Position numbers and translations under genes: made by a program
Notes under the pieces: generated by a model
The model's database searches: none
Told to the model about the DNA's origin: nothing
Seen by the model: the letters and a program-made list of their open reading frames with translations, nothing else
Origin: an uncultured Actinomycetes bacterium
Lineage (GTDB): Bacteria; Actinomycetota; Thermoleophilia; Solirubrobacterales; Solirubrobacteraceae
Reading direction: 5' to 3'
Assembly: GCA_963751065.1 (NCBI GenBank)
Contig: CAVVTD010000008.1
Location: forward strand, 4,764-68,763
DNA: 64,000 bases
In this document: positions 1 through 64,000 of the stretch, in pieces
Layout: every line of letters starts with the position of its first letter
How positions within the stretch are numbered: the first letter of the stretch is position 1

Positions 1-1
1 T

Positions 2-400
2 CCCCTCGCCAAGCAGTTGCTGGCCGAGATCGTCGCGGCCAATGCCCGCCACATGAACCTCTTCCGCGCACGGGCGATCGCGCACGGCGTCGACCCCGAC
101 GCCTACGTCGCGCCGCCCGAGGGCGAGGCGATCTACGAGCGCATCGAGATCATCTCCGACTTCGACGAGCTCGTCGCCTACGCCGCCGGCTCGCTGGACC
201 ACTTCGGCCAGCTGCTGGACACCTACGCCGCCGGTGCCACCGGCGAGGACGCGGCGACCGTCGCGACCGTCGCGGCCGACAACGACGCCGCGCGCGAGCG
301 CCTGGCCGCGCTCATGTCCGGGCCGCACTTCGCGGCCGTCGACGCGCACGAGCTCTACCGGCTGCGCGAGCTCGTCGAGACCGGAATGTATGTCGGCTGA
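2..400 (+). CDS. hypothetical helical protein, C-terminal part (5' end cut by window edge); possibly ferritin-like, unverified
   Basis: The frame is open from the first bases of the window to TGA at 398-400. The composition is protein-like (NARHMNLFRARAIAHGVDPDAY...ELYRLRELVETGMYVG), unlike off-frame Arg/Pro junk. The stop overlaps the ATG at 390 of the next gene. Confidence 0.5.
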   Translation, partial: PLAKQLLAEIVAANARHMNLFRARAIAHGVDPDAYVAPPEGEAIYERIEIISDFDELVAYAAGSLDHFGQLLDTYAAGATGEDAATVATVAADNDAARERLAALMSGPHFAAVDAHELYRLRELVETGMYVG

Positions 401-1271
401 GACCCTCGTCGCCGCCCGCCGGTTCGAGGCGCTGCGTACCGAGCTGCCGGCCGGCTCGCCGCGGGCGTGGCGCTACGGTGCGCTCGCGCTCGCCTCGCGG
501 GCGGCCGCCTGCGTGTCGGAGGGCACGCGGATCGGCCATCGCCACGGCTTTGATTCCGGACCCTTCATGGCCCACGTCTACGCCGACCGCGCGACGGGCC
601 GCACTCCGCTGGGCCGGCGGCTGGACCGCCGGCTGCTGGACCGCCCGACCTGCCAGGCCTTCCGCGACATCCGCGGCCTCGCCGAGGACGCCGTGAACGA
701 GGCGATCGAGGCCGCCGGCGAGCGCGCCGTCGTCGCCGACCTGGCGGCCGGCCCGAGCCCGTACCTGCTGCACGCGCTCACGCGCCATCCCGGCGCGAGC
801 GCGATCCTCTGCGACATCGACGAGGCCGCGCTGTCCCAGGCGTCCGCCGCCGCGCGCGAGCTCGGCGTCCAGGACCGCGTGAAGACCCGCAGGCTCAGCG
901 CATTCGACCGCGCCGCCGTCGAGGTCCTGCTCCCTCGGGTGGACGTCGTCTGCGAGCTGGGCCTGTACGGCATCTACCACGACGACGCGCTCATCGAGCG
1001 CCACTTCCTCGATCTCGCCGACTCCGCGGCGCCGGGCCAGATCGTCTGCAACGTGCAGGTCGAGAACCCGGAGATCGAGTACATCGCGCGGGTCTGGCGC
1101 AACGCCAAGGGCGAGCGCTGCGTATGGCGGCTGCGCCCGCTCGAGCAGATCGAGGGATACGCGCGGGCGGCCGGGTACGACACGGCGTCGGTGACCTCCG
1201 ACCGCAACGGCATCTATCGCGTCATCCGATTCGTCCGGCGCGACGCCGCGCGGGAGAGGGCCGCCGCATGA
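390..1271 (+). CDS. class I SAM-dependent methyltransferase
   Basis: ATG 390 overlaps the upstream stop. It has a Rossmann-type SAM-binding region (VVADLAAGPSPYLL, ILCDIDEAAL, VVCELGLYGIY). The stop overlaps the next ATG (ATGA at 1268-1271). Confidence 0.75.
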   Translation: MSAETLVAARRFEALRTELPAGSPRAWRYGALALASRAAACVSEGTRIGHRHGFDSGPFMAHVYADRATGRTPLGRRLDRRLLDRPTCQAFRDIRGLAEDAVNEAIEAAGERAVVADLAAGPSPYLLHALTRHPGASAILCDIDEAALSQASAAARELGVQDRVKTRRLSAFDRAAVEVLLPRVDVVCELGLYGIYHDDALIERHFLDLADSAAPGQIVCNVQVENPEIEYIARVWRNAKGERCVWRLRPLEQIEGYARAAGYDTASVTSDRNGIYRVIRFVRRDAARERAAA

Positions 1272-2630
1272 GCTCGTCCGTCCTCACCTGGGGCACCGAC
1301 CCCGGCAGCACGCCGCAGCTGGCCTCCGAGCGCCTCGTCGCGCTCGAGCGCTCGCACCACGCGATGTGGAACTACCTCACGTACCGCGACGCGATCGGCA
1401 TCGTCGGCATCGATCCCGCGCAGCTGTACCCGGGCGGGACGACGCGCCTGGATCCCGCGACGTGGGCCGACCTCGGCTGGCTGACGTGCTTCGCCGGCCC
1501 GCCGGCCAGCGCCGTCGCCGCCATGCGCGACGCGGTCACCGCCGAGCACCTCAACCAGTACAGCCCCGACCTCATCGAGCCGCTGCGCGAAGCGGCGGCC
1601 GGCGTGCTCGGCCGCGCCCGCGACGACGACTTCGAGGTCATCGGCACCGAGGGCGCACAGGCCGGCATCGCGTTGTCGCTCATGGCGGTCGCCGGCCCCG
1701 GCGACGAGGTCATCCTCTCGGACCCGGGCTACTTCCACGTGCCGTCGGCGGTCATCGCGACGGGCGCCGTACCCGTCACTGTCCCGATCGACGCCGCCAA
1801 CGGGTTTCGCCTCGACCCCGACGTCGTGGCCGCCGCGATCACCCCGCGCACGCGGGCGATCGTCATCGTCGATCCGCTCAACCCGTTCGGGACCGTGCAG
1901 ACCGAGGACGAGCTCGCCGCCCTGGCGCGGCTGGCCGACGAGCACGACCTCCTGCTCATCCACGACGTCACGCACGGGTCGCTCGTCATCGATCCCGACG
2001 TGCCGTTCCGCTCGCTGCCCGCGCTGGAGCTGACCGACAACGCCGTGGCCACGTTCTCGGTCTCGCACTGCTTCGGGATGGCCGGGCGCGCGGATCGGCT
2101 TCCTCGCCGGGCCTTCGCGCCTCATGCGCAGCTGCCTGCGCCTGAAGGCCGCGCTGACGCGGCTGAACACGAGCCTGCCCGCCCAGCACGGCGCGCTCGC
2201 GGCGCTGCGCGACGCCGACTACCTCGCCCACGCCCAGGGCATCGTGCGCCGCAACCTCACCCACCTGAAGGGCACGCTGGCCGGCATCGACGGCCTGCAG
2301 CTCACGACGTCTCCCGTCCGCGGGCTGGCCTGCGCGCTGGACACGTCCGGCGCGGGCGTCACCTCCCAGGAGCTCATGGTCGCCCTGTTCGCGCGCCGCG
2401 TCGCCACCTATCCCGGCGACGGCATGGGCACGACCGGCGCGGCGACGACGCTGCGGCTGAACCTCTCGCGCCCCGACCCATGGGCGATGGACCACCTGCG
2501 CGACACGCTGCCCGAGGCGATCGCCGAGGCGGCATCGGGGCGCTGGCGCGAGCCGGTCGCGGCGCTGCTGGACAGCAAGGGCACGCCGCGAGCGATCGAT
2601 CTCGCCGCGACGATCCGAGGCGGGCCGGTC
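1268..2630 (+). pseudogene. fold-type I (class I/II) aminotransferase-like segment, frame-broken near 2085-2092; continues in frame into the decarboxylase segment
   Basis: Aminotransferase blocks are present: GTEGAQAG, SDPGYF, IVDPLNPFG, LLIHDVTHG. FSVSHCFGMAG is in the frame of 1268 and RIGFLAGPSRLM is in the frame of 2124, a +1 shift between them. The residue at the Schiff-base Lys position of the SxSK block is His (cac). Confidence 0.7.
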
Positions 2631-3854
2631 ATGAGCGTCGCGGCGCTGCTCGCCGAGCACGGCTCGCCGCTGTGGCTCGCCGACGTCGATCGGGCGCGCG
2701 ACCGGCTGGCCGGCCTGCGCGCGGCGTGGACGGCCGTGTGGGCCGACACCGAGATCGCCTACTCCTACAAGACGAACCGCACGCCGGCGTTCCTGCGCGC
2801 CTTCGCCGAGGAGGGCGCCGGCGCCGAGGTCGTGTGCGCCGCCGAGTACGCGCTGGCGCGCAACGTCGTCGGCATCGCGGGCCCGCGGATCACGGTCAAC
2901 GGACCGGCCAAGCCCGACGCGCTGCTGGCGCGGGCGGCCGCCGACGGGGCTTTGGTGATCGCCGACAGCGCGGCGGAGCTCGAGCGCCTGGCGCTGGCGG
3001 GCGTCGCGCGCGCGGGGCTGCGCGTCGGCCTGCCCGGGCCCGAGGGCACGCCGAGCCGCTTCGGCATCCCGCCGGCGCAGGTCGTCGCCGCAGGCCGGCG
3101 CGCCCGCGATCTCGGCCTGACGCTCGAGGTGCTGCACGTCCATCTCGTCTCGACCGACTTCAGGGCGCAGCTCGGCGCGCCCGGCACCGGCACGCTCGCG
3201 GCGAACGTCCGGGTCGGCTGGGCCAAGGCCCCGGCCGTCCACGCGCACGCCGCGTCGCTGCTGGCTGGCCTGGCCGCCGAGCTCGGCGGCGTCGATGCGA
3301 TCGACATCGGCGGCGGCATCCCCGCCGCGCCCTCGCCGGCGGCGGACCGCCACGCGGCGGTGGTGGCCGATGCGCTGCACGCCGCCGGCTTCACCGGCCG
3401 TCTCATGCTCGAGCCGGGCCGCGCGCTCGTCGCCGACGCCGTCGACCTCGCGATGACCGTCGTCGCGGTCAAGACGCTCGCCGACGGCAGCCCCTGCGCC
3501 GTGCTCGACGCGGGCACGAACCTGCTGCCCGGCACCCTGTGGGCGTGGCCGCGGCTAGAGGCCTTGCAGCCGCGGGCGGGCGGGACGGCATCCGCGCCCA
3601 CACTCATTGCCGGCCCGCTGTGCCTGAACATCGACGTCGTCGCACCGGCCGCCGCGCTCGGCGAGCTCGCCGTCGGCGACGTGCTCATGGCCCGCGACGT
3701 CGGCGCCTACCAGCAGGTCCAGTCGACCGAGTTCGGCGACCTACGGCCGGCCGTCGTCGCACGCGACGGCGGCACCTGGCGTCTGCATCGCAGGCGCGAA
3801 GAGCTTTCAGACCTGATCCATTTCGACCGAGAGGAAGCACCATGGAGCGCGTAG
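2631..3854 (+). CDS. Orn/DAP/Arg decarboxylase family (fold-type III PLP) segment
   Basis: Motifs seen: YSYKTN (PLP Lys), VVCAAEYALA, DIGGGIP, LEPGRALVA, GPLCLNID, VGAYQ. No stop separates it from the aminotransferase-like segment in this frame (ORF 2124..3854). It may therefore be the C-terminal half of one fusion protein of about 860 aa. ATG 2631 is only the first internal Met. Confidence 0.75.
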   Translation: MSVAALLAEHGSPLWLADVDRARDRLAGLRAAWTAVWADTEIAYSYKTNRTPAFLRAFAEEGAGAEVVCAAEYALARNVVGIAGPRITVNGPAKPDALLARAAADGALVIADSAAELERLALAGVARAGLRVGLPGPEGTPSRFGIPPAQVVAAGRRARDLGLTLEVLHVHLVSTDFRAQLGAPGTGTLAANVRVGWAKAPAVHAHAASLLAGLAAELGGVDAIDIGGGIPAAPSPAADRHAAVVADALHAAGFTGRLMLEPGRALVADAVDLAMTVVAVKTLADGSPCAVLDAGTNLLPGTLWAWPRLEALQPRAGGTASAPTLIAGPLCLNIDVVAPAAALGELAVGDVLMARDVGAYQQVQSTEFGDLRPAVVARDGGTWRLHRRREELSDLIHFDREEAPWSA

Positions 3855-5194
3855 TCGTCATCGGCGGAGGCGGCGCGGGGACGGCGGCCGCGACCATCAC
3901 GAAGCGCCTGAACCCCGATCTCAAGGTGAGCGTCTTCACCGAGTTCTCCGACATCGCCTACTCGCCGTGCGGCATCCCGTTCGTCCACGGTCGCGAGATC
4001 CCGAGCTTCGACGACCTGTTCCTGTCGACCGTCGAGCGCTACCGCGAGGACGGCCTGGACATGCGCATGGAGACGGTCGTCACCGACATCGACCTCGACC
4101 GGCGCACGATCACGACGAAGAACCAGCCCGAGGGCTTCGACCAGCTCATCCTGTGCACCGGCTTCTTCTGGGAGCAGCCCGACGTTCCCGGCGTGAACCT
4201 CGACGGCATCCACTACGTCAAGGACATCCGCAAGTCGATGGAGTTCGACAAGCAACTGGACTCGATGAAGCGGATCGTCGTCGTCGGCGCCGGACCGGTC
4301 GGCGTCGAGATGGCCGGCGGCCTCGCCCACCGCGGGCTGCAGGTCGACCTCGTCGACGAGGGGCCGTGGGTGCTGCACGAGATCCTCGACCCCGACGTCG
4401 CCAAGCCCGTCCACGACTCGCTCGAAGCGCGCGGCGTGACGCTGCACCTCGGCACGAAGACCGAGTCCTTCGAGGGCAACGCCGACGGCCATGTCAACGC
4501 GGTCGTGACCAGCGACGGCACGCTCGAGTGCGACGCGGTCGTGACCGGCCTGCACAAGGTCCCAAACACGAAGCTCGCCGAGGCCGCGGGGCTGAAGCTC
4601 GGCACGACCGGCGCGGTCAGCGTCGACGACCACATGCGCACGTCGGCCCCCGGCGTCTGGGCGGCAGGCGACGTCGTCGAGATCCCGCACGGCCTGAACA
4701 TGATCCCGATCGTCGGGCTCACCGGCGCGCACGCGTACGCGCAAGGCCGCGTCGCCGCGGTGAACATCACCGGCGGCGACCTCGCCTACGACCCGGTCTG
4801 GGTGCCGTGGGGGATGGTCGCCGGCGACTACACGATCGGCGGCTTCTCGATGGGCGAGAACCTCGCCAAGTCGATCGGCATCCCCTACGTGCTGGCCAAG
4901 GGCGTCGGCATCACGAAGGCCCGCTACTACCCGGGCGCCCAGAAGACGTTCGTCAAGCTGCTCGCCGAGCCGGACACGCTGCGCCTCATCGGCGGCGTCA
5001 TCCACGGCGGCGAGGGCGTCAAGGAGCGCTGCGACTTCCTCGCGTTCGCGGCGAAGCGCGGCGCCACGCTCTACGACCTCGCGTACATGGAGAACATCTA
5101 CTCGCCGCCGATCGGCGCCCTGTTCGAGCCGATCCAGATCGCCGCGCAGAACGCGCTGGCCGAGCAGCGCCAGAACAAGCTGGCGGTCGCATGA
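3842..5194 (+). CDS. FAD-dependent pyridine nucleotide-disulfide oxidoreductase, CoA-disulfide reductase/NADH oxidase family
   Basis: Motifs seen: VVVIGGGGAGTAAA (FAD GxGxxG), AYSPCGIPF (redox Cys block of the Nox/CoADR family), VVVGAGPVGVEMAG (NAD(P) fold), WAAGDV. The ATG overlaps the upstream gene by 13 nt. Confidence 0.85.
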   Translation: MERVVVIGGGGAGTAAATITKRLNPDLKVSVFTEFSDIAYSPCGIPFVHGREIPSFDDLFLSTVERYREDGLDMRMETVVTDIDLDRRTITTKNQPEGFDQLILCTGFFWEQPDVPGVNLDGIHYVKDIRKSMEFDKQLDSMKRIVVVGAGPVGVEMAGGLAHRGLQVDLVDEGPWVLHEILDPDVAKPVHDSLEARGVTLHLGTKTESFEGNADGHVNAVVTSDGTLECDAVVTGLHKVPNTKLAEAAGLKLGTTGAVSVDDHMRTSAPGVWAAGDVVEIPHGLNMIPIVGLTGAHAYAQGRVAAVNITGGDLAYDPVWVPWGMVAGDYTIGGFSMGENLAKSIGIPYVLAKGVGITKARYYPGAQKTFVKLLAEPDTLRLIGGVIHGGEGVKERCDFLAFAAKRGATLYDLAYMENIYSPPIGALFEPIQIAAQNALAEQRQNKLAVA

Positions 5195-5541
5195 TGAGCG
5201 GGCTGACCAACGCCAAGCGCAACCTGCGCAAGCGCTCGGAGGAGCACCTGCGCCTCGCGGTGCTCAGCGAGATCGGGCGCGATCAGCCGTCGACGGTCGA
5301 GCCGTACAAGGAGAAGGGCGGGCGGCTGTGGGGCTCGCTGTTCGTCCCCGTGTACCGGCGCGTGCCGTGGAAGGCGAAGGAGAAGGCGATGGGCGCGCTC
5401 GGCATGACCGCGTCGGGCTGGAAGGCGCCGTCGCGCAAGCCCGGCGAGCCGTGGCGCCCGCCGGCCGACATGGCCGACCGGGTGCAGGCCATGGCGAAGG
5501 CGCCCGCGCGCGAGTCCGCCCGGGTCGATTCCGACTCCTAG
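5191..5541 (+). CDS. hypothetical small basic protein
   Basis: ATGA overlap with the oxidoreductase stop (5191-5194). The 116-aa Lys/Arg-rich sequence (MMSGLTNAKRNLRKRSEEHL...) has no motif I recognise. Confidence 0.45.
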   Translation: MMSGLTNAKRNLRKRSEEHLRLAVLSEIGRDQPSTVEPYKEKGGRLWGSLFVPVYRRVPWKAKEKAMGALGMTASGWKAPSRKPGEPWRPPADMADRVQAMAKAPARESARVDSDS

Positions 5542-5735
5542 CACGTCGCCCGTGACGCGCCGAGTCCGGATATCGGACCTAGCGCGTCCACGAGCCGGCA
5601 TGCAGGACACCGCCGACCGACCCGCTGGAGGTCCGGCTCGCTGACGGGTGGCCTCGCGCGCGACGACCGCAACAGCAGCGAAAGTACGGCACCGCCGACG
5701 TGCGGCCCTCGTTCGGAATGGGCAGGGCGTAGGGC

Positions 5736-6260
5736 ATGGCGAGCAAGCCCTCGGAACGGTTCGTGTGGGCCGTGGACACCCTGGCGCTCGACCCAGCCGA
5801 TCGCGTGCTGGAGGTCGGCTGCGGACACGGCGTGGCGGTTTCGCTGGTCTGCGAGCGGCTGATCAGCGGACGGATCACCGCCATCGATCGCTCGCAGAGG
5901 ATGATTGAGATGGCCGCGCGTAGGAATCGCGAGCACATCGCGGGAGGCAGGGCGGTGCTGAAGACGGCCGCGCTCGAGGAGGCGGACTTCGGAAACGAGC
6001 GCTTTGACAAGGTCTTCGCCTTCAACGTCGCGCCCTTCTGGCTTCAGCCGAAGGACGCGCTGGGGATCGTCCGGCGGAATCTGGCCCCCGATGGAGAGGT
6101 CTATCTCTTCTGGGACGCTCGACACACGGACCCCGGCCGAGCCCGCGACCTGGCGGGTCGGCTGAGCGAAAAGATCCGGCTGGCCAGGTTCTCCGTGAAC
6201 GACGTGCTGATCAAGGACCTGCGCCCGGTTCCCGCGGTTTGCGTGATCGGGCGGCCCTAA
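5736..6260 (+). CDS. class I SAM-dependent methyltransferase
   Basis: Motif I VLEVGCGHGV, then ITAIDRSQRMIE and FDKVFAFNV. 174 aa. Confidence 0.8.
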   Translation: MASKPSERFVWAVDTLALDPADRVLEVGCGHGVAVSLVCERLISGRITAIDRSQRMIEMAARRNREHIAGGRAVLKTAALEEADFGNERFDKVFAFNVAPFWLQPKDALGIVRRNLAPDGEVYLFWDARHTDPGRARDLAGRLSEKIRLARFSVNDVLIKDLRPVPAVCVIGRP

Positions 6261-6316
6261 GGCGTGCAGCTAGGGCCGACGCGATGAGTTCACGCGACGG
6301 GGTGGGTCTGTACGTC

Positions 6317-6874
6317 ATGAGCGAGAGAAAAGTAGTTCTCAAGATGGTGATGTCCCTCGACGGTTTTGCCACCAGTCTCGACGGGACTCATGAATGGATG
6401 TTCGAGTGGTTCGGCGACGACTCGAGTGAGCGGAGCCTCCGCGCGCTGGAGGAGGCCGGCGTTCACGCGATGGGCCGACGCAGCTACGAGATCATGGGCC
6501 CGCACTGGGCCGCGTCCGAGGGGCCGATCGCAACCGCGATGAACGAGAAGCCGAAGGCTGTCTTCTCCCGTACCCTGCAGACGGCGCAATGGGGACCGGC
6601 GGAGATCTTCGGCGGGGACCTGAGCGCGGCGATCGTGGACCTGAAGACCCGCAACGACGACGGGACGGTCCTGGTTCATGGCGGTCCCGACTTGGCCAAA
6701 TCGCTGACGCGCCTGGGCCTCGTCGACGAGTACCACCTGTCAACGGTGCCGATCGCGATCGGCGCGGGCCACAGCCCATTCGCCGAGCTGGATGAGCACC
6801 TCAAGCTCGACGTCGTCGAAGAGCAGCGCTTCCGAAGCGGAGCCCTCGCGCAGATCCTGGTGCCCAAGCCCTGA
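6317..6874 (+). CDS. dihydrofolate reductase family protein (RibD C-terminal domain type)
   Basis: Blocks seen: KVVLKMVMSLDGFATSLDG, MGRRSYE, VHGGPDLAKSL, DEYHLSTVPIAIGAG. Start chosen at ATG 6317; 6284 or 6239 are possible alternatives. Confidence 0.8.
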   Translation: MSERKVVLKMVMSLDGFATSLDGTHEWMFEWFGDDSSERSLRALEEAGVHAMGRRSYEIMGPHWAASEGPIATAMNEKPKAVFSRTLQTAQWGPAEIFGGDLSAAIVDLKTRNDDGTVLVHGGPDLAKSLTRLGLVDEYHLSTVPIAIGAGHSPFAELDEHLKLDVVEEQRFRSGALAQILVPKP

Positions 6875-7010
6875 GCGACCGCCATGAGCGTTGCCCTACG
6901 GCCCCGGGATCGTTCCGGCAGCGGTTCAGATGTGACATGTGCGCCCACGGCACCGCAGCCGACAGGCCGGGACCTCCGGCGGACCGGCCGGCTCGTAGTC
7001 TGCAGCGCGC

Positions 7011-8201
7011 ATGAGCCCGCTGCAGATCCTCCATCGCGATCCCGGCTCGCTCGCGCGCGCCGCGATCCTGCGCACGGCCCACGGGGAGATCCGCACGCCG
7101 GCCTTCGTCCCGCTGGCCACGAAGGCGACGGTCAAGGGCCTCCAGGCGCGCGAGGTCGCGGCGCTGGGCTACGACATGGTGCTCGGCAACACGTTCCATC
7201 TCTTCCTCGACCCGGGCGCCGAGCTCGTCGAGCACTTCGGCGGGCTGCACGACTTCATGGGCTGGCAGCACCCGATCATCACCGACTCCGGCGGCTTTCA
7301 GGTCTTCAGCATGGGCTACGGCACCGTCGCCGACGAGATCAAGGGACGGGCGCCGAGCGGGCCGGACCGCATGGGGCGCGTGCTTTCGATCGGGGAGGAG
7401 GGCGTGCGGTTTCGCTCCTACATCGAGGGCTCGGAGCGCTTCATCGGCCCGGAGACCTCGATGGAGGTGCAGGCCAAGCTCGGCTCGGACATCGCGCTCG
7501 TCTTCGACGAGTGCACACCGTTTCACGTCGACCGCGAGTACACCGCGCGCTCGACCGAGCGCACGCACCGCTGGCTGGACCGCTGCCTGGCCTGGCACGA
7601 AACCCACGGGCCGCAGGACCAGCTCGTCTACGGGATCATCCAGGGCGGCGTCTACGAGGACCTGCGCATCGAGTCCACGCAGGCGATCGCCGCCCGGCCG
7701 GTGGACGGGATCGCGATCGGCGGCTCGCTCGGCGCCGACAAGGCGCAGATGTACGAGGTCGTCGGCTGGGCGACCGCCGCGCTCGCCGGCGACGAGCGCC
7801 CGCGCCACCTGCTCGGCATCGGCGACGTCGACGACCTCATCCGCGGCGTCGAGCTCGGCGTCGACACGTTCGACTGCGCGATGCCGACGCGCCTGGGCCG
7901 CCACGGTGTGGCGATCGTCAACGACCCCGAGCATCGCTGGCGCGTCGACCTCACCGCCGCCCGCCACAAGCTGTCCGACGAGCCGATCATGGAGGGCTGC
8001 CCGTGCCCGGCCTGCAGCGGAGGGCACTCGCGCGGCTACCTGCGTTACCTCGTCAAGAACAAGGAGCTGACCGGCGCGCGGCTGCTGACGCTGCACAACC
8101 TCGCGTACATCGCGCGCCTCATGGCGGGCCTGCGCGCGGCGATCGCGGCCGGCACGCTGGCCGAGCACGCCGCCGCGCTGCGCGCCGGCGCAGCGCCCTG
8201 A
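7011..8201 (+). CDS. tgt: tRNA-guanine transglycosylase (queuine tRNA-ribosyltransferase)
   Basis: Blocks seen: LGNTFHL, TDSGGFQVFS, LLGIGDVDD, FDCAMPTR, and the zinc motif CPCPAC..H. Confidence 0.95.
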   Translation: MSPLQILHRDPGSLARAAILRTAHGEIRTPAFVPLATKATVKGLQAREVAALGYDMVLGNTFHLFLDPGAELVEHFGGLHDFMGWQHPIITDSGGFQVFSMGYGTVADEIKGRAPSGPDRMGRVLSIGEEGVRFRSYIEGSERFIGPETSMEVQAKLGSDIALVFDECTPFHVDREYTARSTERTHRWLDRCLAWHETHGPQDQLVYGIIQGGVYEDLRIESTQAIAARPVDGIAIGGSLGADKAQMYEVVGWATAALAGDERPRHLLGIGDVDDLIRGVELGVDTFDCAMPTRLGRHGVAIVNDPEHRWRVDLTAARHKLSDEPIMEGCPCPACSGGHSRGYLRYLVKNKELTGARLLTLHNLAYIARLMAGLRAAIAAGTLAEHAAALRAGAAP

Positions 8202-8212
8202 GCCCGCCGCGC

Positions 8213-9457
8213 TCAGCGCGTGTTGTCGTCGATCAGTGTGTTCATCTGATCGCTGACCTCGCCGGTGTTGTCGCCGTCGACCGGTGAGAGCTTGACCGAC
8301 GAGCCGCCCTGCGAGCTGCCGATCGCGAAGGCGATCGCGACCACGAGCAGCGCGGCGAGGAGCAGGCCGCCGACGAGCCTGCCCGTGCCACCGCGCTTGC
8401 GCGCCGGCTCGCGGTCGCGCCGCGAGGGCGGGATCTCGGGGATCGGCTCGTACTCCACGGGCGGCAGGCCGCCGGGCGGCGGCGACGGCTGCAGTCGCTT
8501 GGCGACGCGCGGCGGCGGCGGCGTGGCGGCGCGCGACGGCGCGGTGCGCTCGTGACGGGAGATCATCGACGTCGCCGCGGTGGCATCGTCGTCGGGGGGC
8601 GCTGCGGCCCCGCCGGTGCCCGACGGCGCGATTCCGCGCGCGCCGTCGTGCAGCGCGCGGCGCATCGCCTCGGCGTCGTCGTAGCGCTGCCCGGGCTCGA
8701 GCGCCAGCGCCCGCTCGACCGCGATCGCCAGCGCGGCGGGCACCTCGGGCGCGATCTCGTCCAGGCGGATCGGGTACTCGCGCTGTTGCAGCATCGCCAG
8801 CTCCGTCAAGGAGCCGGCCTCGTAGGGCAGCCGCCCGGCCAGCAGCTGGTAGGTCACGACGCCGAGCCCGTACTGGTCGGCCGCCGGGCCGACCTCGGCG
8901 CCGCTGGCCTGCTCGGGCGCGAGGTACGCCGCGGTGCCGAGCACGGAGCCGGCCTGGGTGATCTGCGACGTCTGGCCGACCGCCTTGGCGATACCGAAGT
9001 CGGCGAGCTTCACGGCGCCGTCGTCGGAGCGCAGGATGTTGCCCGGCTTGACGTCGCGGTGGATGACGCCCATCCGGTGGGCGTGCACGAGCCCGCGGCA
9101 GGCGCCGTCGACGAGCTCGAGCGTGTCGGCGACGCCGAGGCGCGTCTCCTCGCGGATGATCTCCGCGCCCGAGCGGCCGTGGATGTACTCCATGACGATG
9201 TAGTAGCGCCCGCTCGCCTCGTCGAGGCCGAAGTCGAAGACCTGCACGATGTTCGGATGCACGAGGCGCGCGGCCGACAGCGCCTCGCGGCGAAAGCGCG
9301 AGATGAACTGGCTGTCGTCGGCGAGGTGCTCGGCGAGGAGCTTGACGGCGACCTGGCGCTCCAGCCGGCGGTCGGTCGCGACCTGGACGGTCGACATGCC
9401 GCCGTAGCCGAGCCGCTCGCCGAGCTCGTAACGGTTGGCGATGACGTCGTTATTCAT
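8213..9457 (-). CDS. Ser/Thr protein kinase with C-terminal Pro-rich linker and one TM helix
   Basis: Hanks motifs are present: GYGGMSTV, VAVKLL, HRDVKPGNIL, ADFGIAKA, YLAPEQ. A TM segment (LVGGLLLAALLVVAIAFAIG) lies near the C-terminus. Confidence 0.9.
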   Translation of the reverse strand: MNNDVIANRYELGERLGYGGMSTVQVATDRRLERQVAVKLLAEHLADDSQFISRFRREALSAARLVHPNIVQVFDFGLDEASGRYYIVMEYIHGRSGAEIIREETRLGVADTLELVDGACRGLVHAHRMGVIHRDVKPGNILRSDDGAVKLADFGIAKAVGQTSQITQAGSVLGTAAYLAPEQASGAEVGPAADQYGLGVVTYQLLAGRLPYEAGSLTELAMLQQREYPIRLDEIAPEVPAALAIAVERALALEPGQRYDDAEAMRRALHDGARGIAPSGTGGAAAPPDDDATAATSMISRHERTAPSRAATPPPPRVAKRLQPSPPPGGLPPVEYEPIPEIPPSRRDREPARKRGGTGRLVGGLLLAALLVVAIAFAIGSSQGGSSVKLSPVDGDNTGEVSDQMNTLIDDNTR

Positions 9458-10022
9458 CGGGCGGGATGTCCGGGGTCACGCCGCCGCCGGGCGAGATCGG
9501 CGGCGGTGGCGAGGCGGCGGGCGGCGGCTCGGGGGTGACGGGCGGCGGCGGTACGGGCGTCGTCGCGACCGGCGGCGGGGGCGGGGGCGGAGGCGTCGTC
9601 ACGGTCGGCGCGGTCTCGGTGAACGCCGGCTCCGTCGTCGTCTCGGTCGGGATGGTCTCCGTCGGCGTCGTCTCGGTCGTGGTGGTCTGCGTCGTCTGCG
9701 TCCCGGCGTCGGGATCGCACTCGTCGACGGCGCTGGAGCGGAGCTTGTCGGCGCCGTCGCGCAGCGCGCTGACGAGCGTCGGGTCGACCGAGCCCGGCAG
9801 GTCGTCGATGCCCGAGTCGACCTGGCGCAGCTGACCGCGCACGTCCGAGCAGCGCCCGTCGTCGACGGCCTGCTTGACGTCCTCGATCTGCGACTTCAGC
9901 TCGCCCGCGCTGGCGGCCGGGATGCCGTCCTTCGTGCCGCCGCCACCGCATGCGGCGACCAGCCCGGTGCTCGCCCCGAGCGCGAGGGCCAGCAGGTAGG
10001 GGAGGGTCCGTCGCACGGTCAT
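9450..10022 (-). CDS. lipoprotein with Thr/Pro-rich low-complexity tail
   Basis: Signal/lipobox MTVRRTLPYLLALALGASTGLVAAC, then a Cys-containing helical part, then TQTTQTTTTETTPTE...PPPPPPPP. It overlaps the kinase start by 8 nt and the upstream gene by 4 nt. Confidence 0.6.
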   Translation of the reverse strand: MTVRRTLPYLLALALGASTGLVAACGGGGTKDGIPAASAGELKSQIEDVKQAVDDGRCSDVRGQLRQVDSGIDDLPGSVDPTLVSALRDGADKLRSSAVDECDPDAGTQTTQTTTTETTPTETIPTETTTEPAFTETAPTVTTPPPPPPPPVATTPVPPPPVTPEPPPAASPPPPISPGGGVTPDIPPDE

Positions 10023-10757
10023 TGACCGTATCCAAGCCGCTCGGCCAGCGAGTCGGGCAGGCGCGCGGCGCGGATCGCGGCGGCGGCGCCCGCGATGTCG
10101 TACTCGACGCGGTGCCAGCGGGCCTGCCAGCGATCGAGGTCGAGCATCATCCAGGCCGCGCGCGGATCGCCGTCGCGCGGCTGGCCGACGGAGCCGGGGT
10201 TGAGCAGCCACTCACCGGCGCTGGGGCCGACGTCGAGCGCGTCGCCGTCGCGCCGCGGCTCGCCCGTCGCGACGTCCCCCTCGGGGCGCACGAAGGACAG
10301 CGCGACGTGCGAGTGGCCGATGAGCGCGATCCGCTGCGGCTGGGTGTCGAAGCACAGCTCCGCCAGCAGCGCGCTGAGCACGTACTCCCACACGGGATCG
10401 CGCGGGCTGGCGTGGTACAGGCCGACGCCGTCCTCCTCGCCGGCCGGCTGCAGCGCCGTGAGGAACTCCATGTTCGCGTCGCTGATCGTCTCGCGCGTCC
10501 AGCGGGCGGCGATCGCGGCGCCGGTCGAGAACTCCTCCAACCCGATCGCGCCGGTGACGCCCATGTCGTGGTTGCCGGCCAGGCAGATCGCCGCGTGACG
10601 GCGCGCGAGCTCGACGCAGGCATCGGGGTCGGCGCCGTAGCCGACGAGGTCGCCCGAGGCACCACATCTCGTCGGCGCCCGCGGACTCGGCGTCGGTGAG
10701 CACCGCCTCGAAGGCGTGCCGGTTGCCGTGGATGTCGGAGATGATCGCGACCTGCAT
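10019..10757 (-). pseudogene. metallophosphoesterase (calcineurin-like), frame-broken near 10650-10655
   Basis: MQVAIISDIHGN...ADEMWCLG is in the frame of ORF 10212..10808. GDLVGYGADP, GNHD and GHSH are in the frame of ORF 10019..10864. This is one +1 break in an otherwise intact gene. Confidence 0.75.
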
Positions 10758-10774
10758 CTCGTACAGTTTCGCGC

Positions 10775-12004
10775 GTGGACCGCGGACGCCTGCGATGGGG
10801 AGCCGCAATCGTGGCGGCCGTCGTCGTCGCGGAGGTGGCGGTGGTGCTGCTGCGACCGCGCCACGGGGTGATCGAACCCGCGCCTGTGCGCACGGAATCG
10901 TACTTCAGCCCCGATCAGCTCGAGCGCGCGCGCGACTACCGGCGCCCGCAGCTGGCGCTCTACGGCGCCGTGCTGCTCACCGAGCTCGGCGTGCTCGTGC
11001 TGTTCATCCGGCGCCCGCCGCGGCGCCTGCGCGGGCCGTTCCGGCGCCCGGTGCTGGCCGGCGCGGCCGCCGGCGCGGCGCTGTCGATCGCCGTCTCGGT
11101 AGCGGTCCTGCCGTGGCAGGTCGTCTCGCGCGAGCGCGCGAAGGACGTCGGCCTGGTCACCCAGGACTGGACCGGCTACGCGCGCGACAAGTCGGTGTCA
11201 TGGGGGATCGGCGCGCTCATCGCCGGGCTCGGCGGGGCGGCGGCCGTCGGCCTCGTGCGCCGCTACCCGCGCGGCTGGTGGGTGCCCGGCACGGTGATCG
11301 TGGTGGCCTTCGGCGTCGTGACGATCTACGCCGGGCCGGTCGTCCTCGACCCGCTCTTCAACAAGTTCTCGACGCTGCCCGCCGGCCAGACGCGCGACGA
11401 CGTGCTCGAGCTCGCCGAGCGCGCCGGGGTCGACGTCGGCGACGTCTTCACGGTCGACGCCAGCCGCCGCACGACTGCCGCCAACGCCTACGTCACGGGC
11501 CTGGGCAGCACGAAGCGCGTCGTGCTCTACGACACGCTGCTGGAGAACTTCGAGCGCGACGAGGTGCGCCTCGTCGTCGCGCACGAGCTCTCCCACGTCC
11601 ACTACAACGACGTGCCCAACGGGCTGCTGTACCTCGCGATCGTCGCCCCGTTCGGGCTCTTCGCCGTCGCGCGGCTGACCGACCGGCTGGCGCCCGACGA
11701 GACCGAGCCGGGCCCGGCGCTGCTGCCCGCGCTCGCGCTCGGCCTCGTCGTGATGACGACGACGATCACGACGATCTCCAACCAGCTCAGCCGCCGCGTC
11801 GAGGCGCGCGCGGACTCCTACGCGCTGACGCTGACGGGCGAGCCCGAGCCGTTCATCGGCTTCGAGAAGGGCATCGCGCTGCGCAACCTCTCAGACCCCG
11901 ACCCGCCGGACTGGCAGACGTGGCTGCTGGCCACGCACCCGCCGACGATCGAGCGGATCGGGATCGGCGTCGCCTACGAGCGCGGCGCGCGCACGACGAA
12001 ATGA
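10775..12004 (+). CDS. M48 family metallopeptidase (Ste24/HtpX-like), membrane
   Basis: HELSHVHYND (HExxH) plus several N-terminal TM segments. The GTG start is only 17 nt from the divergent gene. Confidence 0.85.
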   Translation: MDRGRLRWGAAIVAAVVVAEVAVVLLRPRHGVIEPAPVRTESYFSPDQLERARDYRRPQLALYGAVLLTELGVLVLFIRRPPRRLRGPFRRPVLAGAAAGAALSIAVSVAVLPWQVVSRERAKDVGLVTQDWTGYARDKSVSWGIGALIAGLGGAAAVGLVRRYPRGWWVPGTVIVVAFGVVTIYAGPVVLDPLFNKFSTLPAGQTRDDVLELAERAGVDVGDVFTVDASRRTTAANAYVTGLGSTKRVVLYDTLLENFERDEVRLVVAHELSHVHYNDVPNGLLYLAIVAPFGLFAVARLTDRLAPDETEPGPALLPALALGLVVMTTTITTISNQLSRRVEARADSYALTLTGEPEPFIGFEKGIALRNLSDPDPPDWQTWLLATHPPTIERIGIGVAYERGARTTK

Positions 12005-12008
12005 ACGG

Positions 12009-12203
12009 TCAGCCGTGGACTTGCGGGACCGTGATGCGGCCCGGCGCGTCGCGCCGCCCGAGCGCGTAGAGCCACAGCGCGTCGTGCTCCTCGCGCGGCA
12101 GGTTCGCCGGGTCGATCAGGTCGTGCTCGATGTCGTCCATGCCGATGCCCTGGGCAGCGGCATGCTCGATCAGCCGTCGTAGCTGTGGGTCGATGCTCTC
12201 CAT
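12009..12203 (-). CDS. hypothetical small protein
   Basis: 64-aa protein-like segment (MESIDPQLRRLIEHAAAQGIGMDDIEHDL...) at the 3' end of ORF 12009..12374. No motif recognised. Confidence 0.35.
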   Translation of the reverse strand: MESIDPQLRRLIEHAAAQGIGMDDIEHDLIDPANLPREEHDALWLYALGRRDAPGRITVPQVHG

Positions 12204-12273
12204 TGCCTGCGACAGCGTGGCGCAGGTGGGCGCCGCCCGCAAGCGACAACCCTGTCTCTTCACAAGAAGCGCG

Positions 12274-12591
12274 CTACGCGTCGTCGCTGGGCGCCGCGGG
12301 CCCGCCGCCGAACTCCGGCAGATTCTTGATGCCCTCGCGCGTGCGGTACTTCGAGTAGGAGTCCTCCAGGGCATCAGCCAACTCCCGCATGAACTTCGGC
12401 GAGAGGTTGACGCGCGACACGACGACGCCGGGGATCTCCTCGGAGTCGATCTCGTGGTCGACGCGCGCGAACGTGATCGTGAACTCGTAATCGGAAAACG
12501 AGACGTTCGCGAAGTTCGCGTAGACGCCGCCCATCATCTCGGGCGAGAAGTGGATGTTGATGTGGCGCTCGGCTTCGTCTTCTTGGGCCAT
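12274..12591 (-). CDS. DUF3467 domain protein
   Basis: The sequence HINIHFSPEMMGGVYANFANVSFSDYEFTITFARVD matches my memory of the DUF3467 family. Confidence 0.7.
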   Translation of the reverse strand: MAQEDEAERHINIHFSPEMMGGVYANFANVSFSDYEFTITFARVDHEIDSEEIPGVVVSRVNLSPKFMRELADALEDSYSKYRTREGIKNLPEFGGGPAAPSDDA

Positions 12592-12610
12592 GCCTGCCTA
12601 GTATCGCACC

Positions 12611-13018
12611 GTGCGCATCATCGTTCTCGCCGTCGGGCGCTTACGCCCGCCGTACGCGGACGACGTCCAGCACTACATGAAGCTGCTCGCGCGTCATGCG
12701 CGCGTCGAGATGATCGAGGTCCGCCAGGAGGAACGCGTCGGCGCGCGCATCCCCGAGCGCGCCTACGTGTCGCTGCTCGCCCGCGAGGGAGAGCAGTTCG
12801 ACTCGCTGTCGTTCGCGCGCTTCCTCGAGGACCGCCGCCAGGCCGGGCGCGACGTGTGCTTCGTCATCGGCGGCCACCTCGGACTGGAGATCGACAACGT
12901 CGAGCACCGCTTCTCGCTCGGCCCGCTCACGCTGCCTCACCAGCTGGCGCGCGTCGTCCTGCTCGAGCAGCTCTACCGCGGGCACAAGATCCTCGCGGGG
13001 GAGCCGTACCACTACTGA
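12611..13018 (+). CDS. rlmH: 23S rRNA (pseudouridine1915-N3)-methyltransferase
   Basis: 135-aa SPOUT protein with the characteristic C-terminus: FVIGGHLGL, LSLGPLTLPHQLARVVLLEQLYR, GEPYH. Confidence 0.9.
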   Translation: MRIIVLAVGRLRPPYADDVQHYMKLLARHARVEMIEVRQEERVGARIPERAYVSLLAREGEQFDSLSFARFLEDRRQAGRDVCFVIGGHLGLEIDNVEHRFSLGPLTLPHQLARVVLLEQLYRGHKILAGEPYHY

Positions 13019-13049
13019 CGCGCTGGCGCGCCGGCTACGCTCAAAGCCC

Positions 13050-14689
13050 ATGTCCGCTCCGCTCTCAGATCTGCGCGACGCCGTCGCCGCCGCCTCCGGC
13101 GCGGTCGCCGGCGGCGACGGCCACGCCTCGGCGCTGCCCACGCTCGAGCGCCCGAAGAAGGCCGGCTTCGGCGACTACGCCACGAACGCCGCGATGCTGC
13201 TCGCGCCGCGCGCCGGCGTCGCCGCCCCGCGAGGTCGCCGGCCGGCTCGCCGAGGAGCTCGAGCGGCGCCTCGGCGACGTCGCTCGAACGCATCGAGATC
13301 GCCGGGCCCGGCTTCCTGAACCTCTTCATGTCCGACGCCTGGTGCGTCGCCGCGCTCGGCCACGTGCTCGCGGCCGGCGACAGCTTCGGCGGGGGCGGCG
13401 CCGATCCGGCCGAGAAGGTCAACGTCGAGTTCGTCTCGGCCAACCCGACCGGGCCGATGACCGCCGCCGGCGCCCGCCATGCCGCCTACGGCGACTCGCT
13501 GGCCCGGCTGCTCGAGTTCAGCGGCCACGCGGTGACGCGGGAGTACTACATCAACGACATCGGCGGCCAGGTGCAGCGGCTCGGCGCGTCGATCCGGGCC
13601 CGGGCCCGCGGCGAGGACGTCCCCGAGGGCGGCTACGAGGGCGACTACGTGCGCGAGCTGGCCGAGCGGATCCCCGGCGCCGGCGACGACGATCTGCAGG
13701 TCGTGGCCGAGCGCGGCATCTCGCTGCTGCTCGAGAAGATCCGCGCGTCGATGCACGCGATCGGCGTCGACTTCGACGTCTGGTTCTCCGAGGCGACGCT
13801 GCACGCCGGCGAGGCGTCGAAGGTCGACCACGCCTTCGAAGCGCTCGCGGCGCGCGGCGAGACGTACCGCTCGGAGGGCGCGCTGTGGCTGCGCACGAGC
13901 GCGCACGGCGAGCCGAAGGACGACGTCCTCGTGCGCTCGACCGGCGAGCCCTCCTACTACGCGTCGGACATCGCCTACCACCTCGACAAGCGCGAGCGCG
14001 GCTTCGACCGGCTCATCGACGTCTGGGGCGCCGATCATCACGGCCACGTCGCGCGTATGCAGGCGGCCTTCGAGGCGCTCGGCCACCCCAGGGACGCGCT
14101 CGAGCTCATCGTCATGCAGTTCGTGAACATCGTCGAGCGCGGCGAGCGCTCGAAGATGTCCAAGCGCCGCGGCGAGTTCGTGACGCTCGACGACCTTCTG
14201 TCGCAGATCGGCGTCGACGCCACGCGCTTCTTCATGGTGCAGCGCTCGCACGACACGATGATCGATCTCGACATCGACCTCGCCCGCGAGCAGTCCAGCG
14301 ACAACCCGGTCTTCTACGTCCAGTACGCCCACGCGCGGATCGCCTCGATCCTCGCCAAGGCGGGCGGCGGCGGGCGCGTCCCCGCAGCGCTTGTGGAGGC
14401 GCCCGGCTACGGCGGCGCGCTCGAGCCCGCCGAGCGCGCGCTCGTCAAGAAGCTGCTGGCGTTCCCCGACGAGGTCGCCGAGGCGACCGAGCGCCGCGCG
14501 CCGCACCGCATCGCGGCCTACGCGCTCGAGCTCGCGCAGACGTTCACGGCGTTCTACCGCGACTGCCAGGTCGTCGGCGCCGAGGGCGAGGGCGTGGAGT
14601 CCTTCCGCCTGGCGCTGAGCGCGGCGACGAAGCGGACGATCGCCCGGGCACTCGACCTGCTCGGGGTCAGCGCGCCGAACAAGATGTAG
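13050..14689 (+). pseudogene. argS: arginine--tRNA ligase, two +1 frame breaks near 13221-13230 and 13280-13290
   Basis: The N-terminus (MSAPLSDLRD...NAAMLLAPRAG) is in frame 0 and PREVAGRLAEELERRLGDV is in frame 1. ERIEIAGPGFLNLF and the rest are in the frame of ORF 13328..14689. Blocks SANPTGP, ADHHGHV and KMSKRRG are present, and the C-terminus has the anticodon-binding-like signature. Confidence 0.9.
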
Positions 14690-14702
14690 GCCGAGCGGGC
14701 GG

Positions 14703-15206
14703 TTACGCGTCGTAGCGCGCGAGGTCGGCGTCCAGGCGCGCGGCGTCGTCGTCGCTGAGTTCGCGCGCGCCGTCCGCACCGTCCGCGTCCGCGGCGCGGC
14801 CGTCGGCGCTCGCCATCCCCGTCGCCTCGCGCCGCCGCCAGCGCGGCACGAGCAGCGCGAGCGCGGCGACGACGATCGCCCCGAGCGCGAGCGGGATCAC
14901 GTACGCGGTGATCCCGACACCCTCGCTCTCGGGCAGCGCAAGCACGTCGGGGCCGTACTCGGCGACGAGCGTCGTCTTGATCTCGTCCTTCGTCCTGCCC
15001 TCGGCGATGAGCTCACGGATGCGGTCGCGCTGGCTCTCGGGCTGCGCGCCCTCGGCGATGTTCAGCGGGACCTTGCACGTGACGCACATGACCTCGTCCT
15101 CGAGGTCGACGAGGTCGGCCTTGGGCGAGGCCGCGGCGGCGGCCGCTGCCGCCGCCGGCAGGAGAAGGGCGAACAGAAGCGCCGCGAGGAAGACGACGCG
15201 CCGCAT
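14703..15206 (-). CDS. ccmH: cytochrome c-type biogenesis protein CcmH/NrfF family
   Basis: Signal-like N-terminus, CXXC (VMCVTCKV), then RIRELIAEGRTKDEIKTTLVAEYGPDVL and a C-terminal TM helix. The start shares 1 nt with the upstream stop (TGATG). Confidence 0.8.
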   Translation of the reverse strand: MRRVVFLAALLFALLLPAAAAAAAAASPKADLVDLEDEVMCVTCKVPLNIAEGAQPESQRDRIRELIAEGRTKDEIKTTLVAEYGPDVLALPESEGVGITAYVIPLALGAIVVAALALLVPRWRRREATGMASADGRAADADGADGARELSDDDAARLDADLARYDA

Positions 15207-15755
15207 CAGAGGACCTTGCCGAGCGCGGCCCTGACCCACGCGTCGTCGATCGGGCCGCGGCGCAGCGCGACGATCCGGCCCTGGCGGTCGATGAGGAACG
15301 TCTCCGGCACGCCGGTGGTGTCATAGCGCTTGCCCAGCTCCGAGCCGACGTCGCGGACGCTCGGGAAGCCGATGTTGTGCTTGGCGACGAAGCGCAGCGA
15401 GGCCGGGGGAGAGTCGTCGACCGTGACGCCGAGCACCGAGCCGGCGTCGGCGGCCGCGAGCTGGCGCTGGGCGCGCTCGAGCACCGGCGCCTCGTCGCGG
15501 CACGGGATGCACCACGAGGCCCAGAAGTTCAGCAGGACGACCTGTCCGCGCAGGTCGGCGACCGAGGTCGTCTCCTCGCTTCCGAGCACCGGCATCGTGC
15601 GGCTCGGCGCGGGCGGGAAGCTTTCCGTCGGCCACGGCCTGGGCGAGCGAGTCGCTCGTCGAGCGCGAGGCGAGCCCGTAGGCGAGCAGGCCGACGAGCG
15701 CGACCGCGACGAGACCCGCGACGATGGGGATGATCAGGCGCTTCATTCGGGGCAT
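15206..15755 (-). pseudogene. TlpA/ResA/CcmG-like thiol:disulfide oxidoreductase, frame-broken near 15605-15615
   Basis: The N-terminal TM anchor (MKRLIIPIVAGLVAVALVGLLAY...DGKLPA) is in the frame of ORF 15321..15755. The thioredoxin fold with WASWCIPC is in the frame of ORF 15206..15595. This is a single +1 break. Confidence 0.75.
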
Positions 15756-15815
15756 GGAGCCTAGTGTTCCGCCCGCGCAACGATCCCCGGCAGCCGACTA
15801 GAATCGGCGGTCGGC

Positions 15816-15888
15816 GCGGACGTAGCTCAGTTGGTAGAGCGCGAGCTTCCCAAGCTCGAGGTCGCGGGTTCGAAGCCCGTCGTCCGCT
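15816..15888 (+). tRNA. tRNA-Gly (anticodon CCC)
   Basis: The hand-folded cloverleaf is consistent. The acceptor GCGGACG/CGTCCGC is perfect, the D arm is GCTC-AGTTGGTA-GAGC, and the anticodon arm is CGAGC-TTCCCAA-GCTCG. The T arm is GCGGG-TTCGAAG-CCCGT. Length 73 nt, no encoded CCA. Confidence 0.9.
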
Positions 15889-15952
15889 TGCCCGCCTCAC
15901 CGCGCCGGCCGGGTGGTCGCCGGGCCGCGCGGGCGTTATCCTCGCGCCGCGG

Positions 15953-16426
15953 ATGGCGGCCTACAGCTTCCTCACCACCTGGTGCGTCGACGCACCGATC
16001 CAGGACGTCTGGGACGTCATCTCGGCGAGCGACCGCTATCCGGAGTGGTGGAAGGGCGTGCGCAAGGTCGAGGAGCTCGAGCCCGGCGGTGAGCACGGCC
16101 TCGGCGCCCTGCAGCGTTTCGAATGGCGCAGCAAGCTGCCCTACTCGCTGGAGTTCGACATGCGCGTGACGCGCTCCGAGCCGCCCTATCTGCTCGAAGG
16201 CCACGCGAGCGGCGAGCTCGTGGGCGTCGGGATCTGGCGCCTGTACGAGGGTTCGGCGGGCACCGCGGTGGTCTACAGCTGGGACGTTTCGACGACGCGG
16301 GCATGGATGAATCGCCTGTCGCGGTTGGCCAGGCCGGCCTTCGCCTGGAACCACGACTACGTCATGCGTCAGGGGGCGATCGGGCTGGCCCAGCGGCTCG
16401 GCGCCGAGCTCGTCGCGCAAAACTGA
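15953..16426 (+). CDS. SRPBCC (START/polyketide cyclase-like) family protein
   Basis: 157 aa: MAAYSFLTTWCVDAPIQDVWDVISASDRYPEWWKGV...; this is the typical SRPBCC N-terminal pattern as I remember it. Confidence 0.65.
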   Translation: MAAYSFLTTWCVDAPIQDVWDVISASDRYPEWWKGVRKVEELEPGGEHGLGALQRFEWRSKLPYSLEFDMRVTRSEPPYLLEGHASGELVGVGIWRLYEGSAGTAVVYSWDVSTTRAWMNRLSRLARPAFAWNHDYVMRQGAIGLAQRLGAELVAQN

Positions 16427-16548
16427 ACGCCGGCGTTTCGCTTAAACCTTCCTAAGCCTGGATAAGAACTTCCCAAAATGCTGGACAGAGCGGCCCCCCG
16501 GCCTCACCATCCAGCGTCAACGCGCCGACCGTCTGAAGCGAGGGCACC

Positions 16549-16962
16549 ATGGTTGCTGTGCAAAGTGCAGGTCCATACCTCTTCGAGCTCACGCACGAGG
16601 ACACAAAGATCGAGTACATCCCCGGCTCGGTAGACGGGCGGCCCAAGCTCAACTACTCGGGCCCCATGGGCCGCTACAGCTTCGAGGGCGACGAGATCGA
16701 GACCCGCCCGGGCGCGCGTGGTCTGGAGATCAGCGTCACGCTCGACCGCGTCTCGCACCTGCGCACGAACACGCTGACCTTCTTCGTCCCGGACATCGAG
16801 CTCGACGACAGCGATGAGTTGCCGTTCCGCACGGTCGGCATGCACTCCACGCGCCGGCGCGGCATCACGAAGGCAGGCGAGGCGTTGTCCTCCGAGCCGC
16901 TCGAGTTCGAGGGCCTGGCGCGCAACTTCGCCTACCAGCAGGGCGCGACGGTTCTGCTCTGA
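16549..16962 (+). CDS. hypothetical protein
   Basis: ATG is preceded by GAGGG. The 137-aa sequence has diverse composition and lower GC than its neighbours. No motif recognised. Confidence 0.5.
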   Translation: MVAVQSAGPYLFELTHEDTKIEYIPGSVDGRPKLNYSGPMGRYSFEGDEIETRPGARGLEISVTLDRVSHLRTNTLTFFVPDIELDDSDELPFRTVGMHSTRRRGITKAGEALSSEPLEFEGLARNFAYQQGATVLL

Positions 16963-16978
16963 CCCGGCGCGGTCTGGG

Positions 16979-17221
16979 CTACCAGGCCTGCGTCGTGTCG
17001 CAATGCGGGCAGTGCACCGACGTCGACACGGGCGCCAGGAATACGTAGCCGCAGGCGCAGGAGTAGCACGCGCGATCGTCCGGTCCGCCGGCGTCGCGCA
17101 TGCGCCGCTCGGCCGGGTGCATCGGCTCCGGCAGGGGGTCGGGCTCGGGCACGACGTGCAGGCGCCGCCCGCTCGGGGACTTGTGGGTGAACGGCAGGGA
17201 TCTGATGGTCATGGGGGGCAT
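16979..17221 (-). CDS. hypothetical zinc-ribbon protein
   Basis: C-terminal CxxC..(17)..CxxC (CYSCACGYVFLAPVSTSVHCPHC). The start is uncertain (ATG at 17221 or 17212). Confidence 0.4.
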   Translation of the reverse strand: MPPMTIRSLPFTHKSPSGRRLHVVPEPDPLPEPMHPAERRMRDAGGPDDRACYSCACGYVFLAPVSTSVHCPHCDTTQAW

Positions 17222-17351
17222 GGGTCTATCGACAAGGACTCCTGAGCTCCCCAAAGGTTTCTGTCTGCACCGGACATTTCCTCGTTCGGGCGCCGCGACG
17301 TCCGCGCACCGGCTCGGTTGACCTGCGCGGAATGCGATACTTGCGACCGCC

Positions 17352-17759
17352 GTGCCGCCCGCCCGCAAACGCAAGATCCGCCTCGTCGTCGCGCTCTCCG
17401 CCGCCGTCCTGCTGGCCTGTGCGCTCGTCTACACCAGCGTGCTGAACTCCAGCGAGGCCGTCACGCCGAGCGATCTCGCGACGGCCACGGCGGGGACGTC
17501 CTACCAGCTCACCGGCAAGGTCGTCGACGACTCGGTGCGCAACACGTCCAGCGGCGTGGACTTCCGCGTGCGCGACCGCGAGGGCACCACCTCCGTGCCG
17601 GTCAGCTACAGCGGCGCGGTTCCCGATCCGTTCCGCGAGGGCCGCGAGGTCATCGTCACCGTGCGCAAGCAGGGCGACACGTTCGTCGGCGAGCGCGACT
17701 CGCTCGTCACGAAATGCCCCTCGAAGTTCACCGAAGACGCCACGCAGCGCTCCTCCTGA
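17352..17759 (+). CDS. ccmE: cytochrome c maturation heme chaperone CcmE, Cys-type variant
   Basis: N-terminal TM anchor, OB-fold-like core (YQLTGKVVDDSV...FRVRD...VPVSYSGAVPDPFREGREVIV) and a C-terminal tail LVTKCPSKF. Canonical CcmE has H-x-x-x-Y at this point. Confidence 0.8.
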   Translation: MPPARKRKIRLVVALSAAVLLACALVYTSVLNSSEAVTPSDLATATAGTSYQLTGKVVDDSVRNTSSGVDFRVRDREGTTSVPVSYSGAVPDPFREGREVIVTVRKQGDTFVGERDSLVTKCPSKFTEDATQRSS

Positions 17760-17771
17760 GGAGCTGACCTG

Positions 17772-19967
<2,196 letters not shown>

Positions 19968-19976
19968 GCGGCGCCT

Positions 19977-20291
19977 GTGGACATCCTCGCCCTGCTGGTC
20001 ATCTTCGCCGCGCTGGCGGCCGTCGTCGCGCTCGTCGCGTGGCCCCTGCGCGGCGGCGTGCGCGAGCGCGTGCGCCACGAGGCGGCCGACCGGGTCGCCG
20101 AGCTCGAGGCGCGCAAGGAGGCCAAGTACCGCGAGATCCGCGACGCGGAGATGGACCTGCGCACCGGCAAGCTCTCGGCCGAGGACCACCGCGTGCTCGA
20201 TCGCCAGCTGCGCGCCGAGGCGGTCGTGATCCTCAAGGCGCTCGACGAGGCCGGCGGCGAGCCCGAGCCGGCCGATGCGGACCGGACCTGA
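19977..20291 (+). CDS. hypothetical membrane-anchored coiled-coil protein (possible Ccm accessory, unverified)
   Basis: GTG start 10 nt after the ccmF stop. It has one N-terminal TM helix, then a charged helical region. Confidence 0.45.
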   Translation: MDILALLVIFAALAAVVALVAWPLRGGVRERVRHEAADRVAELEARKEAKYREIRDAEMDLRTGKLSAEDHRVLDRQLRAEAVVILKALDEAGGEPEPADADRT

Positions 20292-20305
20292 GGTAATCTG
20301 ACCGC

Positions 20306-20530
20306 ATGGAGAACATCCTCAGCGGCGTTCAGGTCCTGCTGTCCATCATCGTGATCTTCCTGATCCTCATGCACTCGGGCAAGGACGCGGGCCTCTCCGG
20401 CGCGTTCGGCGTCGGCACCGGCGCGGGCCCGTTCGGCGGCGGCTCGCTCGTCGAGCGCAACCTGAACCGCTGGACGATCGGCTTCGCGATCGTGTTCGTC
20501 CTGAACACGATCGTTTTGCTGAAGATCTAG
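20306..20530 (+). CDS. secG: preprotein translocase subunit SecG
   Basis: 74 aa with two TM helices flanking a Gly-rich loop (HSGKDAGLSGAFGVGTGAGPFGGG). Confidence 0.85.
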   Translation: MENILSGVQVLLSIIVIFLILMHSGKDAGLSGAFGVGTGAGPFGGGSLVERNLNRWTIGFAIVFVLNTIVLLKI

Positions 20531-23034
20531 CGCCGCCGCCGGACCTCGATACGCGCCTGCGCGCGCGGCCCGCGGCGACCGATCGCCGACAGGCCGCGCA
20601 CGGTGACCGATGCGCGCGTGCCGGGGGCGACGTCGGGCACGGTGAGCCGGCGCGTCGTGCGCTTGGGCAGGAACAGCAGGCGGCGGCCGTCCGACAGCAC
20701 GACGCGCACCTCGTAGGCGGCGGCCCCCCGGGTCCGCCCCCAGCGCACGCTGACCACGCCGCGGCGTTCGGTGATCCGCAGGGAGCTCGGGCGCCGCGGC
20801 CGGCGCGGCGGCGGCGCCGTGTAGCGCGCGACGACGCCCGCGCTCTGCGTCAGCCCGTCCTGACGGACGATGGCGACGATCTCGCGCCGTCCCGCCCGGC
20901 CGTCGGGCACGGTGAAGGCGAGGCGGCCGCGGCGATCCGTCGTCGCCGTGAGCCGGCGGCGGGTGTCACGGCCCTGCTCGTAGAACACGACCGAGCGCCC
21001 GCGCACGCGGGTGAAGCTCCAGCGCAGCGCCCGTCGACGACCCTCGCCGAGGACCCGTGCCCGCACCCGCGGCGCGGGCAGCGACTGCGCCGAGCGAAAG
21101 ACGCTCGCGGGCGCCGAGCCCGGCCTGAGCGACATGCGGTACAGCCCGCCCGCCGGGTCCTTGACCGCGATGTAGGTCGTGCGGTCCTCGAGGTTCTGAA
21201 ACAGCAGGACCTTGCCGTCGTCGATGCCGCCGAGCGGATCGTCCGGCGTAACGGCGACCGTCGCGCCGTCCGGGCCCGTGAGGATCGCCCGCGGCGGCGC
21301 CAGCGTGCCGACGACGCTGAAGACGGCCACCGGCTGGCCCCCCAGGATGGCGAAGCTGCCGAACGTCGGGGCCCCGGCCTGGCGCAGCGAGTTGCCGACC
21401 ACCCAGTCGCCGATGTTGCATGAACTCGCGAAGATGTTCTTGACGCCGTTGTTCCAGCCGTAGCCGAAGCCGACGTCCGGGCCGAAGCCGTGGCGGCACG
21501 CCGCGACGCCGGAGGAGGAGATCACCGCGTCGCCGCCACTGCGAAATCTTCCGGCGCCGACCGACCCGTTGCCCTGGAAGTTGAACGCGGTGGCGCCGTC
21601 GACCCAGCCCTGCAGATCGCCCCGGAATCCGACGCCGAACTTCTCGAACGTCGCCTGCGCGGTCATGTCGAAGTGCCCGTCGGTCCGGTAGGACACCGCG
21701 CCGGACGCCAGCGGGATGTCGACGAGCCGCGCGCTGCCGGTGATCGCGTAGCGGTCCGGGCTGCCCTCCTCGTACGTGAAGTCCCCGTCGACCGAGACCG
21801 CCTCGGTACCGAAGATGCGCGGCCCGGCGCTGACGCCGATGCCGCCGCTGAGCCGGACCGGGTTGATCGTGATGTCGAAGCGGATGCGCTGCAGGAACAC
21901 GCCGAAGGCCAGCTGGCGGTTGAAGTTGGCGACCTCGCCGCCGGCGTGGAAGTACCCGTCGCCCACGCCGAAGCCGAAGCGCGCGGTGACGGTCGGTGAC
22001 AGCGGCGAGGGCAGCACGAGCGTGCCCTGGCCCTCGAAGTGCGCGATGCCCCCGGCGTCGGAGTAGGCCAGCGCGAGGTCGCGCAGCTCGAAGCGCCCGA
22101 GCCGCGCGGAGCCGGCGGTCACCGTGATGTCGTCGACCGCGACGCCGTTCGCGGACGCGCGGACGACGGTCGCCCCGCTGACGCCGCCGAGCACGCCGGG
22201 CAGCTGGAGGTTCAGGCCGACGAGCACCGAGCGCTTGCCGGCGTCGACGTCGAGGGTCGCGCTGCCGGTCACCGGCAGGCCGCGCAGCTTCACGCCGCGC
22301 TCGACGGCGAACGCGAACTGCCGCCCGATGTGCCAGTCGATCGCCCGGCGGTAGAGCACCAGGTTGTCGACGGAGATCTGGGTCCTGCCCTTCGTGCTGA
22401 TCTCCAGTGCGCCCGGCTCGATGCGCACCTCGGCGCCGGCGCCGGTGGTCCGCACGTCGATCCCCGCCACGCGCACCTGACCGCTGGCGACGTAGGCCTT
22501 GCCGTCGCGGCGAAAGCACGTGGCCGTCGCGGTCAGCGGGCCGACGCGGACCGTCGTCCCCTTACAGCCCGTGCCCGGACCCGGGGTCGGCGCCGGTGCC
22601 GGCGCGGGGCTGCCCGGGACGCTGCCCAGCGGCGGCGGCGCGGTCCCGGTGGACGGCGGCGGAGCGGGGTTCGGCGGCGGCGCCGCCCCGCAGCGCGGAG
22701 CGCCGCTGATGAAGCCGTCGGTGTAGGTCTTGAGGAACTGGTCGGGCACGAAGTAGCCCCCGACCTTGTCCCAGATCCGCGAGCCGTAGGCGAGCTCGCC
22801 GGAGACCTGGCACTGGATCGTCACCCACTGGCCCTTCTTCAGCCAGTCGATCTTCGCGCGCGGCTCGCTGCGCGGTTGCGTGCGCCCGTCCACGTCGGCC
22901 TCCACCAGGTACTCGTTGCCGGCCGCCCACGGTTTCGCGCTGGTCACGCGCGCGGCGTGGGCGAGCGACGGGACGCTCAGCAGCAGCAGCGCCATCACCG
23001 CCAGCCCGGGGATCGCGATGCGGGCGCGGAGCAC
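20527..23034 (-). CDS. large secreted protein: signal peptide, SH3b-like N-domain, Pro-rich linker, beta-rich core, Fn3-like Arg-rich C-terminus
   Basis: Signal peptide MLRARIAIPGLAVMALLLLSVPSLAHA. SH3b-like segment WLKKGQWVTIQCQVSGELAYGSRIWDKV. Pro-rich linker PPPNPAPPPSTGTAPPP. C-terminus RITERRGVVSVRWGRTRGAAAYEVRV... Confidence 0.7.
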   Translation of the reverse strand: MLRARIAIPGLAVMALLLLSVPSLAHAARVTSAKPWAAGNEYLVEADVDGRTQPRSEPRAKIDWLKKGQWVTIQCQVSGELAYGSRIWDKVGGYFVPDQFLKTYTDGFISGAPRCGAAPPPNPAPPPSTGTAPPPLGSVPGSPAPAPAPTPGPGTGCKGTTVRVGPLTATATCFRRDGKAYVASGQVRVAGIDVRTTGAGAEVRIEPGALEISTKGRTQISVDNLVLYRRAIDWHIGRQFAFAVERGVKLRGLPVTGSATLDVDAGKRSVLVGLNLQLPGVLGGVSGATVVRASANGVAVDDITVTAGSARLGRFELRDLALAYSDAGGIAHFEGQGTLVLPSPLSPTVTARFGFGVGDGYFHAGGEVANFNRQLAFGVFLQRIRFDITINPVRLSGGIGVSAGPRIFGTEAVSVDGDFTYEEGSPDRYAITGSARLVDIPLASGAVSYRTDGHFDMTAQATFEKFGVGFRGDLQGWVDGATAFNFQGNGSVGAGRFRSGGDAVISSSGVAACRHGFGPDVGFGYGWNNGVKNIFASSCNIGDWVVGNSLRQAGAPTFGSFAILGGQPVAVFSVVGTLAPPRAILTGPDGATVAVTPDDPLGGIDDGKVLLFQNLEDRTTYIAVKDPAGGLYRMSLRPGSAPASVFRSAQSLPAPRVRARVLGEGRRRALRWSFTRVRGRSVVFYEQGRDTRRRLTATTDRRGRLAFTVPDGRAGRREIVAIVRQDGLTQSAGVVARYTAPPPRRPRRPSSLRITERRGVVSVRWGRTRGAAAYEVRVVLSDGRRLLFLPKRTTRRLTVPDVAPGTRASVTVRGLSAIGRRGPRAQARIEVRRRR

Positions 23035-23144
23035 GCGCGCACGCTATCTGACCCGGGCAGATCTGCGCTGAAAAGGGAGCCCCGGCTCGGCGCTGTCGAG
23101 CGGTGGGGACCGCATTCGCCCGCCGGTCCTGGGAGGATGGGACG

Positions 23145-25596
<2,452 letters not shown>

Positions 25597-25604
<8 letters not shown>

Positions 25605-26787
25605 GTCGTAGGTCCTGGTCGATCGCCTCGGGGGCGAGGACGCGGTCGATCGCCATGATCGCCGCGCCCATCACGCCGGCGCGGTCGCCGAGCTGACACG
25701 GGACGATCCGCAGGTCGCGGGTGGCGAGCGCCAGCGAACGGCTGAAGATGCCCTCGCGCACGCCGGCGATGAGCTGCGCCTGCGCCTCGGCGATGTCGCC
25801 GCCGATGACGATGACCGCCGGGTTGAAGAAGTTCACCGTCCCCGCGAGCACCTCGCCGAGCGAGCGCCCGGCGTCGCGCACCATGCGCATCGCCGTCGCG
25901 TCGCCCGCCCGGACCAACCGCACGACGTCGCGGCTGTTGGCGGTGTCGGCGCCCTCCGCGGCCAGGCGCTGGGCGAGCGCGTGACCACCGGCCACGGCCT
26001 CCAGGCAGCCGACGTTGCCGCACGAGCAGACGACGTCCTCGGCCGTCACGCGGATATGGCCGATGTCGCCGGCGGCGCCGCGCGCGCCGTGGTGGATCTG
26101 GCCCGCGGCCACGATGCCGCAGCCGATCCCGGTGCCGACCTTGACGAGCAGCAGGTGCTCGGTGTCGCGCCAGTGGATCCAGTGCTCGCCGCGGGCCATG
26201 ATGTTCACGTCGTTGTCGACGAGGACCGGTCGTCCCTCGTAGAGGCCGGCGAACCAGCCGGGGATCGAGTAGCCGTCCCAGCCCGGCATGATCGGCGGGT
26301 TGACGGGCCGCCCGCTGGCGAACTCCACGGGCCCCGGGACGCCGATGCCGATGCCGCGCACCTCGGCAGCGGTGTGCCCGGTCTGCTCCAGCAGGTCGCT
26401 GAAGCACTCCGACGTCCAGCCGAGCACCTCCTCCGGCCCGAGCGCGATGTCCTTGTCGGCGGCGGTCTCGGCCAGCGGCGTGCCCGCGAGGTCTGACACC
26501 GCGATCCGCGCATGGGTCGCGCCGAGGTCGGCCACGAGCACGATGCCGGCCGACGCGTTGAAGGCCAGGACGGTGGGCGGCCGGCCGCCGGTCGACGTGC
26601 TGCCGCCGGCCTCGTGGAGGAGTCCCGCCGCGAGCAGCGCGTCGACGCGCTGGGCGACCGTCGAGCGCGCGAGCCCGAAGTGCCGCGCCAGGTCGGCGCG
26701 GGTCACCGCCGTGCCGTCGCGGATCGCCGCCAGCAGCGCGCCCGCGCTCGTCGGGGAGGACGGGCCGGGGGGCGGCGTCGTGGCCAT
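25597..26787 (-). CDS. ROK family transcriptional regulator
   Basis: N-terminal wHTH (TRADLARHFGLARSTVAQRVDALL) plus a ROK sugar-kinase-like domain with the zinc motif CSCGNVGCLE. Confidence 0.85.
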
Positions 26788-26855
26788 AGCCGGGCAACGT
26801 ACAGCATGAGAAGGCAGATGTAACGGACTTTCGCATCATTCATGGCGACTTATGC

Positions 26856-26885
26856 TTGACAATCGGACTAAGGACGGATTAGGTT
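26856..26885 (+). promoter_or_regulatory. candidate promoter (-35 TTGACA, 18-nt spacer, -10 TAGGTT) for a leaderless or near-leaderless operon mRNA
   Basis: TTGACA lies at 26856-26861 and TAGGTT (TANNNT) at 26880-26885, 7 nt before the GTG start at 26893. This is the most AT-rich stretch of the intergenic region. No Shine-Dalgarno sequence is visible. Confidence 0.35.
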
Positions 26886-26892
26886 CCGAACC

Positions 26893-28059
26893 GTGGCCTC
26901 CACGCTCCGAGCCGGGATCGCCGGCACCGGCTTCATCGGTGCCGTCCACGCCCGGTCCGCCCGCCGCGCCGGCGCCCGCGTGACCGCGGTCGCGGCCTCG
27001 TCGCTGGAGAGCGCGCAGCGGGCCGCGCGGGACCTCGGCGCCGAGCGCGCCTTCGCCTCCGCCGAGGCGCTCGTGCAGGACCCGGACATCGACGTCGTCC
27101 ACATCTGCACGCCGAACCATCTGCACCAGCCGCTCGCCGAGCTCGCGCTCGCCGCCGGCAAGCACGTCGTGTGCGAGAAGCCGCTGGCGCTCGACGCGGC
27201 CGGCGCGCGGCGCCTCGTCGATGCCGCGGCGCAGAGCGGCCTGCAGACCGCGGTCCCGTTCGTCTATCGCTACTACCCGACGGTGCGCGAGGCGCGCCGG
27301 CGCGTTCACGACGGCGAGACCGGCGAGCTGCGCCTGCTGCACGGCGCCTACCTGCAGGACTGGCTCCTGCGCCCCGACGACGACAACTGGCGCGTCGACG
27401 CCGCGCTGGGCGGACGCTCGCGGGCCTTCGCCGACATCGGGTCGCACTGGTGCGACCTGGCGCAGTTCATCTCCGGTCACCGCATCACCCGCCTGTCGGC
27501 GCGGCTGATGACCGCCGTGCCCGAGCGCCTGAGCGCCGACGGGCGCCGCGCGTTCGCCGCCGCCGACGCAAGCGGCAGCGGCGATCCCAAGGCGGTGACG
27601 ACCGAGGACGCCGCCGTCGTGCTCTTCGAGACCGACGCGGGCGCGCTCGGCACGGTCACCGTCAGCCAGATCTCCGCGGGCCGCAAGAACAAGCTCTGCA
27701 TCGAGCTCGACGGCGCGCAGGAGGCGCTGTCCTTCGACCAGGAGAACCCCGAGGAGCTGTGGTGCGGCCGGCGCGAGGCGGCGACGATCGTCCGCCGCGA
27801 TCCCGAGCACCTGTCGCCGGACGCCGCGCGCTTCGCATCGCTGCCGCCCGGCCATCCGCAGGGCTACGCGGACTGCTTCGACGCGTTCGTCGCCGACGTC
27901 TACGCCGCGATCGCGACCGACACGCCGTCCGACGGGCTGCCCGGCTTCGAGGATGGCCTGCGCGCCGCGCAGGTCACCGACGCAGTGCTCGCCTCGGCCG
28001 CGACCGAGACGTGGGTCGACGTCGCCGGCGCCGCCCGGTCGCAGGCGGTGGCCCGGTGA
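26893..28059 (+). CDS. Gfo/Idh/MocA family oxidoreductase
   Basis: Blocks seen: AGIAGTGFIGAVHA (Rossmann), VVHICTPNHLH, VVCEKPLA. Confidence 0.85.
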   Translation: MASTLRAGIAGTGFIGAVHARSARRAGARVTAVAASSLESAQRAARDLGAERAFASAEALVQDPDIDVVHICTPNHLHQPLAELALAAGKHVVCEKPLALDAAGARRLVDAAAQSGLQTAVPFVYRYYPTVREARRRVHDGETGELRLLHGAYLQDWLLRPDDDNWRVDAALGGRSRAFADIGSHWCDLAQFISGHRITRLSARLMTAVPERLSADGRRAFAAADASGSGDPKAVTTEDAAVVLFETDAGALGTVTVSQISAGRKNKLCIELDGAQEALSFDQENPEELWCGRREAATIVRRDPEHLSPDAARFASLPPGHPQGYADCFDAFVADVYAAIATDTPSDGLPGFEDGLRAAQVTDAVLASAATETWVDVAGAARSQAVAR

Positions 28060-28979
28060 AGCTCGGCTTCCTCACCTCCTGCATGCCCGAGCGCAGCCTC
28101 GAGGACATCGCCGCCTGGGCCGGCGCCAACGGCTACGAGGCGCTCGAGCTCGCGGCCTGGCCGCACCTCGGCGACCGCCCGTTCACGGCCAGCCACGTCA
28201 AGGCCGACGTCTTCGACGACGCCGAGGCCGAGCGCGTGCGCAGCGCGCTCGATGACCACGGCCTGGCGCTCTCGGCGCTCGCCTACTACGACAACAACCT
28301 CGACCCCGACCGCGCCGAGCGCGAGGCCAACCACGCGCACCTGCGCACGTGCATCGACGCGTCCGCCGCCCTCGGCGCCGTCCCGGTCGGCACGTTCATC
28401 GGCCGCGATCCCGGCCGCAGCGTGGCCGAGAACCTGCGCGAGGCCGAGCACGTCTTCCCGCCGCTCGTCGACTACGCCGGCGAGCGCGGCGTGAAGCTCA
28501 TGATCGAGAACTGCGTCATGGAGGGCTGGCATCCCGACGGCCATCCCGGCAACCTCGCCTACTCGCCCGAGCTGTGGGAGTGGATGTTCGACCTCGGGCT
28601 GTACCTCAACTACGACCCGTCGCACCTGCTGTGGCTCGGCATCGACCCGGTCGCGGCGCTCAAGCCGTATGTCGACCGCGTCGCGCACGCGCACGCCAAG
28701 GACGCCGAGGTCTTCGAGGCCGAGCGCAACCGCTACGGCTTCTTCGGCCGCATGTCGACGCGCGAATCAGATCCGTGGGACATGGGCTGGTGGCGCTACC
28801 GCATCCCCGGCCTCGGCGACGTCGACTTCCGCCGCTACGTCGACACGCTCTACGAGGGCGGCTTCGACGGCGTGCTGTCGGTCGAGCACGAGGACCCGGT
28901 GTGGGGCGGCACCCCGGAGCTCGTCGAGGCCGGGCTGACGATCGCCCGCAACCACCTACGCGGCCTGGTCGTCCGATGA
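28056..28979 (+). CDS. sugar phosphate isomerase/epimerase (xylose isomerase-like TIM barrel)
   Basis: GTGA overlap with the upstream stop. Blocks seen: GYEALELA, MIENC, DPSHLLW, HAKD, LSVEHED. Confidence 0.85.
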   Translation: MKLGFLTSCMPERSLEDIAAWAGANGYEALELAAWPHLGDRPFTASHVKADVFDDAEAERVRSALDDHGLALSALAYYDNNLDPDRAEREANHAHLRTCIDASAALGAVPVGTFIGRDPGRSVAENLREAEHVFPPLVDYAGERGVKLMIENCVMEGWHPDGHPGNLAYSPELWEWMFDLGLYLNYDPSHLLWLGIDPVAALKPYVDRVAHAHAKDAEVFEAERNRYGFFGRMSTRESDPWDMGWWRYRIPGLGDVDFRRYVDTLYEGGFDGVLSVEHEDPVWGGTPELVEAGLTIARNHLRGLVVR

Positions 28980-30496
28980 AGCCCGTCCTCGAGGTCCGCA
29001 ACCTCGTCAAGGAGTATCCGGGCGTCAAGGCCCTGCAGGGCGTCGACCTCGACGTGCTGGAGGCCGAGGTGCACTGCCTGCTCGGGCCCAACGGCGCGGG
29101 CAAGTCGACGCTCATCAAGTGTGTCTCGGGCGCCGTCGAGCCGACGAGCGGCGAGATCCTCTTCGACGGGGAGCCGCTGCCGGCCGGCGACCCGGCGGGC
29201 TCGCTGAAGCGCGGCGTCGCCACGATCTACCAGGAGCTCGACCTCGTCGAGGACCTCAGCGTCGCCGCGAGCATCTTCCTCGCGCACGAGCCGCGCCGCC
29301 GCGGCGGCCTGCTGCTCGACCTCGACAAGATGCACCGCGACTCGGCCGCGCTGCTCAAGCGGCTCGGCCACGAGTCGATCCCCCCGCGCGCGAAGGTCGG
29401 CGCGCTGCGGCCGGCCGCGCAGCAGATCGTCTCGATCGCGCGCGCCCTGTCGGGCAACGTGCGGCTGCTCATCATGGACGAGCCGTCGGCGATCCTCGAC
29501 GAGGGCGAGATCGAGACGCTGTTCGAGGTCGTGCGCCGGCTCACCGCCGAGGGCGTCGGCGTCGTCTACATCTCCCATCGCCTCGACGAGATCCGCCGCA
29601 TCGGCGATCGCGTGACCGTGCTCGCCGACGGCCGCACCACGGCGACCGGGCTGCCCGCGAGCACCCCGACCGACGAGCTCGTCGAGCTCATGGTCGGCCA
29701 CAAGGTCGAGCAGCTCTACCCCGACCGCCCGGTGGGAACGGACAAGCTGCTGCTCGAGATCCGCGGCGCGCGGCGCCTGCCGGCGGTGCGCGACGTGAGC
29801 CTGAAGGTCCACGCGGGCGAGGTCGTGGGGCTCGGCGGGCTCGTCGGCTCCGGGCGCACCGAGCTGCTGCGCCTCGTCTACGGGCTCGACCAGCCCGAGG
29901 CGGGCGAGTTCCTGCTCGACGGCAAGCCGTTGAAGGCCAACAGCCCGGGCGCCGCGATCCGCCGCGGCATGGGATTGGCGCCCGAGGATCGCAAGTCCCA
30001 GGCGCTCGTCCTGGACTGGAGCCAGACGAAGAACGTCACGCTCTCGGACCTCGACCGCTTCTCGCATCCGCTGCTGAACATCCGCATCGAGCGCGCGCAG
30101 GCCCGTGCCGAGCTGCGCAAGCTCGGCACCGTCCCCGACGATCCCGATCGCCCGGTTCGCCTGCTTTCGGGCGGCAACCAGCAGAAGGTCGTCCTCGCGC
30201 GCTGGCTGTTGCACGGCTGCCGGATCCTGCTGCTCGACGAGCCCACACGCGGTGTCGACGTCGCGACGAAGGCCGAGATCTACCGGATCATCAGCGACCT
30301 GGCCAAGGACGGCCTCGGCGTACTCGTCGTCTCGTCCGAACTCGAGGAGCTCGTCGGCATCTGCACGCGCATCCTCGTGATGCGCGAGGGCGAGATCGTC
30401 GCCGAGGTCGACGGCAGGACCGCCACGGAGCGCGAGCTCCTGCGCCACGCCGTGGCGCCGACAGACGCACCCGTTCTCGCCGAGGAGGTCACATGA
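28976..30496 (+). CDS. sugar ABC transporter ATP-binding protein (duplicated ABC domains)
   Basis: ATGA overlap with the upstream stop. Walker A GPNGAGKST, a second Walker A GLVGSGRTE, the signature LSGGNQQK, and LLLDEPTRGVD. Confidence 0.9.
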   Translation: MKPVLEVRNLVKEYPGVKALQGVDLDVLEAEVHCLLGPNGAGKSTLIKCVSGAVEPTSGEILFDGEPLPAGDPAGSLKRGVATIYQELDLVEDLSVAASIFLAHEPRRRGGLLLDLDKMHRDSAALLKRLGHESIPPRAKVGALRPAAQQIVSIARALSGNVRLLIMDEPSAILDEGEIETLFEVVRRLTAEGVGVVYISHRLDEIRRIGDRVTVLADGRTTATGLPASTPTDELVELMVGHKVEQLYPDRPVGTDKLLLEIRGARRLPAVRDVSLKVHAGEVVGLGGLVGSGRTELLRLVYGLDQPEAGEFLLDGKPLKANSPGAAIRRGMGLAPEDRKSQALVLDWSQTKNVTLSDLDRFSHPLLNIRIERAQARAELRKLGTVPDDPDRPVRLLSGGNQQKVVLARWLLHGCRILLLDEPTRGVDVATKAEIYRIISDLAKDGLGVLVVSSELEELVGICTRILVMREGEIVAEVDGRTATERELLRHAVAPTDAPVLAEEVT

Positions 30497-31515
30497 GCAC
30501 GCCCGATGCGCCCGCCGGACCGAGCGGAGCGGCCGCGCTCATGGGCCAGATGAAGACGCTCAAGCTGCAGGAGTACGCGCTCGGGCTCGTCGTCATCGCG
30601 CTGTTCGTCGCCGGCGCGATCCTCAAGCCGGACACGTTCCCGACCTGGGACAACATCCGCAACATGCTCACGCAGGCCAGCGTGATCGGCGTGCTCGCCA
30701 TCGGCATGACGTTCGTCATCGCCACCTCGGGGATCGACCTCTCGGTCGGCTCGATGGTGGCGGCGGCCGGCGTCTTCGGCGGCATCATGGTCGGCGATGG
30801 CGGGACGAGCAGCATCGTCTTCATCGTCGCGGCGATCGGCTTCGCCACCGCGCTGGGCTCGATCAACGCGATCGCGGTGGCGTACGGGCGGGTGGTGCCG
30901 TTCATCGCGACGCTCGCGATGTTCTCGATCGCCAGGGGCGTGGCGCTGCTGCTCAACGACAAGCTCCCCGTCAGCCTGCTCGACCTCAACGGCGGCTCGT
31001 TCGGCGACCCGGCCGCCTTCTCGCTGCTGTGGTTCGGCAACGGGCGGATCCTCGAGATCCCCGTGTCGGTCTACATCTTCCTCGCGGTCACCGTCGCCGG
31101 CTGGATCCTGCTCAACCGCACCCGCTACGGCCGCTACGTCGTGGCGGTGGGCGGCAACCGCGAGGCGGCGCGGATCGCCGGGGTGCCGGTCCGGAAGGTC
31201 ATCTTCAGCGTGTACGTCCTGGCCGGGCTGCTCGCCGGCATCGCGACGGTGCTGCTCTGCGCCCGCCTGGGCAGCGCCTCGCCGGTCAGCGGCAACCTCT
31301 ACGAGCTCGACGCCATCGGCGCGGTCGTCATCGGCGGGACGAGCCTGGCCGGCGGCCGGGCGACGATCGTCGGCACGTTCCTCGGCGTCCTGACGTTCGC
31401 GCTCATCTTCAGCCTCATGACGCAGCTCAACCTCTCGACCGAGGTCCAGCAGGTGACGAAGGGCCTGATCGTCCTCGGTGCCGTCCTGCTGCAGCGCCCG
31501 GAGGCCAGGTACTGA
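30493..31515 (+). CDS. sugar ABC transporter permease (RbsC/BPD type)
   Basis: ATGA overlap with the upstream stop. Polytopic membrane protein with TFVIATSGIDLSVGS and GGTSLAGGRATIVGT blocks. Confidence 0.9.
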   Translation: MSTPDAPAGPSGAAALMGQMKTLKLQEYALGLVVIALFVAGAILKPDTFPTWDNIRNMLTQASVIGVLAIGMTFVIATSGIDLSVGSMVAAAGVFGGIMVGDGGTSSIVFIVAAIGFATALGSINAIAVAYGRVVPFIATLAMFSIARGVALLLNDKLPVSLLDLNGGSFGDPAAFSLLWFGNGRILEIPVSVYIFLAVTVAGWILLNRTRYGRYVVAVGGNREAARIAGVPVRKVIFSVYVLAGLLAGIATVLLCARLGSASPVSGNLYELDAIGAVVIGGTSLAGGRATIVGTFLGVLTFALIFSLMTQLNLSTEVQQVTKGLIVLGAVLLQRPEARY

Positions 31516-31568
31516 TGGCCCGCGCCGCAGCCCCTTCCCGACGTCCAGTCCACAACAGGAGGAACGCA

Positions 31569-32612
31569 ATGTCGCTCAGGCGACCCCTCATCTCCATCGC
31601 CGCAGTCTCGCTGCTGGCGCTCGGTGCCGCCGCGTGCGGCGGCGAGACGAAGACGGTCACGGTCGGCGCATCGGAGCCGAGCGGCACCGCGGCGGCCGGC
31701 ACCGACGCGCCGGCGGGCAAGACGGTGAGCATCATCGCCAGCGTGCCGCCGACCGATCACGGATGGCTCGGCGCCATCTCCAAGAACGCCAAGGCCGCGG
31801 CGGACTCGCACGACGACGTGAAGTTCGAGCTGCTGCAGGCGGCCGACGCCGACTCGCAGGCCCAGCAGGTCGAGCAGGCGATCGCCAAGAAGCCCGACGT
31901 CCTCGTCGTGCTGCCCCAGGACGGCGCGGCGCTGACCCCGGTCGCCCAGAAGGCCGAGCGGGCCGGCATTCCCGTGGTGAACATCGATCGCCTGTTCTCC
32001 AAGCCCGACGCGGCGACCGCGACGGTGCTCGGCGACAACTACCAGATCGGCGTGCTGGCGGCCGGCTACATCTCCGAGCAGCTGAAGTGCAAGGGCAACG
32101 TCGTCGAGATCCAGGGCCTCGCCGGGATCTCGGTCACGACCGACCGCAGCAAGGGCTTCTCCGACGAGCTCAAGAAGCGCTGCCCGGGCGGCGGCGTGAA
32201 GATCGTCGCCAAGCAGCCGGGCGACTTCAACCCCGACACCGGCCTGAAAGTCATGGAGAACATCCTGCAGGCGCAGAAGAAGATCGACGCCGTCTACACG
32301 CACGACGACGACATGGCGCAGGGCGTCATCCAGGCGATCCGCAACGCCAATCGCGACGACGAGATGTTCCTCACCGGCGTGGGCGGCTCGCAGGACGCGA
32401 TGAAGCAGATCAAGGCCGGCGGCCTGTACCGCGCGACCTTCCTCTACAACCCGAACATGGCCGCGACCGCGGTGAACATGGCCCGGCTGATCGCCCTCGG
32501 CCAGGGCTTCGCCGAGCTCGTGCCGCCGGAGGTGCCGCGCCAGGTGGTCGTCCCGGCCGCCGTGGTCACGAAGGCGAACGTCGGGCAGTACGAGAAGTAC
32601 GCGTTCAACTAG
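31569..32612 (+). CDS. sugar ABC transporter substrate-binding lipoprotein (periplasmic binding protein type I)
   Basis: AGGAGG lies 6-7 nt upstream of the ATG. Lipobox LLALGAAAC. PBP blocks VVNIDR and DAVYTHDDDMAQG. Confidence 0.9.
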   Translation: MSLRRPLISIAAVSLLALGAAACGGETKTVTVGASEPSGTAAAGTDAPAGKTVSIIASVPPTDHGWLGAISKNAKAAADSHDDVKFELLQAADADSQAQQVEQAIAKKPDVLVVLPQDGAALTPVAQKAERAGIPVVNIDRLFSKPDAATATVLGDNYQIGVLAAGYISEQLKCKGNVVEIQGLAGISVTTDRSKGFSDELKKRCPGGGVKIVAKQPGDFNPDTGLKVMENILQAQKKIDAVYTHDDDMAQGVIQAIRNANRDDEMFLTGVGGSQDAMKQIKAGGLYRATFLYNPNMAATAVNMARLIALGQGFAELVPPEVPRQVVVPAAVVTKANVGQYEKYAFN

Positions 32613-32644
32613 GACTCGCCGGCCGACGCCCGCGCTGGGCTGGC

Positions 32645-32678
32645 CGCCCGCTGGATGCTCTACCGCATCCGGCGGGCG
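32645..32678. terminator. strong GC hairpin between convergent genes (candidate bidirectional terminator)
   Basis: CGCCCGCTGGATGC-TCTACC-GCATCCGGCGGGCG gives a 14-bp stem with one mismatch. It sits in the 81-nt gap between the stops at 32612 (+) and 32694 (-). There is no U-tract. Confidence 0.45.
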
Positions 32679-32693
32679 CGCGGGCGTGGCGGC

Positions 32694-35600
32694 TCACTCC
32701 ATCCCCATCGCGCAGTACTCCGCCATCGCCATCGCGGTCAGGTGCGGCCGCCGGATGACGCTCGTCGGGAAGACGCTCGCGTCGCAGGCGTAGAGGTTGC
32801 GGCAGCCGTGGACGCGAAGGTCGGGATCGACCACGCCGTCGTGCGGGTCGCGGCTCATCGGCGCGCCGCCCTGGGGCCGCGCGCTGATCGCCAGCCCCCG
32901 CGATGACGTCAGCGATGGCGCGAGCGCCTGCAGCTGCGCGACCGACGCGAACTCCTGGTACACCGGCGTGGCGGGCATGACGCGCCGCGCGCCCACGGCG
33001 AACAGGATCCGGCCGACGACCTCGAGGCGCTCGGTGAGCCGGGCGAGCTCCGGGCCGGTGAGGTGAAACTGCGTCGCCCGTCGCGACCAGTACGGCGAGC
33101 GCCCCGACCGGTCGGTGCCGAGATGTACCCGCATCGCGGCCATGTGGCGGTAGCGGCGCATGTTCTCCTCGTGGCGATCGAACGTGCCGGGCATCGCCAT
33201 CGACTGCAGCCAGACGGGAGACCAGGTGGACTCGACGACGAACTTCGGCTGGTCCGGGCAGAGGTCTGTCATGAGCTGCACGCCGACATGGGCATCGAGC
33301 TGCTCGTCGAAGTCCGCGGTCAGCGTCGAGGCGAGGTTGAACGAGAAGCTGCGCCCGCGGCTGATCGCGCTACGGCGCAGCAGATGGGCGCAGCCGAGCG
33401 CCCCCGCCGCGAGCACCACGGTCTTCGCGTGGATCGTCAGCTCGCGGCCGTCGCGCATGCGGCATGCGACGCCACGCGGCTCGCCGTCTTCCATGAGGAT
33501 TCGCTGGACCTCGCAGCCGGGCATGACCTCGAGGTGGTCGCCGAAGCGCCGCTGGCCCCACGGCAGGAGCGTGTCGAGCGCGGCGACGCTGCGGACTGAG
33601 AGGTCCGGCGGTGCCTCGTCGGGCCGGGTCAGCGTCCCGGTCGGCGTGTAGCCGAGCTGTTGGATGCCCTCCTGCAGCAGCACGGCGGCGCGGCTGAACG
33701 GGCCGGCGGGTCGGTCGATCCCGGGCAGCCAGGTGAGCACCTGCTGCCAGGATTCGTGGAACCGCTGCTCGTCGAGGCCGAACTCGTCGACCCACTGCTT
33801 GACCACCATCGGCGCGACCGACGACCACGTCGGGTAGCGCACCGGGCAGTCGCCGCCGAGCGTGGAAATGCGGTGCGCGCGCGCGTCGAGGTCGCCGAGC
33901 ACGTCCAGGCTGCCGTCGCCCAGCAGGTCGGGCAGCGTCTGCAGCGCGTCGCTCGTGTCGCGTGCCGGGTCGATCTCGGTCCCGCGTTCGAGGATGATCG
34001 TGCGCAATCCGCGCTCGGCGAGCCGGTAGGCGATGAGGGCTCCGGCGGCCCCGCTGCCGACCACCACGGCGTCGACCGTGTGACGGCCGTGGTCGTCCGG
34101 GCGCCGCTGCGTGATCGAGGGATGGGTCAGCATCGGCACGATGCCGCTGGGTGCAACGGCCGGCCCGGCGATCTGCTCGGCAACCTCGGGGTTGGCGAAG
34201 TAGCCCAGCGAGCAGAGCTGGTGCGCCGTGCGCTCGACGGATGGGCGTAGACGCCCCATCCCGCGCCAGCTGCCGTGCAGCAGCCGCCGGCGGTCCTCGA
34301 CGGCGATGAGCGAGAACGACGGGCGCGCGTGCAGGATCGGCAGCAGCGCCACGAGGTCGAGCGCAAGCCGGGCGCGCCGCAGCGACAGCTTGCTCGAGTC
34401 GTGCAGGTGGACGCCGTGCAGGTAGGCGTCCACGTTGTGCGCGACCCGTGCCGGCGGCACGAGCGAATCGGCGCCGTGGACCGTCTCGCTCAGCGCCTGC
34501 AGCGTACGGTGCTGGCCCGGCGTGAGCAGTTGCAGCCCGAAGCGCGTGCGGTAGGCCCGGCGCGAGAGTCGCCCGACCGCGACGACGATCGCGGCATCGA
34601 TCGCGAACCACAGCAACGCGAACGCGAGGATGTCCTCGGACGGCGAGGTGCCTGCTTCCCCCGACACGATGAGCGCGGCGACGGCGGCGGCCTCGACGAC
34701 CAGCACCCAGGTGAGCAGCTCGACGAGCGCGCCGAAGCGGCGCACGTCCGAGGCCGCGAGCGCGAACAGCGCGCCGAGCAGGATGCTGCGCGTGATGATC
34801 GCGACGGCCGTCGGTTCGAGCATGCCCTCGAGCGTCGGGATCAGCATGCCGCCGTCGATCGTCGTCGGGGCGATCAGCGGCACGAAGGCGAGTGCGAAGA
34901 CGACCGACAGCACCCGCAGCAGCCGGCTCAGCCGCTGCTCGTCCGGAACGGCCTCGAGCGCACGCGCGGCGTGCAGCGACTGCCAGGCGCGGCCGTCTTC
35001 GCCGGCCGACGGCGTGTGCTCCGATTCCGTTGAGGCCCCGTCGGGTGCGGCGGACGGCACCGGCGCCGGCTCGCCCGGCGACCCGGGCTGGGCCGGGTCC
35101 TGGGCAGTCAGCGTCGCCTCGATGTCCGTCAGCGCTCGCGCGACCGCGGCCGTGGGCAGGCTCGTCAGGTACGCGACCTGTGACGTGTCCGCGTCGGCGA
35201 GGACGTCGCGCTGGTCGCTGCCGGCGCCCGCCTCGCTGACGCGGTCGAGGTGGGCGAGCACCCGCTGCGTCGAAGGGTCCTGGAGCTGCTCGGCAACAGC
35301 GGACAGCGCCTCGTTGCTCGGGCTCGCGACGATGTTCCCGGCCGGGTGATAGGCGGTCCACAGGCCCTCGCGAAACTGCCCGCATGCGAGCGCTACGGCG
35401 GCCGATCCGTCGCGCAGGACGCCGTGTTGCTCGGTGTCGAGGCGCTGCACCCGCTCGAAGGCCGCGCGCAGCATCGGCGGCCACGACATCGCCTTCGCCT
35501 TGCGCGTGGCGATCCACGTGAGTGCTCGCACGTCCGGGTGCCCCGGCAGCACGGACTGCAGGCCGGCGACGAGGCCGTCGATCGGCTCGCCCTCACGAAG

Positions 35601-36416
35601 CAGCAGATGCGCCAGCAGGATCGCATTCATCGGCGCGCGCTCGATGTCGCCCGCCAGCGTGGCGAGGTCGGGCGTGCTCAGCGGCCGCGGCGGCGTGCGC
35701 AACCGCCACAGCAGGGCCTCGGTCGCCGATCCGGACGGCGCGTCGCTGTGCCATCCGTCGCGCATCCGAACGAGGTGCACGGACGCATCGGCGAACGCGG
35801 GGCCGCTCGGACCGTGGGAGACGAAGACGACGGTCTGCCAGCCGTCGCAGAGCCACAGCGGCTGCTCGAGCAGCGGCGAGAGATCCGCGGGGAGCTTTGC
35901 GCGCGGCCCGCGCAGCACGACGCCCCGCTTCGCGGCGACCGTGCCGACGATCCACTCGCCGCTCGGGTCGGCCGTCACGCTCAGCTCCAGCTCGGCGCCG
36001 TCGCGGATCACCGCCACGTCGTCGAACGTGGGCGCCCCGCCGTCGTCGCCGAGCTTGCGGATCATGAGCACCAGGCCGCTCTGCGCCCCGCTCGCGGTGA
36101 GCGTCGCGCTCGCGTGCTCGGCAGCCTCCGCGTGGCGGCGATCGGTGCTGCGCGCGCCACGCACGGGCGCGGCGCACGACATCGAGAGGTCGATAGCGTC
36201 GCGCACGTACTCGTCGCCGGCCTCGAGCGCGACGAGCTGTCGCTCGACGCTGTCGCCCGCCCGGTACTCGAGCTGGTACACGCCGGGGTCGAGCTCGGCG
36301 TCGAGCCCGCCAAGCCCCGAGACGACGGTCGACCGCGAGCGGTCGGCGACGCTGAGCTCCGTCCACGGCGAGTTGGCGCGAAGCGTGATGCGGGTGGTTG
36401 CCGCGGGAGAGAGCAC
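32694..36416 (-). CDS. 1240-aa multidomain membrane protein: unassigned N-domain(s), Pro-rich linker, ~4 TM helices, Gluconate_2-dh3-like segment, C-terminal GMC family FAD oxidoreductase
   Basis: GTG 36416 is preceded by AGGGA. Hydrophobic segments lie at about aa 499-615. The dinucleotide fold is VDAVVVGSGAAGALIAYRLAERG. The GMC C-terminal block is VVDPDLRVHGCRNLYACDASVFPT. Confidence 0.8.
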   Translation of the reverse strand: MLSPAATTRITLRANSPWTELSVADRSRSTVVSGLGGLDAELDPGVYQLEYRAGDSVERQLVALEAGDEYVRDAIDLSMSCAAPVRGARSTDRRHAEAAEHASATLTASGAQSGLVLMIRKLGDDGGAPTFDDVAVIRDGAELELSVTADPSGEWIVGTVAAKRGVVLRGPRAKLPADLSPLLEQPLWLCDGWQTVVFVSHGPSGPAFADASVHLVRMRDGWHSDAPSGSATEALLWRLRTPPRPLSTPDLATLAGDIERAPMNAILLAHLLLREGEPIDGLVAGLQSVLPGHPDVRALTWIATRKAKAMSWPPMLRAAFERVQRLDTEQHGVLRDGSAAVALACGQFREGLWTAYHPAGNIVASPSNEALSAVAEQLQDPSTQRVLAHLDRVSEAGAGSDQRDVLADADTSQVAYLTSLPTAAVARALTDIEATLTAQDPAQPGSPGEPAPVPSAAPDGASTESEHTPSAGEDGRAWQSLHAARALEAVPDEQRLSRLLRVLSVVFALAFVPLIAPTTIDGGMLIPTLEGMLEPTAVAIITRSILLGALFALAASDVRRFGALVELLTWVLVVEAAAVAALIVSGEAGTSPSEDILAFALLWFAIDAAIVVAVGRLSRRAYRTRFGLQLLTPGQHRTLQALSETVHGADSLVPPARVAHNVDAYLHGVHLHDSSKLSLRRARLALDLVALLPILHARPSFSLIAVEDRRRLLHGSWRGMGRLRPSVERTAHQLCSLGYFANPEVAEQIAGPAVAPSGIVPMLTHPSITQRRPDDHGRHTVDAVVVGSGAAGALIAYRLAERGLRTIILERGTEIDPARDTSDALQTLPDLLGDGSLDVLGDLDARAHRISTLGGDCPVRYPTWSSVAPMVVKQWVDEFGLDEQRFHESWQQVLTWLPGIDRPAGPFSRAAVLLQEGIQQLGYTPTGTLTRPDEAPPDLSVRSVAALDTLLPWGQRRFGDHLEVMPGCEVQRILMEDGEPRGVACRMRDGRELTIHAKTVVLAAGALGCAHLLRRSAISRGRSFSFNLASTLTADFDEQLDAHVGVQLMTDLCPDQPKFVVESTWSPVWLQSMAMPGTFDRHEENMRRYRHMAAMRVHLGTDRSGRSPYWSRRATQFHLTGPELARLTERLEVVGRILFAVGARRVMPATPVYQEFASVAQLQALAPSLTSSRGLAISARPQGGAPMSRDPHDGVVDPDLRVHGCRNLYACDASVFPTSVIRRPHLTAMAMAEYCAMGME

Positions 36417-36423
36417 AGCGTCC

Positions 36424-37488
36424 CTATCCGGCGACCTGGAGCGCGAGCTCGCAGTCGCGGGCGATCACGCGAAACGCCCCGCCGTTCGCGAACGCCTGGC
36501 CGCCGTTGACCGGCCCGATCGTGTAGTCGGCCTCCGGAAGGTCGAGCGTCAACGGCCCCTGCGCCGGGTCCCAGGTCCGGACGTCCTCGTGGTCGCGCTG
36601 GAGGTGCACCTGGCCCGCATATCCGTCCGGGAAGCGGATCGTCATCTTCCGGCTGAGTCGCGGCAGGCGCCCGAGCCCGGGTCGCACGACCATCGGATCG
36701 CGCAGGTTGACGGGGAAGTCCGGCGTCTGCTCGTAGGCCTGTCCGGCGGTCATCTCGTGGACGTGATCGCCGATGTAGGTGCTGAGCTTGTCGGTACGGA
36801 TCTCCCCGGTCTCGGGGTCGGCCGCGCCGCCGCGCAGGCCGTCGACGAGCGCCGCGGTGAAATAGCCGCGAAAGCGGTCCGGCTGCTCGTACGCCGCTTC
36901 GGCGTACGACGTCGCGAACGCCATGACGAGCTTCGCGTCGCCGTGGCGCCGGCGCGGCTGGCCGAGACGCAGCCCCAGAGACGGCGCGAGCGGGCGCTGG
37001 TCGCGGCAGCAGTCGGCCAGCAGCAGCACCTCCTTGAACAGCCCCGCCGACCGATACCAGGCGTGCACGGCGGAGAACTCGATCATGTCCCAGAAGTTCT
37101 CCTTCGGGTACGCGTTGGCGCACAGCAGTGCGCCGGCTCCGCCGCTCGGCGCCACACCGTGCCCGGAGGCGTAGACGTACAGCCGCGAGTGCTCCCAGAT
37201 CGACCGGTCGGCATTCATCGCGGCCGTGAAGGTCTCGTTGATCTGGCCGAGCCTGCTCTCGACGTCGACCGACGTCGGTCGCGCGTCCCAGTTCGTGCGA
37301 AACCCCTCCTCCTCCACGGGCTTGGCGTGGACGCTGTGGATGTTGCGCTCTGGGACACGCCCGCCCTGCTCGTCGACGAGCCACGCATGGAAGGCCTCGG
37401 CGTCCTTGCGCGGCCCGGCCAGATCGGACAGGCCGGGGTAGCGGTTGATACCGATGACGACCGCGTAGTGGTGCTCCGTGTCCATCAT
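36424..37488 (-). CDS. caspase-like peptidase (clan CD, C14 family-like) with beta-rich C-terminal module
   Basis: Blocks seen: YAVVIGINRYPGLSDLAGPRKDAEAF, YVYASGHG (His codon 37159-37161), LLLADCC (Cys codons about 37006-37011). The start ATG shares 1 nt with the upstream stop. Confidence 0.75.
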   Translation of the reverse strand: MMDTEHHYAVVIGINRYPGLSDLAGPRKDAEAFHAWLVDEQGGRVPERNIHSVHAKPVEEEGFRTNWDARPTSVDVESRLGQINETFTAAMNADRSIWEHSRLYVYASGHGVAPSGGAGALLCANAYPKENFWDMIEFSAVHAWYRSAGLFKEVLLLADCCRDQRPLAPSLGLRLGQPRRRHGDAKLVMAFATSYAEAAYEQPDRFRGYFTAALVDGLRGGAADPETGEIRTDKLSTYIGDHVHEMTAGQAYEQTPDFPVNLRDPMVVRPGLGRLPRLSRKMTIRFPDGYAGQVHLQRDHEDVRTWDPAQGPLTLDLPEADYTIGPVNGGQAFANGGAFRVIARDCELALQVAG

Positions 37489-38969
37489 CACTCCTCGGCG
37501 ATGAACACCTTCAGGCTGGCCTGCACCTGGGGATCCTCGTCGAACGCGCCGTGCTGCTCGGCGCCCGCGGAGAGGCCGGGGCCGCCGTCGATCGGCGACC
37601 ACACGATCTGGTCGCCCGCAGCGGCGAGGTAGGCGCGCACGGCGGTCAGCTCGGCGAGCTCGGACGCCGGGCCCTCGACCCAGCGCTGCAGGCCGACGAC
37701 CGGCTTGCCCGCCTCGCTGTCGCCCTCGGCGTCGCGCTCGAGCAGGCCCGAGACGAAGTACAGCAGCGAGTGCGGGTACACGAGCGGGACGAGCCGGTCG
37801 CGGCGCTCGGCGGCGTCGTTCATCGTGAACATCCGGAAGCGCTCCCAGAGGTGGTCCCAGCCGTCGACGACCGCGGCGAAATCCGTGAACGTGCAGGCGG
37901 GCGCGAGGAACACGATGCGGCGGAAGCGGAAGTCCGCGGGCAGTCCGCCGCCGGCGCCGCGCTCGCGCTCGACGGTCGCCATGAGGTTGTTGATGAACAC
38001 CGCACCGGTGCTGTGGCCGACCGCCGTGATGTCCGGCACCGGCCCGGCGTTGATCGCGTTCGTCAGCGCCGTAAGAAAGCGCGCGCCGCCGCGCGGCGGG
38101 CCGCCGTTGGCGACCGGCTGGAACGTGTCGAGCGTCTCGCGCTTCATCGCCGTCCAGATCGCGGTCACCGCGGGGCCGAGATAGAACTCGCGCAGGAGCT
38201 CCTCGACGACGGTGGCGTACAGGCCGTGGTCGCGGCCCTGGCGGTAGCGCCGCACGACCGCGCGGACCACTCGGGTCGCCTTGCGCGCCAGGACGGCCGC
38301 CTCGAAGATGCCCTTCGCTCCGTCGCCGCCGGTGTCGCCGCGCAGGTCGGCGACCGCGTCGGGGTCGAGCAGCGTCGGTTTTCGCGTGCCGTCGCCGGCA
38401 AATGCGCCCTTCGCGCCGCCGGCGTCCGCGCCGACCGCGGTGCTCACGGCGGCCAGCAGCGGCTCGTCGTTGGCGATGTCGAACTCGAACTCGTCGAGCT
38501 CCTCGATCGTGAGCTCGGGGAGCTCGCCGGCGGGCACGAGCTCGTCGAAGGGCACCTCGTGGCGCTCGAGGCGGTCGAGCTGGTCGTCGACCTCGCGCGG
38601 CGAGAGCGGCCCCGCGCCGGCGCTCTTCGCGCCGCTGGAGTCCGTCATGCGCCCGCCGAGATGGCCGGTGGTGGTCCGCAGCAGCCGGTTGAAGATCTCG
38701 TCCTTGGCGATCTCCGGGAGGTTGCGCAGGATCGACGGCACGTCGCTGCGCCAGATGAAGAAGATCGGGTAGGCGCCCGCCTCGGCGTAGACGGGCAGGA
38801 GGTTCTCGGCCACGCGGCGGCCGCTCTTTTCCGACACGAGGCCGCCGTGGAAGTGCACGACGCCCTTGCCACTGGCGACAAGCGCCCGGACCATCTCGTC
38901 AACCCGCTCGGGCGCGGTGACGAGCGCCCCGTCCTTGCCCGTGACGATGATGTGATCGTCCAGGTTCAT
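37488..38969 (-). CDS. alpha/beta hydrolase-like protein with a long acidic/helical insert
   Basis: VVHFHGG (oxyanion-hole type) and AVGHSTGA (GxSxG, Ser codon 38010-38012) are separated by about 270 aa. The C-terminus has EQHGAFD. Start taken at ATG 38969; GTG 39005 is possible. Confidence 0.65.
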   Translation of the reverse strand: MNLDDHIIVTGKDGALVTAPERVDEMVRALVASGKGVVHFHGGLVSEKSGRRVAENLLPVYAEAGAYPIFFIWRSDVPSILRNLPEIAKDEIFNRLLRTTTGHLGGRMTDSSGAKSAGAGPLSPREVDDQLDRLERHEVPFDELVPAGELPELTIEELDEFEFDIANDEPLLAAVSTAVGADAGGAKGAFAGDGTRKPTLLDPDAVADLRGDTGGDGAKGIFEAAVLARKATRVVRAVVRRYRQGRDHGLYATVVEELLREFYLGPAVTAIWTAMKRETLDTFQPVANGGPPRGGARFLTALTNAINAGPVPDITAVGHSTGAVFINNLMATVERERGAGGGLPADFRFRRIVFLAPACTFTDFAAVVDGWDHLWERFRMFTMNDAAERRDRLVPLVYPHSLLYFVSGLLERDAEGDSEAGKPVVGLQRWVEGPASELAELTAVRAYLAAAGDQIVWSPIDGGPGLSAGAEQHGAFDEDPQVQASLKVFIAEE

Positions 38970-39025
38970 GCCACTACAGAGCAGGCACCGTGCCGCCAGA
39001 TACACGGACGCGCGAAGCTTGTGCG

Positions 39026-40432
39026 CTAGCGCGTCGCGCCGGTGATGCGAAAGCCGTCGGCGCGCAGCGCGGGGCAGACGACGCCGTGCGCGAAGCGGCG
39101 GCCGTAGAACTCGCCCTCGCTGACGAGCTGGCGCTCCTCTGTGAGCGCCTGGGTCGCGCTGAGCAGCCGCAGGACGGAGTCGGTGAAGCGCACGTCCTTC
39201 AGCGGCCGGGCGACGGCGCCGTCCTCGATGAGGAACGTGCCCTCGCGCGTCATGCCGGTGAGCAGGGTCTCCTTGTCGCGCACCGTGTTGACGTACCACA
39301 GGCGCGTCACGTAGATGCCGCGCTCGATCGGGGCGACGAGCTCGTCGATGCCGGCGGCGTCGCCGCCGGCGAGCACGAGGTTCGTGGGGGAGGGGCCGTA
39401 GGGCGAGCCGCCGGGCTGCGTGGCGTGGCCGGTGGAGCGCGTCCCGTCGCCGGCGAGCGCCGCGGAGCGCAGGTCGTGCACGACGCCGGTGGCGACGCCG
39501 CCCTCGATGAGGCCGACGCGCTGCTTCGGCGTGCCCTCGAAGTCGAAGCGGTGCGGCAGCGTGTGGGCGTCGGCGGCGTCGTCGCGCAGGTCGATCGACG
39601 GGGCGGCGACGGTTGTGCCGAGGCGCCCGCTCAGCGCGCCGCGGCCCTCGGCGTGGGTGAGGCCGTTGTGGGCGAGCGCGCCGAGGAAGTCGAGCAGGAC
39701 GCCCACCGCGGCCGGCTCGAGGACGACCGGGTACTCGCCGGGCCCGAGCTCGGCGAGCGGCTCGCCGCCGACCTTGCGCGCGGCGCGGCGGGCCACCTCG
39801 CCGGGGTCGATCGCGCCGGCGGCGGTTGCCGTCGCCGAGGCGAAGCCGCTGCGCCCGTCGGGAGCGCGGCAGATGACCTTCATGAACGCATCGGTCACCT
39901 CCTCGTCGAGCCGCAGGCCGCTCGTCGCCGCGATCGCGGTGCGCACGGCGCCGGCGGTCCAGACACCGAACGCCTCGAGGCCATGCTCGGCGGCGACGCC
40001 GAACGCCCGGCCCAGGGCAGTGCCCGCGCCGGCCGGGTCGAGTCGGGCGGTCTCGGCGTCGAAGCCGTCGGCCCAGGTGTGCGGCGCGGCCCTGCCGTCG
40101 ATGTGGGCGAGGCCGGGGTGGTTGCCCTCGCCCGAGCGCGCCGACGCGCGGGCGGCGGCGTCGGCGCGGCGCGCCGTGTCGCGCAGCGCGCCGTCGTCGA
40201 GGCGGTTCGTCGAGGCGAGCGCACTGTGCCCGTCGCGCACGACGAGGATCTCGACCGCGGTGTCGTCGATCTCGGTCGCCTGGGTCGGCGCCGAGCGCGC
40301 GAAGCGCGACATGAGCGAGCGCTCGCGCATGACCGTGACCTGCAGCTCGGCGCCGGTGCCGGTGCCGGTGTCGGCCAGCGCGAGGACGCGCTCGGCGATC
40401 TCCGGCGGGGAGCGCAGCGCGGTGGTGCTCAC
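39026..40432 (-). CDS. pmbA: TldE/PmbA family metalloprotease partner
   Basis: The 468-aa sequence has typical PmbA C-terminal blocks (GYPVVLEP, FDxEG, GIYVTRLWY) and no HExxxH. It starts 4 nt after the tldD stop. Confidence 0.8.
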   Translation of the reverse strand: MSTTALRSPPEIAERVLALADTGTGTGAELQVTVMRERSLMSRFARSAPTQATEIDDTAVEILVVRDGHSALASTNRLDDGALRDTARRADAAARASARSGEGNHPGLAHIDGRAAPHTWADGFDAETARLDPAGAGTALGRAFGVAAEHGLEAFGVWTAGAVRTAIAATSGLRLDEEVTDAFMKVICRAPDGRSGFASATATAAGAIDPGEVARRAARKVGGEPLAELGPGEYPVVLEPAAVGVLLDFLGALAHNGLTHAEGRGALSGRLGTTVAAPSIDLRDDAADAHTLPHRFDFEGTPKQRVGLIEGGVATGVVHDLRSAALAGDGTRSTGHATQPGGSPYGPSPTNLVLAGGDAAGIDELVAPIERGIYVTRLWYVNTVRDKETLLTGMTREGTFLIEDGAVARPLKDVRFTDSVLRLLSATQALTEERQLVSEGEFYGRRFAHGVVCPALRADGFRITGATR

Positions 40433-40436
40433 GTGC

Positions 40437-41873
40437 TCATGCCACCCCGACCTCGACGTCGCGAAAGCGCGCGGGCGCGGTGCCGTGCGAGACGCGCATG
40501 ACCTGACCGGGCTCGCCCTTGCCGCAGTTGCCGACGCCCCACAGCCGCCACGCCGGCGCCGAGCAGACGGCGTCCAGCCCGCTCCAGAACGTCGGCGTCA
40601 CGCCGGCGTAGGAGGCGTTGCGCAGCAGGCGCCCCAGCTCGCCGCCGCGGATCTCGCGCGCGACCTCGGTCCCGAACTGGAAGTGCAGGCGGCGGTCGTC
40701 GATCGACCACGAGCGGTTGGTCTCCAGGTACAGGCCGCTGTCGGTGTCGGCGACGAGGTCGGCGAGCGAGCCGGCGTCGCCGGGCTCGATGGAGACGTTC
40801 GTCATGCGCACGATCGGCTGCCGCGCGAAGCCGTCCGCGCGCGCGCAGCCGCCGGATCGCTCGAGCCCGACCGCCGCCGCCGAGCCGCGATCGGAGAGCG
40901 CGGCGCGCAACACGCCGTGTTCGATGAGCGGCGTACGCGCGGCGGCGACGCCCTCGTCGTCCCAGCCGAACGTGCCCAGCCCGCCGGGCAGCGTCGCGTC
41001 GGCGGTGATGTTCAGCCGCTCGGAGCCGTAGCGCAGCGTGCCGAGGTCGCCAGGGCCGACCCAGCTCGTGCCCGCGTAGGAGGCCTCCATGAGCAGCATC
41101 CGATCGAGCTCGAGGGCGTGGCCAATCGACTCGTGGATCTGCAGCGCGAGCTGCTCGCCGCCGAGGATCACGGTCATCCGCCCGGCCGGGCACTCGGGCG
41201 CGCTGAGCAGCTCGACCGCCTCCGCGGCGATGCGCGGCGCATGGCCGGCGAGGTCGAAGGCGAGCACGTGCTCCCAGCCGGCGCAGGCCGCCGAGCCGCC
41301 ATGCGCGCCGGGGTAGGAGCGCACCTGCAGCTCGTCGCCGTCGACGGCGATCGCGGCAACCGACGCGCCGCACTCGACGCGCTCCTGGGTGCAGGCCGCG
41401 CCGTCGCTGGAGGCGAAGGCAGTGCGCACCCGGCGGCTCGCGCACGACGCGTCGGAGCGCACGACGCGCGGGTCCCCGCGCAGCGCCTCCTCGGCGTCGC
41501 AGAGCAGCTCGAGCTTGTCCTCGAGCGAGACGTCGAAGGGATCCTGTACGTGTTCGCCGCGCCAGTGGCCTGTGGCGGCCGGCACCGGCGCCAGGGGGCC
41601 CATCGGCGCGGCGGGCTGGCTCTCGGCGATGGCCAGCGCGCGGGCCAGCGCGCGCTCGGCGCCGGCGCGCGTGGTCTCGCGCGTCGCGGCGAAGCCCCAG
41701 CCGCCGCCGGCGCGCACGCGCACGCCGATCCCGTCGGCGGACGTGCTGTCGACGTGGTCGACGCGTCCGTTGCGAACGAGGATGTCCTCGGCGTCGGTGG
41801 CGACGTGGCGGGCCTCGGCGTACGTGCAGCGCGACGGCGCCGCGGCGAGGACCTCCGTCAGCAGGTCGAGCAT
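40437..41873 (-). CDS. tldD: TldD family metalloprotease
   Basis: Blocks seen: IHESIGHALE (HExxxH), GWDDEGV, GLYLETNRSWSIDD. Start at ATG 41873 (MLDLLTEVL). Confidence 0.85.
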   Translation of the reverse strand: MLDLLTEVLAAAPSRCTYAEARHVATDAEDILVRNGRVDHVDSTSADGIGVRVRAGGGWGFAATRETTRAGAERALARALAIAESQPAAPMGPLAPVPAATGHWRGEHVQDPFDVSLEDKLELLCDAEEALRGDPRVVRSDASCASRRVRTAFASSDGAACTQERVECGASVAAIAVDGDELQVRSYPGAHGGSAACAGWEHVLAFDLAGHAPRIAAEAVELLSAPECPAGRMTVILGGEQLALQIHESIGHALELDRMLLMEASYAGTSWVGPGDLGTLRYGSERLNITADATLPGGLGTFGWDDEGVAAARTPLIEHGVLRAALSDRGSAAAVGLERSGGCARADGFARQPIVRMTNVSIEPGDAGSLADLVADTDSGLYLETNRSWSIDDRRLHFQFGTEVAREIRGGELGRLLRNASYAGVTPTFWSGLDAVCSAPAWRLWGVGNCGKGEPGQVMRVSHGTAPARFRDVEVGVA

Positions 41874-41943
41874 CGCGGCAGTATCCCGCCGGGCGCGCGT
41901 CGTCGCACCACGACGTAGCATCGAGCTGGTGATGGTTCGTGAC

Positions 41944-42858
41944 ATGAGCCGCCGGCGGCTGGCGCGCACGGCATGCGTGCTGGCGGCGATCGCCGCCGGG
42001 CTCGCCGGCTGCGGGCAGGGTGACGACTCGCGCGCGGGCGGGGCGCCGTCGATCCGGCTCGTCGACCCGACGAAGCCGCCGCCGCTCGTCAACACGCTCG
42101 ACATCGACCCCGCGACGCAGGAATTCCTGCTCACGACCAACCGCGGCTTCTTCCGGATCTCGCGCTCGGGGAAGGTGCAGACGGTGCGCGGCACCGTGCA
42201 CACGGGCACGGCGTCAGGACCGCTCGGCGCGTTCCTCGAGCTCGCCGCGACGGGGCCCGGCCGGCTCGTCGGGTCGGGCCATCCCGCGACGACCGACACC
42301 CTGCCGGAGTTCCTCGGCGTGATGGAGTCCGACGACGGCGGGCGCACATGGCGAGTGATCTCCCGCCTCGGCCAGAGCGACGTGCACAAGTTCGTGATCA
42401 AGCACGACCGCCTCTACGCGATCGACTCGGCGACCGGCACGCTGCTCGTCTCGCGCGACGGTGGGCGCACGTTCGTCGGCGAGCAGTTCACCCCGAGCGG
42501 CGTGCTGATCGCCGACTTCGAGGTCGACCCGGCGAACCCGCGGCGCATCGTGGCGGCGAGCGACAGCGAGCTGTTCGTCTCGGCGAACGGCGGCGCGGCG
42601 TGGACGCGGCTGGACCGCGCGTCCGGTGTCCGCCTCGCGTGGCCGGCGCCTGACGCGCTGTACCGGGCGGTGAAGGACGGCAGCGTGCAGCGCTCGTCCG
42701 ACCGCGGCGCGTCCTGGCAGACGACGGGGCGCGTCGGCGGCGAGCCCTACCGCTTCAAGGCCGTGTCCCGCGACGAGCTCTATCTCGCGCTGAGCGACGG
42801 CACGATCGTCCACACGCGCGACGGGGGTCGCACGTGGGACGAGGCGTTCGTGCCGTAG
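41944..42858 (+). CDS. lipoprotein with BNR/Asp-box beta-propeller repeats
   Basis: Lipobox AAGLAGC. Five Asp-box-like repeats: SDDGGRTW, SRDGGRTF, SANGGAAW, SSDRGASW, TRDGGRTW. Confidence 0.75.
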   Translation: MSRRRLARTACVLAAIAAGLAGCGQGDDSRAGGAPSIRLVDPTKPPPLVNTLDIDPATQEFLLTTNRGFFRISRSGKVQTVRGTVHTGTASGPLGAFLELAATGPGRLVGSGHPATTDTLPEFLGVMESDDGGRTWRVISRLGQSDVHKFVIKHDRLYAIDSATGTLLVSRDGGRTFVGEQFTPSGVLIADFEVDPANPRRIVAASDSELFVSANGGAAWTRLDRASGVRLAWPAPDALYRAVKDGSVQRSSDRGASWQTTGRVGGEPYRFKAVSRDELYLALSDGTIVHTRDGGRTWDEAFVP

Positions 42859-43116
42859 GCGTGAGCAGGTCGCGTCTGTCGATGTTCACAGTGACGAGCA
42901 GCGGCGGATAGAGGCGATAGCGGGCGCTGCTCATGGCCTGGCACGGTGGGTGATTCGACCGCGCGCGACGATGCTCTGCGACCGTCCGTGCGGAATTTCG
43001 CGAGCGCAGCGGGTCCGGCACGCGCTGCGTCCGCGATCTGCCCATCGACCGGTTCTGCCTCAACGCAGCAGCAGCGGAGCGCCGCCGGGACTGCCCCGGT
43101 CGTCGCTAAGCGTCCG

Positions 43117-43386
43117 TCAGCGGTTTCGGCGTCGCGCCAGTAGTTCTCGAAGCGGGTGCCAGTACCGACCGGTGCGAAGCCAGACTCCCAACCCCACGCC
43201 CGCGAGCGCCAGGCATAAGACGGCGAAGCTCGGCCAGCCATCGAGCGCGACGGCAGCGGCGACGACAATCGCTAAAGCTCCCATGCCCCAGTGGAAGATG
43301 CTGGCTTGTACATCCCATCCCGAGACCTCGCCTGCGGGCCTTCGGTTCAGCCAGTTCCAAACGGACCTGTAGCGGAGCGACGGCAC
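43117..43386 (-). CDS. hypothetical small two-TM membrane protein
   Basis: Two hydrophobic helices (GMGALAIVVAAAVAL, FAVLCLALAGVGLGVWL) in a lower-GC stretch. The start is very uncertain. Confidence 0.3.
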   Translation of the reverse strand: MPSLRYRSVWNWLNRRPAGEVSGWDVQASIFHWGMGALAIVVAAAVALDGWPSFAVLCLALAGVGLGVWLRTGRYWHPLRELLARRRNR

Positions 43387-43552
43387 ATGCAAGACGCTAG
43401 CTGAGACTTCTGCTTCGCCTGAATGCGGGCGCGGCGTCGAGCTCGGCGGGAGCGTCCGTGGACGCGCCAGGTGTGGTATCCGCACCCGGCGCGTCATCAC
43501 CGCCTCCGTCTGCGTGGGAGTGTGTCCAATCGCGTCGGTCGCACGCGCGTCC

Positions 43553-44503
43553 TCAATACGCGGCGGCGTAGATCGCGCGCAGCTCGTCGCGATCGGCGCG
43601 CGGCGGGGTGTTGTCGAGGTCGGGGCGCTCGGCGGCGCGGTCGGCGCACGTGTCGAGCGCGGCCTCGTCGACGCCGTGGTCGCGCAGGCGCGAGGACCGC
43701 GCGCGGCGGGCGAGGTCGGTGGCGAGCGCGACGAGCTCGCCGGCGCCGGGCGCTCCGCGGCGCTGCAGCGCGACGAGCGTGTGCGGCAGCATCGCCGCGT
43801 TCGACGGGCCGTGACCGACGCCGGCGAAGCGCGCGAGCGTCTGCGACATCACGTGATGCAGGCCGTAGTGGGCGCTGTCGATCGTGTAGCCCGACAACAG
43901 CGCGGCGAGGGCGAGCATGTCGCGGTCGGGCTCGCCGCCGTCGTCGACCCCGGCGTACGCCGCGCCGATCAGCCGCGCGGCCTCGGCGCCGGCCAGCGCC
44001 GGCACCGGGCTGGCGTACCGCGTCGCCGGGCCCTCGGCCGCGTGCGCCAGCGCGTTCGCCGCGCTCGCGGCGAGCTCGACCGCCGGTTGCGAGGCGCTCA
44101 GCGCCGGGTCGTTGACGACGATCGCCGGTCGCACGCCCGGCAGCGATCCGTCCGCGCCCGCCGCGCGTCGGTGCACGGCGGTCATCTCGGCCGCGCTCAA
44201 TGTCGTCGGGATCGCCGCCACGCGCCCGCGCGCGCCGGGCTCGCGCGCGGCCACGAGCGCCTTGGCGGTGTCGACGACCCGTCCGCCGCCCAGCGCGACG
44301 ATCAACGCACCCGCGCCGGCGTCGACCTCCTCGAGCAGTGCGCCGGCGAGCTCGTCGACGCGCCCGGCCGGCACGTCGTGGACGACGCCGGCGTGCTCTG
44401 CGAGCGCCGGCGCCGCCGCACGAGCGCGGGGGGTGGTCAGCAGCGTGTAGCCGTCGCCGAGCGACGGCAGTGCGACGGCGAGCGCGTCATGCCCGAAGTG
44501 CAC
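43553..44503 (-). CDS. iron-containing alcohol dehydrogenase family protein (maleylacetate reductase-like)
   Basis: Blocks seen: ALGGGRVVDTAKA, IPTTLSAAEM, and His-rich YGLHHVMSQTL...GHG. The frame stays open about 17 codons upstream of the GTG without a canonical start. Confidence 0.7.
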   Translation of the reverse strand: MHFGHDALAVALPSLGDGYTLLTTPRARAAAPALAEHAGVVHDVPAGRVDELAGALLEEVDAGAGALIVALGGGRVVDTAKALVAAREPGARGRVAAIPTTLSAAEMTAVHRRAAGADGSLPGVRPAIVVNDPALSASQPAVELAASAANALAHAAEGPATRYASPVPALAGAEAARLIGAAYAGVDDGGEPDRDMLALAALLSGYTIDSAHYGLHHVMSQTLARFAGVGHGPSNAAMLPHTLVALQRRGAPGAGELVALATDLARRARSSRLRDHGVDEAALDTCADRAAERPDLDNTPPRADRDELRAIYAAAY

Positions 44504-44741
44504 GGTGCGCTCGCCGTCCCTCCAAGTGAAGCCGTTGCCTGCGATGCGCCTATCTCAGCACGCTTCGCACGGCCGCGCGCGCCACGCCGGACGCCACCGG
44601 CGCCGCCGCACGGCGTCCGGCGGGGCGCGCAGCGCTCGGTCGGGCGCCCGCCCGTCCAGCCGCGCGGCGTGCCAGGCTGCACCGGTGGCCATCGAGCCGG
44701 CGGCGTCGGTGGCGTGCGTGACGTACGCGACGAACGCGGCG

Positions 44742-45056
44742 CTATGCACGGACGGCGACCGGCCGCAGGGACTTGGCGACGCGACCGACGAACGAGCCGC
44801 GGACGCTGCGGGTGTTGTGGGAGGCGCGGGCGTGCAGGCGCAGCAGGTCGACGAGCTCGCCGGTGTAGGCGAACGGGTCGGCGGCGACGCTGCCGTCGCT
44901 CAGGTCCAGGGCGGCGCGGATGACGCCGTCGACCTCGGCGATGAGGACGGGGCCGCGCAGCGCCTCACGGCTGTCGAGGATCGCCAGCTCCTCGAGCGTG
45001 CGGGCGTCCGCGTCGGTGGCGTGGCGTATGGCGATGGAATCGAGATGGGTGCTCAT
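44742..45056 (-). CDS. hypothetical protein
   Basis: 104-aa protein-like sequence, divergent from the LysR gene. No motif recognised. Confidence 0.4.
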   Translation of the reverse strand: MSTHLDSIAIRHATDADARTLEELAILDSREALRGPVLIAEVDGVIRAALDLSDGSVAADPFAYTGELVDLLRLHARASHNTRSVRGSFVGRVAKSLRPVAVRA

Positions 45057-45159
45057 GGTGACCTCCTTCGGGGCTCTGGTGGTTCAACGCGATCAACGAT
45101 CCCAGCGTGATGGCAGAAGCACAAATGACATTTGGACGTGTTGTGGATAAGCTGCGCTA

Positions 45160-46095
45160 ATGCTCGACGTCAAGCGGTTGCGGGTTCTCCGCGAGGTCTC
45201 GTTGCGCGGCTCGTTCTCCGCCGCCGCCGAGACGCTCGCCTACACACAGTCGGCGGTCTCCCAGCAGATCGCCGCGCTGGAGCGCGAGGCGGGCACCGTG
45301 CTCGTCGAGCGCCGCGCACGCGGTGTGCACCTGACGGAGGCCGGCCGCGCGCTCGTGGCCCACGCCGACGTGATCCTCGCCCGGCTGTCGGACGCCGAGG
45401 CCGAGCTCGAGGCGATCGCCGGCATGCGCGGCGGGCGCGTGCGCATGGTCTCGTTCCCGACGGCCGGGGCGACGATCGCGCCGCGCGCCATCGCGCGCTT
45501 CCGCGAGCGCCACCCCGGCGTCGACGTGACGCTCGCGCCGCGCGAGCCCGACGAGGGACTGGAGTGCGTGAAGACCGGAGAGTGCGACATCGCGCTGACC
45601 GTCGAGGCCGGCTTCGAGCCGATCGCCGATCCGGCGATCGAGCGCCGGCACCTGCTCGACGACCCGATGTACCTCTGCGTGCCGGCCGGCCACCGGGTGG
45701 CGAAGAAGCCGCGCATCCGCCTCTCGGACCTCGCCGAGGAGAACTGGGTCATGGGCACGACGAGCCGCTGCCCGGACGGCGTCATCCTCGAGCGCGCCTG
45801 CCAGGCTGCCGGCTTCGAGCCGCGCGTGGCGTTTCAGTCCGACGACTACGTCGCGATCCAGGGCTTCATCGCGGCCGGCGTCGGCGTCTGCCTGATCCCC
45901 GACCTCGCGCTCGTCGCCGTGCGCGACGACGTCGTCATCCGCTGCCTGGAGGGGCGTCCCCCGGTGCGGCGGATCCTCGCGGCGACGCTGGCGGGCGGCT
46001 ACGTCTCGCCGGCGTCCGCGGTCATGCTCGAGATCCTCGCCGAGGTGGGCGCCGAGTGGGCCGCCCAGCAGGGCTCGCTCGCGCAGGCCAGCTGA
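45160..46095 (+). CDS. LysR family transcriptional regulator
   Basis: N-terminal HTH LRVLREVSLRGSFSAAAETLAYTQSAVSQQIAALE plus a LysR substrate-binding domain. Confidence 0.9.
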   Translation: MLDVKRLRVLREVSLRGSFSAAAETLAYTQSAVSQQIAALEREAGTVLVERRARGVHLTEAGRALVAHADVILARLSDAEAELEAIAGMRGGRVRMVSFPTAGATIAPRAIARFRERHPGVDVTLAPREPDEGLECVKTGECDIALTVEAGFEPIADPAIERRHLLDDPMYLCVPAGHRVAKKPRIRLSDLAEENWVMGTTSRCPDGVILERACQAAGFEPRVAFQSDDYVAIQGFIAAGVGVCLIPDLALVAVRDDVVIRCLEGRPPVRRILAATLAGGYVSPASAVMLEILAEVGAEWAAQQGSLAQAS

Positions 46096-46214
46096 GTCTT
46101 GGATCCAGGCTGCGCGAAAACGTTTTGCGCCGCGGTGATCCAACCGGCGCTTCGCCGCGAAAAAGCTGTCACCGGACGCCGAGTCCCCCCTGGGCGTCCC
46201 GCAGCACGCAGACA

Positions 46215-46251
46215 GCGCGATCGCCCATCCTCCCCTGCCGGGCGATCGCGC
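46215..46251. promoter_or_regulatory. perfect 12-bp inverted repeat (GCGCGATCGCCC / GGGCGATCGCGC) with 13-nt loop
   Basis: Read directly from the sequence. It lies in the 234-nt gap between the LysR stop (46095) and the GTG at 46330. It could be a terminator hairpin or an operator. Confidence 0.35.
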
Positions 46252-46329
46252 ATCTGCTTGTCCTGTGCTCCGCGCTCCCCGCGCGCGCATCCGGCGGGGC
46301 CGAGGTCTCGGAGCCGTTAGGCTGAGTTC

Positions 46330-46671
46330 GTGCCGATCCGCTTCATCTTCCGCTGCCAGTACTGCGACGCGCAGCCTGATCCGATGACGCAGATGAGCCT
46401 CGAGAAGGCCATGCGCGAGAACACGTGGGGGGCCTACCAGGACGCGCTGCCGGGGCGCTGGCTCGTCTTCCACGGGCGCGGGATGTACGGCTGCGCGCGA
46501 TATGCCTGCGAGGAGCACCGCGGTGACCTCGTCTCATTCCTCCGCGCCCATTACGGCACGATCGGGTTCCACGTGTGGAAGCGGCCGCCCTATCCGTCGA
46601 GCCTCGCGCACGCCGACACCGACAACGCCTGGAACGTGGCCACGCGCCGCCAGGGGGGCTGGGGCTCGTGA
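46330..46671 (+). CDS. hypothetical Cys-containing protein
   Basis: 113 aa with CQYC...CARYAC pattern and a GTG start. Composition is protein-like. Confidence 0.45.
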   Translation: MPIRFIFRCQYCDAQPDPMTQMSLEKAMRENTWGAYQDALPGRWLVFHGRGMYGCARYACEEHRGDLVSFLRAHYGTIGFHVWKRPPYPSSLAHADTDNAWNVATRRQGGWGS

Positions 46672-46684
46672 TATGGCGCCCGCG

Positions 46685-47488
46685 TCAGGCGCGACGGCGT
46701 CGGCCGGGGCGTAGTCCCGCCGCAGCCATCAGCGCGACGACGACGATCACCAGCAGCAGATAGCTCAGCGGCGCGCCGCCGGCATCGCCGACGGTCGCCG
46801 ACAGCGGCCTGACCTCGCCGTCGACGAGCTTCGCGTCAGCCGTCGCCTTGCTGCCGAAGTTGCCCTCCGCACCGGCCACGAGAATCGCGACGAGCGCCGC
46901 CTTGCCCGACGCCGTCTCGATGTTGTCGACGGTCGACACGCCGAGCGCGTCAAACGCGTTGACGAACGAGCGCTTGGCCGACGACATCTCCACGTACGCG
47001 CGCGGCACGTCGTCGGAACCCTCCACGACCCCCTTCTCGAAGGCGGCCATTTCGCCCTTCAGAGCCCGACCCCGGGTAAAGACGGCATGCGTGCCGTCGC
47101 CGAGGACCGGCGCGTAACCGATCAGCTCCTGCAGCACGGCCGCAGTCGCGGGGGCCGGATCGACGATGAGCCGGCCGACTGCCCGCCCGACATCCTCGGC
47201 GTCGCCGGAGGACAGCCGTCGCGCGATCGGTGAGTTCAGGAAGCGCTTGATGTCCTTGGTCGTCACCGCGGCGGTGGCGCCTGGCGCGATCCCGCCCTGG
47301 CGGAGCGCAAGGTCGATCTGGACCTGCAGCTGCACCGACACCGGTCCGAGCGAGATGCGCAGGGTCAGGCCGGCGCTCGGTCCGGGGCCCGTGTACTGGT
47401 TCACGGCGGGCGCCTGCGCGGCGGCCGGCGCGGCGTGAAGCAGTGCTGCGATGAAGATCGGGCAGGCCAGTCGTGCGACACGCTTCAT
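46685..47488 (-). CDS. secreted protein with C-terminal membrane anchor
   Basis: Signal peptide MKRVARLACPIFIAALLHAAPAAAQA. C-terminal anchor LSYLLLVIVVVALMAAAGL followed by RPGRRRRA. Confidence 0.55.
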   Translation of the reverse strand: MKRVARLACPIFIAALLHAAPAAAQAPAVNQYTGPGPSAGLTLRISLGPVSVQLQVQIDLALRQGGIAPGATAAVTTKDIKRFLNSPIARRLSSGDAEDVGRAVGRLIVDPAPATAAVLQELIGYAPVLGDGTHAVFTRGRALKGEMAAFEKGVVEGSDDVPRAYVEMSSAKRSFVNAFDALGVSTVDNIETASGKAALVAILVAGAEGNFGSKATADAKLVDGEVRPLSATVGDAGGAPLSYLLLVIVVVALMAAAGLRPGRRRRA

Positions 47489-47649
47489 TGTGCGGACACC
47501 TCCGTGAGGTCGTGCGGGGCCGTCCGTTTCTAGCCTGTGGTGTTGCGTGCGCCGCGCGGCCTTTCGAGCGCGAGCCCTGGCAGCGGCGTATCTGTGCGGA
47601 AACTCCAACTCGCACACGCCGCCGGCGGCGGACCCTACGGTTGCGTCTC

Positions 47650-49224
47650 GTGATCGCGCGAACGCTCACCGTCGACCGCGTGCGCGCCGCGCCCACGCGC
47701 GCGCGTGGACGGGCGCCCACGCAGGGGCTGCCGGGCGCAGCCGCGGCGGTCGTGCTCGGCAGCGTGCTGCTCGCGCTCGCGTTCGATGACGGGGGCTACT
47801 TTCCGAGCGCGGTCACCATGGCCGCGGTGGCCGCGACCACCGCGCTTGTCCTCCTCCTCGCGATGCCGGCCGCGCGGATCGGACTCACCGCCTCGCCGGG
47901 GACAGCGGCGTTCGTCGCGCTGGCGGCGCTTGCCGCCTGGACGGGCGCATCGGCGCGCTGGTCGCCGACCCCCGACGCCGCCCTCGTGGATCTGCGACGC
48001 GGCGTGCTCTACGCCACGCTGTTCGGTCTCGCGCTCGTCGCGACGGCCGGTGCGCGACCGGCACGCAGGGCCGTCGAGCTCGTGCTCGGCGTGATCGTCG
48101 TCGTCGCGGGCGCCGGCGTGCTCAGCCGCCTGCAGCCCGAGCTGCTCGGTGCGACCCGCGGAGCCTCCGCGGTCTTCGATCTGCGGCTGAGCTACCCGCT
48201 CGGGTACTGGAACGCGTTCGGAGCACTGTCCGCGATCGGGGTCGTCCTGGCGCTCGGTCTCGCGGCGGACATGCGCGCACGGCCGGGCGTGCGCGTCGGC
48301 GCCGCCGCCGCGGGACCGTTGCTGATCGCCGCGATCTACCTATCGTTGTCGCGCGGCGCCTGGCCGTCGCTCGCGGCGGGCGTGCTCGCGCTCTTCGTGC
48401 TGTCTCCGTGGCGGCTGTCCGTCTCGCTCAGCGCTCTCGTGGCCGCCGTCGCCGGGTGGCTGGCGATCCTCGCCCTGCGATCACAGCCCGAGCTGCTCGA
48501 CGGCACCAGCCGGGCGGGCCCTGGCGCGGACCTGTTCACGATGCAGCTGACGATGCTGATGTGCGGTGCGGCAGTCGCGCAGGCACTGCTGACCGTGCCG
48601 GACCTGCGCCGTCGCGTCGCCCGGCGGACGGTGGCGGCCGTCGTCGCGCTGCTGGCGGTAGGGCTGGTCGCCGCGCTCGCCCCCGCTGGAGGCGCGAGCT
48701 GGCTCGCACAGCGTTACGAGGAGTTCCGCGCGCCCGCGTCCGCCATGGCCGTGAGCGGGCCGCAGCGTCTGCCATCGGCAGGCGGTGCGCGCCGCGAGGT
48801 GTACGCGGCCGCGCTCGACGGCTTCCGCGCGCAGCCGTTGCGCGGCGAGGGCGCGGGGTCGTTCGAGCAGCGCTGGGCGCGCACCGGCAGCGGTGGACTG
48901 TTCATGCGCGACGCCCACTCGCTCGTGCTGGGCACGATGGCCGAGCTCGGCGCGGTCGGCCTGCTGCTGATCGCGGTGTTCCTCGGTTGCGTCGCCCGTG
49001 CGACCCGCAGCTGCCGGCGCGGCGAGGGCGCGCTGACGCGCTCCGCCGCGGGCGCCGCCGCCGCGGCGGTCGTCACGTGGTTCGTCCACGCGTGCGTCGA
49101 CTGGGATTGGGAGATGCCGGCGCTCACCGGCTGTGCCCTCGTGCTCTGCGCGGCGCTGTTCGCGCGCGGGGCCGATCCACTGCAGAAGCTTGCCGTGCGC
49201 GAATCCGCGGCGGCCGAGACCTAG
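47650..49224 (+). CDS. O-antigen ligase/polymerase-like (Wzy_C-type) polytopic membrane protein
   Basis: More than 10 hydrophobic segments. The block IYLSLSRGAWPSLAAGVLALFVL resembles the Wzy_C signature. The start is uncertain (GTG 47650 or TTG 47641; the ORF opens at 47473). Confidence 0.65.
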   Translation: MIARTLTVDRVRAAPTRARGRAPTQGLPGAAAAVVLGSVLLALAFDDGGYFPSAVTMAAVAATTALVLLLAMPAARIGLTASPGTAAFVALAALAAWTGASARWSPTPDAALVDLRRGVLYATLFGLALVATAGARPARRAVELVLGVIVVVAGAGVLSRLQPELLGATRGASAVFDLRLSYPLGYWNAFGALSAIGVVLALGLAADMRARPGVRVGAAAAGPLLIAAIYLSLSRGAWPSLAAGVLALFVLSPWRLSVSLSALVAAVAGWLAILALRSQPELLDGTSRAGPGADLFTMQLTMLMCGAAVAQALLTVPDLRRRVARRTVAAVVALLAVGLVAALAPAGGASWLAQRYEEFRAPASAMAVSGPQRLPSAGGARREVYAAALDGFRAQPLRGEGAGSFEQRWARTGSGGLFMRDAHSLVLGTMAELGAVGLLLIAVFLGCVARATRSCRRGEGALTRSAAGAAAAAVVTWFVHACVDWDWEMPALTGCALVLCAALFARGADPLQKLAVRESAAAET

Positions 49225-49286
49225 CCTGGGCCGTCATCACCACGCCTGCCGACAGCTCGACGTTCCTGCGGCCGCTTCTGCGGGTC

Positions 49287-50882
49287 GTGCGCGTACGCCG
49301 GTGGTGGATCGGGCTGATGCTGCTCGTCGGTGTCGCCGCGGCGGTCGCGCTGTCGTCGACGCAGCCGGCGCGCTACGAGGCGGCGTCGCAGGTTCTCATC
49401 AGCCGCACGAACCTCGGCAACGTGCTGACCGGCACACCGGACCCGGCCGCCCAGGAGTTCGACTTCAACCGCATCATCCAGACACAGGCGAACCTCGCCC
49501 AGGTACCACGTGTCGCGCAGCGCACGCTCGACGCGTCGCGCCTTCGCGATCGCACGCCCGAGCAGTTCCTCGCGCAATCCACCGTCACGACGGATCCCAA
49601 CACCGACATCATCACCTTGGTCGTCCAGGACGCCGACCGTGCGATCGCCTCGCAACTGGCGAGCAATTACGCGCGCGAGTTCGTCGGCTACAAGCGCGAC
49701 GCGACGGTCAACCGCCTGATCGCGCTCCAGCGCGATCTGGAGAAGGAGGTCGCGCAGCTGTCGCCGCGCTCGGTCCTCGCCGATCAGGATCGCGTGCAGC
49801 TGCGGCGCATCCGCAACCTCATCTCGCTCGGCGACTCCTCGATCAGCGTCGTGCGGACGGCGCGCAGTGCCGAGCAGATCCAGCCCCAGCCGCTGCGCAA
49901 CGCGCTGCTCGGCCTCGTCCTCGGCCTCGTCGCCGGGATCGCGCTGGCGTTCGTCGTCGACGCGCTCGATACGCGCGTGCGCCGTGGCGAGGAGATCGAG
50001 GAGCTCTTCGGCATGCCGCTGCTCGCGCGCCTGCCGGCCCCGCCGCGGGCACTGCGCAGGGGCGATCGGATCGTGGCCCTCGAGCGACCCGAGAGCCCGG
50101 ACGCCGACGGCTTCCGCAGCCTGCGGACGGCGCTTGCCTTCGCCGACATCGACGGCCAGGCGCGGTCGATCGTCGTCTCCAGCGCGATCCAGTCAGAGGG
50201 CAAGTCGACGACCGTGGCGAACCTCGCGGTGACGCTCGCGCGCGGCGGGCGGCGCGTCATCCTCGTCGACCTCGACTTCCGCCGGCCGTATCTCGAGCGC
50301 TTCTTCGACCTGCCCGCGACGCCCGGGGCGACGAACGTCGTGCTCGGCGAGACGGCGATCGACGATGCGCTCAGCGCGATCGAATTCGGCCCGCACCTCG
50401 ACGCAGGCGCCGGCTCGAACGGACACGCGAACGGGATCCACGGCGCCAATGGCATGATCCGCGTCAACGGCGCCAACGGCCGTTCGGACGGAGCGGGCCC
50501 CGCGCTGCAGGTCATGCCGGCGGGAACGCTGCCGCCGAACGTCGGCGAGTTCGTCGCCAGCGCCGCACTGAGCGGTCTGCTCACGGCGCTGCGCGAGCGC
50601 TGCGACGTGCTGCTCATCGACACCCCGCCGCTGCTGCAGGTCGGCGACACGATGGCGCTCACGGCTCACGTCGACGCGCTCGTGGTCGTCACGCGGCTGG
50701 GCGTCGTGCGCCGGCACATGATCGAGGAGGTCAAGCGCCTGCTCACCGCATCACCGATCACCGTGCTCGGCGTCGTCATCACCGACGCCACGCTCGACGA
50801 GCCCGGCATGGGCTACGGCAACTACTACGACCTGCCGGCGAAGAGCAGCCGGCGAACCGCCCGACCGAGGAGCCGCGCATGA
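49287..50882 (+). CDS. polysaccharide co-polymerase (Wzz domain) fused to BY-type tyrosine autokinase
   Basis: It has an N-terminal TM helix, a Wzz-like periplasmic region and a second TM helix. Walker A is SEGKST, A' is VILVDLDFRRP and B is VLLIDTPP. The tail is Tyr-rich (GMGYGNYYD). The start is uncertain (GTG 49287). Confidence 0.8.
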   Translation: MRVRRWWIGLMLLVGVAAAVALSSTQPARYEAASQVLISRTNLGNVLTGTPDPAAQEFDFNRIIQTQANLAQVPRVAQRTLDASRLRDRTPEQFLAQSTVTTDPNTDIITLVVQDADRAIASQLASNYAREFVGYKRDATVNRLIALQRDLEKEVAQLSPRSVLADQDRVQLRRIRNLISLGDSSISVVRTARSAEQIQPQPLRNALLGLVLGLVAGIALAFVVDALDTRVRRGEEIEELFGMPLLARLPAPPRALRRGDRIVALERPESPDADGFRSLRTALAFADIDGQARSIVVSSAIQSEGKSTTVANLAVTLARGGRRVILVDLDFRRPYLERFFDLPATPGATNVVLGETAIDDALSAIEFGPHLDAGAGSNGHANGIHGANGMIRVNGANGRSDGAGPALQVMPAGTLPPNVGEFVASAALSGLLTALRERCDVLLIDTPPLLQVGDTMALTAHVDALVVVTRLGVVRRHMIEEVKRLLTASPITVLGVVITDATLDEPGMGYGNYYDLPAKSSRRTARPRSRA

Positions 50883-51715
50883 CCACCCAATCCGTCGAGG
50901 CCCCCAGGTCGCATCCGCGCAACGCCGCCGCGACGTTGCGCAAGCTGACGTCGTTCGGACGCGACTTCGGGCCCGGCTATGCCGCACTCGCGCTCGCCCG
51001 CAAGGCTGCCGGCTGGGTTCCGGATCGCATCGACGAGCGCATGCTCGCGATCGAGGGACGGCGGGGGGTGCTCGGACCCGCGCACAGGCGCTGGACGCAA
51101 CACTCCGTGACGACCAACCGCGATGTCTGGTCGGGCTGGGCGTGGGAGCAGGGCGGCGAGGAATGGACGGCATCGCAGGCATGGAAGGAGAGCCTCATCG
51201 AGCACGTGCTCGAACCGACGATGCCGCGCGGCGCGACGATCCTCGAGATCGGTCCTGGCGCGGGCCGCTGGACGGAGGCGCTGCACGGGCGCGCCGCGCA
51301 GCTCATCCTCGCCGACATCACCGACACGACGCTCGAGCTGTGCCGCGAGCGCCTCGGCGATCCGCCGGACGTCGCGTACGTGCGCACCGATGGCAGGGGC
51401 CTGACCGGCGTCTCGGAAGATGCCGTCGACGCGGTCTGGGCCTTCGACACGTTCGTGCACATCGCGCCGCTCGACGTCGCCGGCTACCTCGCCGACATCC
51501 GGCGGGTGCTGCGCCCCGGCGGGATCGCCGTGATCCATCACAGCGGCCGGCGCGACCGCGAAGGCTGGCGCAGCCCGATGACCGGCGCGCTGTTCGCTGC
51601 GCTCGCCGTCGAGCACGGCCTCGCCGTCGAGCGTCAGTTCGACACGTGGGGCGGCGGGCGCTTCGGCGTGCGCCTGCAGGGCGATGTCGTCACGCAGCTG
51701 CGCCGGCCGGCCTGA
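50879..51715 (+). CDS. class I SAM-dependent methyltransferase
   Basis: ATGA overlap with the upstream stop. Motif I ILEIGPGAGRW, plus LADITD and VWAFDTFVHI. Confidence 0.75.
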   Translation: MTTQSVEAPRSHPRNAAATLRKLTSFGRDFGPGYAALALARKAAGWVPDRIDERMLAIEGRRGVLGPAHRRWTQHSVTTNRDVWSGWAWEQGGEEWTASQAWKESLIEHVLEPTMPRGATILEIGPGAGRWTEALHGRAAQLILADITDTTLELCRERLGDPPDVAYVRTDGRGLTGVSEDAVDAVWAFDTFVHIAPLDVAGYLADIRRVLRPGGIAVIHHSGRRDREGWRSPMTGALFAALAVEHGLAVERQFDTWGGGRFGVRLQGDVVTQLRRPA

Positions 51716-51721
51716 CCGCGG

Positions 51722-53272
51722 TCAGGACCCGCGCAGCAGCGCGGGCAGCGTCAGCAGGACGATCTTCATGTCGAGCGCGAGCGACCAGTGCTCGATGTAG
51801 AAGTTGTCGAGCTCGACGCGCTCGGACAGCGGCGTCTGGCCGCGCAGGCCATGGACCTGCGCCCAGCCCGTGATCCCCGCGCGCACGCGCTGACGCTCGC
51901 CGTAGCGATCGACCTCGCGCACGAACAGCGCGGCGAACTCGGGACGCTCCGGACGCGGGCCGACGATGCTCATCTCGCCGCGCAGGACGTTGACGAGCTG
52001 CGGCAGCTCGTCGAGCGACGTGCCGCGCAGCACGCGCCCCACCCGCGTGCGGCGATCGGCACCCTCGATGCCGCCCGGACCCAGCCCGCGCGGCACGAGC
52101 TCGGGATAGACGGGGCGGGTCGCGGCGTCCTCGGCGAGGCGCATCGTGCGGAACTTCAACAGCTCGAAGATCTGGCCATCGCGACCGATGCGCAGCTGGC
52201 GAAAGAGGACCGGTCCGGGCGACGACAGGCGCACGAGCGCCGCGAGGACCAGCAGGAGCGGCGCCAGCAGCGCGAGCGCGATCGCGGACACGGCGCGGTC
52301 GATGGCGTGCTTGAGCGAGAAGCGCCAGCCCTCGCGATCGACGGCGCGGACGTTGAGCAGCGGCTGCACGCCGAGGTACTCCAGGCGCGCCTGGGCGTTG
52401 ACGGCCGCCGACAGCCGCGGCACGAGCCGCGTCTCGAGCCCGAGCGCGTCGCAGCGGGCGAGCAGCCCGAGCGCCGCCTGATGTGACACCGCGGGAAAGC
52501 AGACGATGACGTCGCGCACGCCGTGCCGCGCGACGACCTCCTCGAGATCGTCGAGGTCTCCGAGCACCGGCGGAGCGTCGCGCGGTTGCACGCGCGGCCC
52601 TGCGACGTCGAGGAAGCCGAGCGGCCGCAGCCCGTACTCGGGCAGGCGTCGCAGGCGAGCGGCCAACGACGTGGCCGTGGCATCGGTGCCGATGATGAGC
52701 GCCGGGCGCTGCGCCCCGCCCCGCCGGCGTAGCGAGCGCTGCAGCACGATCAGCCCGGTCGCCGTAGCCGTCACGCAGAGCAGCGAGAGGACCCATGTCC
52801 ACACGACGAGCGGCCCGACCGCCGCCGGATCGCTGCCGAGCGCCAGCATCAGGCCGAGGACCGCCATCGCGCTGACGGAGATCGCGCCGCCGCCGGGCGC
52901 GGCGCGGTCCAGCACCGCGTCGCGCAGCCGCTGTCGGTAGCGCCCGCCGCAATCCAGTGTCAGCAGCGTGAGCGCGGGGAACAGGGCGAGCGCCCACGGC
53001 GTCTCGCGGCCGGCGGTCAGCCCCATCGCGATGGCGCAGCCGAGCGCGAGCATGAGCGCGTCCGTCGCGACGCGCAGGGCGGTCCAGCGCGAGCCGTGAA
53101 ACAGCGAGCGCCAGCTCGCGCGTGGTGGCGACGGCGAGACGGCGGCGGGATCCGGCAGCGGCGGGTCGCGGCGATCCAAGGACGCGCGCGGCGGCGCCCA
53201 GCGCGCGCGGGCGGGCGTCGCGGGAATCGTCGTCGATGCCTGCGCCTGCCGGGATCCAAGCGGCTCACTCAC
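51722..53272 (-). CDS. polyprenyl-phosphate sugar phosphotransferase (bacterial sugar transferase, WbaP-like priming enzyme)
   Basis: TM-rich N-terminus and a central Rossmann-like part. C-terminal blocks SPGPVLFRQLRIGRDGQIFELLKFRTM and SLDELPQLVNVLRGEMSIVGPRP. Start taken at GTG 53272. Confidence 0.85.
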   Translation of the reverse strand: MSEPLGSRQAQASTTIPATPARARWAPPRASLDRRDPPLPDPAAVSPSPPRASWRSLFHGSRWTALRVATDALMLALGCAIAMGLTAGRETPWALALFPALTLLTLDCGGRYRQRLRDAVLDRAAPGGGAISVSAMAVLGLMLALGSDPAAVGPLVVWTWVLSLLCVTATATGLIVLQRSLRRRGGAQRPALIIGTDATATSLAARLRRLPEYGLRPLGFLDVAGPRVQPRDAPPVLGDLDDLEEVVARHGVRDVIVCFPAVSHQAALGLLARCDALGLETRLVPRLSAAVNAQARLEYLGVQPLLNVRAVDREGWRFSLKHAIDRAVSAIALALLAPLLLVLAALVRLSSPGPVLFRQLRIGRDGQIFELLKFRTMRLAEDAATRPVYPELVPRGLGPGGIEGADRRTRVGRVLRGTSLDELPQLVNVLRGEMSIVGPRPERPEFAALFVREVDRYGERQRVRAGITGWAQVHGLRGQTPLSERVELDNFYIEHWSLALDMKIVLLTLPALLRGS

Positions 53273-53366
53273 TGCGACCGAGCAGACCACAGCGCCGTGC
53301 TCAGCCAGCGGCGATGGACGTTTTCCGCAGTTTTCGGCGCGGCACGGCCTCGCCTCGATCCGTTCG

Positions 53367-53538
53367 GCGCTCAGCCTGAATCCACCGATCCTCGCGGCGA
53401 ATCCCCGCCGTGGATCACGCACCAGCGCCGATCGGCGGCTTCCAAAGGGGTCCACCCTGAGGTGCGCCGCCGATCGACCCTGGTGCGCGCCCACGACAGG
53501 GATTCATCCACGATCCTCGGTGGATTCAGGCTCAGCGC
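53367..53538. repeat. 22-nt inverted repeat pair (21/22 match) bracketing ~128 nt in the intergenic region upstream of the priming transferase
   Basis: The left arm is GCGCTCAGCCTGAATCCACCGA (53367-53388). The right arm is TCGGTGGATTCAGGCTCAGCGC (53517-53538) and overlaps the stop codon of the gene at 53532. Confidence 0.6.
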
Positions 53539-54224
53539 TCGGCGACGAGCAGGTAATGCGTGGCGAGGTTCGCGCGCCCACCCCGGAACGCCCAGTTCTC
53601 GTACGCGAGGTACCCCGCGCGCAGCGGCAGCGCGAAGTTGAAGTACGCGGCGCCCTGGAAGATCGGGATGACGTCGGCGCGCGTCCAGCCGGCGAGCAGG
53701 CGCTGCAGCGCGCCGGCGCGGCAGCGGTCGTAGTGGGCGGGGAACACGGACTCGGGATCACGCCGCAGCAGCCGTTTCATGAGCAGCACACCGAGCCGCG
53801 ACGGAATCGCGGCGTTGAGGATCCCGGCCGCGCTGAAGCGTCCCGACAGCAGCGCGACGAGCGACCCACCCGGCCGCAGGTAGTCGTGCATGTTCGCCAG
53901 CGCGCGCGCCGTGTCGCTGACGTGCTCGAGCACCTGCACGCTCACGACCAGGTCGAACCGGCCGCGCAGCCCGGCGAGCGGCGTGGTGACGTCCGCGGTC
54001 ACGTGCGTGCCGTAGGACCCGGCCGGCGCGAGCTCGAGCTCGCGCCCGCTGACGTCGAGGCCGGCGTAGCTGCACCCTGCCGGCCGTGCCGCCGGCTCGA
54101 TCGCTGGACGCCGTCCCGAGCCGACGTCGAGGATCGCGACGCCGGGCCGCAGCCGCGCGCGCGCCGCCGCCTCGAAGAGCTGCGCGGGATGGCGGTCGTA
54201 GCGGGGTGGGATAGCGCCCGCCAT
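53532..54224 (-). CDS. class I SAM-dependent methyltransferase
   Basis: Motif I ILDVGSGRRP, plus DLVVSVQVLEHV and LRPGGSLV. The start shares 1 nt with the upstream stop. Confidence 0.75.
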   Translation of the reverse strand: MAGAIPPRYDRHPAQLFEAAARARLRPGVAILDVGSGRRPAIEPAARPAGCSYAGLDVSGRELELAPAGSYGTHVTADVTTPLAGLRGRFDLVVSVQVLEHVSDTARALANMHDYLRPGGSLVALLSGRFSAAGILNAAIPSRLGVLLMKRLLRRDPESVFPAHYDRCRAGALQRLLAGWTRADVIPIFQGAAYFNFALPLRAGYLAYENWAFRGGRANLATHYLLVAER

Positions 54225-55528
54225 CACGCGGCCCGTGCCCGCCGCTCGAACATCGCGTAGGTCCCGAGCGCCAGCGCACATACCGTCGCCGCGTACACCC
54301 ACGACGCCCCGAGCGCGCCCGCTCGCGGCACGACGAGCGCGGCCGCCGCAAGGCAGACGGGCGCGCAGGCGCCGGCGACGAGCAGCACGTCGCGCTCGCG
54401 GTCGTACGCGCACAGGCCGAACCACGAGATCCACAGCATCCCCATGAACGGCACGCTCAACATCAGGACCGACAGCACCGGGCCCGACGACGTGTATGGC
54501 GCGCCGAAGACGGCGGTCGTGATCGCCGAGCCGAACGGGACGCTGACGGCGGCCGCAACGGCGCCGCCCGCGGTCATGAGCGCGATCGTGCGCCGGGCCA
54601 GCCGGCGTGCCCGCCGCGGGTCGCTGCGGCGCACGGCGGCCATGCTCGGCAGCAGCGCCTGGCCCGCCGTGATCGCGAGCAGGTATGCCGTGTCCGCGAA
54701 GCGCAGGCCCGCCGACAGCGTCGCGACCGCGACGGCGGACCCCGCGATGCCGAGCGCCAGCAGCGGCCCGCGCGTCGCCAGCGCGACCGCTGCCGCGGCG
54801 AGCCCGAGCCGCAGCGCGCTGCGCACGAGCGCCATCCGGTAGCCGGGCGGCGCGGCGACCCGCCGCACACCCTCCCCCAGCGCGATACGACAGACGACCG
54901 TGACCGCCACGGCGTGGATCGCGAAGACCATGAGGACGCCGCTGACGCCGAGCCCCGCGGCGGCGACGGTCGTGGCGGCGCCGACGAGCAGGACGGTACC
55001 GCCGAGCTCGATCGCCGCCTCGGCTCCCAGGCGGCCGACCGCACGCAGCATGTCGAGTCCCAGGCTCGCCAGGCGGTTGAAGACGATCCACAGCGCGGCG
55101 ATCGCCAGCGCGCCCGTGCCGGCGCCGGGCCCGGTCACGAGCAGCCCGAAGGCCAGCATCGCCAGTCCCGCAATCGCGCCGGCGCCGAGCACGACCGGCA
55201 GCGCGGCCCAGTAGCCGGTCGCGACGTCGCGGCGGCCGGCGGAGACGTCGCGGCCGGCGAGCACCGTGATCTGCGGATCGGCCATCAGCGCGAACGTGCC
55301 GGCGAGCACGAGCACGTAGGAGTAGACGCCGTACTCGGCCTTGGACAGCAGCCGCGCGGCGACGACGAGGAAGACCGCCACCGCGAGCTTCGAGCCCACG
55401 CGACCGAGGATCGTCAGCGACGAACCGGCCAGGATGCGCGCATCCGTGCGGCGGCCGTGGTCCAGGCGCCACGGCACTGCGACGACGCGCTGGGCCGGTT
55501 CGGGAACCCGCTCTGGGGAGGGTGGCAC
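54224..55528 (-). CDS. oligosaccharide flippase (Wzx/MOP family)
   Basis: About 12 hydrophobic segments. The N-terminal block AARLLSKAEYGVYSYVLVLAG is typical of polysaccharide flippases. Confidence 0.7.
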   Translation of the reverse strand: MPPSPERVPEPAQRVVAVPWRLDHGRRTDARILAGSSLTILGRVGSKLAVAVFLVVAARLLSKAEYGVYSYVLVLAGTFALMADPQITVLAGRDVSAGRRDVATGYWAALPVVLGAGAIAGLAMLAFGLLVTGPGAGTGALAIAALWIVFNRLASLGLDMLRAVGRLGAEAAIELGGTVLLVGAATTVAAAGLGVSGVLMVFAIHAVAVTVVCRIALGEGVRRVAAPPGYRMALVRSALRLGLAAAAVALATRGPLLALGIAGSAVAVATLSAGLRFADTAYLLAITAGQALLPSMAAVRRSDPRRARRLARRTIALMTAGGAVAAAVSVPFGSAITTAVFGAPYTSSGPVLSVLMLSVPFMGMLWISWFGLCAYDRERDVLLVAGACAPVCLAAAALVVPRAGALGASWVYAATVCALALGTYAMFERRARAA

Positions 55529-55660
55529 TCGGCCGCAGATCTACATGGCGGACGGCGTCGCGTCGGGCGATTGGCGGGAAGTGGAGGATCGGTGGCGCAC
55601 CGCCCATCAAACCTGCGCAGCGTCACGCGCCCGCGATCCCCGGCCTAGCGTGCCCGGGCG

Positions 55661-57022
55661 GTGACGCTCGCCCTGGTGCTGATCGCGACGCTCGGCGCGA
55701 TGGCGGCCGGGACGGTTGTCTGGGCGGCCCGCAACGACGCGCTCGTGGCGCCGCTCGGCGTCATCGCGCTGACGACGCTGCTGTACTTCGTCGTGCGGCC
55801 ACTGGAGCTGGTGCTGTCCGCCGGCACGCTCGTCCGCACGTCCTACGACCCCTACGCGACCGGCGCCGAGGCGCTTCAGCAGCTGTCCGCGCAGGAGATC
55901 TCGCTGTACGTCCACTCGCGGCTGATCGGCCCCCTCGACGGCGCGCTGACGCGCGCGATGCTGGCGCTGGCGCTGTTCTTCAGCGCGGTGCTCGCCGGCT
56001 ACCGCCTCCACGCGGCGACGCGCCTGGCCGCATCATGGTCGCGCCTGGGCGCCGGCATGCGGCCGCTGGACCTGCGCTGGGTCGTGGCGGCGTGGCTGGC
56101 GGTCGGGCTCGCCGGGCAGCTGTTCATCCTCGCGAGCATCGGCGGGGTCGCCGGCGCGCTGAGCCAGTTCTCGACGACGGCCAACCTCGGCTTCGGCTTC
56201 GTCCTGCTGCTGGCATTGAACTTCTCCACGGCCGGGCTCGTGCTGTGGGCGTGCTGGTATCCGCCGGCGAACACGCGCGAGCGGCTGGCGCTGGCGATCG
56301 CGGTCGGCGAGCTCGCCTGCTTCTACTTGCTGCTCGGCTCGCGCACGCTCGTGATAGTGCCGTTGCTCGTCGTCGCCATCGCGCTGCACGAGCATCGCCG
56401 GTGGAGTCCGCGGCTGCTGCTCGGCGCGATGGCCGCGGCGATCCTGTTCTCGTCGGCGTACCTGAGCCTGCGCGAGGGCGCGCGCGAGCGGCCGGTCGTC
56501 GAGGCGCTCGCCGATGTGCCCGCACAGGCCGTCAAGGCACGCGCGTTGCTCGGCACGAGCCCGGTCTTCGACCAGGTGCTGATCGCGACGAACCGCATTC
56601 CGGCGGCGTCACCGTATCGCTGGGGCGGCGAGCTCTCGCAGGCGGTCCGCTCGCAGATCCCGAGCGCCCTGTACGCCGACCGTCCGGAGCCCAACGACAC
56701 GAGCTTTCGCAAGCTCGTCTGGGGCGATCGCTTTCTCGCCGGCCGTCCGATCGGCGCCACCGGCAGCTTCTACCGCGACTTTGGCTTCGCCGGCGTGCTG
56801 CTCGGGGGGCTGCTGGTCGGACTGCTTGCGCGCGCGTTGATGGGGCTGCGGGCGGCCGCGGGCGACGAGGCGGGTCGTCCGGTACGCACCGCGCTGTTCG
56901 TCGTCGGCGTCCTGCTGACGTTCATCTTCACCGTCGGCGGCTACACGCTGGCGTTCGGCTACGCGCTCACCATCGCGCTGCCGGTCGTCCTCGCCTTCAT
57001 GGTCTTCGGGAGGCCGCGATGA
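55661..57022 (+). CDS. oligosaccharide repeat-unit polymerase-like polytopic membrane protein
   Basis: 453 aa with many TM segments, in polysaccharide-locus context. The assignment rests on topology and context only. Confidence 0.55.
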   Translation: MTLALVLIATLGAMAAGTVVWAARNDALVAPLGVIALTTLLYFVVRPLELVLSAGTLVRTSYDPYATGAEALQQLSAQEISLYVHSRLIGPLDGALTRAMLALALFFSAVLAGYRLHAATRLAASWSRLGAGMRPLDLRWVVAAWLAVGLAGQLFILASIGGVAGALSQFSTTANLGFGFVLLLALNFSTAGLVLWACWYPPANTRERLALAIAVGELACFYLLLGSRTLVIVPLLVVAIALHEHRRWSPRLLLGAMAAAILFSSAYLSLREGARERPVVEALADVPAQAVKARALLGTSPVFDQVLIATNRIPAASPYRWGGELSQAVRSQIPSALYADRPEPNDTSFRKLVWGDRFLAGRPIGATGSFYRDFGFAGVLLGGLLVGLLARALMGLRAAAGDEAGRPVRTALFVVGVLLTFIFTVGGYTLAFGYALTIALPVVLAFMVFGRPR

Positions 57023-58152
57023 GCCCGCTCGTCGCCGTCGTGCTGCACGAGCCGCAGATCGGCGGAGCGACCACAGCGGTCCTGCGCGCCCTGCCGGCGC
57101 TCGAGCGCGAGGGCTGGAGCTTCTGCTTCTGGGCGCCGCAGCCGGGGCCGGCCGCAGAGCTGCTCGCCGGCCGCGGCGCGACGGTCGCCGGCGAGCCGCG
57201 GGTGCTGCGCTACAGCTGGCCGGCGCTGCGTGAGCCGCCGGGCGTCTGGGCGCGGGCACGCACCGTGCCGGGCTACCTGCGGCGCTTCGCGGACTTCCTC
57301 GAACGCGCACAGCCCGACGTCGTCCACGCGAACACGATCCTCACCCTGCCCGAGGCGCTCGTGGCACGACGCCGCGGCCACGCGACGCTGCTGCACGTGC
57401 ACGAGATGCTCGGCGCAGGCACGCGCGGCGCCGCGGCGGTGGCGCTGGCGCGGCTCGTCGACGACGTCGCGTCGGTCTCGCACGCCTGCGCCGAGCCGCT
57501 GCGCCGGCGCGGCGTCCCGGTCGGGCTCGTGACCGCGGGCATCGACGCCGATCGCGCGCCGCTGCGCGAGCCGGCCCGGGCAACTGCATCGCGGCCACTC
57601 GTCGTGGGCACGCTCGCGACGGTCTGCGAGCGCAAGGGCAGCGACCTCTTCGTCGCGGCGGCCGAGCAGATCGCCCGCCGCCGCAGCGACGTCGAGTTTC
57701 GGCTCGTCGGGCCGCTGGCCGGCGGGGGCGAGCGGGCATGGGCGCAGGCCGTCGTGCGGCGCGGCAACCGCTGCGGGGTGCGCTGGTCGACGGTCTCCGA
57801 CGGCCGCGCGGAGCTACGCGATTGGGATGTGTTCGTGCTGCCCGCCCGGCAGGATCCGTTCCCGCTCGTCGTCCTCGAGGCGATGGCCGCAGGACTGCCC
57901 GTCGTGGCGACGGCGATCGACGGCGTGCCCGAGCAGGTCGACGCCGGGTGCGGGCTGCTCGTCGCGCCGGAGGATGCCGGCGCGCTCGCGCGGGCGATCG
58001 ACGTCCTGATCGACGACGGCGCGCGGCGGGCGGCGATGGGTGCCGCCGGGGCGCGCCGCGTCGCGTCGCAGTTCACGCCCGCGCGGCACGCCAGCGAGCT
58101 CGCAGGCGCGTATCGCCGGGCCGTGCGCGCTCACGGCGACCGAACGCGATGA
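57019..58152 (+). CDS. glycosyltransferase family 4 (GT-B)
   Basis: GGGAGG lies upstream and there is an ATGA overlap. The C-terminal block is VLPARQDPFPLVVLEAMAAGLPVVATAIDGVPE (E-x7-E type). Confidence 0.85.
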   Translation: MSPLVAVVLHEPQIGGATTAVLRALPALEREGWSFCFWAPQPGPAAELLAGRGATVAGEPRVLRYSWPALREPPGVWARARTVPGYLRRFADFLERAQPDVVHANTILTLPEALVARRRGHATLLHVHEMLGAGTRGAAAVALARLVDDVASVSHACAEPLRRRGVPVGLVTAGIDADRAPLREPARATASRPLVVGTLATVCERKGSDLFVAAAEQIARRRSDVEFRLVGPLAGGGERAWAQAVVRRGNRCGVRWSTVSDGRAELRDWDVFVLPARQDPFPLVVLEAMAAGLPVVATAIDGVPEQVDAGCGLLVAPEDAGALARAIDVLIDDGARRAAMGAAGARRVASQFTPARHASELAGAYRRAVRAHGDRTR

Positions 58153-59140
58153 GCGGCGCCTCGACCGTGCGGTGCAGCAGCTCGGCGACGACGATCGACG
58201 CGCCGGCGATCAGCGCGATCCGCGCGATCTGGACCGGCGCGCTCGCGCCCGCGGGCAGAAATCGCGTGACGGCGTCGACGCAGAGCAGGTGAAAGAGGTA
58301 GATCGCGTAGGAGCGCCGGCCGACGTACGTCAGCCCCCGCGCCGCGAACACGCGGTGTACCGGGCCGGCGGACGCCAGCAGCGCCGGGAACAGCAGGGCG
58401 ACGGCGATCGCGAACGGGACGTTGATCAGCGGCACGTAGCCGGCCGGGCCGAACGCCGTCAGCGTGACGACGATGAGCGCCAGCACGAGCGCGGGTCCCG
58501 CCCCGCGGCTCAGCCGCTCGAGCTGCGCGAAGGACCGGCGGCTGTGCAGCGCAAGCGCGAGCGCGCAGCCGACGAGCACGGGCGCGTAGACGAACGGATA
58601 GGCCCGCGGCGTCAGCGCCAGCGATCCGATCGCCACGAGCAGCAGCACGCCGACCAGCAGCGTCCGGTGGCGGGCGAGCGGTGCGATCGCGAACGCCAGC
58701 AGCGGCCACACCACGTAGAACTTCTCCTCGATCCCGAGCGACCAGCTGTGGGCGAAGGTCCCTAACCCGGCGAACTCGTTCGTGAACGTCAGGAAGTACG
58801 CGAGCCGCGCACCGTAGCCCTCGCCACCGCCGGCGACGCCGCTGACGGCACCGACCGTGAACACCGCGAGCGCGACGACGTACAGCGGCACGATGCGCCA
58901 CCAGCGCCGCCGCAGGAACGCCCGCATCGCGATCCGTCCATCGCGATCCTCCTCGCGCAGCAGCAGCGTCGTGATGAGCATGCCGCTGATGACGAAGAAG
59001 ACCGTGACGCCGAGGTAGCCCCGCAGCGGCTCCCACAGCGGGTCGTGGGCATGGAACGCCAGCACCATGAGCACGCTGACCGCGCGCAGTCCGTCGAGCG
59101 CCGGGAAGTGGCGCGTCGCGAGATAGTGCTCGTGGGTCAT
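58073..59140 (-). CDS. acyltransferase family 3 (membrane O-acyltransferase)
   Basis: FPALDGLRAVSVLMVLAFH and VFFVISGMLIT, with about 10 TM segments. Its 3' end overlaps the convergent GT4 gene by 80 nt. Confidence 0.8.
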   Translation of the reverse strand: MTHEHYLATRHFPALDGLRAVSVLMVLAFHAHDPLWEPLRGYLGVTVFFVISGMLITTLLLREEDRDGRIAMRAFLRRRWWRIVPLYVVALAVFTVGAVSGVAGGGEGYGARLAYFLTFTNEFAGLGTFAHSWSLGIEEKFYVVWPLLAFAIAPLARHRTLLVGVLLLVAIGSLALTPRAYPFVYAPVLVGCALALALHSRRSFAQLERLSRGAGPALVLALIVVTLTAFGPAGYVPLINVPFAIAVALLFPALLASAGPVHRVFAARGLTYVGRRSYAIYLFHLLCVDAVTRFLPAGASAPVQIARIALIAGASIVVAELLHRTVEAPLIAFGRRERARPGDTRLRARWRAARA

Positions 59141-59208
59141 CGCGCGCGACCGTATGCGTCCGCGCATCGAAATCCGGCCAAAGCGCGCAATTGTTCGCCT
59201 GCGGGCCG

Positions 59209-60081
59209 ATGAGCGCTGCGATCGCGTCCTACGTTCCGCAGGTGATCGCCGCCACCGCCCGCCGGACCCTCCGCCACGGGCTGCTGCGCACGCCGCTGCC
59301 CGTCCGCAGCCGCGTCGAGATCGGCCTGCTGCGCGCCTACGAGGCCTACGAGCGCACGCGCTTCACCGGCGCGAGCACCGCTGCCCCCGCCGGCGACCTG
59401 CCGCTGCCCCCGGCGAAGCTGCGTGTGCTCGTCTGCGGCTCGGCGGACCCCGCGTACTTCCTCGAGGCGGGACGCCGTCATGCGGCGCTGTTTCGCGAGA
59501 TGCTCACGTGCAACGGCGCCGACCCGGCCGACTGGACCGCGATCCTCGACTTCGGCGTCGGCTGCGGCCGCGTCGCGCGCTGGTGGGCGGACGTCGAGGG
59601 CCCCGCGATCCACGGCTGCGACCCGAACCCCGAGCTCGCGCGCTGGACGCGCGCCAACCTGCCGTTCGTCAACGCGACCGTCAGCGACGAGGACCCACCG
59701 CTGCCCTACGCAGACGGCTCGTTCGACTTCGTCTACGCGCTGTCGATCTTCACGCACCTCGCCGAGCGCCACGCGCTGCCGTGGATGGCGGAGCTGCGGC
59801 GCATCATCAAGCCCGGCGGGCTGCTGCTGCTGACGGTCGCCGGCGAGGCGTACCGCGAGCGGCTGGTGGCGGCCGACCTCGCCCGCTACGAGCGCGGCGA
59901 GGAGGTCGTCCAGTTCGACACCGCCCGTGGCACGAACCTCTGCATCGCCTACCACTCGCCGGCGTTCGTGCGCGAGCGCCTCATCGCCGGCTTCCAGCTC
60001 GTCGACGTGCTGGCGGCGACGGCGTCCGGCGAGGCGCAGATGCCGCAGGACTGCTACCTCGTGCGCGTGCCGGCGACGTGA
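59209..60081 (+). CDS. class I SAM-dependent methyltransferase
   Basis: Motif I ILDFGVGCGRV, plus FDFVYALSIFTHL and IKPGGLLL. Start at ATG 59209 or TTG 59191. Confidence 0.7.
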   Translation: MSAAIASYVPQVIAATARRTLRHGLLRTPLPVRSRVEIGLLRAYEAYERTRFTGASTAAPAGDLPLPPAKLRVLVCGSADPAYFLEAGRRHAALFREMLTCNGADPADWTAILDFGVGCGRVARWWADVEGPAIHGCDPNPELARWTRANLPFVNATVSDEDPPLPYADGSFDFVYALSIFTHLAERHALPWMAELRRIIKPGGLLLLTVAGEAYRERLVAADLARYERGEEVVQFDTARGTNLCIAYHSPAFVRERLIAGFQLVDVLAATASGEAQMPQDCYLVRVPAT

Positions 60082-60947
60082 GCGCGCTGCCGATCGCGCG
60101 CCGCGCGCGCAGGCACCTGCGCCACAACCGGCTCGCGCGGACGCTGCGAGCGGCCGCGCTGACCGGCGCGGACGGCCTCGAGCGCATGCTCGGAAGCGAC
60201 GCCGCCGGCTGCCCGCCGCGACGCCTGCGCGGCGTCGGAGCCGGCGACTTCCGCGCGGTCGGTGACGCGCTGGTCGAGCAGCTCGTCGCCGCCGGCCTGC
60301 GCCCCGGGCATCGCGTCGTCGACATCGGCTGCGGCAGCGGCCGTCTCGCGCTGCCGCTGACCGGCTACCTGCGCGACGGGAGCTATGCCGGCTTCGACGT
60401 CGACGCCGAGATGATCGCGTGGTGCCGGCGGACGATCACGCCGCGCCATCCGAACTTCGGCTTCACGCTGCTGGACATTGCCAACACCCACTACAACCCC
60501 GGCGGCGCGGTGGCCGCCGACGAGGCGGCGTTCCCGTTCGCGACGGCGCGCTTCGACTTCGCCGTCGCGACGTCGCTGTTCACCCACCTGCTGCCGGCCG
60601 GCTTCGCGAACTACGCCGCGCAGGCGGCGCGCGTGCTGGCACCGGGCGGCACGCTGTTCGCCACCTTCTGCCTCGTCGACGACGACGTGCTCGCGCGATT
60701 GGCGCGCGGCGAGGCGAAGGTCGATCTGCGCCATCGCGTCCGTGACGACGGCGGCGTCGAGTTCCATGCGCTCGATCCCCGCTCGCCCGAGACCGCGGTC
60801 GGCTTCAGCCCGGCGCACGTCCGCGCGACGCTCGCCGGCGCCGGCCTGCGCGTCGACGCCGTCCATCCGGGGACGTGGTCGGGCGCGGCGACCGGCCTGA
60901 CGTTCCAGGACGTCGTGATTGCGCGCCGCGAGCGGGTCGTCGCCTGA
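60078..60947 (+). CDS. class I SAM-dependent methyltransferase
   Basis: GTGA overlap with the upstream stop. Motif I VVDIGCGSGRL, plus FDFAVATSLFTHL and LAPGGTLF. Confidence 0.7.
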   Translation: MSALPIARRARRHLRHNRLARTLRAAALTGADGLERMLGSDAAGCPPRRLRGVGAGDFRAVGDALVEQLVAAGLRPGHRVVDIGCGSGRLALPLTGYLRDGSYAGFDVDAEMIAWCRRTITPRHPNFGFTLLDIANTHYNPGGAVAADEAAFPFATARFDFAVATSLFTHLLPAGFANYAAQAARVLAPGGTLFATFCLVDDDVLARLARGEAKVDLRHRVRDDGGVEFHALDPRSPETAVGFSPAHVRATLAGAGLRVDAVHPGTWSGAATGLTFQDVVIARRERVVA

Positions 60948-60951
60948 GCCG

Positions 60952-61935
60952 CTACCGCGTCCCGATCGCCGTGCCGCGGCGCGCATCGCGGCGGCGCTGC
61001 AGCGCGCGCCGCGGCCCCTGCACGGCCGCCAGCGCCACGGGACGGCGCATGGCCCGCCCTGCCGCGCGGTCGCGCGGCCACGAGCGCAGGCCCTGCACAC
61101 GGCCGCGCAGCGGCGCGAGCGTGCGATCTGTGACGCCGGCCACGACGACGTACGCGAGCTCGTAGGCGAGGATCGCCGGTCCGTAGCGCAGCAGCTGCGC
61201 GCGCGGCGCGTGCTTGGCGAGCAGGCGCACGCGGTTGCGGCCGACGTGCAGGTGCTTGAACGGCGAGCCGTGGATGCTCGACGCTGAGTGATCGTGGTGC
61301 ACGACCGCAGCCGGAACGTACAGGCAGGCCCAGCCCGCCATCTGCGCGCGCCACGCGACGTCGACGTCGTCGAGGTACATGAAGAACGACTCGTCGAAGC
61401 CGCCGATGTCAGCGAGCATCGCGCGGCGCATGAGCGCGGCGCCCGCGCTGGCGCCGAAGATCTCGACGACCTCCCGCCCGGCGCTCGCGGGCAGCGCGCC
61501 GATGTGACGATCGAAGGCGACGCCGAGACGATCGACGCCCAGACCGGCCGAGTTGACCGCCCCGTTGCGCGAGAAGCGCATCTGCGCCGCGAGTGAGCCG
61601 ACGCCCGGGCGATCCGCAGCCGCCCGCAGGAGGGCGACGACCGCCTCGGGCTCGATCGTCGCGTCGTTATTGAGCAGCAGCAGCCATTCGCCGGTGCTGT
61701 GTGCCACGCCCGCTCCCACTCCGGCCGCAAAGCCCCGGTTCGCCGCGAGCTCGACGATGCGGATCGCCGGAAAACGGATGCGCACCTCGTCGGGCCCGCC
61801 GTCGGTCGAGCCGTTGTCGACGAGGACGATCTCGGTGGGCGCCTGTACTCGGGCCAGCGCGCGCTCGAGCGAGCGCAGACACGACGGCAGCAGCGCACGG
61901 CCGTCGTGGTTGACGACGATCGCGGACACCAGCAT
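60952..61935 (-). CDS. glycosyltransferase family 2
   Basis: Blocks seen: SAIVVNHDG, VDNGSTDG, LLLNNDA, DESFFMYLDDVDVAWR. Confidence 0.85.
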   Translation of the reverse strand: MLVSAIVVNHDGRALLPSCLRSLERALARVQAPTEIVLVDNGSTDGGPDEVRIRFPAIRIVELAANRGFAAGVGAGVAHSTGEWLLLLNNDATIEPEAVVALLRAAADRPGVGSLAAQMRFSRNGAVNSAGLGVDRLGVAFDRHIGALPASAGREVVEIFGASAGAALMRRAMLADIGGFDESFFMYLDDVDVAWRAQMAGWACLYVPAAVVHHDHSASSIHGSPFKHLHVGRNRVRLLAKHAPRAQLLRYGPAILAYELAYVVVAGVTDRTLAPLRGRVQGLRSWPRDRAAGRAMRRPVALAAVQGPRRALQRRRDARRGTAIGTR

Positions 61936-62873
61936 CAGCGCAGAGCGCGCCGCGCCAGCGTGCTGCGCAGCACCGACCCGGCGAGCTTTACGCCGAGCGC
62001 GACGTAGACGAGCCCGTCCAGCGCGGGGTGCGAGCCGGCGTGGAACTTGCGGTAGTAGCGGCCCATGGCACGGTGAAACGCGAGGTTCGTTCGCAGCCCG
62101 CGATGGCGTCGCCGGCCGCAGTCGACGGCGGACAGCGCGCCCTTGACGTGCAGCACGGTGATGCCGCCGTCGTACAGCACCCGCCAGCCGGCGAGCTTGA
62201 AGCGCCGGCACCAGTCGAGGTCCTCGCCGTACATCCGGTAGCCCTCGTCGAGCAGCCCGACCTGCTCGAGCGCCGCGCGCCGGACGAGCATGAAGGCGCC
62301 GTTGACCGCATCGACCTCGCCGACGGCGTGCTCGGCGACGGCCGGCGCGCGGTACTGCGCGTGGCGCCCGCGCCGGGCGAGCCCGGTGAACTCCGTCAGC
62401 GCGCCCAGCAGCGTCGGGAACGCCCGCTTGGCAGCGTGGTCGAAGCTGCCGTCGGCTCGCACGAGCCGGACGCCGACCACGGCCGCGCCGGGATCTCGCC
62501 GCAGGCGCTCCTGCGCACGATCCAGCGCGCCCGCCGCCAGCTCGGTATCGGGATTGAGCAGCAGCACGTGCGGCGCGGTCGTCCGGCGCAGGGCAAGGTT
62601 GTTGGCGGCGCAGTAGCCCGAGTTGAACGACTGGGCGACGAGCCGCACCCACGGAAAGTCGCGTGCGACCATCGCCGCCGTCCCGTCGGCGCTCGCGTTG
62701 TCGACGACCCAGGTACGCGGGCGCCCGCCTCGTGCGGGATGGCTTTCGAGCGAGCGCAGGCAGGCGCGCAGCAGGTCGCGACCGCCGGTCGCCGAGACGA
62801 TGACGACCTCGGGCGGCTCGATCGGGTCGTCCGCGCGGGTGTGTCGCGAGTCGCCGGCGAGGACCGTCGTCAT
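61935..62873 (-). CDS. glycosyltransferase family 2
   Basis: Blocks seen: VVIVSATGG, VDNASADGT, LLLNPDT, DEGYRMYGEDLDWCRR. Confidence 0.85.
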   Translation of the reverse strand: MTTVLAGDSRHTRADDPIEPPEVVIVSATGGRDLLRACLRSLESHPARGGRPRTWVVDNASADGTAAMVARDFPWVRLVAQSFNSGYCAANNLALRRTTAPHVLLLNPDTELAAGALDRAQERLRRDPGAAVVGVRLVRADGSFDHAAKRAFPTLLGALTEFTGLARRGRHAQYRAPAVAEHAVGEVDAVNGAFMLVRRAALEQVGLLDEGYRMYGEDLDWCRRFKLAGWRVLYDGGITVLHVKGALSAVDCGRRRHRGLRTNLAFHRAMGRYYRKFHAGSHPALDGLVYVALGVKLAGSVLRSTLARRALR

Positions 62874-63478
62874 GCCGCCACCGGTCGCGTCCGCCGCCGG
62901 TCGCCGACGATCCGCGCCGGGTTGCCGGCGACGATCGCATAGTCCGGCACCGGCTCGATCACGACGCTGCCCGCGCCGACGACGCAGTGATCGCCGACGT
63001 GGGCGAGGATCGTCGCACCGCCGCCGATGAAGCAGTCGTCGCCGACGCGGATCTGCTCGACGATCCCGCCCTGCGCGTTGACCGGCATGTCGATGCGCCC
63101 GAAGTGGTGCTGGCGGCGGCCGTCCATGATCAGGACGTGGTCGCTGACGAGGCAGTCCTCGCCGATGCTCGCGTGCTGGACGTGGGTGTAGTGCCCGAGC
63201 ATCGTCATGCGGCCGATGCTCAAGGGCGGACGCTCGAGCACGCAGCCGAAACGCAGCACGGCGTGGTCGCCGACCGGCGTACCGAGGCGACGATGCAGCG
63301 CGGCGCGCATGCGCTCGCCGCGGATGCCGGGCCAGCGCGAGGCGCGTTCGCTGAGCTCGAGGTAGGCGCGCTCACGCCCCACGAGCCGGCGGCGCGCGAC
63401 ATGGCTCAGGGCGAGCGGCGCGACGAACAGCGTCGCGCAGCCGTCGAATACGCGCTTGGCGAGGGAGCGGTCGGCCAT
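62870..63478 (-). CDS. hexapeptide-repeat (LbH) acetyltransferase
   Basis: Left-handed beta-helix repeats (IGEDCLVSDHVLI, VGDDCFIGGGATILAHVGDHCVVGAGSVV). ATGA overlap with the downstream GT2 start. Confidence 0.8.
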   Translation of the reverse strand: MADRSLAKRVFDGCATLFVAPLALSHVARRRLVGRERAYLELSERASRWPGIRGERMRAALHRRLGTPVGDHAVLRFGCVLERPPLSIGRMTMLGHYTHVQHASIGEDCLVSDHVLIMDGRRQHHFGRIDMPVNAQGGIVEQIRVGDDCFIGGGATILAHVGDHCVVGAGSVVIEPVPDYAIVAGNPARIVGDRRRTRPVAA

Positions 63479-63610
63479 CGACGTGCGACGCTACGGCGCG
63501 ACCCGCGCGGCGTCTGAGCCCGATGCGGAAGGTGGAGATGACCGCGCAGGAACAGCACGAAAGCGCTGCACGCACGCGCGGGCGGGTCGCTCGCGCGTAG
63601 CGTCGGCGGC

Positions 63611-64000
63611 GTGACCTCCACGAGCGCACCGGCCGTGCCGGCGAACGCCGCCGGCCACGCCGGCGCGAGCCTGCTTCACCGTTGCTACGTGGCCTACGCC
63701 GGCCGTCACCCCCGTCTGCGCCCGTGGCATCACCAGTGGCTGGCGGGCACGCCCCTGTACGCGGTGCTGCGACCGCTGCTGTCGACGCTGCACGGCGACG
63801 TGCTCGACGTCGGCTGCGGCGCCAAGCCCTATCGCGACTGGGTCCCGGGGGCGCGCCGGTACGTCGGGATCGACGTCTTCGACGGAGACGATGTGGACCG
63901 CCTGATCGTTCCCGGCGAACGCTGGCCGGTCGATGACGGCGAGTTCGACGCCGTGCTCTGCACGCAGGTGCTCGAGCACGTCGCCGACCTGCACGACACC
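63611..64000 (+). CDS. class I SAM-dependent methyltransferase, 3' end cut by window edge
   Basis: My own translation from GTG 63611 gives ...LHGDVLDVGCGAKPYRDW...FDAVLCTQVLEHVADL. The frame is open to the end of the window, so it is absent from the ORF track. Confidence 0.6.
   Translation, partial: MTSTSAPAVPANAAGHAGASLLHRCYVAYAGRHPRLRPWHHQWLAGTPLYAVLRPLLSTLHGDVLDVGCGAKPYRDWVPGARRYVGIDVFDGDDVDRLIVPGERWPVDDGEFDAVLCTQVLEHVADLHDT

Follow-up and report, generated by a model that had tools for sequence, protein, structure and literature searches.

Positions 1268 to 3854 of the 64,000-nt stretch of Solirubrobacteraceae DNA analyzed here (the window) probably contain two separate, translationally coupled genes whose reading frames were disturbed by assembly errors; the first gene would encode a B6 enzyme with His in place of the Schiff-base Lys. 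The original prediction had proposed that, if a +1 break in the region is an artifact, the product is a double-PLP-fold fusion of about 860 aa, one half of which lacked the catalytic Lys; the substitution withstood comparison with homologues, but the fusion did not.

The Schiff-base Lys is near-universal in fold-type I PLP enzymes and is the proton-transfer catalyst in the canonical ones. In the window, the corresponding block reads FSVSHCFGMAG / ARIGFLAG, and the codon aligned with the PLP Lys of the class I/II aminotransferase fold is CAC (2066 to 2068, forward strand), which specifies His. This codon had been described as two or three substitutions away from AAA/AAG; two is right, and three never applies. 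A residue-by-residue alignment of P0002, a 67%-identical homologue, with the Thermus AspAT 1bkg also places His opposite the PLP Lys (aaKafamtGwRiGy in 1bkg, msHcwgmaGaRlGf in P0002), all nine congeners have CAC or CAT at this position, and His is present at 79 of 80 related loci drawn from Solirubrobacterales, Thermodesulfobacteriota, Dadabacteria, and Spirochaetia, the 80th giving no match to the search pattern used for the count. The search of homologues that had been proposed thus recovered the Lys-to-His change and found it conserved across phyla: the His-type family spans at least three of them (NCBI ranks), inside one conserved cassette. The notion that the His marks a decaying position is ruled out by its occurrence at 79 of the 80 loci together with a dN/dS of about 0.2 among congeners (0.18 to 0.26). 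A quick tree suggested that Lys-type relatives are revertants within the His-type group; the AU test did not reject a single His clade (p = 0.55). On the evidence of these comparisons, the Lys-to-His change is genuine and not a sequence error.

The remainder of the active site is preserved. In an alignment of 33 sequences that are 49 to 90% identical, Y98, Y155, N205, D233, S264, S266, H267, R275, and R396 are invariant, which retains the Asp that contacts the pyridine N, the Asn and Tyr that contact O3', the Arg and Ser that contact the phosphate, and, in R396, the Arg for the substrate carboxylate. Besides the Schiff-base position, the only cofactor- or carboxylate-binding residue of AspAT that is not kept in these 33 sequences is the Tyr225 equivalent, which is an invariant His (His236). 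The alignment contains a single invariant Cys, C74.

The gene begins with an ATG at 1268. Its 5' part (1268 to 2086, forward strand, frame 2, residues 1 to 273) carries the equivalents of Tyr70, the stacking Tyr, Asn194, and Asp222, as well as the His at the Schiff-base position; its 3' part (2088 to 2634, forward strand), which lies in frame 0 until ~2625, carries the Arg266 and Arg386 equivalents, with the TGA of an ATGA overlap (2632 to 2634, frame 1) as its native stop. The Pfam model Aminotran_1_2 (PF00155) matches residues 78 to 273 (model positions 18 to 225) and resumes in the next frame at 2091 (model positions 227 to 359), so that family membership extends over the whole domain; the bit scores are 88.4 and 22.2 for the two pieces and 130.8 for P0002, the intact homologue (cut-off, 19.7). 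A match to PF01041 (DegT/DnrJ/EryC1) is limited to residues 124 to 237 (61 bits), a poorer fit than that to PF00155 or to class Ib AspAT structures. An AF2 model of the orthologue from the related genome G018 (pLDDT, 88.5) returned class Ib AspAT and prephenate aminotransferase as the top Foldseek matches, with TM scores of 0.83 to 0.86 and an E value of ~1e-26. The class Ib Asp/prephenate/kynurenine aminotransferases (e.g., Thermus thermophilus AspAT, 1bkg/1bjw) have the same fold at ~24% identity and share the cofactor-binding Asp, Asn, Arg, and Ser, the stacking aromatic residue, and the substrate-carboxylate Arg; the window protein differs from them in having His for both the Lys and the Tyr225 equivalent and in its extensions, one of ~75 aa at the N terminus that is strongly conserved (HHAMWNYxTYRDAI) and a helical one at the C terminus. 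None of the curated NCBIfam models scored above its cut-off, the best being GntC (163 bits; cut-off, 415) and VioD (104 bits; cut-off, 391). These cyclodehydratases share the class I fold and act in amino-acid tailoring, but scores so far under the cut-offs indicate no equivalence, and GntC/VioD-type enzymes keep the Lys. By these criteria of sequence and modeled structure, the aminotransferase homologue (~455 aa) is a class-I-fold member of an undescribed, cross-phylum His-type family.

The original prediction had also placed a +1 break in this gene at ~2088 and had raised the option that it is an artifact. The break is present, but its true place is ~2082, where this assembly alone has one extra C (2082 to 2083, forward strand; ATGGCCGGGCG versus ATGG-CGGGCG) that is missing from all nine congeners. 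The same assembly contains seven 1-nt insertions of this kind in conserved genes over ~17 kb (C8:3297 to C8:20383), at C8:3297, C8:3835, and window positions 2082, 10653, 13220, 13277, and 15620; besides the aminotransferase homologue, they break an MSMEG_0565-type glycosyltransferase gene (twice), a metallophosphoesterase gene, a redoxin gene, and argS (twice). The relatives, mostly Microflora Danica (MFD) metagenome bins, yielded one possible break in the same scan, in G018. Programmed frameshifting or slippage at GGCCGGGCG is ruled out by the absence of the extra base from all relatives. The frame break at ~2082 is thus almost certainly an assembly error, namely, the insertion of one base, a reading based on comparison with the relatives; the inserted bases do not all lie in homopolymers, unlike the classic long-read error signature. 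It is extremely unlikely that the frameshift is real and the gene a recent pseudogene in this organism. The extra base does stand in the deposited sequence, and the loss of the decarboxylase gene in some lineages indicates that the cassette can decay, but insertions of the same type break argS twice, in a genome with a single copy of this gene, and a living cell would hardly survive that; this copy matches its model only from position 69 onward. Moreover, the aminotransferase homologue is ~90% identical at the protein level to intact orthologues and has no lesion beyond the one base.

Downstream lies a gene for a fold-type III PLP decarboxylase of 407 aa (LysA/FslC-like; 2631 to 3854, forward strand) with its own ATG. 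As had been proposed, it matches the Orn/DAP/Arg decarboxylase family HMMs (PF02784 and PF00278) and retains the PLP Lys (YSYK) and the GGG, EPGR, and CxxxD blocks; these, with HVH and GAY, are located between 2760 and 3713. It could be aligned to the lysine/ornithine decarboxylase 2plj (PDB), and its scores stay under the equivalog cut-offs for LysA and FslC, with 126 bits against TIGR01048.

The case for a fusion with this decarboxylase had been built on the lack of a stop between the two domains. Frame 0 is indeed open from 2037 to 3854, but little can be made of the missing stop, because the DNA is 72.6% GC and a wrong frame is open as well (frame 2, from 1124 to 5194, 1356 codons). The open frame runs on into the decarboxylase by virtue of a net excess of 4 nt over most congeners at 2620 to 2630, in the junction GCGGGCCGGTCATGA (2620 to 2634, forward strand), which still has an intact ATGA stop-start overlap at 2631 to 2634. 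Homologues have two separate genes, an outcome that the original prediction had named as refuting a fusion. In the nine congeners, a 4-nt GTGA or ATGA overlap joins the gene for the aminotransferase homologue to that for the decarboxylase, and across ~60 Solirubrobacterales loci the two genes lie in different frames or apart, with no in-frame fusion. In other phyla, a CysK-like gene stands between them, and ~10 loci keep the aminotransferase homologue without the decarboxylase. A search with the joined sequence of 861 aa against 5.8 billion proteins found no two-domain protein save frame-broken chimeras, namely, the long matches P0003, P0007, P0013, and P0015, which contain out-of-frame stretches rich in Arg, Pro, and Ala. 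The fusion is therefore almost certainly an assembly artifact, the stop being out of frame in the window because of frame errors unique to this assembly.

At the junction itself, a further insertion error most probably accounts for one base of the excess of four at ~2625. Removal of one base, to GGGCCGTCATGA or GGGCGGTCATGA at 2620 to 2634, gives a protein ending in ...IRGGPS or ...IRGGRS, comparable to the congener ends ...IRGGR and ...RARPPS. Because the excess is +4 and not +1, this reading requires at least 3 nt to be genuine; the length of the junction varies among congeners, with G018 having 6 nt more. The open frame, the variable junction, and an excess that is not typical of a single-base error would also suit a strain in which only the insertion at 2082 is an error, the +4 is real, and the genes are truly fused into an 861-aa bifunctional protein. 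We regard such a protein as very unlikely: the junction retains both the ATGA overlap and the start codon of the decarboxylase gene, deletion of a single base restores a congener-like C terminus, seven unique +1 insertions occur in the surrounding 17 kb, and neither the ~60 related loci nor the protein database holds a counterpart. The more general lesson is that single-base assembly errors in DNA of >70% GC yield long, convincing "fusion" ORFs, and public protein sets already include several chimeras of this kind that stem from related metagenome bins.

The two genes belong to a cassette that encodes, in order, a heme-oxygenase-like protein, a Methyltransf_20 protein, the His-type aminotransferase homologue, the decarboxylase, a CoA-disulfide-reductase-like flavoprotein, and a small protein, and in which every neighboring gene pair overlaps. 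The first gene, unk181 (178 aa), starts at G000:C8:4627, before the window, which contains its 3' part (2 to 400, forward strand). Its product has no Pfam or NCBIfam match; an AF2 model (pLDDT, 94.9) gave TenA and CADD as the best Foldseek matches (TM, 0.6 to 0.73; E, ~1e-3), and H26, H63, H113, E169, and E172 are invariant. As modeled, the fold of unk181 is all-helical and resembles heme oxygenase (TenA/CADD-like). The gene adjoins, at nearly all related loci, the Methyltransf_20 gene, which here encodes a SAM-methyltransferase-like protein (390 to 1271, forward strand; PF12147, 130.5 bits), overlaps unk181 by 11 nt, and ends in a TGA that overlaps the ATG of the aminotransferase homologue (ATGA). 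The gene for the CoA-disulfide-reductase/NADH-oxidase-like flavoprotein (3842 to 5194, forward strand; PF07992, 183 bits) shares 13 nt with the decarboxylase gene; its product has the single-Cys motif YSPCGIP and scores 280.8 bits against TIGR03385, below the cut-off of 578.8. An ATGA overlap links it to the last gene, for a conserved small protein of 116 aa (5191 to 5541, forward strand) with no family match.

Upstream of the cassette are an OsmC gene and the MSMEG_0565-family glycosyltransferase gene, whose three frame pieces together score ~362 bits against TIGR04047. The glycosyltransferase is common to this region and the Nit1C/gpr clusters (MSMEG_0565-0572); OsmC and the CoADR-like flavoprotein are found here, and the nitrilase, GNAT, and AIR-synthase-like genes of those clusters are missing from the window cassette, in which no nitrilase was seen. 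The Nit1C gene set is not known to include the heme-oxygenase-like protein, the methyltransferase, the His-type homologue, or the decarboxylase. In Thermodesulfobacteriota, the cassette has a radical SAM gene of the MSMEG_0568 family beside it; this gene adjoins the cassette only in nonactinobacterial loci and is located elsewhere in the present genome. The gpr cluster confers peroxide resistance in Mycobacterium smegmatis (PMC6039565).

What the His-type protein might do can be judged from the few known cases. To our knowledge, the Lys-less exceptions that are still catalytic are the sugar 3-dehydratases ColD, E1, and SpnQ, from which new B6 chemistry was learned. Placing His at the Schiff-base position is not enough to make a good transaminase; the replacement of Lys258 by His in AspAT (Ziak et al., in 1993) reportedly leaves only trace activity. 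Our literature search for a Lys-to-His change in class I aminotransferases found only ColD/E1/SpnQ and Ser4 as precedents. ColD, E1, and SpnQ are PMP-dependent enzymes in which a catalytic His replaces the catalytic Lys and the cofactor is not tethered (PMC8987622). The likeness of the window protein to these nucleotide-sugar 3-dehydratases (ColD, E1 [AscC/DdhC], and SpnQ) lies in fold-type I and the Lys-to-His replacement; they belong to the DegT/DnrJ/EryC1 subfamily, act on nucleotide sugars, and have a different gene context, whereas the window protein belongs to Aminotran_1_2 and resembles class Ib AspAT. Unlike the NDP-sugar enzymes, it keeps the Arg for the alpha-carboxylate, which suggests amino- or keto-acid substrates. 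An E1/SpnQ-type [2Fe-2S] enzyme is ruled out, since C74 is the only invariant Cys.

We infer that the aminotransferase homologue is most likely an active B6 enzyme with an untethered cofactor: it would bind PMP or PLP noncovalently, the His would act as a general acid/base on an alpha-keto- or amino-acid-type intermediate, as in ColD, E1, and SpnQ, and the heme-oxygenase-like protein, the methyltransferase, the decarboxylase, and the flavoprotein would be its partners in a pathway. An active enzyme fits better than a dead domain, because all other cofactor-binding residues are invariant. The alternative that this separate gene encodes a noncatalytic pseudoenzyme, that is, a binding, regulatory, or scaffolding subunit, appears unlikely, even though the proton-transfer catalyst of canonical fold-type I enzymes is missing and the gene is tightly coupled to one for another PLP enzyme. 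There is a precedent in Ser4 of Serratia sp. ATCC 39006, a protein from a biosynthetic cluster that lacks the catalytic Lys, is inactive alone, and is needed in a hetero-oligomer with Ser5 (PMC11726168). However, Ser4 is a truncated protein whose partner is a complete paralogue, whereas the window protein has its full length and an otherwise preserved active site, and it has no active aminotransferase paralogue to pair with in the cassette at related loci. The His and every other cofactor- and carboxylate-binding residue are invariant across phyla, at positions where dead domains usually decay, and the ~10 loci without the decarboxylase likewise speak against such a subunit and against the regulatory, pseudo-enzyme, or channeling domain of a fusion protein that had been envisaged.

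Going beyond an active His-type enzyme, it is conceivable, although we hold this only tentatively, that these proteins form a new mechanistic class of B6 enzymes acting on amino or keto acids, in which the cofactor would stay bound with no Schiff-base Lys and His267, together with His236, would carry out proton transfer. The chemistry would be something other than transamination, for example, dehydration or deamination with PMP, or a step with redox coupling through the adjacent flavoprotein. The decarboxylase, the methyltransferase, and the heme-oxygenase-like oxidase, which is possibly a di-iron protein, would take part with it in making a small metabolite, in a pathway linked to the Nit1C/gpr-type stress clusters. 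If true, this lineage, the second with an invariant His and unrelated to the first, would offer a ready test case for Lys-independent B6 catalysis, and the cassette may provide a handle on an amino-acid-tailoring module attached to Nit1C/gpr-like clusters.

The window (GC content, 72.6%), positions 4764-68763 of contig C8 in genome G000, carries a frame opened by the ATG at 1268 (+ strand), which matched the Pfam model Aminotran_1_2 over residues 78-273 (model positions 18-225); the match resumed in the next frame from 2091 (+), covering model positions 227-359. Since coverage of the model is uninterrupted across the two frames, the +1 break lies inside one otherwise continuous domain. The Schiff-base block reads FSVSHCFGMAG / ARIGFLAG, with the His encoded by CAC at 2066-2068. 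In a residue-level alignment with P0002, an intact homologue (67% identity), this His stands opposite the PLP Lys of Thermus thermophilus AspAT; the Asp, Asn, phosphate-Arg, and carboxylate-Arg of that enzyme are kept in P0002, while the Tyr225 equivalent is also His. Downstream, a fold-type III decarboxylase (frame 0, + strand, open to 3854) retains its Lys, His, GGG, EPGR, CxxxD, and Tyr. The original prediction had described the block, the His, and the decarboxylase motifs accurately, with two minor points to amend. CAC lies two substitutions away from each Lys codon, never the three that had been allowed for. No stop separates the two domains, as was also noted, but this is weak evidence for a fusion, since wrong frame 2 of the same DNA is likewise open for 1,356 codons (1124-5194, + strand). 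That spurious ORF, which could be reported by gene callers, runs from the methyltransferase end, crosses the entire decarboxylase gene out of frame, and joins the reading frame of the flavoprotein gene; public protein sets already include comparable chimeras of related bins (P0003, P0006, P0007, P0013, and P0015).

When the DNA was aligned with that of nine congeneric genomes, one extra base (ATGGCCGGGCG versus ATGG-CGGGCG) appeared in the window only. The related genomes that could be named are mostly Microflora Danica (MFD) metagenome bins. When high-GC3 ORFs of three congeners were scanned against the window, further frame breaks were found in a metallophosphoesterase gene (10653), argS (13220 and 13277), and a redoxin/TlpA-like gene (15620); the reverse scan, performed as a control, found none in the congeners except one possible break in G018. 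Column-by-column comparison identified seven single-base insertions unique to the genome under study (C8:3297-20383; window -1466 to 15620) and none in the remainder of the syntenic window. The genes hit are all conserved: an upstream glycosyltransferase gene, split into three frames by two insertions, the aminotransferase homologue, the metallophosphoesterase gene, argS (two insertions), and the redoxin gene. All breaks are +1 and cluster in ~17 kb near one contig end, and some of the insertions lie outside homopolymers. The genome has a single argS, whose match to its model begins only at position 69. Because loss of the only argS is hardly compatible with a living cell, the comparison argues that the insertions are consensus errors, not mutations, and that the break in frame arose in assembly; the affected stretch looks like locally poor consensus near the contig end.

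The gene arrangement in relatives bears on whether the two domains are joined. The aminotransferase homologue (~453 to 456 aa) of every one of the nine congeners terminates at a TGA that overlaps the decarboxylase start codon (GTG or ATG), and in ~60 Solirubrobacterales loci, taken from species-representative genomes, the two genes lie apart or in different frames. The window retains an ATGA at 2631-2634, with a net +4 nt immediately upstream. Removal of one base from the junction yields ...IRGGPS or ...IRGGRS followed by a stop, close to the congener ends (...IRGGR and ...RARPPS, each before a stop), and the remaining adjacent gene pairs in the cassette all overlap (ATGA, 11 nt or 13 nt). When the joined 861-aa sequence served as the query of a protein search, no authentic two-domain protein came up, only chimeric products of other bins with long out-of-frame stretches. 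The search of homologues for the same fusion, suggested with the original prediction, gave two separate genes; the proposed double-PLP fusion is abandoned, the stop having apparently been lost here only through sequence error. Break and fusion are thus both very probably artefacts.

The two genes are separated by a CysK-like gene in Thermodesulfobacteriota, Dadabacteria, and Spirochaetia. The gap in non-actinobacterial loci is ~1 kb; in the one locus examined (L093:9368-10312), it encodes a cysteine-synthase/SbnA-like fold-type II PLP enzyme, so that this cassette contains three different PLP folds. The decarboxylase gene is missing from about ten loci (L051, L052, L055, L060, L061, L062, L066, L067, L069, and L072, all Solirubrobacterales) and degraded in L063; where it is missing, the flavoprotein gene lies directly 3' of the His-type gene. 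In some lineages the cassette can dispense with the decarboxylase.

The Lys-to-His change, in contrast to the fusion, was borne out. His occupies the Schiff-base position in 79 of 80 loci, the 80th not fitting the search pattern, within SVSHC[FYW]GMAGARIGF in Solirubrobacterales and SVSHGYGMAGVRIGF in other groups. Among 33 sequences of 49 to 90% identity, H267 (G018 numbering) is invariant, as are Y98, Y155, N205, D233, T235, H236, S264, S266, R275, and R396; the AspAT cofactor and carboxylate ligands are all kept except Lys258 and Tyr225, both His. dN/dS among congeners is 0.18 to 0.26. AF2 gave a confident model (pLDDT, 88.5), which in structural comparison best matched class Ib aspartate, prephenate, and kynurenine aminotransferases rather than DegT-type sugar enzymes. 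NCBIfam holds no model covering the His-type family. The His is genuine and of long standing, and is almost certainly a conserved family trait.

More distant relatives (P0005, P0020, P0008, P0010, P0023, and P0028; ~40% identity) retain the Lys, and the gene context differs around P0005, the only Lys-type locus fetched. These relatives have Asn at the Asp222 equivalent (NNxTH versus HDVTH), where Asp normally pairs with the pyridine nitrogen. Three of them (P0008, P0010, and P0023) carry an additional ~300-aa C-terminal domain with no family match, and two divergent His-type proteins, P0022 and P0035, have both the His and the Asn. A tree and an AU test are compatible with the His type having arisen once.

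The conserved cassette comprises a 178-aa protein, Methyltransf_20, the His-type homologue, the decarboxylase, a CoA-disulfide-reductase-like flavoprotein, and a small protein. The 178-aa protein (window 2-400; G000:C8:4627-5163) has no Pfam or NCBIfam match and is modeled as a heme-oxygenase-like helical bundle (pLDDT, 94.9), with TenA and CADD as its best, marginally significant structural matches (E about 1e-3). H26, H63, H113, E169, and E172 are invariant and D35 is nearly so, a ligand count that fits a putative heme-oxygenase-like di-iron oxidase. Upstream of the cassette are an MSMEG_0565-family glycosyltransferase gene and an OsmC gene, and on one Thermodesulfobacteriota chromosome MSMEG_0568-family radical SAM, FdrA-like, and DUF2877-like genes adjoin it. 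The MSMEG_0565-0572 (gpr) cluster confers peroxide resistance in M. smegmatis (PMC6039565). Two radical SAM genes of the MSMEG_0568 family score above the curated cutoff in the genome (G000:C15:1-6950 and G000:C4:91361-92386); since one is near a second MSMEG_0565-like glycosyltransferase gene at a contig end, a canonical gpr/Nit1C-type cluster is probably elsewhere in the genome. Farther along the window, ~18.5 kb (20537-39033) has no counterpart at the syntenic position in three congeners (G018, G001, and G014); this insertion or island includes a hydrolase/caspase-like module.

An active B6 enzyme is the reading we slightly favor, given that the cofactor pocket is intact, both His are invariant, and the carboxylate Arg is kept. 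PMP or PLP would be held noncovalently, and the His would serve as the acid/base, with an amino- or keto-acid intermediate as its target. A documented precedent comes from ColD, E1, and SpnQ, in which the His is catalytic (PMC8987622), but the His-type homologue does not match these enzymes in subfamily, gene context, or Fe-S cysteines; membership in their family thus fails, and it may work like them without being one of them. The main rival is a noncatalytic partner modeled on Ser4 (PMC11726168), which is less likely given that the active site is invariant, that there is no aminotransferase paralogue, and that loci without the decarboxylase exist. The Lys-to-His family is genuine, and the variant is apparently undescribed and open to direct testing.

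Follow-up and report, generated by a model that had tools for sequence, protein, structure and literature searches.

Pairing of an alpha/beta-hydrolase with a caspase was predicted in 2020 and reported as obligate, and multicellular bacteria were found to be enriched in these systems (Kaur, Burroughs, Iyer and Aravind, eLife; PMC7159879). In Lysobacter capsici, LcCaspase cuts LcHydrolase twice at R|G and thereby makes it toxic; the results for this alpha/beta-hydrolase module comprise cleavage and fragment toxicity only, while MBL, Pepco and EACC1 modules in the same study gave phage-protein-triggered toxicity or plaque-assay defence, and fusions to DnaK-like chaperones were noted as suggesting stress inputs (Evans et al., bioRxiv 2025; PMC12642450). 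In Canu, a complex of CanA and CanB activates the zymogen CanC, and KaeCanABC, the Klebsiella aerogenes system, protected E. coli against phage (Tuck et al., Science 2025; PMC12799240). Here, we analyzed a three-gene locus in a 64,000-nucleotide stretch of DNA (the window) from an uncultured member of the Solirubrobacteraceae, and propose that it probably encodes a protease-effector cassette for regulated cell death or defence. The hydrolase-caspase-partner cassette to which it belongs is widespread in bacteria, and in the window the partner is unusually fused to a membrane-anchored flavoprotein domain. A first-pass annotation made from the sequence had proposed an undescribed system, which the published pairing (PMC7159879), the published cleavage of a zymogen (PMC12642450) and a layout mirroring Canu (PMC12799240) contradict, though its idea of a protease-gated module was the right class of explanation.

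The three genes lie head to tail on the minus strand, as that annotation described, and all have a high GC3: 0.96 for gene 1 (38969..37488), 0.92 for gene 2 (37488..36424) and 0.93 for gene 3 (36416..32694). The open reading frame extends above 38969 with a GC3 of 0.53, and this extension was therefore regarded as non-coding. Genes 1 and 2 meet in an ATGA overlap, where the A of the gene 1 stop (TGA, 37490-37488) opens the gene 2 start (ATG, 37488-37486), and the gene 2 stop (TAG, 36426-36424) is separated by the 7 nt GGACGCT from the GTG of gene 3 at 36416, with an AGGGA ahead of the GTG that spans the gene 2 stop; both junctions were confirmed on rereading the sequence. Directly 3' of the gene 3 stop (32694), before a convergent plus-strand gene ending at 32612, a GC-rich hairpin (32618..32693, minus strand; 32645-32678 in the first-pass annotation) folds with a minimum free energy of -58.6 kcal/mol (z = -5.17), matched by 0 of 200 shuffles. 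This candidate terminator likely ends the three-gene unit, though it lacks a U-tract and a scan for U-tract-dependent terminators gave no call there. Neighboring genes in the window are metabolic (a sugar ABC transporter operon, a GFO/IDH/MocA oxidoreductase and a xylose-isomerase-like protein) and form no defence island.

Gene 2 (36424..37488, minus strand; 354 aa) encodes a clan CD family C14 caspase-like protease of the MALT1/CanA type. It matches Pfam Peptidase_C14 (2e-9) and carries the YAVVIGINRYP, ASGHG and ADCC blocks that had been read as C14 signatures; in the family profile, SGHG and DCCR line up with AGHG and DMCR of MALT1, with acidic residues aligning too, and this alignment identifies His110 (37161-37159) and Cys161 (37008-37006), both invariant in the family, as the catalytic dyad. 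Like CanA, to which it is homologous over its full length (KaeCanA by hhalign: probability 97.7%, E 2.4e-12, 308 columns), gene 2 ends in an Ig-like beta-sandwich (about residues 270-354; 36427..36681, minus strand) that is kept across the family alignment, lines up with the Ig-like region at the C-terminus of CanA and also gives a cross-match to the partner's first beta-sandwich. Its best named match is NCBIfam caspase_w_EACC1 (2.6e-16), although the 59.8 bits fall far under the 140-bit cut-off. The corresponding two-gene EACC1-caspase system (Kaur 2020; Evans 2025) likewise combines a caspase bearing variable C-terminal domains with a membrane connection, but the window encodes no EACC1 protein and its effector is a hydrolase, not a pore-former. 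Like LcCaspase, the protease is predicted to cleave after a basic residue, Arg or Lys.

Gene 1 (37488..38969, minus strand; 493 aa) encodes a DUF900/lipase-like alpha/beta-hydrolase, an assignment based on the family alignment, Pfam matches of family members and an AF2 model (pLDDT 83). Gene 1 itself reached no Pfam, NCBIfam or PADLOC model, but Pfam DUF900 matched 12 of 21 family members (3.5e-6 at best), Lipase_3 and LIDHydrolase matched less strongly, and the only Foldseek matches, to lipases or monoglyceride lipase, were weak (E about 0.08). The HFHGG and GHSTGA motifs, noted in the first-pass annotation together with the acidic insert between them, place an oxyanion motif (H41-G-G) and a triad of S320, D385 and H473; HGG, S320 and H473 are unchanged in 119 of 119 family members and D385 in 118. 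The helical insert (about residues 110-225; 38295..38642, minus strand) has 24 D/E in 96 residues versus 7 K/R, and caspase cleavage is predicted at three sites within it: G-A-K115|S (38627-38625), G-A-K187|G (38411-38409) and G-A-K219|G (38315-38313), the first being K|S in the window rather than K|G. K or R occupies these sites in 110, 93 and 109 of the 119 family members, with G, A or S as the next residue, and all three fall within the only segments of the model with pLDDT below 50 (112-117, 183-197 and 214-220).

Conservation of these sites follows the presence of a caspase. At site 3, K/R is present in 72/72 hydrolases next to a caspase versus 0/6 without one, and at site 1 in 69/72 versus 1/6, a covariation that is not a formal statistic because the six caspase-less controls represent about four lineages only. 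Two of these controls are associated with other proteases: L067 carries a fusion of the hydrolase with an S8 subtilase, downstream of a trypsin-like gene, and at L072 S49 and trypsin-like genes lie nearby; no protease-like genes were found at L024 and L063 (L025 and L068 lay outside the scan). We therefore predict that gene 1 is a zymogen effector. Similarities to the Lysobacter pair include a lipase-like alpha/beta-hydrolase gene beside a caspase-like gene and conserved basic|Gly sites that, like R73|G and R117|G of LcHydrolase, come after the N-terminal strand region and before the nucleophile. In contrast, LcHydrolase, to which gene 1 is likened by description and not by sequence, measures about 300 aa and loses a 44-residue piece through two sites, compared to an insert of about 115 residues with three candidate sites. 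A membrane or lipid target, suggested in the first-pass annotation, is plausible given the lipase-like character of this hydrolase family.

The first 440 residues of gene 3 (35097..36416, minus strand) form a partner module, delimited by an AF2 model (pLDDT 93.3, pTM 0.91), a family search and the locus survey, that comprises beta-sandwiches at 8-75 and 113-217, each with a PGxY motif, and a helical domain at 227-440. It has no whole-chain structural match in PDB or BFVD (TMq at most 0.18). The module belongs to a large, uncharacterised family (2,423 cluster representatives, mostly 450-520 aa), whose usual form is a stand-alone protein of about 450-500 aa, and is predicted to be a regulator or sensor of the caspase: it follows the caspase gene in 68 loci and is fused to the caspase in one relative (P0231/L086). 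Where present, C-terminal fusions include trypsin plus Endonuclease_NS (NucA; P0235/L087, in a transposase-rich region), TIR (L030), pYEATS (L050), Ig-like and DUF1080 domains. Canu offers a parallel in the partner gene directly downstream of the caspase (CanB; here gene 3), in a zymogen effector gated by disordered insertions with conserved Gly, and in a first beta-sandwich with a PG(L/V)Y motif, though the match to CanB is limited to this domain (12.6 bits; hhalign probability 19%), and CanB is 347 aa long versus 440 aa for the window partner and has no described GMC or TM fusion. Moreover, Canu encodes its effector, an MBL-fold pro-nuclease, downstream, whereas here an alpha/beta-hydrolase is encoded upstream. 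The caspases of described hydrolase modules also differ, being sensor-fused (WD40, STAND, VMAP) or stand-alone, while that of the window has a beta-sandwich tail only and is followed by a separate conserved partner gene.

Across 80 genome loci holding a gene 1 homologue, a caspase adjoins the hydrolase in 72 and both caspase and partner are present in 68; 75 loci could be assessed for the trio, which is thus complete in 68 of 75, spanning about ten phyla (Actinomycetota, Chloroflexota, Planctomycetota, Verrucomicrobiota, Pseudomonadota, Myxococcota, Gemmatimonadota and others). Gene order is hydrolase-caspase-partner in all but two loci, gene overlaps of 4 nt and 14-17 nt recur, and the flanking genes vary from genome to genome. 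Hydrolase, caspase and partner are one co-inherited functional unit. These data bear on a catabolic role, raised in the first-pass annotation as lipid or sterol oxidation, in which a lipid-, sterol- or sugar-like compound would be broken down by an esterase/lipase together with a GMC dehydrogenase, with the C14 protease serving maturation. A lipase-like hydrolase, the common pairing of GMC with Gluconate_2-dh3 in sugar or polyol dehydrogenases, and the sugar ABC transporter operon, GFO/IDH/MocA oxidoreductase and xylose-isomerase-like protein nearby would suit such an operon, yet the sugar operon is convergent with a strong hairpin in between, other genomes have different flanks, the alternative partner fusions (TIR, NucA, pYEATS) are conflict-system domains, and the GMC catalytic His is missing. 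Since the trio is kept without the GMC domain in unrelated contexts (68 loci, versus TM and GMC homology found in L001 alone among the 80), a catabolic role is unsupported and we consider it highly improbable.

The remainder of gene 3, which the first-pass annotation had made the defining third component of the module as a giant membrane GMC flavoprotein, lies outside the conserved third component, which comprises only the first ~440 residues, and is a rare, lineage-specific fusion. A Kyte-Doolittle scan identified four hydrophobic TM helices (residues 502-614; 34575..34913, minus strand), with an N-in/C-in topology inferred because basic residues flank both ends. A Gluconate_2-dh3-like segment follows (about residues 630-770; 34107..34529, minus strand), recognized by conservation in the window, L001, P0172 and P0259; PF13618 was reached by the P0172 homologue alone (E 8e-4, under the gathering score) and not by the window segment. 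The GMC-family FAD-binding domain (residues 780-1240; 32697..34079, minus strand) was placed by Pfam (GMC_oxred_N 8.7e-9, GMC_oxred_C 2e-17, FAD_binding_2 4.9e-15; span 782-1232) and by PDB alignments. It shares the FAD-binding GxGxxG, the GMC N and C domains and the preceding dh3-like segment with the enzymes compared (membrane-associated sugar/polyol dehydrogenases; choline, alcohol and formate oxidases), but is preceded on the same chain by a conflict-system partner module and four TM helices, and all NCBIfam GMC equivalog scores were far below their cut-offs. Four helices and a GMC domain had thus been correctly anticipated, though not a complete oxidoreductase: Arg1180 (32879-32877) replaces the canonical catalytic His, lying opposite the His of HP(x)GT in alcohol oxidase and formate oxidase, and Arg1223 occupies the second active-site position. 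TM and GMC homology was found at one of 80 loci, the nearest relative L001 (tblastn, E <= 1e-5), and a Pfam scan of the 20 longest of the top-150 partner family representatives found GMC domains in three.

Could the GMC domain be a second, true effector? A membrane-anchored oxidoreductase, released or switched on with the caspase, might damage the cell through H2O2 production or oxidation of membrane lipid, quinone or cell-envelope sugar, so that hydrolase and flavoprotein jointly hit the membrane, close to what the first-pass annotation had in mind. The GxGxxG motif is intact, both GMC domains are detected, the TM helices put the domain at the membrane, the same C-terminal slot in relatives holds bona fide effector or signalling domains (TIR; trypsin plus NucA), and the fusion recurs with the full trio in P0172/L084, only 45% identical. 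However, the catalytic His position varies (Arg in the window and L001, His in P0172, Asp/Ala in P0259) and GxGxxG is degenerate in P0259, as is unexpected for an enzyme under selection for GMC catalysis; the TM helices are kept in L001 and P0172 but absent in P0259. The linker preceding the TM helices showed no conserved K/R-G site, and most partner family members have no C-terminal domain at all. We judge a second effector unlikely and, because the canonical catalytic His is not conserved, take the GMC domain as an accessory rather than a standard alcohol oxidase, perhaps ligand-, redox- or FAD-binding and serving input or localisation. This is the least certain of our assignments, and, given the intact FAD-binding motifs, the domain could also be an active enzyme that uses non-canonical chemistry.

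We propose that the locus encodes a latent hydrolase, kept inactive by the acidic insert of about 115 residues between oxyanion strand and nucleophile elbow. The caspase would cut this insert at the conserved G-x-[K/R]|G loops (K115, K187 and K219), freeing or rearranging a lid and switching on the hydrolase, which would most likely attack an ester or lipid substrate and kill or arrest the cell. Residues 1-440 of gene 3 would act as a dedicated caspase partner, CanB-like in position, that may restrain the protease and relay a trigger, with the TM/GMC fusion holding the complex at the membrane's inner face. The module may not serve phage defence: in multicellular or filamentous bacteria it could instead serve developmental or stress-triggered death or kin conflict, and its GMC/TM part could be a sensor of membrane redox or envelope stress. 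The enrichment in multicellular bacteria (PMC7159879), the chaperone fusions (PMC12642450), the position of the window locus outside any defence island and the many hosts among Streptomyces and other actinomycetes point in this direction, against which stand phage protection by the related Canu (PMC12799240), the results for MBL, Pepco and EACC1 modules (PMC12642450), the variant in a transposase-rich region, and the occurrence of the cassette in many unicellular phyla. On balance, we regard a role unrelated to phage defence as a less likely alternative.

The pairing of hydrolase and caspase (2020) and the zymogen-protease death module (2025) were already known, and the layout parallels Canu. 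What this locus adds is a conserved cassette that includes this partner, and a GMC fusion in which Arg takes the place of the catalytic His.

The window has a G+C content of ~72%, raw ORF lists from it are full of spurious frames, and coding frames around the trio were resolved by codon-position GC (GC3). The minus strand carries an alpha/beta-hydrolase (gene 1, 38969..37488, GC3 0.96), a caspase-like protease (gene 2, 37488..36424, GC3 0.92) and a composite membrane protein (gene 3, 36416..32694, GC3 0.93); an ORF extension above 38969 was ruled out as a coding part of gene 1 (GC3 0.53). The A of the gene 1 stop codon (TGA, 37490-37488) is the first base of the gene 2 start (ATG, 37488-37486) in an ATGA overlap, and seven bases separate the gene 2 stop (TAG, 36426-36424) from the GTG of gene 3 at 36416. 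An 81-nt stretch past the gene 3 stop forms a long GC-rich hairpin (-58.6 kcal/mol, z = -5.2) between the trio and a convergent plus-strand gene ending at 32612. Sequence, GC3 and hairpin fold all agree with the first-pass annotation on the head-to-tail packing, on both junctions and on the motifs it quoted. A terminator-like site inside gene 1 (38079-38095, minus strand; a short GC hairpin with a T-rich tail) probably arose by chance, given that a scan of the region found 4 such sites against 1.6 expected.

We scanned one genome per species and recovered 80 loci with a gene 1 homologue. Profile searches found a caspase directly adjoining the hydrolase in 72/80 of these, and both the caspase and the N-terminal module of gene 3 (residues 1-440, here called the partner) in 68/80, with five of the remaining loci stopping at a contig edge, which bears out the earlier proposal that the three genes form one module, as far as the N-module of gene 3 is concerned. 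The order hydrolase-caspase-partner holds save in two Planctomycetes loci, and the trio spans Actinomycetota, Chloroflexota, Planctomycetota, Verrucomicrobiota, Pseudomonadota (several classes), Myxococcota, Gemmatimonadota and others. Because the trio is conserved across genomes while its flanking genes are unrelated from one genome to the next, we regard it as a self-contained cassette. A catabolic role, such as the oxidation of lipids or sterol-like compounds, had been raised as the alternative to a protease-gated module; we reject it, since the trio is conserved without the GMC domain and in unrelated genomic contexts.

In the window, a plus-strand operon for sugar uptake and conversion (26893-32612) converges on the trio and encodes a GFO/IDH/MocA oxidoreductase, a xylose-isomerase-like TIM barrel, an ABC ATPase, a permease and a periplasmic sugar-binding protein. 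Directly upstream, a minus-strand TldD/PmbA-type metalloprotease pair (39026-41900) is separated from the trio by a 56-nt gap and was rejected as part of the unit: it recurs only upstream of the trio in the close relative L001, is absent in more distant loci, and is probably a mere neighbour. Divergent from TldD lies a plus-strand gene (41932-42855) for a BNR/Asp-box protein of the Ycf48/sortilin-like kind; the protein has a signal sequence of lipoprotein type, and the long ORF extension upstream of its gene runs over the region where TldD starts.

The gene 2 product (354 aa) matches Pfam Peptidase_C14 (PF00656) over residues 7-258 (E 2e-9; 37.9 bits vs a cut-off of 21.4). A phmmer search against PDB sequences gave no match, and the human paracaspase MALT1 was matched only with a family profile, built from 19 orthologues, which sets SGHG (H110) on the AGHG of MALT1 and DCCR (C161) on its DMCR. 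From this alignment we identify His110 and Cys161, invariant in 19/19 aligned orthologues, as the catalytic dyad. C161 is also aligned with the Cys in the VDICRQ motif of CanA, the caspase of the Canu system, which is the residue mutated as C187A (Tuck et al., PMC12799240). The ASGHG and ADCC blocks, previously associated with clan CD from the sequence by eye, could thus be placed on the C14 dyad through MALT1, and by profile and dyad position gene 2 belongs to family C14 (clan CD), with a predicted protease function. Three invariant acidic residues (D29, D159 and E201) fall on acidic positions of MALT1 that make up its Arg-binding S1 pocket, and cleavage after a basic residue is therefore expected. 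The last ~85 residues of gene 2 form a conserved beta-sandwich.

No Pfam, NCBIfam or PADLOC model matched the gene 1 product (493 aa), a member of a large family of ~500-aa proteins. The oxyanion motif, nucleophile elbow and acidic insert read from the sequence at first pass are all present, and H41-G-G (oxyanion), the G-H-S320-x-G elbow (GHS320TGA in the window) and H473 are invariant in 119/119 family members, with D385 kept in 118/119; gene 1 accordingly has the elbow, the Asp and His of the triad and the HGG of an alpha/beta-hydrolase. Within the family, 12 of 21 members match Pfam DUF900 (PF05990, an alpha/beta-hydrolase family; best 3.5e-6), while a few show weak similarity to lipase families. 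The AlphaFold2 model (pLDDT 83) has an alpha/beta core of alternating strands and helices with a long acidic helical insert, and against the PDB it gave only weak lipase matches by Foldseek, the best being a monoglyceride lipase (E 0.08).

This insert holds three G-x-[K/R]-[G/A/S] motifs, at K115, K187 and K219 in the window (sites 1, 2 and 3), where K/R is found in 110/119, 93/119 and 109/119 family members, respectively. Only in the three segments at these sites does the pLDDT of the model drop below 50. Site 3 is K/R in 72/72 hydrolases adjoining a caspase vs 0/6 caspase-less ones, and site 1 in 69/72 (the other three being truncated) vs 1/6. The controls are six loci with room for a caspase but without one, and as they cover only ~four lineages we treat the covariation as an indication and not as a statistic. 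As such, it is what one would expect of a caspase that cleaves the hydrolase in these loops, and this internal control, the absence of the sites where the caspase is absent, supports the prediction of K115, K187 and K219 as scissile positions at which the gene 2 caspase would cleave gene 1.

Four of the six caspase-less loci (L067, L072, L024 and L063) were scanned for neighbouring genes, and at least two caspase-less lineages neighbour other proteases. At L067:7818-11630 a Peptidase_S8 subtilase forms a fusion with a gene 1-family hydrolase, downstream of a trypsin-like gene, and at L072:5547-10794 such a hydrolase has S49 and trypsin-like peptidases on its flanks; no protease-like genes were found at L024 and L063. 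The L067 and L072 hydrolases are without the K/R-G sites of caspase-linked members.

Kaur et al. (2020, PMC7159879) noted that a caspase domain in the conflict systems they described never occurs without an alpha/beta-hydrolase gene next to it. Evans et al. (2025 preprint, PMC12642450) showed for a Lysobacter hydrolase (LcHydrolase), closest to lipases and oligopeptidases and of unknown substrate, that its own caspase cleaves it at R73|G and R117|G. The cassette shares with this zymogen the conserved hydrolase-caspase pairing (72/80 loci, and the ATGA overlap in the window) and conserved basic|Gly-type motifs around a putative inhibitory segment. The caspase of Canu, CanA, is MALT1-like and ends in an Ig-like domain; it complexes with CanB and switches on a pro-nuclease that is otherwise gated (Tuck et al. 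2025, PMC12799240). We compared CanA and CanB, taken from the supplement of that paper, with profiles of the families described here. The gene 2 family and CanA are homologous from end to end, the C-terminal Ig-like domain included (hhalign probability 97.7%, E 2.4e-12, 308 columns; 47.6 bits by hmmsearch). The partner gene occupies the same position next to the caspase as CanB, which matches the partner profile over residues 25-89, the first beta-sandwich, only (12.6 bits, pairwise E 2e-6; hhalign probability 19%). The effector differs: that of Canu is the MBL-fold pro-nuclease CanC, whereas the genes scanned across ~26.9-46.1 kb of the window gave no MBL-fold family match, and the only effector candidate adjoining in the cassette is the gene 1 alpha/beta-hydrolase, which sets the unit outside Canu proper. 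By analogy, the unit would work like the Evans and Canu systems, and its caspase family is common with that of Canu.

The protease-gated mechanism suggested in the first-pass annotation belongs to the right class of explanation. Its description of the unit as an undescribed system did not stand, as hydrolase-caspase modules were already known (Kaur et al. 2020; Evans et al. 2025). Three things appear here as new: a conserved three-gene cassette in which a long hydrolase zymogen goes with a CanA-like caspase and a partner from a large, uncharacterised family; the prediction of specific scissile sites, for which the data contain an internal control; and, in this lineage, the fusion of the partner to a membrane module that resembles a flavoprotein. 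We found no earlier description of the exact trio or of the GMC fusion in the literature, with the proviso that Fig. 4A of Evans et al. might show the partner gene.

The model of gene 3 residues 1-440 (pLDDT 93) comprises two beta-sandwiches and a helical domain; Foldseek found no whole-chain counterpart in PDB or BFVD, matching only generic Ig-like or CarboxypepD_reg-like sandwiches, and PADLOC has no model for gene 3. Word-indexed searches with this module returned only 2-3 proteins, and an exhaustive search of representatives recovered a partner family of 2423 cluster representatives. The GMC protein had been taken as the defining third component, but the conserved third part is the N-module, which in most genomes is a stand-alone protein of 450-520 aa. 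We scanned for fusions in 19 of the longest among the top-150 representatives (the 20th, P0125, is gene 3 of the window itself and lies outside the 19) and in five long partner ORFs from genome loci. The partner was found fused to GMC (representatives P0172 and P0259), to trypsin plus Endonuclease_NS (P0235), to one TM helix followed by Ig-like (ASH) domains, to a 3-keto-disaccharide-hydrolase (DUF1080) domain, to TIR in a Dactylosporangium genome (L030:10463-13798, an ORF of at least 1112 aa that runs off the locus), to pYEATS (prokaryotic YEATS) in a Gemmatimonadales genome (L050:10391-12481), and to the caspase itself at the N-terminus (P0231). P0172 lies in a hydrolase-caspase-partner::GMC trio and P0235 in a hydrolase-caspase-partner::trypsin::NucA trio amid transposases; P0231 is the fusion at locus L086. 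In this caspase::partner fusion (L086:285-2939), the C-terminal sandwich of the caspase profile and the first sandwich of the partner profile each match the region of the other, and from this and a PGxY motif in both, the two sandwiches appear homologous. At L085:628-5746, a caspase and a partner::GMC fusion occur without the hydrolase, downstream of an ISL3 transposase fragment; two small ORFs precede the caspase, one Cys-rich (166 aa) and one with two C-terminal TM helices (151 aa), and these may be an alternative small membrane effector.

The remainder of the 1240-aa gene 3 is composite. Residues 502-614 form four hydrophobic helices, and no conserved caspase site was found in the linker before this TM region. 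Residues ~630-770 resemble Gluconate_2-dh3 (PF13618) through a homologue only: the 45% identical P0172 reaches E 8e-4 (20.2 bits vs a cut-off of 23.4), and the segment of the window has no match even at E 10. Residues 780-1236 are a GMC-type FAD domain (PF00732, 8.7e-9; PF05199, 2e-17) with the FAD-binding GxGxxG present as VVVGSGAAGALIAYRLAERG. The domain had been called a complete GMC oxidoreductase, and the FAD motif and both Pfam matches agree with that; completeness fails at the conserved catalytic His near the C-terminus, where Arg1180 is aligned with the catalytic-base His (HP(x)GT motif) of alcohol oxidase 8rpg and formate oxidase 3q9t. In fused homologues this position is not conserved, being His in the 45%-identical homologue and Asp/Ala in another, and one GMC-fused homologue has a degenerate FAD motif. 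Among the genome loci, a counterpart of the TM and GMC region was found only in the nearest relative, L001; the GMC fusion is real and recurrent but rare.

Judging from the four helices and the basic residues on both sides of them, the flavoprotein domain would lie on the cytoplasmic face. As the same slot elsewhere holds effector or signalling domains, an output role would be suggested for the GMC domain. The non-conserved catalytic His and the degenerate FAD motif of one homologue argue against a conventional oxidase, and we lean toward a function in binding, sensing or tethering. Going further, we offer as a tentative and rather doubtful reading that a membrane-anchored, FAD-binding, noncanonical GMC-type domain, with Arg for the catalytic His, was recruited into a caspase immune or cell-death system, either as a new redox effector or as a caspase-triggering sensor of membrane redox state or of a metabolite, with the CanB-like partner as a general adaptor coupling CanA-type caspases to swappable TIR, trypsin-NucA, pYEATS, Ig-like and GMC modules. 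The literature searched held no mention of GMC or FAD domains in such caspase systems.

Gating of effectors by proteases is increasingly seen as one of the main principles of bacterial immunity, one that parallels animal caspase signalling, and the locus predicts exact scissile sites for a large family of hydrolase zymogens of unknown substrate. It may also tie CanB, the partner protein in Canu, to a widespread and so far uncharacterised family (~2,400 clusters) with swappable immune domains, a family that looks like a regulatory hub of these caspases. In this lineage, the immune slot holds a flavoprotein-like membrane domain, of which we found no other such case in the literature searched; if the GMC domain is functional, redox chemistry or sensing would be connected to bacterial programmed cell death.

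Follow-up and report, generated by a model that had tools for sequence, protein, structure and literature searches.

Introduction

Why should a membrane-anchored flavoprotein of the GMC type carry a large N-terminal domain and be encoded directly behind a caspase-like protease? The question is raised by gene C, which lies in a window of 64,000 nucleotides (the whole stretch of DNA analysed here) from an uncultured Actinomycetes bacterium (GCA_963751065.1, CAVVTD010000008.1:4764-68763). An earlier note, made from the sequence alone, had read the gene, taken by itself, as an unusual oxidoreductase fusion. The present study places it in a cassette with a hydrolase-like gene (gene A) and a caspase-like gene (gene B; Table 1), and this context shifts the reading from an odd oxidoreductase to a putative sensor or adaptor of a protease-effector module.

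Table 1. Cassette features, with positions counted from the first letter of the window
Feature	Position	Strand	Basis
Gene A: alpha/beta-hydrolase-like, 493 aa	37488..38969	minus	alignment of 10 cassette homologues
Gene B: stand-alone caspase-like C14 peptidase, 354 aa	36424..37488	minus	Pfam, NCBIfam, PADLOC
Gene B His110	37159-37161	minus	invariant in 28/28 cassette caspases
Gene B Cys160	37009-37011	minus	invariant in 28/28 cassette caspases
Gene C: 1240-aa fusion protein	32694..36416	minus	GTG start at 36416, stop 32694-32696; ORF list
N-dom, caspase-partner domain, aa 1-440	35097..36416	minus	AF2 model, family, gene context
Pro/Ala/Ser-rich linker, aa 441-489	34950..35096	minus	sequence
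Four-helix membrane anchor, aa 490-626	34539..34949	minus	Kyte-Doolittle peaks, Arg distribution; helices in AF2 model
Helical middle domain, Gluconate_2-dh3-like, aa 627-775	34092..34538	minus	hhalign
GMC flavoprotein domain, degenerate active site, aa 776-1240	32697..34091	minus	Pfam, Foldseek, dN/dS
GSGAAG dinucleotide-binding motif (G787, G789, G792)	34041..34058	minus	invariant in all family members
Glu810, end of beta-2	33987-33989	minus	invariant in family
Arg1180 at canonical catalytic His position	32877..32879	minus	alignment to formate oxidase; family alignment
Arg1223 at canonical second catalytic His/Asn position	32748..32750	minus	alignment to choline/formate oxidase
GC-rich hairpin	32618..32693	minus	right after gene C stop, between convergent genes

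Results

Gene C is one real gene

The single 1240-aa reading frame described in the earlier note stands. GC content at the three codon positions is 0.74/0.52/0.93 and does not shift from one 60-codon block to the next, with third-position GC of ~0.93 over the whole length and across every domain junction; because of this uniformity there is no signature of the missed stop or frameshift that the note had named as a possible artefact. Full-length relatives of the same architecture occur in independent assemblies (P0003, 1272 aa, 80% identity; P0004, 1250 aa, 42% identity), other samples yield at least five further 50%-identity clusters with the same fusion, and the gene order around gene C is identical in the 80% relative. 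Against these observations, the fact that the genome is assembled in 22 contigs with an estimated completeness of 87% lends negligible credence to an assembly or frameshift error that merged separate genes. The hairpin that follows the stop codon is strongly folded (RNA fold -58.6 kcal/mol, z = -4.8 against shuffles) and has no U-tract, for which reason a terminator role is something we only infer.

The N-terminal domain belongs to a widespread family

The N-terminal ~440 residues, which the earlier note could not assign, have no sequence match in Pfam, NCBIfam or the PDB. Their AF2 model (pLDDT 91.3, pTM 0.90) has one beta-sandwich at aa 8-75, a second at aa 113-217 and then a helical domain (aa 227-439), and it has no global structural analogue in the PDB. 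The search for this region as a stand-alone domain, which the note had proposed, recovered 773 representatives (E<=1e-3), of which the majority stand alone and are 450-520 aa long. N-dom is a widespread family without a Pfam model. Its C-terminal fusions include NACHT, TIR, LuxR, Lsr2, HATPase and Ig-like domains, and in other genomes it sits at the N-terminus of NACHT and TIR-STAND proteins. Its distribution is patchy: no N-dom turned up in 40 sampled relatives, 24 of them from the same genus. The Pro-rich linker behind it, also recognized earlier, varies in length among relatives and shares only 45% identity with that of P0003.

Gene C is encoded next to a caspase-like protease

The 29 N-dom loci that were compared come from Actinomycetota, Chloroflexota, Planctomycetota, Acidobacteriota, Verrucomicrobiota, Myxococcota and Pseudomonadota. 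At 24 of the 26 independent loci with upstream DNA on the contig, the N-dom gene lies directly 3′ of a caspase-like gene on the same strand, an arrangement that the homologue contigs L001 and L002 both share; at 16 of the 29 loci, a gene A homologue is adjacent. N-dom proteins at loci without gene A often bear extra C-terminal extensions. The protease itself matches Pfam Peptidase_C14 (E 2.8e-9) and scores 59 bits, below cut-off, against the NCBIfam model "caspase, EACC1-associated type"; in PADLOC-DB 2.0 the generic caspase model alone matches gene B, and genes A and C have no match. The gene B stop stands 7 nt before the gene C start and genes A and B overlap at a TGATG stop/start; the cassette genes are translationally coupled or nearly so. 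Pairwise distances of the caspase correlate with those of N-dom (r = 0.83) and of the hydrolase (0.97), with kinship ignored (no species-tree control); adjacency and distance co-variation could stem from co-inheritance alone.

Judged by these sequence comparisons, gene C is the third gene of a hydrolase/caspase-like protease/partner cassette found in many bacterial phyla. It is very improbable that the neighborhood arose by chance, with gene C a housekeeping membrane dehydrogenase-like protein whose N-terminal extension is unrelated, and with a caspase and a hydrolase that function independently of it. The three genes do lie outside recognized defence islands, flanked by tldD/pmbA and sugar-transport genes; however, adjacency of caspase and N-dom in at least seven phyla contradicts chance, as do starts and stops that overlap or stand 7 nt apart and the loss of the catalytic pair described below.

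Gene A looks like a latent hydrolase

The gene A protein carries the motifs HFHGG (aa 39-43) and GHSTG (Ser320) together with His473, of which HGG, GHSTG and H473 are invariant in 10 homologues; its putative class is assigned from these motifs, and the protein has no match in Pfam, NCBIfam, PADLOC or by PDB sequence search. Two conserved basic-small sites, K115/S116 and K219/G220, stand on either side of an acidic insert that varies. In the alignment of homologues (n = 10) they read G-x-[KR]-[GSA] at 113-116 and [KR]-G at 219-220 and are candidate cleavage sites. From these features the protein looks like a zymogen-like, latent hydrolase.

The membrane anchor precedes a Gluconate_2-dh3-like domain

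The four or so hydrophobic helices seen earlier are indeed present, with Kyte-Doolittle centres at residues 505-517, 542-549, 569-581 and 602-609. Three basic residues precede TM1, two lie in the TM2-3 loop, four follow TM4 and none are in the other loops; a topology with both termini inside (N-in/C-in) is predicted. The next domain is internal, after the four TM helices with their cytoplasmic Arg-rich exit, and gene C protein has no signal peptide, unlike the separate Tat-signal small subunit that brings a GMC subunit to the periplasm. The earlier assignment of this domain to the Gluconate_2-dh3 family stands at the profile-profile level only: HMMER finds no PF13618 match in gene C protein at E<=0.1, nor in five relatives at E<=5, whereas hhalign aligns it over 116 columns (96.1%, E 2.8e-9) with PF13618-positive regions that adjoin or are fused to GMC domains in genomes of the same order.

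The GMC domain has lost its usual catalytic residues

The C-terminal block is a GMC domain, as had been proposed: GMC_oxred_C (PF05199) scores 64.5 bits (cut-off 24.6) and GMC_oxred_N (PF00732) 35.9 bits (cut-off 23). The structural model, a check that the note had suggested, is moderate in this part (pLDDT 70, from an 8-sequence alignment) and poor over residues 812-865, the site of the FAD signature; Foldseek matches it to structures of the two-domain GMC fold (E 1.9e-14 to 1e-12), led by the large subunit of fructose dehydrogenase, pyranose 2-oxidase and choline oxidase and also including glucose dehydrogenase. Hydroxynitrile lyases are also among the fold matches. The N-terminal beta-alpha-beta motif for the ADP moiety of FAD, VVVGSGAAGALIAYRLAERGLRTIILE, has GxGxxG followed by an acidic residue, and the domain may bind FAD.

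In GMC enzymes the catalytic His lies in H-P-x-G-[TG] (H466 in choline oxidase, H511 in formate oxidase), and the second residue is a His or Asn just before a conserved Pro (N510 in choline oxidase). Arg1180 aligns with the His of HPTGT in formate oxidase, in a family column that is His in 121/131 members and Arg in the fused clade; gene C thus has no His there, in agreement with the earlier reading. The note had taken the second position to be a His (RRPHLTA), and here it was off by two residues: choline oxidase Asn510 and formate oxidase Arg554 align without gaps to Arg1223, His1225 lying two residues on, and the family column is Asn in 121 of the 131 members. By alignment, both usual catalytic residues have thus been lost. 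Moreover, GMC signature 1, near the flavin (G-G-[ST]-[ST]-x-x-N), is degenerate (LGGDCPVRY versus VGGTTVVNN in catalytic relatives), the CxxGYCNIGC loop is deleted and the WFNPPATQ block is lost. The catalytic relatives share 233 columns with a conservation of 95% or more, of which gene C retains only 114; GSGxxG, E810, AAG, DAS-FP and PQGG are kept. The domain is under purifying selection, with a dN/dS of ~0.18 versus the 80% relative, the lowest of all gene C domains. The earlier suggestion of altered chemistry or a non-catalytic FAD domain holds more strongly than it was first put, with both positions replaced, the signature degenerate, the loop deleted and fewer than half of the conserved columns kept.

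The fused proteins form a divergent clade

Gene C residues 490-1240 are collinear, at 30-34% identity, with a "choline dehydrogenase-like flavoprotein" family of ~770-800 aa (4 TM, helical domain and GMC; P0005-P0008 and P0161-P0279) that is common in soil Actinomycetota metagenomes; in the tree, the fused proteins branch from within it. His and Asn are retained by about 120 membrane-anchored relatives, each ~780 aa long. Canonical members of the family keep these residues, the GG-TT-NN signature and the CxxGYCNIGC loop, which gene C lacks; caspase genes are not adjacent to them, and their neighbors encode lipase-like hydrolases and a DAO-type flavoprotein. All but one of the seven fused proteins group in a single clade with long branches (SH-aLRT 98); the exception, P0084, is an unresolved long branch. 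Across the seven, the first catalytic position reads R,R,R,H,R,R,D and the second R,R,A,A,N,A,D.

Because both usual catalytic residues have been lost, a role as sensor or scaffold is more probable for gene C than one as an ordinary oxidase. This does not prove that all catalysis has gone, since formate oxidase, an active GMC enzyme, also has Arg at the second position. It is conceivable, if unlikely, that gene C encodes a flavoenzyme of altered chemistry, whose Arg/Arg site binds and transforms an anionic substrate, for instance a carboxylate, a fatty acid or the head group of a phospholipid; it would then be a membrane-directed effector or a metabolic enzyme that N-dom merely tethers to the caspase system. 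The retained ADP-binding motifs, the strong purifying selection, the exact correspondence of formate oxidase Arg554 to R1223 and an Arg1222 conserved in 5/6 fused proteins are in its favor, and the lipase-like alpha/beta-hydrolases beside the canonical relatives hint at lipid substrates. However, no member of the fused clade retains both canonical residues, and the variation at the second position (R, A, N, D), with His at the first in one member, is not what a newly fixed catalytic pair would show; loss of the flavin-proximal GG-TT-NN signature and of the WFNPPATQ block and deletion of the conserved loop also speak against it.

Discussion

The nearest parallel to the cassette is in Lysobacter capsici, where LcCaspase activates LcHydrolase by double R|G cleavage (Evans et al. 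2025, bioRxiv 10.1101/2025.11.14.688446); such a pairing had been predicted, with the rule that caspases of conflict systems come with an alpha/beta-hydrolase neighbor (Kaur, Burroughs, Iyer & Aravind 2020, eLife e52696, PMC7159879). As in the Lysobacter module, a caspase-like Cys protease adjoins a putative alpha/beta-hydrolase in translationally coupled genes, and the distribution is patchy over several phyla. Likened by motifs and context, gene A resembles LcHydrolase in having two conserved basic-Gly/Ser sites around a putatively removable segment, although it is larger (493 aa with a ~100-aa insert, versus about 300 aa). Unlike in that module, a third gene, encoding the N-dom protein, is a constant partner. 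In addition, known caspase modules have the sensor fused to the protease, whereas gene B stands alone and the putative sensor is a separate gene. A membrane GMC module on a caspase partner is not mentioned in Evans et al. 2025 or Kaur et al. 2020.

The membrane half of gene C is reminiscent of membrane FAD dehydrogenases. The GMC domains of Gluconobacter fructose dehydrogenase (PDB 7w2j/8xcm) and Burkholderia cepacia FAD-GDH gamma-alpha (PDB 8grj) are among its best structural matches (ranks 1-3 and 13), and the domain that precedes the GMC domain in gene C is related to the family of their Gluconate_2-dh3-type small subunit. In contrast to these complexes, gene C is one polypeptide, predicted to be cytoplasmic and lacking a Tat signal, holds to the membrane through four TM helices of its own where the complexes use a cytochrome subunit, and has no catalytic His/Asn pair. 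FAD-dependent hydroxynitrile lyase makes non-redox use of its FAD; the GMC fold can hold FAD without oxidoreductase chemistry. Formate oxidase (His511/Arg554) shares the second-position Arg of gene C; however, both it and hydroxynitrile lyase keep the first His, where gene C has Arg and a degenerate flavin-proximal signature.

Adaptor domains, namely CARD/Death-like domains and those of the EAD principle, bring caspases to STAND NTPases (Kaur et al. 2021, eLife e70394). N-dom resembles them in its N-terminal place on NACHT and TIR-STAND proteins and in its adjacency to a caspase gene (24/26 loci). Unlike them, it has no PDB fold match and is not fused to the caspase itself; it is also far larger, at 440 aa with two beta-sandwiches and a helical domain, than the ~90-aa six-helix Death fold. 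The adaptor-like fusions bear on whether gene C could instead be a caspase substrate or pro-effector, N-dom being an inhibitory or recognition pro-domain and a cut in the linker freeing a membrane-damaging TM-GMC module, as in activation of the EACC1/gasdermin type. A flexible, poorly conserved linker between N-dom and membrane module, the common removal of an autoinhibitory part in protease-effector modules and the tendency of N-dom proteins at loci lacking gene A to bear C-terminal extensions would suit such a scheme, which we nonetheless consider doubtful: no conserved basic-Gly site is found in the linker of three full-length relatives, most N-dom proteins stand alone and carry no effector, the NACHT and TIR-STAND fusions put N-dom in an adaptor rather than a pro-domain position, and the locus already has a putative dedicated zymogen effector in gene A.

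Taking the whole together, we judge the chances to be slightly better than even that gene C acts as the sensor/adaptor in a death or defence module built on a caspase and a hydrolase. Weighing against this reading, PADLOC recognizes neither gene A nor gene C, the caspase stands apart from its putative sensor, and no defence genes or mobile-element marks flank the cassette. N-dom would have been fused once in the lineage, via the Pro-rich linker, to a complete member of the membrane-anchored flavoprotein family, after which the GMC active site would have been remodelled (His to Arg1180, Asn to Arg1223, loss of GG-TT-NN, deletion of the Cys-rich loop), the ADP-binding motifs being retained under continuing purifying selection. 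N-dom appears to be a constant partner of the caspase, in the position held by the caspase-recruiting adaptors of apoptosome-like machines. Both soluble arms would be cytoplasmic, and the membrane-bound pseudo-oxidoreductase may sense a membrane, flavin/redox or anionic-ligand signal and pass it via N-dom to the caspase. The caspase may then cut the hydrolase zymogen at its two conserved Lys/Arg-Gly/Ser sites, taking out the acidic insert, and the cut hydrolase would be released as a lipase-like death or defence effector.

Results

Gene C Encodes a Single Fused Polypeptide

The reading frame of gene C has GC contents of 0.74, 0.52, and 0.93 at codon positions 1, 2, and 3, respectively, and third-position GC stays at 0.87-0.98 in each 60-codon block, all domain junctions included; a single reading frame therefore runs throughout. 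Full-length relatives are encoded in independent assemblies (P0003, 80% identity, 1272 aa; P0004, 42%, 1250 aa), and more clusters with the same fusion (P0012, P0013, and P0021) were recovered from 1.8 billion representative proteins. Together, the uniform codon-position GC and the full-length relatives exclude, for practical purposes, a frameshift or missed stop joining separate genes, an artefact that the earlier note on this DNA had raised and of which we find no signature. The fused layout proposed in that note is also recovered, with a Pro/Ala/Ser-rich linker (residues 441-489) behind the N-terminal region (N-dom, residues 1-440) and four hydrophobic segments at residues 495-620 in a hydropathy scan. 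Pfam assigns GMC_oxred_N and GMC_oxred_C to residues 782-1232 and matches nothing in the rest of the protein. An AlphaFold2 model of residues 485-1240, built from an eight-sequence alignment (pLDDT 70), contains the helical bundle, a middle domain that is likewise helical, and a GMC fold. In Foldseek it resembles GMC structures (E about 1e-14), with best matches to the large subunit of membrane-bound fructose dehydrogenase, bacterial pyranose 2-oxidase, choline oxidase, and the alpha subunit of Burkholderia FAD-glucose dehydrogenase. Gene C has no signal peptide. Arg is found ahead of TM1, between TM2 and TM3, and past TM4 (RLSRRAYRTRF), and the remaining two loops are acidic, a distribution that predicts an N-in/C-in topology in which the two large soluble regions are cytoplasmic. 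Beyond its 3′ end, a very stable GC-rich hairpin (-58.6 kcal/mol, z = -4.8) without a U-tract separates the convergent ends of gene C and a sugar-binding-protein gene and may be a bidirectional terminator; a promoter and terminator scan of the operon was uninformative in this 72% GC DNA.

The middle domain had been likened to Gluconate_2-dh3, a likeness that holds at the level of profiles and not as a direct match: PF13618 matched neither gene C nor five relatives, even at permissive thresholds. Foldseek searches with the C-terminal model were dominated by GMC chains, and the comparison was made by hhalign instead, with above-cut-off PF13618 regions from a search of 31 related genomes. Four of these regions lie directly upstream of, and fused to, a GMC domain, and one is a 179-aa protein adjoining a GMC gene. 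A middle-domain profile of 128 sequences aligned to them with 96% probability (E 2.8e-9), the alignment spanning the motif L-[ST]-x-x-Q-x-x-T-L-x-A. In contrast to PF13618 Tat-escort subunits, the middle domain of gene C is internal and, by the predicted topology, cytoplasmic. Loci L034, L035, L037, and L040, from the same order, encode single polypeptides of ~640-765 aa that carry an above-cut-off PF13618 region directly upstream of GMC, an N-terminal motif L-S-x-x-Q-R-x-T-L-x-A-I-C-D-T, and no TM helices.

Positions of the cassette genes, neighboring features, and loci named in the text
Feature	Contig or locus	Positions	Strand	Length	Remark
Gene A	Window	37488-38969	minus	493 aa	First in cassette order
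Gene B	Window	36424-37488	minus	354 aa	Between A and C
Gene C	Window	32694-36416	minus	1240 aa	Fusion protein
tldD/pmbA pair	Window	39026-41873	minus		Directly upstream of cassette, same direction
Hairpin	Window	32618-32693			Candidate terminator
Sugar-binding-protein gene	Window	end at 32612			Convergent with gene C
N-dom + TIR + STAND NTPase	L011 (Dactylosporangium)	6995-10315			Directly after cassette-type caspase gene
N-dom + NNH7-NACHT	L020 (Actinoplanes)	7004-10780			Directly after cassette-type caspase gene
P0007	L004	6699-9605		968 aa	Duplicated membrane module
Alpha/beta-hydrolase or lipase-like genes	L003	6012-8206			After ~780-aa GMC relative
Alpha/beta-hydrolase or lipase-like genes	L004	9783-11715			After ~780-aa GMC relative

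N-dom Lacks Both a Pfam Model and a Solved Structural Analogue

Scans of N-dom with Pfam, NCBIfam, and PADLOC returned nothing, and its profile found nothing meaningful among PDB sequences. An alignment of 25 sequences, assembled from genome loci, gave a confident AlphaFold2 model (pLDDT 91.3, pTM 0.90) with two β-sandwiches, at residues 8-75 and 113-217, before a helical domain at 227-439, in keeping with the earlier description of this region as unassignable, β-rich, and then helical. Foldseek found no global PDB analogue of the model (query TM-score at most 0.15); the first sandwich alone matches small transthyretin- or carboxypeptidase-regulatory-like domains. When the region was sought as a stand-alone domain elsewhere, as the note had proposed, a full HMMER scan at E<=1e-3 returned 773 representative proteins, the majority stand-alone at 450-520 aa and the others bearing C-terminal extensions that Pfam assigns to GMC, NNH7-NACHT, NACHT, TIR, LuxR HTH, Lsr2, HATPase, GAF, and Ig-like ASH/HYDIN.

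Gene C Belongs to a Conserved Caspase-Hydrolase Cassette

Gene C is encoded with two further genes: A and B overlap in TGATG, and gene C starts 7 nt past the gene B stop. Gene B is a stand-alone caspase-like C14 peptidase (Pfam E 2.8e-9; PADLOC caspase) with a weak match to the NCBIfam family "caspase, EACC1-associated type." Gene A, an alpha/beta-hydrolase-like protein, found nothing in Pfam, NCBIfam, and PADLOC scans and nothing meaningful in a PDB sequence search; an alignment of ten cassette homologues reveals an invariant H-x-H-G-G, a GHSTG nucleophile elbow (Ser320), and an H-G-x-F-D motif (His473). Two basic-small sites, also conserved in all ten, lie on either side of a variable acidic insert: G-x-[KR]-[GSA] at 113-116 and [KR]-G at 219-220.

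The A-B-C order is repeated beside P0003, and a caspase gene also lies upstream of P0004. A pattern search, run on one genome per species, identified 29 cassette loci, in Actinomycetota, Chloroflexota, Planctomycetota (Brocadia included), Acidobacteriota, Verrucomicrobiota, Myxococcota, and Pseudomonadota. A caspase-like gene directly precedes the N-dom gene on the same strand in 24 of the 26 loci with upstream DNA on the contig, and the caspase His and Cys are invariant (28/28). A gene A homologue adjoins in 16 of the 29 loci, mostly upstream and, in three Planctomycetota loci, downstream; in the Planctomycetota loci L014, L028, and L029 the order hydrolase, caspase, and N-dom is permuted to caspase, N-dom, and hydrolase. 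Pairwise distances of the three cassette proteins co-vary (r = 0.83, 0.97, and 0.95, uncorrected for the species tree). N-dom was not found in any of 40 sampled relatives, 24 of them of the same genus, and the cassette is therefore patchily distributed. A five-gene unit including the adjacent tldD/pmbA pair was rejected: two near-identical relatives, L001 and L005, have homologues of the pair, the 27 other loci have none, and its position is local synteny outside the conserved unit.

The Fused GMC Domain Has Lost the Canonical Catalytic Pair

In HMMER alignments with solved structures, Arg1180 pairs with the formate oxidase His of H-P-T-G-T, so the earlier observation that Arg occupies the catalytic His position is upheld. 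The second catalytic position had been read as His and proves to be Arg: S-V-I-R-R-P-H-L-T of gene C pairs gap-free with H-V-T-V-N-P-N-I-T of choline oxidase, and therefore Asn510 of the latter corresponds to Arg1223; the mutated residue of the formate oxidase R554K and R554A entries falls in the same column, and His1225 sits two residues downstream. We compared these positions across a family of about 120 members of ~770-800 aa, mostly soil metagenome proteins labeled "choline dehydrogenase-like flavoprotein," that share the TM, helical, and GMC layout of gene C. Among 131 aligned sequences the first position is His in 121 and the second Asn in 121. The exceptions are in essence the proteins fused to N-dom, whose residues are R,R,R,H,R,R,D at the first position and R,R,A,A,N,A,D at the second, and none of which has both canonical residues together. 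Gene C keeps 114 of the 233 columns whose conservation among canonical members is 95% or more. It retains the ADP-binding and framework elements GSGxxG, Glu810, AAG, DAS-FP, and PQGG; both GG-TT-NN, the signature, and the WFNPPATQ block are lost, and the CxxGYCNIGC loop is deleted.

Six fused proteins group as a single clade inside this family in a maximum-likelihood tree (SH-aLRT 98), with terminal branches of 0.6-1.6 for divergent members against a median of 0.19, and with P0001 and P0003 on short tips behind an internal branch of 0.88. The single clade and its long branches point to one fusion of N-dom with the membrane-GMC module, followed by accelerated change. Between gene C and P0003 the GMC domain is the best conserved part (89% identity), with a dN/dS of 0.18 compared with 0.30 for N-dom, values that are indicative only because extreme GC3 compresses dS; values against P0004 were saturated and left out. 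This conservation argues that the GMC domain is under purifying selection and not decaying. The GMC module clearly exemplifies the recruitment of an enzyme family and the later loss of its catalytic pair under continued purifying selection.

Among other relatives, the four-helix membrane module of P0007 is tandemly duplicated ahead of the GMC part. The canonical ~780-aa relatives have lipase-like hydrolases, and not caspases, as neighbors, a hint that the substrate of the parent family may be lipid-related. Such genes in L003 and L004 match Abhydrolase_1, Lipase_2, or Tle3-like families, and L003 also has a DAO-type flavoprotein gene near its GMC relative. In the metagenome proteins P0225, P0252, and P0261, an nSTAND1 NTPase (PF20703) precedes a canonical His/Asn membrane-GMC protein. 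The tree indicates at least two origins of this fusion, and hence at least two recruitments of the module to STAND-type proteins. We found no description of a catalytically intact membrane GMC enzyme on a STAND switch.

Discussion

Protease-gated death effectors are a major theme of bacterial immunity that has emerged only recently. To our knowledge, pseudo-enzyme sensors are rarely documented among prokaryotic conflict systems. In the conflict systems described by Kaur et al. (2020; PMC7159879), the caspase domain is always accompanied by a neighboring alpha/beta-hydrolase gene. In Lysobacter capsici, LcCaspase cuts LcHydrolase at two conserved R|G sites, the hydrolase becoming a death effector once the middle fragment is removed, and such caspase/hydrolase modules are joined to diverse sensors that are fused to the protease (Evans et al. 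2025 preprint, bioRxiv 10.1101/2025.11.14.688446). The A-B pair fits this pattern at the sequence level. In contrast to the described systems, however, the caspase here is stand-alone and has a constant third partner, N-dom, which in the gene C lineage bears a membrane-anchored GMC module whose active site is dismantled. Neither study mentions an oxidoreductase partner, and a full-text literature search for GMC oxidoreductases and bacterial caspases found no paper linking the two. The locus is a new variation on the recently described protease-effector logic, with a putative GMC pseudo-enzyme arm.

The placement of N-dom, N-terminal to NACHT or TIR-STAND modules and beside a caspase gene at nearly all loci, suggests that it most likely binds or organizes the caspase, in which case the variable C-terminal parts of N-dom proteins would supply the input. 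In gene C, the input module would be the membrane-bound flavoprotein-like domain, which probably keeps its putative binding of an ADP-containing cofactor and would be incapable of canonical hydride transfer. On these grounds a receptor or scaffold role is favored for the GMC module over that of an oxidase. The earlier suggestion of altered chemistry or a noncatalytic FAD domain is, with both catalytic residues replaced and GG-TT-NN lost, right in spirit; its underlying observations largely stand apart from the one misassigned residue, and it missed the cassette context. Altered chemistry is the alternative here: the Arg/Arg site could act on an anionic substrate, and formate oxidase, with Arg at its second position, illustrates that such a residue does not preclude catalysis. 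In the favored reading, the activated caspase would then cut the putative gene A hydrolase zymogen; alternatively, gene C itself could be the caspase substrate. Tentatively, and with low confidence, we further propose that N-dom is an undescribed caspase-activation platform, analogous to CARD or apoptosome adaptors with a new fold, that captured a membrane flavoprotein which became a pseudo-enzyme receptor. The dead oxidoreductase would read membrane, redox/flavin, or anionic-lipid status, as altered for example by envelope damage during phage attack, and signal through the caspase to a lipase-like death effector.

These studies delineate a three-part layout in which a stand-alone caspase and a constant 440-aa partner domain are combined with interchangeable input modules, namely NACHT, TIR-STAND, Ig-like, and, here, a membrane flavoprotein. 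If the proposed scheme is true, it would provide a testable path from membrane or redox state to the activation of a bacterial caspase, and N-dom would represent a new adaptor fold for structural work.
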